Notes: generated by a model not told the origin, from the letters alone. Shown: positions 1 through 36,728, numbered from the stretch's first letter. The stretch: 36,728 nt of DNA from Chloroflexota bacterium (GCA_019136785.1 JAGVTM010000514.1:1-36728), one strand, 5' to 3'. Translations and numbers: made by a program.

Positions 1-1530
1 CAGTTGTTTGCCGAAGCGCTGCCGCTGGCGCTAGAAGATTCGGTGCGCGTCTGGCTGTTGGACCGCGCCAGCGCCGCGCCGTATCGCGCCGAAGTGGAAG
101 TGTCGGCTGACCTGTCCGGCAGCATCTACGGTTCCGTTTTGTGGCCGTACACGCTGCGTCGTACGGGTGAAGTGGGCGGCTCTATTACCTGGGCCAGCTC
201 CAGCATCCTGACCGAAGCGTGGAACCCGGTTGCCGGCACGAACTGGATCTATGACACGGCTCTGATTCGGGCCACGGGCGAGCAATCCTTTGTGGTTGAC
301 CCCAACACCGGTCTGACCTGGCCTAATCGTATGGCCAGCTACGACGTGGTTGTCCAGGAAGGGCTGCCCGTCAGCAAGACCCTGGACTGGTTGACGCTGG
401 AGTTCGCGCCAGAGATCGTCGTTCCCGACGATGCCTGGGCCGACTGGGATGCAGTATCACAAACGTTCCTGACGGCGGCGGACGTGTACACCGAAACGCA
501 GACGGCGCTGACCAAGATCACTACCACCTACCCCAGCGACCTGTTTGAAACGGTGACCTGGCATGATGGCAGCCCGCTGAGTCTGGGCGACATGGTCATG
601 CTGTGGATCATGCAGTTCGATCAAGCCAAGCCGGAAAGCGCCATCTATGACGAAGCGCAGGTGCCGGCTCTCGACTCCTTCATGCAAACCTTCAAGGGTC
701 TGCGCGTCACCTCCACCGACCCGCTGACGGTCGAATTCTACACCGACCTGTGGTCTCTGGATGCGGAAACCTCGATCAGCAACCTGCGCACGATGTGGCC
801 TTACTATGGCTTTGGTCAGGGCGCATGGCACACGGTTGGTCTGGGCGTGTCGGCAGAAAGCAAGGGTTTGGCTGTCTTCTCGGCAGACAAATCGGCGGCG
901 CTGGAAGTGGAGCAGTTGAACTACATCTCCGGGCCTACGCTGGACATCATGACGCAAGAATTGGCCGAATTGGCGGCAGGGGGCACGCTCCCGTACGCGC
1001 CGACGTTGAGCCAGTTCGTCTCTGCGGAAGAGGCAGCGGCGCGTTATGCCAACCTGCAAGAGTGGTTCCGCCGTCGCGGTCACTACTGGGTGGGCACCGG
1101 GCCGTTCTACTTACAGCGCGCTTTCCCGGTGGAAGGCACCGTCATCCTGGAGCGCAACGAGAATTATCCTGACCCGGCGGACAAGTGGGCGCGCTTCTCT
1201 GAGCCCGCTATCGCCCAGGTGGAGGTAGATGGGCCCGGCCGCGTGGCTATTGGCGAAGCAGCTGCCTTCGACGTTTTCGTGGACTTCAACGATGCGCCAT
1301 ACCCGATGGCTGACATCCAGGAAGTGAAGTACCTGGTCTTTGACGCCACCGGCGCTATGGTATCCACCGGCCTTGCGGAAGCGGTGGAAGATGGCCTGTG
1401 GACGGTGAATCTGGCGACCGATCTGACCTCTGGTCTGGCTGCCGGCTCGAACCGTCTGGAAGTGGTGGTCGTTTCTAAACTGGTGGCTCTGCCCAGCCTG
1501 GGTTCCTTCCAGTTTGTGACGGCGCCTTAA
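1..1530 (+). CDS. ABC transporter substrate-binding protein, family 5 (peptide/nickel type), 5'-truncated at window edge
   Basis: The ORF runs in from the window edge. Family-5 SBP-like motifs are present (TWHDGSPLSLGDMV; WVGTGPFYLQRAFPVEGTVILERNENYPD). It sits directly upstream of DppBCDF-like genes. The C-terminal ~110 aa look like an extra Ig-like module. Confidence 0.8.
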   Translation, partial: QLFAEALPLALEDSVRVWLLDRASAAPYRAEVEVSADLSGSIYGSVLWPYTLRRTGEVGGSITWASSSILTEAWNPVAGTNWIYDTALIRATGEQSFVVDPNTGLTWPNRMASYDVVVQEGLPVSKTLDWLTLEFAPEIVVPDDAWADWDAVSQTFLTAADVYTETQTALTKITTTYPSDLFETVTWHDGSPLSLGDMVMLWIMQFDQAKPESAIYDEAQVPALDSFMQTFKGLRVTSTDPLTVEFYTDLWSLDAETSISNLRTMWPYYGFGQGAWHTVGLGVSAESKGLAVFSADKSAALEVEQLNYISGPTLDIMTQELAELAAGGTLPYAPTLSQFVSAEEAAARYANLQEWFRRRGHYWVGTGPFYLQRAFPVEGTVILERNENYPDPADKWARFSEPAIAQVEVDGPGRVAIGEAAAFDVFVDFNDAPYPMADIQEVKYLVFDATGAMVSTGLAEAVEDGLWTVNLATDLTSGLAAGSNRLEVVVVSKLVALPSLGSFQFVTAP

Positions 1531-1569
1531 ACTGAGCTAGTGTCTCGTCAAGCATAAAATGATGGATTA

Positions 1570-1600
1570 GATTGGTTCAATCTGGGAGATTGAACCAATC
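1570..1600 (+). promoter_or_regulatory. Perfect 14-bp stem / 3-nt loop hairpin downstream of the SBP stop; possible intercistronic attenuator or mRNA stabiliser
   Basis: gattggttcaatct-ggg-agattgaaccaatc lies in a locally AT-rich spacer. No clear U-tract follows, so it is not a canonical terminator. Confidence 0.35.
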
Positions 1601-1853
1601 TATCAAATCACGGCTGACAGAACACTAGTTTGATGAGTATGGTGCGATGCGCCGGCAGCGCATCGCACCCACTGTAAACCGCCCAGAGGGGCGGGGGACG
1701 CCTTCCCTCGCCCCTCCTGGTATTCTCGCAGCAGCCAGCGCTGCGAGTGGCGACCTGTTACGGCATGGCCCCATAAAAACGCAGCGGCTGCGCCCCCGTG
1801 CGGGGGGCCCGCGCGAGGGCGCGCTATCTGTACAGCAGCAAGGAGGTGGCATC

Positions 1854-3014
1854 TTGGCTCAAGAATCTTTCACCCTGCAAGATACCAACATCATTGGGAC
1901 CGAGGCAATAGAATCTGCCTCCAGGAAAGCCGCGTCCGCCGCCATGGTGCGGCTTTTCCGGTATATGGGCGTCAAGTTGGTGGCTTTGTTCTTGACTATC
2001 GTGGTAGGGGTCTATCTGACCATTCTCATTGCCAACATGGGGGGGTATGTTGATCAGATCCGGCGGGCGCAAATTCGGGAAGGGATTGACCTGTTTGTCA
2101 GCCGAAATCCAGACCTGCGGCAGCTTTCTGAAGAAGAGCGAATTCGTTTTATTGAGGAACAGGTAGCTCTGGCGGAGAAGCGCGTGGGGTTGGATCAGCC
2201 ATTCCTGTTCCGTAGTTTTCGTTATCTGGCGGATGCTTTAACCCTGAACCTGGGGTTTGCGGAACAACTGGTGAGCGACAGCGGCTCCAGGCAGGTACGT
2301 CTGGTTATCCTAGAACGGCTGCCGTCCACGCTGGTTTTGTTTGGCACAGCCAACCTGCTCTTATTTTTCCTGGCTATTTTCTCCGCTCTGGCCCTATCCC
2401 GCCGCTATGGCAGCTTCATGGATAAAGTGGTGATGGCGCTGGCGCCTACGTCTGCCGCGCCGGGCTGGTTCTATGGACTGTTCCTGATCCTGATATTTGC
2501 CGGGGTGCTGCGGCTGCTGCCGTTTGGCGGCATGGTGGAGGCGCCGCCGCCGGCAGACCCGCTGGCGTATGGGGTAAGTTTGCTGGAGCACATGGCGCTG
2601 CCGGTCACGGCGACGCTGCTGTCTGCTATCTTCATCAGCATTTATAACTGGCGCACCTTCTTTCTGATTTTTTCCAGCGAGGATTACGTGGAGATGGCGA
2701 AAGCCAAAGGGCTGCCGGACAAGATGATCGAGCGCCGTTACGTGCTGCGCCCCACCTTACCGAACATCATCACCAGTTTTGCGCTGCTGTTGATTTCGCT
2801 ATGGACGGGGGCTATCATTCTGGAAACGGTCTTTAACTGGCCGGGATTGGGACGCCTTTACTTCCGGGCTATTGGGTTGTATGACACGCCGGTGATCGTG
2901 GCTATCACGGTGGTGTACGCCTATTTATTGGGCTTCACCGTTTTTCTGCTGGACTTTATTTACGCCCTGGTTGACCCTCGGGTACGGGTGGGCGAAGGGG
3001 GCACGGGCCGATGA
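1854..3014 (+). CDS. ABC transporter permease, DppB/OppB-like
   Basis: Multi-TM protein with the EAA-type region (SEDYVEMAKAKGLPDKMIERRYVLRPTLPNIIT). The track ORF starts at 1647, but its first ~70 codons cross REP-like hairpins. An in-frame TTG at 1854 follows AGGAGG (1841-1846), and ATG 1944 is an alternative start. The stop overlaps the next start (ATGA at 3011-3014). Confidence 0.85.
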   Translation: MAQESFTLQDTNIIGTEAIESASRKAASAAMVRLFRYMGVKLVALFLTIVVGVYLTILIANMGGYVDQIRRAQIREGIDLFVSRNPDLRQLSEEERIRFIEEQVALAEKRVGLDQPFLFRSFRYLADALTLNLGFAEQLVSDSGSRQVRLVILERLPSTLVLFGTANLLLFFLAIFSALALSRRYGSFMDKVVMALAPTSAAPGWFYGLFLILIFAGVLRLLPFGGMVEAPPPADPLAYGVSLLEHMALPVTATLLSAIFISIYNWRTFFLIFSSEDYVEMAKAKGLPDKMIERRYVLRPTLPNIITSFALLLISLWTGAIILETVFNWPGLGRLYFRAIGLYDTPVIVAITVVYAYLLGFTVFLLDFIYALVDPRVRVGEGGTGR

Positions 3015-4351
3015 ACGTGATCAAGCGCAACCTGCGCGAACTGAGGCGTTATCCATCAGCAGTGATAGGGCTGATCGTTATCCTGTTCCTGCTGGGCATG
3101 TCCGCTTACACGGTGATCAAAATTCCTTACAACGAAGCCGTCCGTCTGTGGCGCGGCGGCGAAGACATCTGGGTAGAAAACCCCAAGAACGCCTGGCCCG
3201 TCTGGTACAACTGGTTGTCCAGTACCAAGCTGCCGGAAACGCTGGTGGTGGACAGCCGCACGGACGTAGAGAAGATCATCGAACAGACATCGGCAGACAT
3301 CCGCGAGGAAAATTTCACGTTCACGATTGATTTTCCGTACGATGAATTTCCGCCAGAGATGATCTTGTACATCAATGCCGAGTATGAAGAGAAGGCGCCC
3401 TTTATCTCTATGACGTGGTTGACACCTGATGGGCGCGAGATTCGGGTGGGGGATATTACGCCGCGGTCTTCGGATTCGTATCGTTTTGCCCAGGACACAC
3501 GTTTGCAGCGGCGTTTGGGCGGCTTGCCGGCAGAACAAGGGTTATTTGCCGCGCCGGATTCAGACCCGCCAGTTCCCCTGAAGGGGACCTACCAACTGCA
3601 AATTGAGGGGCTGGTGTTTGAAGACAACTCCAGTTTCGAGACAAAGCTGGTTATGTATGGCGATGTACATGGGCTGGCAGGCACAGACCACCGGCGGCGG
3701 GATTTGACAGTGGCGTTGTTGTGGGGCACGCCGATTGCCATGGCTTTCGGCTTGCTGGCAGCGGTGGGCACGACGGTGACGACGATGGCTATTGCGGCTA
3801 TTGGCGTCTGGTTTGGCGGGGCGCTGGATTCAGCCATCCAACGTATCACGGAAGTGAACCTGATCTTACCGCTGCTGCCGATTCTGATCATGATAGGCAC
3901 CTTCTATTCACGAAGTATCTGGGTGATGCTGGGGGTGGTCATCTTGCTCAGTATCTTTGGGGCAGCCATCAAGAATTACCGCGCCATTTTCTTGCAGGTG
4001 CGGGTGCTGCCCTATATTGAAGCGGCGCAAGCGTATGGCGCCAGCAACTTGCGGGTGGTGTTCACCTACCTGGTGCCGCGCGTACTGCCCTTGATCATCC
4101 CCAATCTGGTCATCCTGGTGCCCGGGTTTGTGTTCCTGGAAGCGTCCCTGGCGGTGCTGGGGTTGGGCGATCCGGTTCTGCCCACCTGGGGTAAAATTAT
4201 TCAAGACGCCAACTCACAGGGAGCGCTGTTCAATGGCTACTATTACTGGATATTAGAGCCATCTGTGCTGCTGATGATAGCCGGGTTGGCTTTTGCCATG
4301 GTAGGCTATGCCCTGGACCGCATTTTCAACCCACGATTGAGGGAGCTATAG
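3011..4351 (+). CDS. ABC transporter permease, DppC/OppC-like, with a large extracytoplasmic loop after TM1
   Basis: An N-terminal TM is followed by a ~200-aa soluble loop and then a BPD-transporter core (LPYIEAAQAYGASNLRVVFTYLVPRVLP). It is translationally coupled to the upstream permease. Confidence 0.85.
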   Translation: MNVIKRNLRELRRYPSAVIGLIVILFLLGMSAYTVIKIPYNEAVRLWRGGEDIWVENPKNAWPVWYNWLSSTKLPETLVVDSRTDVEKIIEQTSADIREENFTFTIDFPYDEFPPEMILYINAEYEEKAPFISMTWLTPDGREIRVGDITPRSSDSYRFAQDTRLQRRLGGLPAEQGLFAAPDSDPPVPLKGTYQLQIEGLVFEDNSSFETKLVMYGDVHGLAGTDHRRRDLTVALLWGTPIAMAFGLLAAVGTTVTTMAIAAIGVWFGGALDSAIQRITEVNLILPLLPILIMIGTFYSRSIWVMLGVVILLSIFGAAIKNYRAIFLQVRVLPYIEAAQAYGASNLRVVFTYLVPRVLPLIIPNLVILVPGFVFLEASLAVLGLGDPVLPTWGKIIQDANSQGALFNGYYYWILEPSVLLMIAGLAFAMVGYALDRIFNPRLREL

Positions 4352-4355
4352 CGCT

Positions 4356-5321
4356 ATGGAAAAAAAGCACAAGCAACTGCTGCGTATCAAGGAACTGCGC
4401 CTGCACTTCCGTACCACCAGAGGGGTGGTGCAGGCGGTAGATGGCGTGGATTTTGAACTGCCGCGCAACAAAGCGACGGTGGTCATTGGCGAATCAGGCT
4501 GCGGCAAAAGTTCACTGGCTAAGGCTATTTTGCGCCTGCTGCCGCGCAACGTACATACGTATTCGGGGCACGTCTACCTGGGCGACCTGGACATCATGGG
4601 GCTGGAAGACGAAGAGTTCCGGCAGGACATTCGCTGGAGCCGCATCTCGATGGTTCCACAAGCGGCGATGAATGCCTTGAACCCGGTGATGAAGGTGGGT
4701 GAACAGGTGGCGGAACCAGCCATGGTACACCTGGGGCTGAAACACCAGGCGGCCTTGCAGCAAGCGGCGCAGATGTTTGATCACGTGGGCGTGCCCATTG
4801 ACTTCTTGCACCGTTATGCCTTTGAATTGAGCGGGGGCATGAGGCAGCGGGCGGCGCTGGCGATGGCGCTGGTGACTGTGCCTGACCTGGTCATTCTGGA
4901 TGAGCCCACGTCGGCGCTGGATGTGTTGACGCAGGCAAACATCATGAACTTGCTGAAGCGGGTGAAGCAAGAGATGGAGACGAGCTTCATCTTGATCACG
5001 CACGACATTGCTACCTCCAGCGAACTGGCGGACAATGTGGCGGTGATGTATGCAGGGCAGATTGTGGAAGTGGGGGATGCGGCTTCTTTCTTCCCGGCGC
5101 CGCTGCACCCGTATGCCAAAGCGTTAATGAACAGCGTCCCCAGGCTGCGAGGGGACAGCGAACCAGAGTTTATCACGGGGCAACCGCCGAGTTTGTTGTC
5201 ACCGCCAACGGGCTGCCGCTTTGCGGCGCGCTGCCCGGCGCGGTTTGAGAAATGCAGCGAAGACCCCCCGGTTATAACGCAAGCGGATGGCCGGCAAGTC
5301 AAGTGTTGGCTGTATACGTAA
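4356..5321 (+). CDS. ABC transporter ATP-binding protein, DppD/OppD-like
   Basis: Walker A GESGCGKS, signature LSGGMRQR, Walker B LVILDEPTSALD, and an Opp/Dpp C-terminal extension with the Cys motif GCRFAARCP. Confidence 0.9.
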   Translation: MEKKHKQLLRIKELRLHFRTTRGVVQAVDGVDFELPRNKATVVIGESGCGKSSLAKAILRLLPRNVHTYSGHVYLGDLDIMGLEDEEFRQDIRWSRISMVPQAAMNALNPVMKVGEQVAEPAMVHLGLKHQAALQQAAQMFDHVGVPIDFLHRYAFELSGGMRQRAALAMALVTVPDLVILDEPTSALDVLTQANIMNLLKRVKQEMETSFILITHDIATSSELADNVAVMYAGQIVEVGDAASFFPAPLHPYAKALMNSVPRLRGDSEPEFITGQPPSLLSPPTGCRFAARCPARFEKCSEDPPVITQADGRQVKCWLYT

Positions 5322-5336
5322 CCACAGGAGAGGCGC

Positions 5337-6401
5337 ATGATTGACACAAATGACAGCACTCAGGCAGCAGCAATGCCTTTACCCGCCCCTCCCGCAAATG
5401 GGGATGAGCCTCTGCTCTCGATTCAAGACCTGCATGTCTGGTATGAGTTGAAGCGCTGGGGTTTTGCCCACGCCGGTTACGTGCGCGCCGTAGATGGCGT
5501 TACTTTTGATCTGAACCGGGGCGAGGCGATGGCTTGCGTGGGCGAGAGCGGCTGCGGCAAGTCTAGTTTGATGAAGACTATATTAGGTCTGAACCGTCCC
5601 ACTAAGGGAGCGGTCGTCTTTGAAGGCACTAATCTGGCTGACCTAAAAGGGGAAGACCTGAAATGGTACCGGTCGCAGTTGGGGTATGTGCAGCAAGACC
5701 CATTTGGGGCGCTGCCGCCTTTCATGAGCGTGCTGCGCATTCTGGAAGAGCCGTTGATTATCAACGGCGTCAAGGATAAAGAAGAGCGCCGCCGCCGCAT
5801 TGAAAAGGTGTTGGAAGAGGTAAAACTGACGCCGATTAACGAGGTCATCCATAAGTTCCCGCACATGCTCAGCGGCGGGCAGCAGCAGCGGGTGGTTATT
5901 GCGCGGGCCATGATTTTGGAACCGAAGCTGTTGGTGGCGGACGAGCCTGTTTCTATGTTGGACGCTTCGGTGCGGGTGGAAATCCTGAAATTGCTGCGTG
6001 GTTTGCAGGAAAGGCATAACCTGGCGGTGATTTACATCACGCACGACCTGTCTACGGTGCGCTACTTTTCGGAACATATCTTCGTGATGTATGCGGGACA
6101 GATTGTGGAAATAGCCCAGGTTGACGATTTGCTGGAGCATCCGCAACATCCTTATACGATCGCCTTGTTGGAGGCATCGTCTGATCCGGATGCGCATAAT
6201 GCCACGGTGATGAGAGAGATACCGCCTGGCGAACCGCCCAGCCTGGTGAATCCACCCAGGGGCTGCCGCTTCCATCCACGTTGTCCGCACATGATTGATA
6301 CGGTTTGCAACGTGGAAGAACCGCCACCGTTTGTCACTGAACCGCAGCACCGGGTGGCTTGCTGGTTGTATGATCCGAGTAAAGATTATGAGACCCCTTA
6401 G
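5337..6401 (+). CDS. ABC transporter ATP-binding protein, DppF/OppF-like
   Basis: Walker A GESGCGKS, signature LSGGQQQRV, Walker B LLVADEPVSMLD, C-terminal GCRFHPRCP. GGAGAGG lies upstream of the ATG. Confidence 0.9.
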   Translation: MIDTNDSTQAAAMPLPAPPANGDEPLLSIQDLHVWYELKRWGFAHAGYVRAVDGVTFDLNRGEAMACVGESGCGKSSLMKTILGLNRPTKGAVVFEGTNLADLKGEDLKWYRSQLGYVQQDPFGALPPFMSVLRILEEPLIINGVKDKEERRRRIEKVLEEVKLTPINEVIHKFPHMLSGGQQQRVVIARAMILEPKLLVADEPVSMLDASVRVEILKLLRGLQERHNLAVIYITHDLSTVRYFSEHIFVMYAGQIVEIAQVDDLLEHPQHPYTIALLEASSDPDAHNATVMREIPPGEPPSLVNPPRGCRFHPRCPHMIDTVCNVEEPPPFVTEPQHRVACWLYDPSKDYETP

Positions 6402-6591
6402 ACTAATTCTCATTGGCTTTGTGCTGGTGCTTCTGGGCGCAGTTCTGCCATTCTTGATGGTGATTCGCGTTCTGGAAGCGAGTTTTTTGTTGAGTTTCCT
6501 CTCTTATGGGGCTTCGGTTGGGGGGTTGTTTCTGGGGCTTATCGGCGCGGCTTCGTATGTGGGGAATGTCAGGCGGCGGCGGGATTATTAG
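6388..6591 (+). CDS. Small hypothetical membrane protein (67 aa, two predicted TM helices)
   Basis: ATG 6388 overlaps the end of the ATPase gene by 14 nt. The sequence MRPLRLILIGFVLVLLGAVLPFLMVIRVL...GGLFLGLIGAASYVGNVRRRRDY reads as a hydrophobic hairpin with a basic tail. No family was recognised. Confidence 0.4.
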   Translation: MRPLRLILIGFVLVLLGAVLPFLMVIRVLEASFLLSFLSYGASVGGLFLGLIGAASYVGNVRRRRDY

Positions 6592-6597
6592 GTGGTT

Positions 6598-6850
6598 TGT
6601 AAATGGGGGGGGCAGGCCCCCATCCCCCAACCCCCTTCCCCCTAAAGGGGGAAGGGGGCTTAGGGCGCTACGCGCCCTTCGTTCCGGGCGACGCAGAGCG
6701 TCGCTATGTCTCATTCCACGCAGAGCGTGGGACGAGAAACAAGGGGGGCAGGCCCCTATCCCCCAACCCCCTTCCCCCAGGGGGAAGGGGGCTTTCGGAG
6801 AGGGCGAGGGGCGCCGCGCGCCCCTCGCCCTACATTACCCCTTCCCTGGC
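6598..6850. repeat. REP-like composite hairpin elements, family A (about 2 copies)
   Basis: Hairpin CCCCCTTCCCCC-n-GGGGGAAGGGGG occurs at 6631-6658 and again around 6767-6791. Hairpin GGCGAGGGGCGC-n-GCGCCCCTCGCC and the tail CTACATTACCCCTTCCCTGGC follow the second copy. The same element recurs at 9578-9685. Confidence 0.8.
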
Positions 6851-6866
6851 AATACCGTGCGACAAG

Positions 6867-9509
6867 ATGCGTGAGTCTGCTCTGGCGCAACCGCTGGCGG
6901 TTGAGAATATAGCCCGCCGTCCGAGTTTGTGGCGGAATCTGGGCAAATTTGTGGCAGTCCGAACGGTTGTGTTGGTGAGCGCGGTGGTAGCCGGCGTTTA
7001 CATTACGATTCTGATTGCCAACTACGGCGGCTACGTGGATGAGATTATGCGGGGGCGGATTGCGCAGAGCATTGATGGCATGATCATGGGGGGGTGGCTG
7101 CGGGACACGCCGACGGAAGAGAAGTTTGCCATTATTGAGCAGACGACGCTGGCGATGGAGGAGGCGGCCGGGCTGAATGAGCCGTTTTTGCTGCGCACGT
7201 TTCGCTGGCTGGGGGATGGGTTAACGTTAAATTGGGGCGAGTCTACGCGGCCTTTCTTCTACAATATGGCGGGGAGCAGCAGTAACAAAACGGATGTGAG
7301 GGGCATCGTTCTGGATCATTTGGCGCGCACCTTGTTGGTTTTTGGGCTGGCGAATGTGCTGCTGTTTTTCACAACCGTGCTGTTGGGGCTGGCTTTGACG
7401 CGCCACTATGGCTCGCGTCTGGACAGGTTGTTCGCTATTTTTTCGCCGCTGTCGGCGGCGCCCGCCTGGGTGTACGGCGTGCTGTTGAACATTTTCTTGC
7501 TGCGGGTGGTGAATGTGTCAGCAGGGGGGGCGTTTGATTTCTGGCCCAGCGAGTTTCGCTTTGCTTATCTGCCGGTGGTGTTGAAGAATCTGGGGCCGCC
7601 TTTCCTGGCTATTTTTATTGCCGGGTTGTTTCAGGGGGCATACGCCTGGCGCACTTTCTTTCTGGTCTATACGAGCGAAGATTACGTGGAGATGGCGCGG
7701 GCTAAGGGGCTTTCTGCCAGAACGGTGGAGCGGCGTTATGTGCTGCGCCCGGCGCTGCCGGGGATTGTGACCAGTTTTGCTTTGTTGAGCATGAGTTTGT
7801 GGCAGGAGATTATCGCGTTGGAGTATTTCTTCAACGTGGCGGGCATTGGGCGGCTGTTTATCACGGCTATCCGCGCGCTGGATACGCCGATGATTGTAGC
7901 GCTGGTGGTGACTTTTGCGTATCTGCTGGCGGTGACGGTTTTTGTGCTGGACGTTGTGTATGGGCTGTTGGATCCGCGCATCCGGGTGGGGAACGCGGGA
8001 CAGGGGGGGAATGTGGCTCCAGCAGGCGCGCGCCGCGGGCGGCGGCAGCGCCGCGGGCGCCCGCTACATCCGGTTCAGCCATCCCTGGCGCTCTCTACAG
8101 GGGAAATGCAGCTGCAGTCCCCTTCGTGGAGAGAACAACAGCAGCGAAAGTGGCAGCGGCTTAAGGAAACAGGGCGGCAAATCTGGGGCTATCCCACGGC
8201 GGTGATTGGGGCGGTTATCATTTTGGGGCTGGTGGGCGTGTCTATTTATACGGTGGCGACTATTCCCTACGAGCAGGCGATTGCGCTGTGGCGGGGAGAG
8301 GGGAATGTTTGGGCGCGCAATCCGCGCAACGCGCAGCCAACGTGGGTGAATGCGCTGCGCTTTAATAAGCTGCCGCCCACGATTATTCTGGACAGCCGCG
8401 AGGGGGAGGGGAATAAGAGGCGGCAGACTGTAACGGACGAGATTACGGAAATTACGTTTAGCTTTCCTTTTGATTATCCGTATAACGCCTTGCCGCAAGA
8501 TGCCAATCTTTATTTCTACGCCCAATATGAGGAGAAAGTGCCGCATCTGACGCTGACGTGGCTGACGCCAGATGGGCGGGAGTTACAGCTAGGGAGTCTG
8601 GCGACGCGCAGTTACCAGGCGTATTTGATGGGGCAAGACGAACGGTTGCAGCGGCGATTGGGGGGACAGCCGCCGCTGCAGGGGTTGTTTAGGGAACCGC
8701 TGACGGATACGGTACGGTCGCTGACGGAGCAGCGGGTAGCGCCGGGTCAGTATGAGCTGCAGATCAGCGCGCTGGTGTTTGAGGATGAGGCGGATGTGGA
8801 TGTGGAGTTTGTGTTGTTTGGACAGGTGCATGGGATTGCCGGCACGGACGCGCAACGACGCGATTTGATGGTGGCGCTGTTGTGGGGCGCACCTATCGCG
8901 CTGGCGTTTGGGGTGGCGGCAGCGCTGGTGACGTCTGTGAGCGGGATGTTTCTGGCGGCGGTGGGGGCGTGGTTTGGCGGGGGCGTGGATCGGGCGGTGC
9001 AGTTTTTGACGGAAGTGAATTTAATCTTGCCTTTCTTCCCGGTCAGCCTGATGATTTATACGCTTTACTCGAAGAGTATCTGGGTGATTCTGGGGGTGAC
9101 GGTGGCGCTGACTGTCTTTAGTAGTTCGGTGAAGACGTACCGCGCCGTTTTCTTGCAGATTAAGGAGTCGCCGTATATTGAGGCGGCGCGGGCGTATGGG
9201 GCGGGGAATTGGCGGATCATTCGCCGCTATCTGATACCGCGCATTGTGGCGGTGTTGATTCCGAAACTGGTGATTTTGGTGCCGGGTTACGTCTTTCTGG
9301 AAGCGACGCTGGCGTTCCTGGGGGTGAGCGATCCGGTGCTGCCGACGTGGGGGAAGCTGGTGGTGGCGGCTGTTTCGTATGGGATGCAAGCCAGGGTTTA
9401 TCATCTGGCGGTGGCGTCGCTGGGGCTGCTTTTTTTGACGGGGTTTGCGTTTTCGATGCTGGGGCTGGCGTTGGAGAGGGTTTTTGAGCCGCGGCTGCGG
9501 GATACGTGA
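6867..9509 (+). CDS. Fused ABC permease: DppB-like N-terminal half joined to DppC-like C-terminal half in one ORF
   Basis: The N-half is paralogous to ORF 1854-3014 (VYITILIANYGGYVDEI vs VYLTILIANMGGYVDQI; SEDYVEMARAKGLSARTVERRYVLRP). The C-half is paralogous to ORF 3011-4351 (YPTAVIGAVIILGLVG...ALWRGEGNVWARNPRNAQP; PYIEAARAYGAGNWRII). An Arg-rich ~45-aa linker joins them with no stop. The track start 6603 lies in REP sequence; ATG 6867 is the first plausible start. Confidence 0.8.
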   Translation: MRESALAQPLAVENIARRPSLWRNLGKFVAVRTVVLVSAVVAGVYITILIANYGGYVDEIMRGRIAQSIDGMIMGGWLRDTPTEEKFAIIEQTTLAMEEAAGLNEPFLLRTFRWLGDGLTLNWGESTRPFFYNMAGSSSNKTDVRGIVLDHLARTLLVFGLANVLLFFTTVLLGLALTRHYGSRLDRLFAIFSPLSAAPAWVYGVLLNIFLLRVVNVSAGGAFDFWPSEFRFAYLPVVLKNLGPPFLAIFIAGLFQGAYAWRTFFLVYTSEDYVEMARAKGLSARTVERRYVLRPALPGIVTSFALLSMSLWQEIIALEYFFNVAGIGRLFITAIRALDTPMIVALVVTFAYLLAVTVFVLDVVYGLLDPRIRVGNAGQGGNVAPAGARRGRRQRRGRPLHPVQPSLALSTGEMQLQSPSWREQQQRKWQRLKETGRQIWGYPTAVIGAVIILGLVGVSIYTVATIPYEQAIALWRGEGNVWARNPRNAQPTWVNALRFNKLPPTIILDSREGEGNKRRQTVTDEITEITFSFPFDYPYNALPQDANLYFYAQYEEKVPHLTLTWLTPDGRELQLGSLATRSYQAYLMGQDERLQRRLGGQPPLQGLFREPLTDTVRSLTEQRVAPGQYELQISALVFEDEADVDVEFVLFGQVHGIAGTDAQRRDLMVALLWGAPIALAFGVAAALVTSVSGMFLAAVGAWFGGGVDRAVQFLTEVNLILPFFPVSLMIYTLYSKSIWVILGVTVALTVFSSSVKTYRAVFLQIKESPYIEAARAYGAGNWRIIRRYLIPRIVAVLIPKLVILVPGYVFLEATLAFLGVSDPVLPTWGKLVVAAVSYGMQARVYHLAVASLGLLFLTGFAFSMLGLALERVFEPRLRDT

Positions 9510-9577
9510 GAAAAAAGAAGATTTCACCGCGAAGACGCGAAGGGCGCGAAGAAAAGAAAGAATACGGTGTGGTGGGA

Positions 9578-10000
9578 AAAGCCCCCCATCCCCCAACCCC
9601 CTTCCCCCCCAGGGGGGGAAGGGGGCTTTCAGAGAGGGCGAGGGGCGCTGCGCGCCCCTCGCCCTACATTACCCCTTCCCTGGCGAGGGCGCTGCGCGCC
9701 CTTGCTCATCATTACCCCTTCCCTGGCGAGGGTGCTGCGCGCTCTTGCTCAGCATTACCCCTTCCCTGGCGAGGGCGCTGCGCGCTCTTGCTCATCATTA
9801 CCCCTTCCCTGGCAATGGGGGCGGGATTACCCGATTATTTTCTCAAGCCCGATGGGGGGAAGGGGGCTTTCAGAGAGGGCGAGGGGCGCTGCGCGCCCCT
9901 CGCCCAAGGCGCTGCGCGCCCTTGCTCAGCATTACCCCTTCCCTGGCAATGGGGACGGGATTACCCGATTATTTTCTCAAACCCGATAGGGGGAAGGGAT
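9578..10000. repeat. Dense REP-like repeat cluster: family-A element, about 4 tandem ~43-bp units, and a ~133-bp spaced duplication
   Basis: The motif CATTACCCCTTCCCTGGC recurs at about 9668, 9710, 9753 and 9796 (period 42-43 bp) and again near 9930. GGGATTACCCGATTATTTTCTCAA occurs at about 9823 and 9957. All + strand ORFs here are repeat translations. Confidence 0.85.
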
Positions 10001-10041
10001 TTTATGCCTGGTCAGGCAATCAGAGTGGCTGGGGCTCTGCC

Positions 10042-13000
10042 TTAGATTGAGAGAACGCTGGCGCGGGCGTTTAGTTCTTCTAGCAGCACCAGGTGGTCGC
10101 CCAGGCGGTGGGTCAGGCGGAGCATCATCATGTCCACGTCGCGGAAACGGCCTAATTCTCGTTCCGCCAGAACCGCATCTACCAGGCGTGCTGACAGACG
10201 AATAGCCAGCAGGTCTTCGCGCGAGGCGGTGTTTAGATTTACTTCTGACGGGGCGGCGCTGGGATTGGTGAATGTGCCAGGGAAAGTTTGTTCTTGCTTT
10301 GTCAGCGTCGCCGCACCCGGCTGCAAGGTGATGATCTTGCTGCTGGCGGTGACCGTGGTGGGACGGTAGCTGGCGGGATTGGCAGCGTCATCATGAGGAT
10401 AGTGAGGCGTTATTTGCATGAACAGCAACACCGCTTTTTCATCGTCAAAGAGCGCTCTGTAGCGGGTGGCCAGCGTGTTTTCGTATGTTTTGAAGGTAGA
10501 CAGGTTGAGCGTGGGATGCATGGGGACCAGATTGCCGGCAACCCCCTGGCCAAAGAAACGGTCGCCAATCAAATGACCGCGATGATCGCCCGGCTGGTAG
10601 GCGGGCACACCGCCAGGCAAATTGCGCACAGCAGGCAGCGATTCTCGTTCCTCACCCTCTTTCACGTTGGTCACGTGGCCTGATGGGCCGGTGGCGCGTT
10701 CCAAACCATCCGCCGGATAGGTGGGGGCAATGCGGGGCACGATGCTCTCCAGCGCCATCTGCTCATGCTGCTGCGCGGTTGTGCCCGTCAACACGACCGG
10801 ATCAGAGAACTGCACCACCGTCAGGTCACGCCTGATTTTCACCGTATGGGCTCCCACAGGGCGCTCGTAAATGAATTCGCCCCCTGCGGCGGCGGGCGGC
10901 GTCTCGGCGGCTTCCCCGCCCAGCCCTAAAGCATTCAGGATGGCCTGACCCAGATTCAGGGCGCGCTCAATGAGCCAGTCAATGGCGCGATCTACTAACT
11001 GGCGCACGTCTTCGACCATCTCGCGGAGGCGGCGGCTGATGCCGCCTAGCCCGACTTGATTTGCCAGGAAGCCGATGGCAATGGGCAGCGCGCGGGCCAG
11101 GGCGCTTTCCAGAAAGCTGGCGGCCTGTTCGATGGCGCCGCGGGCAATGCCGGCAATGCCGCCCAGCACCGTGTTCACAATTTCCAGCATCTGCCGCAGG
11201 TATTGCATGAAGGATTCGATGGCGCGATAGATGGCGATCAGGCTGTTGACGACAGCCATGATGCCTGTGGGATCGAGCAGACTGAGCAGGCGAGCGCTGG
11301 CGGTGGTGATGATGGTGTTGGTGATCCAACCGATGACGCTGGTCAACACTGTTTGCCACAAATCGCTCAAGCGCTCCTGCAACTGTCGCCATAGTCCGCC
11401 AGGGCCTTCGTTAATGAGGGTGGTGATCCAGCCCCAGGCGGTTTCGGCAATCGCCAGCGCCCGGCGCAGCAGCGCCACCCGTTCAGGCCCAATGCGCGGG
11501 TTTTGCTCCATGCGCTGGAAGATGCGTTCCGTGGTGATGTCCAGAATTTGCAGCACAAACCCCAAAATGCCGCGCAGGCTGAACTCGGTAGGCGGGGTGA
11601 GCCCGGCTTCCTGCACCTGCCCAAACAGCCAGCCCATGACGCCGTCTAGCAAATGTTGACCAATGTTGCCAAAGAATTTGACGAACCCTTCTTTGACGGC
11701 GCGCAACAGATTGATGAGGAAGCCCACCGGGTCTTGCAGGATGCTGCTGAAGACGTTAAGGGCATTTTGCAGGATGTTCGTCACTAACTGCGGCGGGATA
11801 CCCATCAGTTCCAGCAAGGCGCTGAAAAATGTCCAGGCTGCGCCAAACAGATTGCCGTCCACGAAAACCTGGCGCAAGATACGCATGGCCAGGCTGCTAA
11901 TGCGCGCCCAAATGTCGGGAATTTGCAACAGTTGGCTGAAAATGGGGATGTGGCTGAGAATGTTCTCAATCAGGAAGTTCTTGATGGGGTCCAGAATACA
12001 CTCTGGAATGGCGCTCCACAAGCCGCCGGTGATCAGGTCGGGAAGCTGTCCCAACAAGTCGCCGAGAACGCTGATTAGCTGCTGCAGCAGGTTGAGGATT
12101 GGTTCGATGAAGCCAGCCAGATAAACCAGACCATCGCCCAGGAAACCAAAGAGGCTGGCGACGGTTTCTTGCGCCCACTGCCCCAGACTGGCGACACCGT
12201 CAGCAACCCATTGCAGCAGGCTGGTGAGGTGGCTGGTGAGGCTGTTCTGGCTTAAGGCGTTGACGAAGCCGGTCACCTGCTCTACGACGCTGCCAATGAC
12301 GCTGGCGACCCAACTGCCGGCATTGACAATGCTTTCACGGACAGAGGCGGCGGTGGCCAGCACTGCCGGCAAAATCTCATCCCGCAGGCTCGTTTGCTGT
12401 TCGGCTACCCCCTCAGGCTCCTGCATGGTGTTGACCATCGAGCCGGCGTTTTCCAGCCAGCCCTGAATCGTTTCGCGCAAGTTCAAGATGGCATCCAGGG
12501 GCAAGACCGCCATCACCTGGTCAATGACGCCACGAATGGGGGCGATCACCGGTTCTAAGAGCGCCAGGATGGCATCCCAGGCCTCCCCCAATTTTTGCTG
12601 CACCCAGTCCAGCAGCCCACCTTCGCTGTCTTCGGTATCCGCGCCAATGCCCAACTGCTCTTTGACCCACTCCCAGGCGCTGGCAAAGGCGTCGCGCACG
12701 GGCTGCGTCCACTCCCAGATGTCGCTGGCAATGTCCTGAATATCTTGCCAGATTTCGCCGGCTACTTCGCCGATCCAATCCACCACAGGCGCGCCAAAAT
12801 CAGCCCACAAATCGGAGAAGAATTGCCCCACCGGTTCGAAGAATTCGACGATGGCGTTCCAGGCATCCCCAGCCATTTGGGAGATGGTTTCTTGCAGCCG
12901 CCCCACGGCGGCAAACAAGGGTTCGCAGTCGCCCGCCAGCAGCGGTTCCAGGATTTCCTGCGACGCCGCCAGCAGCGCGTCAAAGGTGGCGAGAAAGCCC

Positions 13001-13872
13001 GCCAGAATGCCGCTGTCTTCCCCCACCCCACTAAACAGATTGTCTATGACGCCGCCGAGCAGGTTCTGCAGGTAATCAAAGATGCCGCCGGCAGCATGAA
13101 TATCGCGGATCAATTGCGCCAACTGCGGCGCCAGTTCTTCGATGATGCTCCAGGCGGTATCAGCCGTGAATTCGATCACGTCGCTGGCCAGCTCTGCGCC
13201 AGCCTCGATAGCTGCGCCGCCGGTGTATGACCAGGCTGTGGCCAGCGCTTCGCCGACTTCGACGCGCTGAACAGCCGGCGTTCCACCGCGCTGCTGCTGC
13301 ACTACGTGGGCGGATTCGTGGGCCATGAGGCGGGCGTCGCTGCTAGATTCACCCGCGCCCAGGAAGATGTGATTGCCGGCAGTGAAGGCGCGGGCAGAGA
13401 GCGTGGCGGCGGCGGCAGCAGCCTGGGAATCTTCGTGAACGCGCGCCTGCCCCAGGTCTGCGCCGACGCGCGGTTCCAGGCGTCCGCGCAGGTCGGGCGA
13501 CAGCGGGCGACCGGGGTGTGGCTGGCGAATGGTCGCCGCCACGTCGGGCGTGACGGGCGGCGGGGTCGCGCCGCTCCTTTTGGGGGATGGAGAAGGATTG
13601 CCGGCGACGATGTCTGCCTGCCGTTCAAAGGCGTCACCTGGTTGATTGACAGTTAGCTCAGATGCTGCCGGCAGCGGGTTCGCCGATTTAGCCATGACAG
13701 TCTGGCTGACAGCGTGATTTCCGCCTCCTTTTTGCAGCCGCTGCGATTCACTTACCGTTCGGTGTTTACGCGCGCCTATTGGCGCGCGGCGCGGCGGGGA
13801 AGCAGTCGTCTGTGTGGGCGATGCGACCGGGGAGGATTTCGTGTGGGCGAGGGTTTTTGTGGCAGCGATCAT
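10042..13872 (-). CDS. Putative CIS payload: N-terminal DUF4157 (HExxH) domain, long acidic helical middle, C-terminal His-Me-finger nuclease (Endonuclease_NS_2-like) and HhH DNA-binding motif
   Basis: DUF4157-like block: DAFERQADIVAG...PLSPDLRGRLEPRVGADLGQARVHEDSQAA...ARAFTAGNHIFLGAG...LMAHESAHVVQQQ, with HESAH at 13303-13329. C-terminal nuclease block: GDHRGHLIGDRFFGQGVAGNLVPMHPTLNLSTFKTYENTL...ITPHYP (about 10420-10600). ComEA-like HhH: VNLNTASREDLLAIRLSARLVDAVL. The start lies 10 nt after the upstream stop; an alternative start is MAKSANP. Confidence 0.75.
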   Translation of the reverse strand: MIAATKTLAHTKSSPVASPTQTTASPPRRAPIGARKHRTVSESQRLQKGGGNHAVSQTVMAKSANPLPAASELTVNQPGDAFERQADIVAGNPSPSPKRSGATPPPVTPDVAATIRQPHPGRPLSPDLRGRLEPRVGADLGQARVHEDSQAAAAAATLSARAFTAGNHIFLGAGESSSDARLMAHESAHVVQQQRGGTPAVQRVEVGEALATAWSYTGGAAIEAGAELASDVIEFTADTAWSIIEELAPQLAQLIRDIHAAGGIFDYLQNLLGGVIDNLFSGVGEDSGILAGFLATFDALLAASQEILEPLLAGDCEPLFAAVGRLQETISQMAGDAWNAIVEFFEPVGQFFSDLWADFGAPVVDWIGEVAGEIWQDIQDIASDIWEWTQPVRDAFASAWEWVKEQLGIGADTEDSEGGLLDWVQQKLGEAWDAILALLEPVIAPIRGVIDQVMAVLPLDAILNLRETIQGWLENAGSMVNTMQEPEGVAEQQTSLRDEILPAVLATAASVRESIVNAGSWVASVIGSVVEQVTGFVNALSQNSLTSHLTSLLQWVADGVASLGQWAQETVASLFGFLGDGLVYLAGFIEPILNLLQQLISVLGDLLGQLPDLITGGLWSAIPECILDPIKNFLIENILSHIPIFSQLLQIPDIWARISSLAMRILRQVFVDGNLFGAAWTFFSALLELMGIPPQLVTNILQNALNVFSSILQDPVGFLINLLRAVKEGFVKFFGNIGQHLLDGVMGWLFGQVQEAGLTPPTEFSLRGILGFVLQILDITTERIFQRMEQNPRIGPERVALLRRALAIAETAWGWITTLINEGPGGLWRQLQERLSDLWQTVLTSVIGWITNTIITTASARLLSLLDPTGIMAVVNSLIAIYRAIESFMQYLRQMLEIVNTVLGGIAGIARGAIEQAASFLESALARALPIAIGFLANQVGLGGISRRLREMVEDVRQLVDRAIDWLIERALNLGQAILNALGLGGEAAETPPAAAGGEFIYERPVGAHTVKIRRDLTVVQFSDPVVLTGTTAQQHEQMALESIVPRIAPTYPADGLERATGPSGHVTNVKEGEERESLPAVRNLPGGVPAYQPGDHRGHLIGDRFFGQGVAGNLVPMHPTLNLSTFKTYENTLATRYRALFDDEKAVLLFMQITPHYPHDDAANPASYRPTTVTASSKIITLQPGAATLTKQEQTFPGTFTNPSAAPSEVNLNTASREDLLAIRLSARLVDAVLAERELGRFRDVDMMMLRLTHRLGDHLVLLEELNARASVLSI

Positions 13873-13882
13873 GGGAAATTGG

Positions 13883-16800
13883 CTACGCCACGGGCGTTTC
13901 CTCCTCTGGCGGAACGCGGGCGATCAGGGCGATCAAGGCAGCGGCGCTGGCTAAACCTACCAGCGCGGCAATAATCTTGTGAATGGGTTCAGGCACAGGC
14001 ACAAATATGGCAATGATGGCTACGATTAGCAGGGCAATCAGCAAGCCAATAGCGATGTACAATGCCACCTCAGCCACAACCTGGCGCACGCGGTCCCAGT
14101 CAATCTCTTTTTCTTTTCCTTTTTCCTTCTCTTTTTCTTTCTTTTTCTTCTTTTCTTCCTCTTCCTTCTTTTTGCGTTCTTTTTCCTTTTCTTTCTCTTT
14201 CTCCTTTTCTTTGTCTTCTTTGGGGAGACAGCCACAGCCGCGCGCCATTAATTCGGTGAAGCTGGGCTTGCAGATGTAGGCGTAAAGGCCATCCACAGGC
14301 GGCAGGACAACGAGGGTCTGGGTGGTGCAGCCGGGCTGCGGCGATAGGGTGGGGAAGGGCATGGGGGCTACGGGGCGGCTCAGGCGACCGACCTGTACGT
14401 TGGGCAGCAATTTCTCCAGTATTTCTTCGTAAAAGAACAACTGTCCAAAGCCGGCGGCAACTGCGCCGGTGTTGCCGGGCTTGATTTCGCCAATCTCGAT
14501 GCGATTGAAACCGGTGCGCACCGCCAGGTCCAGCCGCCCGCCGCCGGGAGGGGTGTCGTCGCCAGGGGCGCGAATGGGCACTTCCTTCTTGCCAAAGGGG
14601 TTGTGGGTGAGGAATTGGGCCTGGATGAGGTTGTGAGCGGCAATGCCGGCAGCTTTGGGCGTTCCATAGCAGAGGCCGCAGCCGCCTGCCGGCATTCTGG
14701 GGACCAGGGAGCCGCCGCCGCCGCCACCGCCGGCAGCTAAAATTGGAGCGCCGCCCAACGAAGAGGAGGTCGGCGACATGCCCGCGCCGAGAGGCGTCGG
14801 AACGACGCCGGGCGGCGTCATGCCCGCGCCGAGCAGCGGCGCGCCCGCGCCAAACGGCATTATGCCGGCGCCGAGCGGCGACGATGCCGCGCCAGGCGGC
14901 GATGATGCTGCGCCAGGCGGGGACGAGCCCAGCGGAACGGGCAAACTGGACTGAATCTGCCCAGCCAGCGCCTCAGGCGTGACGGCGGCTGGCGAGCCGG
15001 CGGGCGCGCCGCCCCCCGTCAGCATTTCCTTTGTCACCTCCCCGGGCTGCAAGCCCAACATCACCGCCAGCTTATGCAGGGCGCGCGCCAGCCGCTGCTC
15101 ATAATGCGCCGCCAGGTGGCGCAACCCCTCAGGCAGCGGCAGATAGGGCTGCAACATCTCGTACAGCCGGGCCAGTAGTTCCATTAACTGCAACTGGGCC
15201 ATCACGGCGGCTTCCATGACGTCCAATATCAGGATGACGCCAGCCTGCATAACGGTCAAGGCCGTATCCAGCGCCAGAGCGACCGTATCCAGGATAACGT
15301 CCGCCGCCTCTTTCAGCGTTTCCGCCGTCTGGTTAACTACCTCCACTGCGCCATCTACCTGGCGGTCAATCCAGTCGCGCGCCTGCGCCGCCGTCTCCGG
15401 AAAAGCAGCCAGGGCCACGGTGACCAACCCCTTCAAAAACAAGCCAAATCCTTTGATGTAGCCAATAATCGTGTCGCGGGCCAGGTCAATCAGGCCGCGC
15501 ACCACCTGCTTCGCCGCTTCAATTGTCTTCTTGACAAACGCCCGCAGTTCGGTGAAAAGAGTGTTGACCGCCTGGCGCAGCGTCTTAAACACCGCCGCCA
15601 CGCCCCCCTTCACCGACTCCCAAAAACTGCGCGGCTTGTTCTCGTGCTCCCGTTTCTTCGCCGCCGCTTTTTCTTCGGTCTTTTGCCGCTCCGTCTCCGC
15701 CTCGTTTTCGGCCTTTGACAGTTTCTCCTCCACGGAGCGATCCGTGCTGCTCACCTTATCTGTGATCTGTTCACTCACCTGGCTTTGCCGTTCCGTGGCC
15801 TTGCCTTCAAATTCCGTCTGTATCCTCTGATTCTCATGCTGCCACTGCTGCCGCTGCGCGGCTACGCCTTGCTGCGCCTGCTGCTGCGTGGCCACTTGCT
15901 GCGCGCGCGCCTGCTCCGTTTGCAGTTGCAACTGCTGCTCGCCCTGCAGGCGCGCCTGCTGCGACTGCTGTTCATAGGTCATCTGGCGCTGCTGATAAGC
16001 CTGCATCTGCGGCGCGACCTGTATCTGCGGCCATCCGGCCAGACCTTGATCCAGAGCGGCGCGGGCGCCCTCAGGCATGGGCGGCGCAACGATGGCGCTG
16101 CCGCCCGCGCCCGCCGCCGCCGGCCGGTAAGTGGATTGCAGCATCTGCGCGGGCACGGTGGGGTAGATGGCGTTTTCGCCAAAATCCGCCATCACGGCGC
16201 TGTCTGCCTGCGCCCGCTGCGTCCCTACGTTCTGGCCCGCCTGCTGTTGGAACTGGGCCGCCTGGGCGGGGTCGGCGGCTCCGCTGAGGTCCACGGGGGG
16301 ACGATCTCCGGCCGACGTGTTCACGCCGGCGTCGCTGGTGGGAAGCTGCCCCAGGAAACTGGAGACGCGCCCCACCAGCCAATCCCACCAACTGCCCTCT
16401 TCTGCCTGGGGTTCCGCTGCCGCCGTGGACACGTCGCTGCCAGGCACGGCGCCTACGCCGGCCTGATGATCTGTGCTGTAGGTGGCGGCTGCGCCGCTGC
16501 CGGCAACGTCCAGGTCAGGCGTTTCTCCGGCGGGGAGTTGCGTGGGCGCGCCGCCAGCCTTACCGCCCATTCTGGGCAGTCCTGTCGGTCGCTCAATCAG
16601 GGGATAGCTGGCGGGCAAGTCGCTTTTTTGCTGCTGGTGCAGGGCGCCGGCTGTGCTGCGCGCCTGGGCCAACGCCTGGGGGTAGGCGCTGGGGGGAGAT
16701 GCCGCCAGCGCCCCCAGGAAATCCGCGCCGCCCGGCGCAGCCGGCGCAGGGCCGCCAGCCACAGGCGCGCCAGCAGCGGGGCTGCCGGCGGCAGCGGGGC

Positions 16801-17197
16801 CGCCAGCAGCAGTTCCACCGCCGTTGACGGCAGACGCTTTGCCGCCCGCTGGTGGCGGCACAGGCGCGCCTTCCCTGCCCGCCTTTTGCCCGCGAGTTGA
16901 GGGCGCAGGTTCCGCCGCTGCGGCCGGGGCAAGAGCCACCACCTCTGGGGCAACGGGTGGAACCATTCCTGGAGCGGGCGGCGGGGCGGCGGGAGGCGTC
17001 ATTAATTGCTGCGCCGCCTGGTTTCCTGCCTGGCGCTGCACCTGGGGCAGGTGGGCAGGCACGCGCGCGGCAGCGGACGCACCCTCGCGCGAGGGCGCAG
17101 GCGCAGGGGGGCGCGTGGGGCGCGGCGACGGTCGCGTTACCGGCAGATGCTGTATGGGCGGCGGCGTTGTCGTTGTTTTTATCGGCGGCGCAACCAT
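13883..17197 (-). CDS. Large hypothetical protein (1104 aa): Pro/Ala-rich N-terminus, Q-rich coiled coil, helical region, PD-(D/E)xK-like module, KE-rich tract, C-terminal TM hairpin
   Basis: QRQAGNQAAQQLM motif near the N-terminus (about 17010-17045). Coiled coil QQRQMTYEQQSQQARLQGEQQLQLQTEQARAQQ. Candidate nuclease-fold motif GRLDLAVRTGFNRIEIGEIKP...GFGQLFFY (about 14470-14545). (KE)n tract at 14105-14222. Two hydrophobic helices in the last ~70 aa. Confidence 0.6.
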   Translation of the reverse strand: MVAPPIKTTTTPPPIQHLPVTRPSPRPTRPPAPAPSREGASAAARVPAHLPQVQRQAGNQAAQQLMTPPAAPPPAPGMVPPVAPEVVALAPAAAAEPAPSTRGQKAGREGAPVPPPAGGKASAVNGGGTAAGGPAAAGSPAAGAPVAGGPAPAAPGGADFLGALAASPPSAYPQALAQARSTAGALHQQQKSDLPASYPLIERPTGLPRMGGKAGGAPTQLPAGETPDLDVAGSGAAATYSTDHQAGVGAVPGSDVSTAAAEPQAEEGSWWDWLVGRVSSFLGQLPTSDAGVNTSAGDRPPVDLSGAADPAQAAQFQQQAGQNVGTQRAQADSAVMADFGENAIYPTVPAQMLQSTYRPAAAGAGGSAIVAPPMPEGARAALDQGLAGWPQIQVAPQMQAYQQRQMTYEQQSQQARLQGEQQLQLQTEQARAQQVATQQQAQQGVAAQRQQWQHENQRIQTEFEGKATERQSQVSEQITDKVSSTDRSVEEKLSKAENEAETERQKTEEKAAAKKREHENKPRSFWESVKGGVAAVFKTLRQAVNTLFTELRAFVKKTIEAAKQVVRGLIDLARDTIIGYIKGFGLFLKGLVTVALAAFPETAAQARDWIDRQVDGAVEVVNQTAETLKEAADVILDTVALALDTALTVMQAGVILILDVMEAAVMAQLQLMELLARLYEMLQPYLPLPEGLRHLAAHYEQRLARALHKLAVMLGLQPGEVTKEMLTGGGAPAGSPAAVTPEALAGQIQSSLPVPLGSSPPGAASSPPGAASSPLGAGIMPFGAGAPLLGAGMTPPGVVPTPLGAGMSPTSSSLGGAPILAAGGGGGGGSLVPRMPAGGCGLCYGTPKAAGIAAHNLIQAQFLTHNPFGKKEVPIRAPGDDTPPGGGRLDLAVRTGFNRIEIGEIKPGNTGAVAAGFGQLFFYEEILEKLLPNVQVGRLSRPVAPMPFPTLSPQPGCTTQTLVVLPPVDGLYAYICKPSFTELMARGCGCLPKEDKEKEKEKEKEKERKKKEEEEKKKKKEKEKEKGKEKEIDWDRVRQVVAEVALYIAIGLLIALLIVAIIAIFVPVPEPIHKIIAALVGLASAAALIALIARVPPEEETPVA
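14105..14222. repeat. About 118-bp polypyrimidine/polypurine tract (CT-rich on + strand) encoding the KE-rich segment
   Basis: The run is almost uninterrupted c/t on the + strand (ctttttcttttcctttttccttctc...) and lies inside CDS 13883-17197. Confidence 0.9.
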
Positions 17198-17215
17198 AAG
17201 AGCCTTGTTGCCTGG

Positions 17216-17248
17216 AGACTGGAGCAGTTTTGGAAACTGCTCCAGTCT
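17216..17248. promoter_or_regulatory. Perfect 15-bp stem / 3-nt loop hairpin between the ATPase stop and the next start
   Basis: agactggagcagttt-tgg-aaactgctccagtct. No U-tract follows on the - strand RNA. Confidence 0.4.
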
Positions 17249-17256
17249 GGGGTGTG

Positions 17257-19488
17257 TTAGCGGCGGCGGGCCTGGGTGTAGTAGTCGGCGAAGGCGGCGC
17301 GGGTGAGGGGGCGGCCCAGTTTGTCCATTTCGCGCACGACGCCTTGAATCAGGTGGGCCATGCCAATGGGTTCGTCCGTTTCGGCAGCCAGGAATGCGGC
17401 GGCCAGGACGCAGTTTTTGATGTTGCCACCGCTTAGTTCAAATTGGGCTGACAGGAAGGCAAAGTCCACGTCGTCCGCACGCGGCGCGGCGGCAGGGAAC
17501 ATGCCGCGCCACAGGCGCTGGCGGTCTTCGATGGTGGGCAGGGGGAAGTCTATGACGTATTGCATACGACGGGTGAAGGCTTCGTCCAGGTTCTGGCTGA
17601 AGTTGGTAGCCAGGATGGAAACGCCTTCGTACTCTTCCATTTTTTGCAGCAGGTAGCTGATTTCGATGTTGGCGTAGCGGTCGTGGGCGTCGCGGACTTC
17701 GGAGCGTTTGCCAAAGAGGGCGTCGGCTTCGTCGAAGAAGAGGACGACGTTGGCGGCGGCGGCTTCGTCGAAGATGCGGCTGAGGTTTTTCTCGGTTTCG
17801 CCGACGTATTTGCTGACGACGGCGGAAAGGTCAATTTTGTAGATGTCCAGGCCAAGGGAGCGGGCGAGAATGCCGGCAGCCATGGTCTTACCTGTGCCCG
17901 ATGGCCCGGAAAAGAGGACGTTCAGCCCGCGGCCCAATGCCAGTTTGCGCCCAAAACCCCACTGTTCGTACACTGTGTGGGCGTGACGCACCTGGCTTTC
18001 AATGGCCCGCAGTTGGGTAAGCTGTGCGCGCGGCAGCACCAGATCGTCCCATTCATAGGCGGAGACAATTTTCACAGCCAGTTTGTTCAGGGCAGGATTG
18101 GACTGCTGCCGGGCGCCTTCAAACCAATCCTGGCGGGTGGGGTGGGCGTGGGGCCCGTCGCGCAGCCAGGCGCGCTGCCTGGCGGCGATGGCTGCCTGGG
18201 CAATCTGGCCGGGGGTGAGACGGAAGCGTCCGGCGAGTTCGGCGGGCGTGTCCCCTGACGGGGTCTGCGTGTCCCCTGACGGGGTCTGGGCGACCTGCCC
18301 GTTCAGCCGCGCCGCCCACAACTGCCGCCGCAAGGGGACGTCCGGCAGGGGGAAATGCACGATGACGGGGGCAGAGACATAGGAAGGCAGCGTCCAGGGT
18401 TGGTCGGCAGAGAGGATGACGCTGCCGGGCCAGTGCGCCCAGACGGCGGCGCGGGCGGTTTCGGAGAGCGCTTCGGCTTCTGCCAGATGCAGCAATGCGC
18501 CGTACAGGCGGGCTTCGCGCACGGCGGCGCGCCAGCAAGCGGCGACGCGGTCTTCTGGCAGGTATGCCAGGCGGGGCGCTTCGACGACTAATAGGGCGCG
18601 TTCGCCTAGAGCATGGGCCACGGCGGCGGCGGCGGCGCGCCGCCCGCTGCCGGGGCGACCGCAAAAGAGGGCCGGCGGTGCGGCGGCAGGGGCCTGCCAG
18701 GCAGGGGGCCGCCAGAGGGATGCCAGATGGCGCAGCGCCTGGCGGGTGGGCGCAGGAACAGCCAGGTCTTCCAGGCAGCCGTCAGCCTGCATCCAGTAGG
18801 CGTATTCCATCAACTGCGGGTCGAGGGCGTCCTGTTCCAGGAGGTAGTCAACGATACGGTCATCCAGTTTCAGGGAGCGATCAATCAGGGGTAGGAACGA
18901 TTCGCCTTCGCCCGCGCCTATATGCAGCAGCCGCTCGAAAACCAGCGGGGATGCGGCGGTGAAAAGGGCGCGCACGGCGGTCTCGTGGCTGCGCGGCAGC
19001 AACCGCAGGGCCAGGGCGGGGGTGAGGCAGCGGCGGCTGACGTCGTCTTGCAGATAGGCGTAGACACGGCCAAAGCGGGGGTCAACTTCGGGGGCTAATA
19101 GTAAGAGGACGAGTTCCAGGGCCAGGGACGACAGGTCGAATTGGCGGGTCAATTGTATGGGGCGCAGCAGGGCAGTGGTGGCGGCGACGCGGGCGGCAAT
19201 GGCGGCGTCGCGGGCGAGAATGGCGGCTTCTAAATCTATGGCCTGGTCGGAGTGGGGCAGGGTGACGCCGTGCAGCGCGGCTAATGCCTGATCTACTTCT
19301 GGCTCGGAGAGGAAGAGGCCGAGGAAGGATTCGTTGACGCTGGGACCGCGCAACAGCCGCGCCAGCAGCACTTCCCGATGCAGCCGCAGCGCCAGCAGCG
19401 CCCAATAGTCGCTCAGGTAGTCGTGGGTGCTGGCGTAAGGGGTTGCCTGTTGTCTGCTGTCTGTTGATTGTTGGTTAGTTTTGTTCAT
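17257..19488 (-). CDS. CIS-associated double-AAA+ ATPase (Afp15/Pvc15-like)
   Basis: The C-terminal AAA+ domain has Walker A GPSGTGKTMAA (17881-17910), Walker B VVLFFDEADALF, and SKYVGETEKNL. An upstream degenerate P-loop reads CGRPGSGRRAAA. The N-terminal helical domain is typical of this family. Confidence 0.85.
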   Translation of the reverse strand: MNKTNQQSTDSRQQATPYASTHDYLSDYWALLALRLHREVLLARLLRGPSVNESFLGLFLSEPEVDQALAALHGVTLPHSDQAIDLEAAILARDAAIAARVAATTALLRPIQLTRQFDLSSLALELVLLLLAPEVDPRFGRVYAYLQDDVSRRCLTPALALRLLPRSHETAVRALFTAASPLVFERLLHIGAGEGESFLPLIDRSLKLDDRIVDYLLEQDALDPQLMEYAYWMQADGCLEDLAVPAPTRQALRHLASLWRPPAWQAPAAAPPALFCGRPGSGRRAAAAAVAHALGERALLVVEAPRLAYLPEDRVAACWRAAVREARLYGALLHLAEAEALSETARAAVWAHWPGSVILSADQPWTLPSYVSAPVIVHFPLPDVPLRRQLWAARLNGQVAQTPSGDTQTPSGDTPAELAGRFRLTPGQIAQAAIAARQRAWLRDGPHAHPTRQDWFEGARQQSNPALNKLAVKIVSAYEWDDLVLPRAQLTQLRAIESQVRHAHTVYEQWGFGRKLALGRGLNVLFSGPSGTGKTMAAGILARSLGLDIYKIDLSAVVSKYVGETEKNLSRIFDEAAAANVVLFFDEADALFGKRSEVRDAHDRYANIEISYLLQKMEEYEGVSILATNFSQNLDEAFTRRMQYVIDFPLPTIEDRQRLWRGMFPAAAPRADDVDFAFLSAQFELSGGNIKNCVLAAAFLAAETDEPIGMAHLIQGVVREMDKLGRPLTRAAFADYYTQARRR

Positions 19489-19499
19489 TTTTAATCAGG

Positions 19500-19720
19500 A
19501 TTTTGGGGATGAGGTGGGTGGGGGGCATGGTTTTTTATCAGGATTTCGCGGATTTCGCGGATTTTTGGGGATTGGGGGGATGAGGTGGGTGGGGGGCATG
19601 GTTTTTTATCAGGATTTCGCGGATTTCGCGGATTTTGGGGGGTTGGGGGATGAGGTGGGTGGGGGGCATGGGTTTTTATCAGGATTTCGCGGATTTCGCG
19701 GATTTGGGAGATTTTGGGGA
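19500..19720. repeat. Three tandem ~70-bp repeats (GATGAGGTGGGTGGGGGGCATGG...ATCAGGATTTCGCGGATTTCGCGGATT)
   Basis: Unit starts at 19508, 19579 and 19649. The array lies between the ATPase start and the GxxExxY gene stop. Confidence 0.85.
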
Positions 19721-19721
19721 T

Positions 19722-20111
19722 TTACGCAGATGTTTGCCAGTTGTTGACTAATCGGGCGTGTTCTAAGGATGTGGAGCCGAAGTTTATCAGGAGGCCGCGC
19801 CGGAAGTTAGCAGCTTTCAGGTAGTTTAAGACCTGTGCTTTTTCTCTCCGGCTGATAGCAGGGAGCGCCTTAAGCTCGACAATAATGACATCAAAACAGA
19901 TAAAATCTGTTCGATATGTTGTGTTCAACGGACGACCGCGATAAAAGATTGATAGTTCCACCTCGTGCTTGAAGGGGATTGCTCGCTGTTCAAGTTCAAT
20001 AGCTAAGGCCTCGTGATAGACATTTTCAAGAAACCCTGGGCCAAGTTCCTGATGTACAGTTAATGCCGCTCCAATAATTGCGTAGGTTTGCGGGTCTTCT
20101 ATAGTTGTCAT
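19722..20111 (-). CDS. GxxExxY family protein (PD-(D/E)xK nuclease superfamily)
   Basis: GPGFLENVYHEAL carries the G-x-x-E-x-x-Y signature. Downstream core: TDFICFDVIIVELKA...AQVLNYLKAANFRRGLLINFG. The gene is visibly lower in GC than its flanks. Confidence 0.8.
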   Translation of the reverse strand: MTTIEDPQTYAIIGAALTVHQELGPGFLENVYHEALAIELEQRAIPFKHEVELSIFYRGRPLNTTYRTDFICFDVIIVELKALPAISRREKAQVLNYLKAANFRRGLLINFGSTSLEHARLVNNWQTSA

Positions 20112-20184
20112 TTACTCTATTCCTCTCTGCGTAATCCTTCGACAAGCTAAGTCTGCGAAATCCTGATTCTCAAAACAGACACCT

Positions 20185-21762
20185 CTACGGCAGAATAATA
20201 TGCAACTGGCGGTTTTGCAGCCAGGGGAGGGGGCCCTGGGGGCCGTCGCGGGAGGCGATGCGGAGGAGGATACCCAGGGGGGCCTGGTGGAGGTGGATTT
20301 CGAGGGCGTTGGCGGAGAGGTGGAGGTGGCCGGGTAAATGAATGAATTGGCGGATGAGGGCGGCGGCGGGGGACGCCGCGGTGGCGGGGGAACTGCCGGC
20401 AAAGCCGCGCAGACCGGCGGCAAAGTGACGCAGCAGCAGTAGGGCCGCGCCGCTGCCGGGCCAGTCGCCCAGGATGGCAGCGGCATCTGCCGCTGCTCGC
20501 AGTTCGGTTTCATCTGTCCACGCCGCCAGGTCGGGCCAGGAGATGGGCTGGGCGCGCGCCTGTTCTGCCAGGTGGTCGGGGACGCCGGACAGCCAGGCGG
20601 CAGCGCCGTCACCCCATGCCAGCGGCGCATGGTCGCGTCCGACCAGACGCAGCAGGAGTTGGTAGATGCCGGCATTTCCCAACGTCTCATACCAGCCCAA
20701 TTCGCGCACAAAGGGCAGCAGCAGGCCCAACCCCGCAAACGACGTCGCCAGCGAGCGGCCCGTCGTCGTTGATTGTTGCCTGTTTTCTGTTGTCTGTTGA
20801 TTATTTTCCGCCAGCCGGGCCACATAAGCGCGCCCCTGGCCGGTGGCCATCATGATTTGCAGCCAGCGGCGGGGGGCTTCCAGGTCGCTGTCTAAGGCGT
20901 CGAGGAGGGGTTGGAGGGGGGCAATGCCGGCAATTTCGCCCGCTGCCAACGCTGCCCATAAGAAAGGCGCCGGGCGGGCTGCCCATAAGTGGCGCAGCCA
21001 GGCCAGGTGGGTACAAACGGCGGCGACCCAGCTTTGGGCTGCCAACCCTGGCTGGGGGATGGTCGCCGCCAGGAAGAGGCGCAGCAGATTGCGCGCCAGG
21101 GCGTCGCGCCCGCCGCGCTCCAGGGGGACGGGGCGCAGGCGGGGCAGGAGGGCATCGAGTTGGGCGGCGGTGGCGATGCCGGTTGGTTCGCCCCAGCCCA
21201 ACGCTGACCAAAGCAGGGTCACGTCGGCGCGGGTCATCTGGCGCAGCAGGGGTTCTAGCTGGCGGGATTGCTGCAGACGGCGGGCGACGGGCAGGAGGAG
21301 TTCAGGGCGGGCGCCGAGCAGGTAGGCGGCGGTTTGCCCCGTTGCCAACCCGCGCAGGGGGGTAAATTCGGCGTAGACCCAGCCTCTGTCTACGGACCAG
21401 GCGCGCCCGGTGAGCAGGTCGGTGAGGAAGGCGGCGAGAAAATGGGCAGGGTCGTCAAAGCGGACGACTTCTGTCTCTGCGCCGGTGAGGAGGGCGCGGG
21501 TGACGGCGCGGAGGAGAAGCTGACTCCAGCGGCGGGTAATGTCGGCGTCGGACATGCCGGCAATGTCTACCCATAGGTTGAGTTCGAGGCGGCGGATGCG
21601 GTAGACGGCGGTTTGGTCGCGGGCGGGGGGCTGCAGGCGTCCGTTGAGTTCTGCCGGCAGGCGCTGCCGCACGAGGGCGTCCAGGCGTTGTTGGAATGCC
21701 TGGGGGTCGGGGGCGCCGGCGGGTAGGAAGTAGTTGGCGGTGAGCCTGTCAATGGTGAGCAT
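20185..21762 (-). CDS. Hypothetical protein; candidate CIS tape-measure (Afp14 position)
   Basis: It sits immediately upstream of the ATPase apart from the inserted GxxExxY cassette. It is Ala/Leu-rich and helical, and its N-terminal pattern (QQRLDALVRQRLPAELN...VYRIRRLELNLWVDIAG) resembles proteins annotated as CIS tape measure. The call is positional plus weak motif memory. Confidence 0.45.
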   Translation of the reverse strand: MLTIDRLTANYFLPAGAPDPQAFQQRLDALVRQRLPAELNGRLQPPARDQTAVYRIRRLELNLWVDIAGMSDADITRRWSQLLLRAVTRALLTGAETEVVRFDDPAHFLAAFLTDLLTGRAWSVDRGWVYAEFTPLRGLATGQTAAYLLGARPELLLPVARRLQQSRQLEPLLRQMTRADVTLLWSALGWGEPTGIATAAQLDALLPRLRPVPLERGGRDALARNLLRLFLAATIPQPGLAAQSWVAAVCTHLAWLRHLWAARPAPFLWAALAAGEIAGIAPLQPLLDALDSDLEAPRRWLQIMMATGQGRAYVARLAENNQQTTENRQQSTTTGRSLATSFAGLGLLLPFVRELGWYETLGNAGIYQLLLRLVGRDHAPLAWGDGAAAWLSGVPDHLAEQARAQPISWPDLAAWTDETELRAAADAAAILGDWPGSGAALLLLRHFAAGLRGFAGSSPATAASPAAALIRQFIHLPGHLHLSANALEIHLHQAPLGILLRIASRDGPQGPLPWLQNRQLHIILP

Positions 21763-21830
21763 GGATCTTAAAAAAATTTGCCACGAATTTTACGAATTAC
21801 ACGAATTAGAAGGCTTTCATTCGTCCGGTA
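21763..21830 (-). promoter_or_regulatory. AT-rich segment with three ACGAATT direct repeats at 9-bp spacing plus one inverted copy; candidate internal promoter/operator
   Basis: ACGAATT occurs at 21783, 21792 and 21801, with CATTCGT at 21818. An A7 run lies next to the start codon. The segment stands out against high-GC flanks. Confidence 0.3.
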
Positions 21831-21849
21831 GCGCTGCACTTAATCGTGG

Positions 21850-22275
21850 TGGGTGTCAGCCCCGCCTGCGGCGGGGCTGACACCTTTTTTATGGGGTATT
21901 TGGGGCGCTAACGCGCCCCAAATACCCCATTGAGGGGGGATGGGACGCTGACGCGGCCCAAATACCCCGTTGGGGGTGTTTTGCCGTGCGTATGGGCGGC
22001 ATTTGGGCGGTGGGGTGGGCGGGGTTATGGGCGCTGACGCCTTTTTTTGAGGGAGTATGGGGCGCTGACGCGGCACAGATACGACGGTGGGGGTGTTTTG
22101 CCGCGTGTATGGGCGGCATTTGGGCGGTGGGGTGGGCGTGGTTATGGGCGCTGACGCCTTTTTTTGAGGGAGTATGGGGCGCTGACGCGGCACAGATACA
22201 ACGGTGGGGGTGTTTTGCCGCGCGTATGGGCGGCATCAGGGCGGTGGGGTGGGCGGGGTTTGGGCGGCGCATGGG
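21850..22275. repeat. REP-like hairpin pair (family B) followed by about 2.6 copies of a 117-bp tandem repeat
   Basis: Hairpin GGTGTCAGCCCCGC-ctgc-GCGGGGCTGACACC (21852-21884) is followed by T6. A second hairpin reads GTATTTGGGGCGC-taa-GCGCCCCAAATAC. GTGTTTTGCCG unit starts at 21976, 22093 and 22210. Confidence 0.85.
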
Positions 22276-22277
22276 TT

Positions 22278-23150
22278 TCAAATGGTTATCGTGAAGCGGC
22301 GGCAGAACCAGTCCATGTCGCGCTGGCGGCGGGTGAGGAGGCAGGCGCGGTGGGATAGGGTGTCGTCGAGGAAGGCGCGGGCCAGGCTGCGGTGGAAGTC
22401 GGGATGAGCCATCATGGGGCGCAGGGCGCGGGACAGGCGGGCTTCGTCGAAATGGGAGAGCGCCAGGCGCAGTTTGTTGTAGAGGGCCTGGCTGGCGTCT
22501 ACGGCGTAAGGATGGCGCGGGCGGAACAGGTGGAAGACCAGGCTGTCGGGTTGGGCCAGGATGCGGTAGCCATATAGCCAGAGACGCAGGCAGAGTTCGA
22601 TGTCTTCGCTGCCCCAGCGGGTCATGCCGGCATCATAGCCGCCCACTTCGCGAAAGACAGCGGCGGGCACTGCCTGGCAGGCGCCGATGTGGAAGGGGAC
22701 TTCGGTCACAGCGGCGGGTGGGGGCAGCCAGACGTTTTCCAGGCTGGCGTCTTGCCAGGCGACACCGCAGGCGCGGGTGGTGATTTCGTGAATGCCGGCA
22801 AAAACGGGGCCGGCCATGCCCACGCCCGCGGCAGACAAAGCGGACACGAGCGGGGCTAACCAGCCAGGGGGCACGTAGCAGTGGGCATCCAGAAAGACCA
22901 GCGCCTGCCCGCGGGCGTGCGCGGCGCCCAGGTTGCGCGCGCCGGCGATGCCTAATCCCTGGCCGCGTACCAGCCGCAGGCGGGCATCGTCACCGCGCCC
23001 CAGGGCTGCCTGGGCGCTGCCATCATCGGAACCGTCGTCTACAATGATCACCTCCAGGTCTACGTCGCCGCTGTTCTGGCGCACGTAAGCGACGGTGTCT
23101 ACCAGGTTTTGGCCTTCGTTGTGTGCCGGCAGAATCACGCTGACGTGCAT
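22278..23150 (-). CDS. Family 2 glycosyltransferase
   Basis: VSVILPAHNEGQNL...LEVIIVDDGSDDGS and the VFLDAHCYVPPGW (DxH) motif. The start overlaps the upstream stop (TAATG at 23148-23152). Confidence 0.85.
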   Translation of the reverse strand: MHVSVILPAHNEGQNLVDTVAYVRQNSGDVDLEVIIVDDGSDDGSAQAALGRGDDARLRLVRGQGLGIAGARNLGAAHARGQALVFLDAHCYVPPGWLAPLVSALSAAGVGMAGPVFAGIHEITTRACGVAWQDASLENVWLPPPAAVTEVPFHIGACQAVPAAVFREVGGYDAGMTRWGSEDIELCLRLWLYGYRILAQPDSLVFHLFRPRHPYAVDASQALYNKLRLALSHFDEARLSRALRPMMAHPDFHRSLARAFLDDTLSHRACLLTRRQRDMDWFCRRFTITI

Positions 23151-25057
23151 TAGCCGCGCCTCATCATGCCGATGGCGTTGTTCTTTAATTCCGCCACGCG
23201 CACTTCAGAAATACCCAGGATTTGGGCGGCGCGATCCACAGGCAGGGCGGCAAACTCCAGCACGCTGGTGATGCCATTCTGGCGCAGCTTATCGCCGCGC
23301 ACCTCGCCCACGCCCAGCACATCCTCCACCGGGCGCATGGCGCCGGCTACCAGGTCAAACTCCTGCGGATCAAAGCCAAATTCCAACGGGGGGCGCGTGC
23401 CAATAATCCCGGTGGGGAGGATGCCTGTTGGCAAGATACCTGTGGGGGTGATGCCCGTGGGGATGATGCCCGTGGGGATAATGCCCGTGGGAATAATCCC
23501 TGTGGGAATGATGCCCGTGGGAATGATGCCCGTGGGGATGATGCCCGTGGGGATGATGCCCGTGGGAATGATACCCGTGGGGATGATGCCCGTGGGGATA
23601 ATCCCCGTCGGGGGAATGCCCGTCGGCTGCTGCGGCAGGGTGACGAAGAGGAACACGCCGAAGTCGGCGCTGTTTAGGGCGGGGCGACCGTCGGCAAACA
23701 GCACCAGGAAGGGAATCTGGATGGGTTGGGGCAGCGGGAAAACGGTGAGCAGCAGGGTGATCTCCGTGGGAGTGCTGGAGACGATGTTGGCGCTGACGCC
23801 GCCGCCCAGGAAGGCGACTTCCATGGCGCCGGAGAGCCCCTGACCCAGGATGCGCACGTTTTCATAGATGATCGGTTCCTCGCGGTTGCCTTCCACCTGG
23901 GTTGGCTGGATGGCGTCAATCCGTCCAGGGGGCGGAGGCGCTTCCTGGCAGCGGCAGCGCACGTACTCTTGCAGCAGCCAGCCGTTGAGCAGACGGCGGC
24001 GGTCGGTCCAGTCGTCAATAGTCTCAATGCCCTCGCTGCCGACGGTGATGGTGGCTAACACCAGGCCATTGTCATCGGCGTCCAGCGCCGGGGGGCAAGG
24101 GACGTGCGTTTGACCGCAGACGATAGCTTCCAGTTGCTCGCAGGTAAGCCCCTGTTGGTGGGAGTCGGGCAGGCAGCAGACAATTTCCAGGCGGTAGCCT
24201 TCGCGCACGCGGGTATAATCATAACTGCTGCCGGGGGGGGCGCATTTTGCCGGCACAAGCGGCTGCGAACAAGTCAACTCCTCGTCGGGATAAACCACCA
24301 GATAGACCAGATCGCCCGCCGTTGTCTCCCAGCAAATTTGCAGCAGCAGCGTCTCATTTTGCGGGGCTGTGATCGTTATGTTGGTGATGCCCCCGCCAGA
24401 CAGACGCACCATCTCCGCCTGCCCGCCTTGCCCACTGGTCTGCGCGGAATCTACCAGCGCCCCGGCGATGTCAAACGCTTCCAACAGCACCGGGCCAGCA
24501 CCGCACATCAGGGTCAGCGTTGCCGCCGACGCAGCCTGGGGCAAGGTTATGGTCGTCTGCAAAAAGCAGTTGAAGCCAACGAATTCCCCCCACCCCTCAA
24601 TGCGCGTGCGGGGCACGATCACCCCGCTGCGCCAACCGGTAAAGACAGCCCCCTGGAAGGTGACGGGATTAGGGCCTTCGGTGTCTGGCTCCATTTCCAT
24701 GAAATTGACACAGGTAAGGACAGGTTCTGCGCCCGCGCCTGGTTCGGCGCAGGGGTCTGGCGCGCCCAGACAAGCCTCCACGCCCGCCTGAATGTCGAAG
24801 GGGGGGGCGTCAGCGGGGATGACCACCTCATCCCCCTGCGGCGTCAAGCCATATCCCGGCGCCACCTGTACCTGCCAGGGGGAACCCTCCGAGCCGCTGA
24901 CGGTTGCGCCGCAAACAACGCCCCAACCATGCAGGGCGCGGTTATGCCGGCGCAGCCGTTCGCGCAGGTAATTCTGACCCAGGTTGAGGTCGGCTGCCGT
25001 CAACTGCTGCCGCTCAACGTATCTTGGCCTGAGCAAGCCATTGCCATTATTTGCCAT
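23150..25057 (-). CDS. Fibre-like / receptor-binding candidate, paralog 2: Cys-rich core, IPT/TIG-like domain, (PTGII)x15 repeat, C-terminal HhH (DUF4332-like)
   Basis: It shares the N-terminal core with ORF 25067-27871 (HGWGVVCG vs HGVGTVCG; YTRVREGYRLEI vs YNRVREGYELHL). IPT-like stretch: IDAIQPTQVEGN...ILGQGLSGAMEVAFLGG. HhH tail: VLGVGEVRGDKLRQNGITSVLEF...ILGISEVRVAELK. Confidence 0.6.
   Translation of the reverse strand: MANNGNGLLRPRYVERQQLTAADLNLGQNYLRERLRRHNRALHGWGVVCGATVSGSEGSPWQVQVAPGYGLTPQGDEVVIPADAPPFDIQAGVEACLGAPDPCAEPGAGAEPVLTCVNFMEMEPDTEGPNPVTFQGAVFTGWRSGVIVPRTRIEGWGEFVGFNCFLQTTITLPQAASAATLTLMCGAGPVLLEAFDIAGALVDSAQTSGQGGQAEMVRLSGGGITNITITAPQNETLLLQICWETTAGDLVYLVVYPDEELTCSQPLVPAKCAPPGSSYDYTRVREGYRLEIVCCLPDSHQQGLTCEQLEAIVCGQTHVPCPPALDADDNGLVLATITVGSEGIETIDDWTDRRRLLNGWLLQEYVRCRCQEAPPPPGRIDAIQPTQVEGNREEPIIYENVRILGQGLSGAMEVAFLGGGVSANIVSSTPTEITLLLTVFPLPQPIQIPFLVLFADGRPALNSADFGVFLFVTLPQQPTGIPPTGIIPTGIIPTGIIPTGIIPTGIIPTGIIPTGIIPTGIIPTGIIPTGIIPTGITPTGILPTGILPTGIIGTRPPLEFGFDPQEFDLVAGAMRPVEDVLGVGEVRGDKLRQNGITSVLEFAALPVDRAAQILGISEVRVAELKNNAIGMMRRG
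23404..23632. repeat. 15 tandem 15-bp units encoding the PTGI(I/L/T/P) pentapeptide
   Basis: Units follow the pattern gcccgtgggRatRat. Copies differ mainly at synonymous positions. Confidence 0.9.
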
Positions 25058-25066
25058 TGCCGCCTC

Positions 25067-27871
25067 CTAGCCTTGACCGCCGACAGTCAGCCAGCTTTCG
25101 AACGTTGTGCCCTGGCGACCGTTGCCGGTGGGCAATCGCCCGCCAATGTGGTTGCCATCTATGGCGCGGTCTTCTTCGTCTAAAGCGAAATCCGAGCGGA
25201 AGACGACGCGGAAGAATGGGTCTGGTAGTTCCCTGAGAAAGCCCCAGGGAACCAGGTCATCGTCGGGAATGAAGACCAGCCGCACGCCAATGGCAAACTC
25301 CTCGTTTTGCAGCGGTCGAATCGCCGTGATCAAGCCATTGCCATCCGTTTCGTACTCCACAGGCTGGTGTACTGCGCCCGGAATCAGGCATTCGCACAAC
25401 AGCCCGCGCTGATCGCGGTAGCGGACGTAAAGCTGGAAAATCTCGCTGCGCGTGCGCGTGGCCGGATCGCCCGGTTTATCCTCGTGAAAAATCGAAGCCA
25501 TCTGTACCGGTTTCGGGTCGCCCCCGGCTGTGCCGAAACCAATGACAAACCCCATGTTTTGTTCGCGGGGATCATTCGTGTCCCATTGGGGGTCGGTAAA
25601 GATTTCGTCAATGAACTGGGGCATGGACATGGGGATATGCCGATCATGCCGCCAGCTTAAGGCAACTATGCGAATTAAATCCTCGTCGCCGCCCTCGCCG
25701 GGCAATCCCTGGGGAATGCCCAACACCAGCCGCTGGTCGCCTTCGGGATCGCCGGCAATGGGAACCAACTCGGCTGTAGCCTCCGACCCAGGCGGAAGGG
25801 TATTCGCCTCAACTTCCGTGATGCCGGGGCCGCGCCCGCCTGGCTGACCAGGTTCACCAGGTTCGCCAGGTTCGCCGGGCTGACCAGGTTCGCCAGGCTG
25901 TCCGGGTTCGCCGGGCAAACCGGGTTCGCCTGCCGGGCCACGGGGGCCCACCAGCCCTTCAGCCAGGCGCGTCTCCAACATGCAGCGAATAACTTCGACG
26001 ATGTTGTTGGTGCTGGGTACAAGCGGGCGGTGGGTGAGGTTGTCCAGGACGTTTTCCCCTTCCTCAGCGTCATCCGCATCCTTAATAGGCTGGCCCAACT
26101 GGTAATGGGGGACGTGCGCCAGCACCACGCAATGTTCGGCGGGGTCGTCGGCGCAGGCGGGGCAGCCATCCAGAACGGTGGTGAACAGGTCGTCGCAGGC
26201 GGCTTCTTCCACGTTGAGGACAGCCACCAGACCGCGCGCGGGCTGGCTTTCGGATTCATCGTCGGCGGCAACGTAAAGCCGCCCGCCCTGCACAGCCAGG
26301 CGCTCGTAGCGGGCCAAGCCGGAAACGTTTTCGCGCGTGCCCAGGGGATCGGCGACAGGGGTGTCGCCCGGGGCGGCGATGGCGTCTACGTCAATGGTTT
26401 GCACCTGCGCCTGGCCCTCGGCGGAGGTTTGCAGGACATAAGCCCAGCGTTCGTTGGCAGCCATAGCCAGGTCTTGGGGCGTAGTGAGCCAGACGCCGCC
26501 GCGACCATCGGGGCGCAACTGCAAGGAACCGAGGCTGGTGTCCAGGGCATAGCGAGACAGGTAAGCGTGGCCGGCGTCAGCGGACAGCAGGTAGAGATAC
26601 TGGCTGTCGCGGCTGGTAAAGACGGCTACGGGCGTCTGGTCTGTATCCAGCGGCGTCAGTTCGGTCATGGTAGCGACTTCGACGACGCGCACCTGGTTGT
26701 TGGCAGCGTCCACGACAAAGACGTAGCGACCATCCAGGGTGATGTTTAGCACAGACGCACCGCGCAGGGCGGGGCCATCGGGCTGGCTGAAAGCCGTGCC
26801 CAGGTCAAGGCTGCGGAAATCCTCGGGGCCGGTGAGGGGGGGATCAGGCAGAGCCAGCCAGTCGCGCAGGTCGGCTTCGCTCCAGGAGAGAAGTTGACCG
26901 CCGTCGAGTTTGAGGGCAAAGAGGGCGCCGGTGGCGGCGGAGACAGCCAGGCGGGCGGGTTCGTTGAGGTGGATGATGCCGGCACTGTCCGCCTCATGAC
27001 GGATACGCGACTCCTTAAACACGGCAATGCCGGGCGCGGGCGGCAGCGGGTCGCCGCCATTTTGCGGCGGCGGCGCCGGCAGCCCGCCGGTTGCCAGGAA
27101 GATCAGGTCGCCCAGCAGCGTCAAAGCCAGGTCGGTGGGGTTGACGCCGCCGTCTACGGCTGTGATCAAGTCGTGGGTATCGGCGCGGAAAGCGTACAGC
27201 CGGGCTCCCAATTCGCCGGGTTCGCCCACTTCCCCCTCATCCGGGGAGACAGCCTGCGCCGCCACGTATAACTGCTGCAGTTGGTCGTCTGCCGCCAGGG
27301 CGCGCGGGCTTTGGCGATCCAGGACAAGGGTATGCAGCCAGTCGAGCTTTGCCCGCAGCGGCGGGCGCACGGGCAGCATTTCCCCGGCAGGGCGGCCAAA
27401 CAGGTGCAGTTCATACCCTTCGCGCACGCGGTTATACGCCTGGTTTTCATCGGCGCAGTCGCAATCAGGCAAAATGACGGGCACTTTCTCTTCGAGCGAC
27501 TCTTTGTAGCAAAGGCTGATAAAGAGGTCCTGGCTGCCCTCGGCGTCGAAATCTTCCAGGTCAATCAGTTCCAGCACAGGCACTAACAGCCGTTGGGTGA
27601 CAATGATCTCGCGCCCGCAGCAGTCCAGGGCGGCGCCCGGCTCAATGTAGACAAATTTGTCCTGGCACTCCGGGTTGGGATGGGCGACTACCCGCAGACC
27701 ACAGACAGTGCCTACGCCATGCAGCAGGCTGTTGTGCAAGCGGTCTTTGCCGACCAGGTACGCCTGCTCGTCGCTAAAATCCCGCTCCACCAGCCACTTG
27801 CCATTAAAGTAAGTATTGCGACGAAATGTCTGCAGACCGCAGGGAATACAGTTAGGTGTCTGGTTGCTCAT
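25067..27871 (-). CDS. Fibre-like / receptor-binding candidate, paralog 1: Cys-rich core, inserted beta-propeller-like region, collagen-like GXY tract, C-terminal globular domain
   Basis: There are 15 GXY triplets (GLVGPRGPAGEPGLPGEPGQPGEPG...) at 25824-25958. Propeller-like strands include DGRYVFVVDAANNQVRVVEV. AAGGAG lies 6 nt upstream of ATG 27871. The track start (TTG 27877) abuts the SD and is unlikely. Confidence 0.6.
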   Translation of the reverse strand: MSNQTPNCIPCGLQTFRRNTYFNGKWLVERDFSDEQAYLVGKDRLHNSLLHGVGTVCGLRVVAHPNPECQDKFVYIEPGAALDCCGREIIVTQRLLVPVLELIDLEDFDAEGSQDLFISLCYKESLEEKVPVILPDCDCADENQAYNRVREGYELHLFGRPAGEMLPVRPPLRAKLDWLHTLVLDRQSPRALAADDQLQQLYVAAQAVSPDEGEVGEPGELGARLYAFRADTHDLITAVDGGVNPTDLALTLLGDLIFLATGGLPAPPPQNGGDPLPPAPGIAVFKESRIRHEADSAGIIHLNEPARLAVSAATGALFALKLDGGQLLSWSEADLRDWLALPDPPLTGPEDFRSLDLGTAFSQPDGPALRGASVLNITLDGRYVFVVDAANNQVRVVEVATMTELTPLDTDQTPVAVFTSRDSQYLYLLSADAGHAYLSRYALDTSLGSLQLRPDGRGGVWLTTPQDLAMAANERWAYVLQTSAEGQAQVQTIDVDAIAAPGDTPVADPLGTRENVSGLARYERLAVQGGRLYVAADDESESQPARGLVAVLNVEEAACDDLFTTVLDGCPACADDPAEHCVVLAHVPHYQLGQPIKDADDAEEGENVLDNLTHRPLVPSTNNIVEVIRCMLETRLAEGLVGPRGPAGEPGLPGEPGQPGEPGQPGEPGEPGEPGQPGGRGPGITEVEANTLPPGSEATAELVPIAGDPEGDQRLVLGIPQGLPGEGGDEDLIRIVALSWRHDRHIPMSMPQFIDEIFTDPQWDTNDPREQNMGFVIGFGTAGGDPKPVQMASIFHEDKPGDPATRTRSEIFQLYVRYRDQRGLLCECLIPGAVHQPVEYETDGNGLITAIRPLQNEEFAIGVRLVFIPDDDLVPWGFLRELPDPFFRVVFRSDFALDEEDRAIDGNHIGGRLPTGNGRQGTTFESWLTVGGQG

Positions 27872-27893
27872 AAACAACTCCTTGGAATAGTGA

Positions 27894-27935
27894 TCAGTGG
27901 TCAGTGGTCAGTGGTCAGTGGTCAGTGGTCAGTGA
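27894..27935. repeat. Heptanucleotide microsatellite: TCAGTGG x5 plus a degenerate sixth copy
   Basis: Perfect copies span 27894-27928. The sixth copy, TCAGTGA, contains the stop codon of the gpI-like gene. The array ends about 10 nt before the SD of the fibre-like gene. Confidence 0.9.
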
Positions 27936-29974
27936 TTGTTGCCTGTTAAGTAGGATGCGCCCAGGCGGGGGCGGGGGGGCGCGGGGGGGCCCAGGTAGCT
28001 GCCGGGGGCCAGGGACAAATCGCCCAGCGGGGATGGCGGGGCGCTGCCCAGGAGCATGTCCACGCCAATGGTGGACTGGCAGCCGATGGCAATGCCCGGC
28101 GCGACCAGCCGGATTTGATAACGGGTGTGGGCGGGTTTTTGAGCTTCAATGAGGCGCTGCAAGGTTTGCAGGGCGGCGCTGTCGGCGGCGGCTTTTTGGG
28201 GCAGCGCCAGGGTGAAATGGTGGGCGATTTCGTTGGCGGGCGGATCCAGCGGCGCGCCCGCCAGGTAATAGGGGCCAGGCGGGCCGGCTACTTCGCGGCG
28301 GGCGGCGTAGTCGCGCAGACGGAAATGCTCGATGATCAGCGGGTGGGGCGCGAGCAGGCCCGTGTGCAGCCGCAGCACCGCCTGCAAGCCCGGCAGCGTG
28401 CCGCGCTGTTTGTAGAGGGCAATTGCCTGACGCAGGAAAGCACGGCGGACGGCGTCGGGCCACTCAGCCAGGAAGGTCAGGTCGAACCAGCTTGCCAGCC
28501 ATGCCAGGAAATCACCAGCGGGGACGCCATCGGGGTCGAGATAACCGGTAAAGGCGGCGATCTGGGTTTCTATTTCGTGAAAGACAGTGTCGAAATAGCT
28601 GAGAAAACGATCCAGAAAGCCGGCGCTGCCGCGGCTTCTTCCGTCGCCGGCATCTTCGTGGAAGACGGGCGGCAGATAGCTGAGCGACGACTGGCGGGGG
28701 GCGTATAGGGTGAGGGCGCGCAGCAGCGGGGTAACGGCGCCATTGCTGCGAAATTCCACGTTGAGCCAGAGATAGCGACCGGGGGGGCTCTGGATGAGCA
28801 GTTCGGGCCAGTCGCCGGGGCCAACGGTGAGGGGGGCAGACCAGCGGGCCGGCGGCAAAGTGGCGATGCGGCCGGCGTCGAGGGCGGCGGGGGCGGTGTA
28901 GGTGCGGATGGTGAGGGTGGCCGCCTCCGGCACGGTCACGTCCAATACCAGGCGATGCCAGGCGCAGTTGAAAATACGGCTGTCCAGGGGGTTGGAGAGG
29001 TAGCGCCCCAGGCGCGGGTAAGCGACGCTGCCAGGACGAGCCAGCAGCATCAGGTTCGTGCCGGTCAGCCGCCCGCTGCGGGTAACGGCGAGGCCAGGCA
29101 AGGGGAGGGCGGGGCAATTGGGGCGGTCGTCCTGAGGCAGGGAGAGATTGCCGTTTTCCAGGCGCAGCGGCAGAGGAAAGCAGCGTTCATGCAGGGGCGG
29201 ATCAATGGCGGGCAAGAGCGCGCCATTTTCGTCCAGCGCGGCCACACGGCGCTGATTGACGTCGAGGAGCAGGAGGCGATCCTGGCTGTCAACAGCCAGG
29301 TGTTGGGGAACGAGAGAACCGCCGGCGCCGCCGAGGTAGGCGGCGTCTTCGCGCCAGAGACGATCAAAGCGGCGGACGCGCTGGTGGAAAACGTCGGCGA
29401 CGTAGAGGCGACCGGCGCTGTCATAAGCTACATCCCAGGGTTCGCCCTGACCCAGATCAAGGATGTGGCGGGCGACCAGCATGGGCCAGGCAAAGATGAT
29501 CAGGCGGTGGTGGCCTGTGTCGGCCACGACCAGGTCGCCGTCGCGACTGACAGCCACGCCGCGGGGGGCGGAAAGGGTGTAGGGGTCGGGGTCAGGCATG
29601 GGCGGGCGCGCCGCCCACAGGGGGAAGAAGGCGGCGGCGGGGGGCGTGTAGGTGAGGATGACGTTGTTTTGGGGGTCAGCCAGAAAGAGGCGGCCATCGG
29701 GGCCAATCGCCAGGCCCGTGGGGCGGGTATGCCCGCCAAATGTGCCGCCTGGCTCGGTGGGCAAAATGGCGGTGGCGTTCTGGTCGCCCAGGCGCAGTCC
29801 GCCGGCGGCGGCGTCATAGGAAATATCGTGGCTGAGCGGGGACGACTGCCAGCCAATGGCGCCATCCAGCCGCCAGAAGGTGGGCTGTACGGGGCGAATG
29901 CGTGTCCCAGACACGGGCGTCCCAGACGCAGGCGTGCCGGACGCGGTGGGGTTATCGGTCGTCATAGCGCACAT
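27929..29974 (-). CDS. Baseplate wedge protein, P2 gpI / Afp12-like C-terminal domain fused to an N-terminal NHL-repeat beta-propeller
   Basis: NHL-like blades: PTGLAIGPDGRLFLADPQNNVILTY; PRGVAVSRDGDLVVADTGHHRLIIF; PWDVAYDSAGRLYVADVFHQRVRRF. Tail-protein-I-like block: LSYLPPVFHED...FLDRFLSYFDTVFHEIETQIA...LAWLASWFDL...ALYKQRGTLPGLQ. Start is ATG 29974 or 29965, overlapping the upstream gene end. Confidence 0.75.
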   Translation of the reverse strand: MCAMTTDNPTASGTPASGTPVSGTRIRPVQPTFWRLDGAIGWQSSPLSHDISYDAAAGGLRLGDQNATAILPTEPGGTFGGHTRPTGLAIGPDGRLFLADPQNNVILTYTPPAAAFFPLWAARPPMPDPDPYTLSAPRGVAVSRDGDLVVADTGHHRLIIFAWPMLVARHILDLGQGEPWDVAYDSAGRLYVADVFHQRVRRFDRLWREDAAYLGGAGGSLVPQHLAVDSQDRLLLLDVNQRRVAALDENGALLPAIDPPLHERCFPLPLRLENGNLSLPQDDRPNCPALPLPGLAVTRSGRLTGTNLMLLARPGSVAYPRLGRYLSNPLDSRIFNCAWHRLVLDVTVPEAATLTIRTYTAPAALDAGRIATLPPARWSAPLTVGPGDWPELLIQSPPGRYLWLNVEFRSNGAVTPLLRALTLYAPRQSSLSYLPPVFHEDAGDGRSRGSAGFLDRFLSYFDTVFHEIETQIAAFTGYLDPDGVPAGDFLAWLASWFDLTFLAEWPDAVRRAFLRQAIALYKQRGTLPGLQAVLRLHTGLLAPHPLIIEHFRLRDYAARREVAGPPGPYYLAGAPLDPPANEIAHHFTLALPQKAAADSAALQTLQRLIEAQKPAHTRYQIRLVAPGIAIGCQSTIGVDMLLGSAPPSPLGDLSLAPGSYLGPPAPPRPRLGASYLTGNNH

Positions 29975-32291
29975 CCAGGGTGATGGAGGATGCCGGCAAA
30001 TACACCAGCGTCCCGTCCGGCACCGTGATCATATCTTCGCATTCAGGTTCAGGGACCGCGGCGGCCGGGGCAATTGCCAGACAAACGACACGGCGCACGC
30101 CAGCTACCGTTAACACCTGGCGGTAGACGTTGCCCAGATAAATATCTTCGCCAAAGGGCCAGCCCTGCCCGTCCTCGCCGCCGCGCAAGGGGTGGAAATA
30201 GGCCAACAACACGGCAACCAGGGCATCTTTGACGGCTTTTAAGTCTTTGTCCCGGCTGACAACGACTTCGGCGTCCAGCTTAATTTTCAGGTAGCGAGGG
30301 CCGACCACGTATAGTTCGGTGGTGATCAGGCGGCGCTGATTCAGATGGGCGCAGACCAGCCGCAGTTGATCGCCGGTGGGTTGAGGGGTGTCTTCTTTGT
30401 TTTGGGGCAAGATGACGACCGTCACCGCGCCGGCCACGTCTGTCTCAAATTCTGGGGGATCGGTATCGGGGACAAGCCGGGTGAGGGGCAAGGCGTAGGC
30501 GCGCTGGATGGGCACGCCAGGCGTTTGCTGCGCCAGTTGGGCGAAGTCGTCGCCGGTGACGGCGCGGTCGCGCATGCGCAGGTCGTGGGGGGCGCGCAGC
30601 ATCACTTCCGCCAGGGTTTCGGCGTCTGCGCCGCCCGCCGCGGCGCGCACGTTGGTGACTTTGTCTACATTGGGCAGGGCGCTCTTGAGGGCAGAAATCG
30701 TGCCCGCGCCGGCATTGCCCACCGCGCCGCCGCCATAGCGATAGGATCGGGCCACAATTTGCGCCCCGGCGACGGGGATACGACCATGCACGCCATCGCC
30801 AAAGGTGAGGGCGCTGTTGGCGCTGTCTACCAGAAAAACGGCAGCGTCGGGCCCGGCGCCGTAGAAGTCGGATACCGCCTGCCAGGTTTCCGGCTGTCCC
30901 AGTTCTTCAATTTCCAGGATGAGGTCGGGCTGCAAGGTGTGGGCGTCTACCAGCAGGGGGCGGCGGCGCAGCGAGAACTGCTGGTTGGGACGACCATCGC
31001 TGGCGCCGACAATCTCTTCGACGCGGGTGACGGCGGCGGCAGCGGGGGCGGTGTTCAGCAAGAAGGCGCTCACCTGGGGCGGCTCGTCGGGCAGGTCTAC
31101 CAGGCGGGCGCGGAACCAGACCAGTTCGTAGGGCACGGGGGAAACGTCGTAGCCGGCTTTTTGCCAGGCTTTGTCATCCAGGGCTGTATAATCGAGTTCA
31201 GTGCTATTGATCTGCTCAATGAGGGCGGCGATGTTGTCCACTTCGGCGTCCGGCAGCCCCAGGGCTTCCCAGTCCAGGTCGGCGGGATCGAGGAAGGCGT
31301 CGGGGCCGTTGAGGTCGGCGATCAGTTCGGCGTCGTTTGTTGGAGGTTTTTTGCGACCTTCCAGTTCAAGCCAGAAAGCGCGGGGCAGGTCGTAGAAATC
31401 AATGGCGGGCAAACCGCCAGGGGTTTCCAGGTAGATGTGGTCGCTGCGGGTGAGCAGGGCGGTGTCGTCGTGGGCGCTCAGGGCAGTCCAGTTGGCGTCA
31501 TCGTGGGGGAAGCTGGCATGCTCGGTGCCTGTGTACGCTTCCCAAACGATGCCGCGGCTTTGATCGGCGACCTGCCAGGGGAAGAGGCATTCTAAACTTT
31601 CGGGGCCGGTGAGGAGATTGCCGGCAGCGTCCACTTCAAAGACCTGGGGAATCAGAGCGGTCAGGTCGAGTTCGCCGGCGGGGAAACGATCCAGGCTGTA
31701 ATCCTGTGCCTTTTTACGGTTTGGGCGCAGCATGATACCCAACAGACAAACGGCATCCAGCACAGGCGTCTCGCCAAAAGGATAAAAAGGACGCTGGATT
31801 TTGACTTCTACTTTGTCGGGGTCGTATTCCGTGACCAGTTCCAGCGGGCTGTCGCCGTCAGCGGGCACAATGATGGTTGCCAGAATGGCGTTGAGGGCCG
31901 TGAGGGTGCGGTCGGTTTCAAAGATGAGGGGTTCCGTCAGGTCAGGATCGTTGACGCCCACCTGGGTATTTTTAGGAATGAGGACGACCAGGGGATCGGT
32001 GGGGTTGTTGAGCTTCTTCAGGGTGAAGGTCAGCTGCGCTTTGGCCGGCGTCGCCGGGCGTGGTTGGATGTTTAGCAGTTCCAGGAACTTGATGTAGTTC
32101 AGGTCCGGCAGCCGGTTCAACCGGTACAGGATGGTCTCCGTCATCCAGGCGTGCAGTTTGACCAGCGTCATGCCGGGGTCGGCATCGTTAAAGTTGGTCC
32201 ACTCTGGCGTGTAGCGGGGAATGCGCGCCCGCGCTTCGGCTACGAGCTGTTCAAAGGTACGGTCGTCCAGATTGGGGGTTGGGAGTGGCAT
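29952..32291 (-). CDS. Baseplate J-like protein (gpJ / Afp11-like)
   Basis: PNLDDRTFEQLVAEARARIPRYTPEWTNFNDADPGMTLVKLHAWMTETILYRLNRLP is the typical N-terminus. The C-terminal part has RAVTGDDFAQLAQQTPGV. ATG 32291 is preferred over the track start 32378, which lies in hairpin/REP sequence. Confidence 0.85.
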   Translation of the reverse strand: MPLPTPNLDDRTFEQLVAEARARIPRYTPEWTNFNDADPGMTLVKLHAWMTETILYRLNRLPDLNYIKFLELLNIQPRPATPAKAQLTFTLKKLNNPTDPLVVLIPKNTQVGVNDPDLTEPLIFETDRTLTALNAILATIIVPADGDSPLELVTEYDPDKVEVKIQRPFYPFGETPVLDAVCLLGIMLRPNRKKAQDYSLDRFPAGELDLTALIPQVFEVDAAGNLLTGPESLECLFPWQVADQSRGIVWEAYTGTEHASFPHDDANWTALSAHDDTALLTRSDHIYLETPGGLPAIDFYDLPRAFWLELEGRKKPPTNDAELIADLNGPDAFLDPADLDWEALGLPDAEVDNIAALIEQINSTELDYTALDDKAWQKAGYDVSPVPYELVWFRARLVDLPDEPPQVSAFLLNTAPAAAAVTRVEEIVGASDGRPNQQFSLRRRPLLVDAHTLQPDLILEIEELGQPETWQAVSDFYGAGPDAAVFLVDSANSALTFGDGVHGRIPVAGAQIVARSYRYGGGAVGNAGAGTISALKSALPNVDKVTNVRAAAGGADAETLAEVMLRAPHDLRMRDRAVTGDDFAQLAQQTPGVPIQRAYALPLTRLVPDTDPPEFETDVAGAVTVVILPQNKEDTPQPTGDQLRLVCAHLNQRRLITTELYVVGPRYLKIKLDAEVVVSRDKDLKAVKDALVAVLLAYFHPLRGGEDGQGWPFGEDIYLGNVYRQVLTVAGVRRVVCLAIAPAAAVPEPECEDMITVPDGTLVYLPASSITLDVRYDDR

Positions 32292-32313
32292 AGCCGTGTC
32301 CTTATTCGGATTT

Positions 32314-32346
32314 AGAAATCGGGTTTTTGTGAAAAACCCGATTTCT
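32314..32346. promoter_or_regulatory. Perfect 15-bp stem / 3-nt loop hairpin 22 nt upstream of the baseplate-J start
   Basis: agaaatcgggttttt-gtg-aaaaacccgatttct closely resembles the hairpin at 36619-36649. Confidence 0.4.
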
Positions 32347-32354
32347 GGCGTAGA

Positions 32355-32426
32355 AAGGGCGTATGCAATGCAATACACCTGGGCGTATGCAATACGCCCC
32401 TACCGTTGGGCGTATGCAATACGCCC
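32355..32426. repeat. Short palindromic repeats GGGCGTATGCAATACGCCC (two full copies plus one degenerate copy)
   Basis: gggcgtatgcaatacgcccctac occurs twice, at about 32380 and 32407, with a degenerate copy at about 32358. Confidence 0.8.
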
Positions 32427-32813
32427 CTACTCGTTGATGTAAAAGGGGTAGACCAGGTTATGAAAGGCGTTGTTGGCGCGGATGCGGTAGTCTACGTGAA
32501 TGAAGAGGGTGTTGGGCGATTCCTCAGGGCTTTCCACGCGCACATCCAGCACGTCAATGCGCGGTTCCCAACGCAGCAGGGCGCGGCGCACTTCCTGGGA
32601 AATGGCGGCGACGGTGTTGGCATTGTTGGGGGCGAAGACGTAGTTGTGGATGCCGCAGCCAAAGTGCGGTTCCATGATGCGGCTGTTGGGCGGGGTGCTG
32701 AGGATAATCCAGATGGCCTCGGCCACGCTGTCCGCGCCGCTGACGTAAGAAAGCCCGCCGCGCCCGTTGACGCGAATGGGGAATTTCCAACCTGTGCCTA
32801 GAAAGTCAGCCAT
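32427..32813 (-). CDS. gp25-like baseplate wedge protein (GPW/gp25 family, Afp9-like)
   Basis: FLGTGWKFPIRVNGRGGLSYVSGADSVAEAIWIILSTPPNSRIMEPHFGCGIHNYVFAPNN matches the family pattern. ATG 32813 is preferred; the track extension to 32966 crosses REP hairpins. Confidence 0.85.
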   Translation of the reverse strand: MADFLGTGWKFPIRVNGRGGLSYVSGADSVAEAIWIILSTPPNSRIMEPHFGCGIHNYVFAPNNANTVAAISQEVRRALLRWEPRIDVLDVRVESPEESPNTLFIHVDYRIRANNAFHNLVYPFYINE

Positions 32814-32850
32814 GTCAATCACCTGGAACCATGAATAAGTGGCGGTGGGT

Positions 32851-32921
32851 GGCATCCCCGCCTGCGGCGGGGATGCCACTTGTTTGTGGGCAGTTTTGGG
32901 CGCATACGCGCCCAAAACTGC
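32851..32921. repeat. REP-like hairpin pair, family B (same architecture as 21852-21935)
   Basis: GGCATCCCCGC-ctgc-GCGGGGATGCC (32851-32877) and GCAGTTTTGGGCGC-ata-CGCGCCCAAAACTGC (32890-32921). Confidence 0.8.
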
Positions 32922-33105
32922 CCAGGAAGGAAAGGCTTGTAAAGGGATGATGCCGGCAAAATCCACTGCCTGGTCGCCTGTCGGAGAACCACAAAAATGG
33001 GACGCTGATGACGCAGATAAGAGCCGATTTAGTCCTGATGAATCCGTTCAATCTGCGCTTTATCAGCGTTATCAGCGGGCTATTAAAGACTTTTCCGACA
33101 GGCTG

Positions 33106-33510
33106 CTAGTCGCCAACCAAAACGGTAGGGAAGGCGCTTAGCACCAGACCGGTGGCGTTGCCGCCGTTTTGATCGGTGGTATCGCCAAAACGAGCCAGCC
33201 CTTTCTCGTCAGAGCCGTAGACCACGCTGCCGCTGCCCTGGGTAATTTTGCAGGCGCCTTTGATGCCGCCGCTTTTCACGCCGCCGGCAGAGCCGGCCTC
33301 ATCGCCAGAACTGGTGGGCACTTCGGAATCTACCAGCAGGGCTTTGTATTCGGCGGGGCCGATAAGGAGTTGATCCGCCACGTTCTGCGCCTGGTCTAGC
33401 TGGGCGATATTCGGGTAGGGAATGGGAACGGGCCCGCCCGGCGTAGGGGTGTTGCAAACATCGGGGAAGGCAAAGGCGATTCCCATAGCGGGGGCAATTG
33501 GTTTAGACAT
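33106..33510 (-). CDS. PAAR-like spike-tip protein (DUF4150 type), no toxin extension
   Basis: The N-terminus FAFPDVCNTPTPGGPVPIPYPNIA is the DUF4150 signature. The protein is 134 aa, and its start lies 9 nt after the upstream stop. Confidence 0.75.
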   Translation of the reverse strand: MSKPIAPAMGIAFAFPDVCNTPTPGGPVPIPYPNIAQLDQAQNVADQLLIGPAEYKALLVDSEVPTSSGDEAGSAGGVKSGGIKGACKITQGSGSVVYGSDEKGLARFGDTTDQNGGNATGLVLSAFPTVLVGD

Positions 33511-33519
33511 GGTTAACTG

Positions 33520-36728: not shown

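Follow-up and report, generated by a model that had tools for sequence, protein, structure and literature searches.

Genes at the locus

The window analysed here, a stretch of 36,728 nt from a Chloroflexota bacterium, is one whole 36.7-kb contig, and the searches for immunity genes and for genomic context were limited to these 36.7 kb of the genome. The open reading frame that an earlier sequence-only reading had described as a giant toxin payload was present exactly as claimed, as were the strings quoted from it (Table 1). Its start lies 10 nt past the stop of the upstream gene. The gene caller places this start at M60; the 86%-identical relative P0002 aligns from residue 1, and the long N-terminus is therefore regarded as real. 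The encoded effector is built, in this order, of a Pro/Ala/Ser/Thr-rich N-terminus, a DUF4157 domain, a helical carrier, an ILNALGLGG junction and a replaceable C-terminal cassette.

Pfam analysis revealed that the effector gene is the last of a same-strand cluster encoding hub, spike, gp25, Baseplate_J, Tail_P2_I and AAA+ ATPase proteins. Judged from the genes within the window, it is the 3′-terminal cargo gene in the operon of a phage-tail-like extracellular contractile injection system (eCIS), a position that had been missed in the sequence-only reading, whose domain calls were otherwise sound. Since no sheath or tube gene falls within the window, the system is only putatively complete and putatively extracellular, as opposed to cytoplasmic. 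The WHD-AAA+ ATPase is presumed to be the cargo loader by inference from Alg15, the AAA+ protein needed for cargo loading in AlgoCIS (preprint 10.64898/2026.05.27.728243). The 1104-aa protein encoded upstream of the effector, with a counterpart of 1064 aa in the 84%-identical sister contig L002, is a probable second cargo, with VQRQAGNQA at aa 53. An N-terminal QxxGNxA motif is common to this neighbour and the effector; the C-terminus of the neighbour consists of a Lys/Glu-rich stretch and a hydrophobic stretch, the latter probably transmembrane.

Table 1. Features of the effector gene and its surroundings (window positions).
Feature	Position (nt)	Strand	Remarks and evidence
Convergent permease BPD_transp_1	6603-9509	plus	Pfam
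Spacer with REP-like palindromic and direct repeats	9510-10041	none	between effector and convergent permease
Effector gene, 1276 aa	10042-13872 (including stop codon)	minus	ORF listing
HhH-derived tail, aa 1210-1276	10045-10245	minus	sub-threshold HHH_3, cassette family profile
Endonuclease_NS_2-type (His-Me finger) nuclease cassette, aa 1001-1204	10261-10872	minus	PF13930 E 2e-11
Catalytic motif DHRGH...NLVPMHPTLNLSTFKTYEN, aa 1096-1132	10477-10587	minus	
Junction ILNALGLGG, aa 978-986, then Gly/Ala/Pro linker, aa 987-1000	10915-10941	minus	homology end
Conserved all-helical carrier, aa 197-985 (~790 aa)	10918-13284	minus	PHROG, relatives, structure model
DUF4157 / eCIS_core zincin-like domain, aa 123-196	13285-13506	minus	Pfam PF13699 E 5.1e-23
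HESAH (HExxH), aa 185-189	13306-13320	minus	
N-terminal region, presumed loading sequence, aa 1-122	13507-13872	minus	composition and motifs
Motif PGDAFERQAD, aa 78-87	13612-13641	minus	
Motif LQKGGGNHA, aa 46-54	13711-13737	minus	
Second candidate cargo, 1104 aa	13883-17197	minus	QxxGNxA motif, weak tape-measure matches
WHD + AAA+ ATPase, Afp15/Pvc15/Alg15 type	17257-19488	minus	Pfam WHD 9.6e-35, AAA 1.3e-30
eCIS structural gene block	20185-36603	minus	Pfam
Tape-measure-like protein	20185-21762	minus	CIS_TMP 22.7 bits, below cut-off 27.8
GT2 glycosyltransferase	22278-23150	minus	Pfam
635-aa protein	23150-25057	minus	
Collagen-repeat fibre-like protein	25067-27877	minus	Pfam
Tail_P2_I + NHL	27929-29974	minus	Pfam
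Baseplate_J	29952-32378	minus	Pfam
gp25	32427-32966	minus	Pfam
DUF2169	33520-34905	minus	Pfam
Spike OB domain	34934-35443	minus	Pfam
GPD hub	35440-36603	minus	Pfam

N-terminal region and carrier of the effector

Ala, Pro, Thr and Ser account for 48% of the first 122 residues, a region that is probably disordered. The PGDxxExxAD motif within it was found in 30 of 100 relatives. In AlgoCIS, the NTD is needed for loading and DUF4157 is dispensable (preprint 10.64898/2026.05.27.728243), and by inference from that system aa 1-122 are presumed to have a loading role. The DUF4157 head with an intact HExxH, proposed from the sequence, was recovered by the profile of PF13699 (eCIS_core, the family formerly named DUF4157) and was modelled by AlphaFold with pLDDT values of 89-96. 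Residues H185, E186 and H189 were invariant in alignments of 25 and of 38 relatives. The HExxH is kept across phyla, which argues that some conserved activity has been retained.

The region between this domain and the cassette had been described as acidic, Trp-rich helical repeats. It is indeed acidic (93 Asp and Glu vs 37 Lys and Arg in aa 197-1000), Trp-rich (26 Trp, 3.2%) and, by prediction, almost wholly helical; the model is all-alpha, with helices of up to 73 residues. Self-BLAST of aa 197-1000, however, gave no off-diagonal match at E<=10, and the description as acidic repeats was rejected in favour of a tape-measure-like carrier (PHROG E 4e-23) conserved in 111 proteins. The tape-measure-like part comprises aa 208-605, with matches to the PHROG tape measure profiles phrog_1272 (4.3e-23), phrog_58 (3.2e-22), phrog_4200 (4e-18) and phrog_1535 (6e-18). 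The tape-measure models of Pfam and NCBIfam did not match the effector, and the structural searches returned no significant match; on PHROG profiles alone, the carrier is related to phage tape measure proteins. Among aligned relatives, C316, C625 and several Trp residues are invariant. A 'pre-toxin' module at aa ~680-985 was present even in distant relatives and in almost every protein that has this cassette.

A replaceable C-terminal nuclease cassette

Comparison of the 111 relatives revealed that they have aa ~70-985 in common and diverge in their C-termini beyond, with protein homology to nearly all of them stopping at aa ~965-1015. P0002 keeps 86% identity as far as aa 980, where homology ends, and DNA collinearity with L002 breaks at window position 10907 (codon ~988-989). 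The C-termini of the relatives include PF13930, PF14412 (AHH) and PF14410 (GH-E), and the cassette of the effector is almost confined to the C-termini of 1000-1500-aa proteins in which the last 300 aa of the carrier are also found. ILNALGLGG is a sharp recombination junction ahead of a replaceable cassette, and the comparison with the relatives and with L002 gives the effector the features of a polymorphic toxin, namely a conserved carrier, a sharp junction and a variable C-terminal toxin.

An NS_2-type nuclease had been proposed at the C-terminus, and the PF13930 (Endonuclea_NS_2) profile matched aa 1051-1162 above its cut-off (44.6 bits vs 27), with catalytic residues conserved on alignment. 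RGH (H1100) is found in every cassette homologue covering that site, within DHRGH at aa 1096-1100 of the effector, and the cassette alignment shows no variation at M1118, H1119, N1123, E1131 and N1132. The presumed general base is H1100; the metal would be bound by N1123 or N1114. The spacing from H1100 to N1123 (+23) equals that from H528 to N551 in EsaD (PMC9616950), and the cassette profile matched EssD (8guo) weakly (E 0.12). In the structure model the catalytic loop has pLDDT values <50, and the best Foldseek matches, to EXOG, NucA and Serratia nuclease, were non-significant (E 0.06-0.3); a beta-beta-alpha-metal fold is poorly supported by the model.

As for the ComEA-like helix-hairpin-helix proposed to follow the nuclease, HhH ancestry was upheld and a canonical domain was not. 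The HHH_3 match (PF12836) has an E value of 0.01 and 16.4 bits vs a cut-off of 27. The 'NLNTA' helix is kept and both Gly-x-Gly hairpins are lost, no Gly-hydrophobic-Gly (GhG) hairpin being found in the last 95 aa of this degenerate tail, which was modelled as four helices (pLDDT 80-92). The cassette family profile matches ComEA (8dfk, E 1.9e-5) and EEPD1 (7.5e-12), and some cassette relatives have significant PF12836/PF00633 matches. Homology of the tail to ComEA-type HhH is supported at the level of the family profile and through these matches of relatives only. The hairpin-less tail is the majority form among same-cassette proteins, the canonical form being present in about 10.

Downstream region and immunity genes

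The region downstream of the effector holds only REP-like repeats and then the convergent permease, as had been reported. Within the spacer, the minus-strand ORFs (<=28 aa) and the plus-strand ORFs (140-201 aa) are all translations of repeat units, so that the claimed absence of an adjacent immunity gene holds: no credible immunity ORF was found on either strand. A terminator-like site on the strand of the effector was likewise not found in the spacer. The repeat units recur at 6604-6850. A search of the window gave no EsaG-like gene and no homologue of the ORFs downstream of the effectors at loci L088 or L089; the small ORFs within the operon encode a PDDEXK_3 protein and others without family match.

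Immunity genes were found in some members of the family. Imm11 lies directly 3′ of the effector in L005, and GAD-like+Tdi1_C follows it in L057 and L063. After PF13930 cassettes, SUKH/SMI1_KNR4 starts at +10 nt in L085 and a tightly coupled 202-aa ORF is present in L086. The L088/L092/L093 lineage, which has the cassette type studied here, shows a conserved ORF of 316-320 aa at a distance of +9 to +17 nt. L044 and L060 agree with each other in cassette type and in the type of the downstream ORF. Most nuclease-cassette relatives, by contrast, lack an immunity gene: none was recognisable at the window or at L001, L002, L003, L013, L016, L066, L084, L087 and L094, all with nuclease cassettes. The swapped block is without one in both the window and L002. 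The sequence-only reading had taken as its baseline the T7SS and CDI toxins, said to be always paired with immunity; this comparison is wrong, because eCIS cargo is commonly reported without immunity genes (PMC8213781). Geller et al. (2021) already termed the missing immunity among eCIS toxins an 'intriguing mystery' (PMC8213781).

Comparison with known systems

The architecture of the effector (Geller 2021; Tme 2024; AlgoCIS Cgo2) and the puzzle of the missing immunity (Geller 2021) are both already published. Compared by its published description, Tme (BN159_7576), the tape-measure-related effector associated with the CIS of Streptomyces davawensis (Nagakubo et al. 2024, PMC11126660), shares with the effector an N-terminal DUF4157, a long region remotely homologous to phage tape measure proteins, replaceable C-termini and a C-terminal His-Me endonuclease with a (D)RGH motif and conserved Asn residues, assigned by sequence in the effector and Mg-dependent in Tme. 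Together with N1114 and N1123, DHRGH (aa 1096-1100) fits a Tme-type DRGH/H-N-N endonuclease, and both proteins are without a reported immunity gene. In E. coli, the full-length Tme protein is toxic via its catalytic His (PMC11126660). [quoted passage not shown] The nuclease of Tme is described as EndA-like; that of the effector matches PF13930 and is followed by an HhH-derived tail.

Cgo2 (ALPR1_12690) of Algoriphagus machipongonensis, which together with Cgo1 fills the AlgoCIS tube lumen (Xu et al. 2022, PMC8894135; PROCIS preprint 2026), resembles the effector in having an NTD that is disordered in Cgo2 and probably so in the effector, DUF4157, a long CTD, a length of about 1230-1350 aa and a gene within an eCIS cluster. 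In A. yeomjeoni (L013) a family member occupies the Cgo2 position; the likeness to Cgo2 of strain PR1 itself is one of architecture. Relatives of the carrier at 41-46% identity occur in >20 species of Algoriphagus, PF13930 being present in many and PF12836 in some, but their nuclease cassettes are not close to that of the effector. No function is reported for the CTD of Cgo2. The eCIS-associated toxins with DUF4157, or EATs (Geller et al. 2021, PMC8213781; Danov et al. 2024, PMC11297309), likewise combine an N-terminal DUF4157, a 'very long linker' and a C-terminal toxin domain, with immunity usually missing (PMC8213781); their middle was treated as a linker in both studies, whereas the middle of the effector forms a conserved carrier that has a defined junction. 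EsaD/EssD of the S. aureus T7SS (PMC9616950) shares PF13930, the spacing between the catalytic His and the Mg-binding Asn, and the C-terminal location of the toxin in a polymorphic protein. It differs in its delivery by T7SS rather than eCIS and in being always paired with EsaG (DUF600) immunity, no EsaG-like gene having been found beside the effector.

Proposed role of the effector

We consider, with a probability of about 0.8, that the effector is an eCIS cargo toxin carrying its nuclease cassette on a tape-measure-like carrier; our favoured reading of self-protection is that its production would not need immunity. By analogy with AlgoCIS, PVC and the Tme of Streptomyces, the AAA+ ATPase of the operon would recognise the N-terminus, and the protein would be passed, mostly unfolded, into the lumen of the tube; sheath contraction would then expel it, and the nuclease would refold in the recipient cell and degrade its DNA. 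The producer could dispense with immunity if the cargo is quickly sequestered or unfolded, and particle release probably costs it its life anyway. The immunity genes seen in the family may guard kin against incoming particles and would be expected only where the particles are able to strike cells like the producer.

Classical protection of the producer by a cognate immunity protein encoded outside the contig, such as an orphan SUKH, Imm or EsaG-like protein, is possible, because L085 pairs a related nuclease cassette with SUKH; the ORFs coupled to the cassettes of L086 and of L088/L092/L093 and the 36.7-kb view of the genome point the same way. We nevertheless hold it to be unlikely, since polymorphic-toxin immunity normally travels with its cassette and neither the swapped blocks nor the small ORFs of the operon supply a candidate, the L088/L089 downstream ORFs have no homologue in the window, and at least nine further nuclease-cassette loci are also without an immunity gene. 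Somewhat more doubtful is an action of the particles on their own population, within or upon the filaments of the producer and in the manner of Tme, for regulated cell death or eDNA release, with immunity deliberately absent. The nearest named relative of the carrier comes from Ardenticatena maritima (L003), a filamentous member of Chloroflexota, and the hydrophobic, probably membrane-spanning end of the 1104-aa neighbour could anchor the system. Tme, moreover, shares the three-part architecture, and its paper reports no immunity gene (PMC11126660). Against this, the collagen-repeat fibre-like protein and the NHL-repeat Tail_P2_I suggest binding to an external target, and the effector gene does not occupy the position of Tme upstream of the baseplate genes.

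Masking of the nuclease by the carrier, DUF4157 or the hairpin-less tail, with activation by cleavage or refolding in the target, appears improbable. DUF4157 has been proposed as a temporal or spatial inactivator of toxins (Geller et al., PMC8213781), the HExxH is invariant, and the hairpin-less tail is a conserved variant, not simply decay. Yet Cgo1 toxicity is independent of its HExxH motifs (PMC8894135), DUF4157 is dispensable for loading (preprint), and the model gives no evidence of occlusion, its active-site region being unreliable. The autoinhibition by the middle region suggested in the sequence-only reading found no support and is disfavoured by the toxicity of full-length Tme (PMC11126660). 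It is very improbable that the effector is instead the true tape measure of the system, a length ruler with an incidental nuclease and not a dedicated cargo, even with its strong PHROG matches and a separate tape-measure-like gene that falls below the Pfam cut-off: in L085 and L090 a distinct CIS_TMP gene with a significant score accompanies the family member, the effector gene follows the ATPase and does not precede the baseplate genes, and its C-terminus is polymorphic and toxin-like.

The effector gene closes an eCIS operon

The open reading frame at 10042-13872 on the minus strand (1276 aa), here called the effector, exists as the sequence-only reading had described it. PF13699, a family once named DUF4157 and now the "eCIS core domain", matches residues 123-196 (E 5.1e-23, Pfam), and the HExxH motif of the effector is HESAH (aa 185-189). 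[quoted passage not shown] Its start lies 10 nt beyond the stop of the gene encoding a 1104-aa protein, and its other flank is occupied by a convergent Opp/Dpp-type ABC transporter operon that ends at 9509.

Genes of the eCIS operon in the window, and GT2 homologues at other loci carrying relatives of the effector
Feature	Position	Strand	Source	Remark
GPD hub	35440-36603	-	Pfam	
Spike OB domain	34934-35443	-	Pfam	
DUF2169	33520-34905	-	Pfam	
gp25	32427-32966	-	Pfam	
Baseplate_J	29952-32378	-	Pfam	
Tail_P2_I with NHL repeats	27929-29974	-	Pfam	
Collagen-repeat protein	25067-27877	-		
GT2 glycosyltransferase	22278-23150	-		
Tape-measure-like protein	20185-21762	-		
WHD+AAA ATPase	17257-19488	-	Pfam	
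1104-aa protein	13883-17197	-		directly upstream of the effector
GT2 homologue, L001	14228-16576			
GT2 homologue, L031	4745-7105			
GT2 homologue, L072	2767-4920			

In its database form (P0001, 1217 aa) the effector begins only at Met60 and thereby leaves out 13696-13872 (minus strand); this start would cut off the conserved LQKGGGNHA motif. The longer form is favoured because P0002, an 86%-identical protein encoded on a sister contig (L002), aligns from residue 1. A well-placed Shine-Dalgarno sequence was found at neither of the two candidate starts (residue 1 or Met60).

The middle region is a conserved module

The middle region of the effector (aa 197-985, here the carrier) matched PHROG tape measure profiles over aa 208-605 (phrog_1272, 4.3e-23; phrog_58, 3.2e-22; phrog_4200, 4e-18; phrog_1535, 6e-18), and the Pfam and NCBIfam tape-measure models gave no match to the effector. 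Residues 197-1000 include 93 acidic and 37 basic residues together with 26 Trp. The repeats that the sequence-only reading had seen in this region were not recovered, self-BLAST revealing no internal repeats and the spacing of Trp residues no clear periodicity. AlphaFold predicted the DUF4157 domain with confidence (pLDDT 89-96), a near-purely helical chain beyond it in which individual helices reach 73 residues, and a more compact part from aa ~660 to 990 (pLDDT 73-87). Foldseek comparison of the model of aa 100-1000 with PDB and BFVD produced nothing significant; the viral list in the carrier structure search was topped by tape measure and minor tail proteins, yet with E values of at least 0.03 and a TM of ~0.1.

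A search of 5.8 billion proteins yielded 111 relatives of 1100-1600 aa, and the family as a whole counts more than 2400 members. Residues H185, E186 and H189 were invariant in alignments of 25 and of 38 relatives, as were C316, C625 and several Trp residues; this marks the middle region as a conserved module rather than a linker. A full member of the carrier family was present on only 3 of 2.9 million viral contigs. The two cysteines (C316, 12925-12927; C625, 11998-12000; both on the minus strand) are unchanged in all 38 aligned relatives, which span many phyla; the protein has hardly any other Cys, and the pair may form a disulfide or a metal site.

Cassette exchange at a defined junction

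In nearly all relatives, homology to the effector stops at aa ~965-1015. P0002 is 86% identical to the effector up to aa 980 and unrelated beyond, the break falling after a common ILNALGLGG sequence (aa 978-986). In DNA sequence, L002 is collinear with the window at 76-86% identity, except for one block (6595-10906 in the window and 6630-7716 in L002) whose left edge lies at effector codon ~989. This block shows a replacement of the exchangeable C-terminus, or cassette, between close relatives. The window and L002 form a natural pair separated by a clean cassette swap, and this type of breakpoint is usable for engineered cargo exchange. Within the family, about a third of the C-termini carry PF13930, PF14412 (AHH) and PF14410 (GH-E) also occur, and many have no recognised domain; since the final clustering still joins cassettes through short local matches, only pairwise statements were drawn from the clusters.

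A 968-aa fused double-permease gene with two BPD_transp_1 domains (6603-9509) has REP-like repeats of one kind on both sides (6604-6850 and 9570-9998). This gene is missing from the otherwise collinear L002, shows 65-75% DNA identity to two upstream permease genes, and gives the impression of a paralogue that was inserted or deleted between REP repeats (window 6595-9998; L002 6630-7716). Its true start is probably further downstream, because the ORF start at 6603 falls within the repeats.

The nuclease cassette and its tail

PF13930 (Endonuclea_NS_2) matched aa 1051-1162 of the effector (E 2e-11; 44.6 bits vs a cut-off of 27; Pfam). Word-based search retrieved no more than eight close cassette relatives, plus P0004, and an exhaustive scan of 1.84 billion representatives with the profile gave 49 matches at E<1e-30. 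Almost all of the 49 form the C-terminus of 1000-1500-aa proteins having the last ~300 aa of the carrier, and the eCIS_core domain was present in four of the eight cassette relatives tested. The motif DHRGHLIGDRF...NLVPMHPTLNLSTFKxxEN is conserved, with M1118, H1119, N1123, E1131 and N1132 invariant, and H1100 and N1123 lie as far apart (+23) as the catalytic H528 and the Mg-binding N551 of EsaD, the nuclease toxin of the Staphylococcus aureus T7SS (PMC9616950). The cassette profile matched EssD (8guo, E 0.12) and Spd1 (E 0.57) weakly, and a single-sequence PDB search with the cassette returned nothing relevant. The AlphaFold model of aa 986-1276 had a mean pLDDT of 68 with an unreliable catalytic loop, and the best Foldseek matches in PDB (EXOG, NucA and Serratia nuclease) were not significant, so the nuclease assignment is based on sequence profiles and motif conservation.

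Short proteins regarded as stand-alone, orphan cassettes are probably assembly frameshifts instead: gene calls on L088 and L089 (the contigs of P0114 and P0116) are fragmented, with AAA ATPase and effector split, P0116 begins midway through the nuclease domain, and L093 has an intact 1263-aa form of the L088 gene.

Regarding the helix-hairpin-helix (HhH) end of the protein, HHH_3 matched aa 1210-1249 below threshold (E 0.01; 16.4 bits vs 27; Pfam), and the cassette profile matched the HhH of ComEA (8dfk, 1.9e-5; 8dss, 2.1e-5) and of EEPD1 (7.5e-12). In about ten cassette relatives the double HhH is canonical, its Gly-hydrophobic-Gly hairpins are present, and PF12836/PF00633 match significantly. 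In the effector and most cassette relatives the "NxNTA" helix is kept and both hairpins are gone; the hairpin-less tail is conserved among those relatives and is predicted with confidence to form four helices. The tail is an HhH derivative for which DNA binding is not to be assumed, and a remote possibility is that it was repurposed, e.g. as a built-in brake or a refolding aid, with DNA binding dropped.

Immunity genes in the window and across the carrier family

The 530-bp spacer downstream of the effector consists of arrayed REP-like repeats, both palindromic and direct, which are also present at 6604-6850, and its ORFs, of at most 28 aa on the minus strand and 140-201 aa on the plus strand, are translations of the repeats. 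Small ORFs within the operon were considered as hidden immunity genes and rejected, one being a PDDEXK_3 protein and the rest having no family match, and the block swapped relative to L002 contains no immunity-like gene in either genome. The statement of the sequence-only reading that no immunity gene is visible therefore holds for the window, in spacer, operon ORFs and swapped block alike.

The survey of downstream genes took in 57 loci where the gene was complete and the sequence beyond it long enough. In 35 of them a same-strand ORF of at least 90 aa begins between -30 and +100 nt relative to the stop, and these ORFs (20 of them covered by a Pfam scan) form 31 unrelated clusters. The downstream ORF matches Imm11 in L005, GAD-like plus T6SS_Tdi1_C in L057 and L063, DUF4241 in L062, DUF6882 in L064, and HEAT_2 in L044, L046 and L049, and it is another DUF4157 effector in L032; DUF4241, DUF6882 and HEAT_2 are families that may be linked to immunity. 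Loci L044 and L060 agree in cassette type as well as in the type of the downstream ORF. With PF13930-type cassettes, a SUKH/SMI1_KNR4 gene lies at +10 nt in L085, which refutes the idea that such cassettes never have an immunity gene in this family, and a 202-aa ORF at +12 nt in L086 weakens it further. A 316-320-aa WD40-like ORF is found downstream in the L088/L092/L093 lineage only. The downstream ORFs of L088 and L089 were rejected as the cognate partner of the effector's cassette type, being mutually unrelated and absent from the window. No recognisable immunity gene was found at the nuclease-cassette loci of the window, L001, L002, L003, L013, L016, L066, L084, L087 and L094. This mixed pattern indicates that the carrier family uses classical immunity genes, yet often does not, even with related nuclease cassettes.

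Proposed mechanism and self-protection

Geller et al. 2021 defined DUF4157 as the eCIS core domain, called the missing immunity genes an "intriguing mystery", and proposed production just before lysis or a protective role of DUF4157 (PMC8213781). The domain reading made from sequence alone was accurate, whereas the tolerance of the producer, presented there as an open question, had already been published. Members with and without recognised immunity genes provide a handle on this puzzle.

In AlgoCIS of Algoriphagus machipongonensis, the tube lumen is filled by the DUF4157 proteins Cgo1 and Cgo2 (Xu et al. 2022, PMC8894135), and according to a 2026 preprint loading needs a disordered NTD and the AAA+ protein Alg15, with DUF4157 dispensable (10.64898/2026.05.27.728243). 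Members of the effector's family hold the Cgo2 position in Algoriphagus yeomjeoni (L013) and are present in >20 Algoriphagus species; P0191 (1232 aa), considered as AlgoCIS Cgo2 itself, was discarded as it comes from a metagenome. In the Streptomyces davawensis effector Tme (BN159_7576), DUF4157 is joined to a tape-measure-like region and to an endonuclease of the DRGH/H-N-N type. Tme associates with the spike of the CIS, and its toxicity to E. coli acts via the catalytic His (Nagakubo et al. 2024, PMC11126660).

The mechanism that we propose builds on the observed operon context, domain order, junction with cassette swap, catalytic-motif conservation and lack of an adjacent immunity ORF. The N-terminal motif LQKGGGNHA resembles VQRQAGNQA of the neighbouring 1104-aa protein. 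The N-terminus of the effector would be recognised by the AAA+ ATPase, and the protein would be loaded unfolded into the lumen along the tape-measure-like carrier; contraction would expel it, and the nuclease would then break down the DNA of the recipient. Most likely, the missing immunity gene means that production does without one, because the cargo would be sequestered and producers would not survive release, and immunity would then be required only where particles can hit kin. If the effector is the cargo toxin proposed here, it is one more example of a widespread modular eCIS cargo design (loading signal, DUF4157, tape-measure-like carrier and exchangeable toxin), chiefly of comparative value.

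An immunity gene encoded elsewhere in the genome, outside the stretches of the window where none was seen, is unlikely, and action on the producer's own cells, for which Tme is the model, is somewhat less likely still. We regard as a long shot the broader conjecture that having or lacking an immunity gene downstream tells whom the particle hits: cassettes partnered by Imm11, Tdi1 or SUKH would be aimed at the producer's own kind, and immunity-less nuclease cassettes at unrelated organisms or, as with Tme, at the filaments of the producer itself, to bring about regulated lysis and set DNA free, a repurposed hairpin-less tail being a related possibility. Autoinhibition of the effector is improbable as well.

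Further genes of the operon

A 129-aa PD-(D/E)XK nuclease family gene (19722-20111, minus strand; PF13366 PDDEXK_3, E 3e-40) lies inside the operon, with the tape-measure-like gene on one side and the AAA+ ATPase gene on the other. The 1104-aa protein has an N-terminal QxxGNxA motif in common with the effector, weak tape-measure PHROG matches at aa 452-667, a stretch rich in Lys and Glu, and a hydrophobic, probably membrane-spanning one at the C-terminus; a PD-(D/E)xK-like 'RLDL...EIGEIKP' motif spotted in it by eye found no support in Pfam. This protein may serve as a second cargo or as an anchor in the membrane. GT2 homologues of ~720-790 aa stand directly after the effector gene in three distant loci whatever the cassette type, the one in L001 being Methyltransf_24+Glycos_transf_2, and this type of gene is a recurrent eCIS accessory and probably not an immunity gene. 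The 635-aa protein of the operon (23150-25057, minus strand) has a weak C-terminal HHH_5 match, and its 620-aa equivalent in Ardenticatena maritima (L003, 2921-4783) carries PF14520 in the precomputed annotation, which would put a motif of the DNA-binding type into a conserved component of the eCIS.
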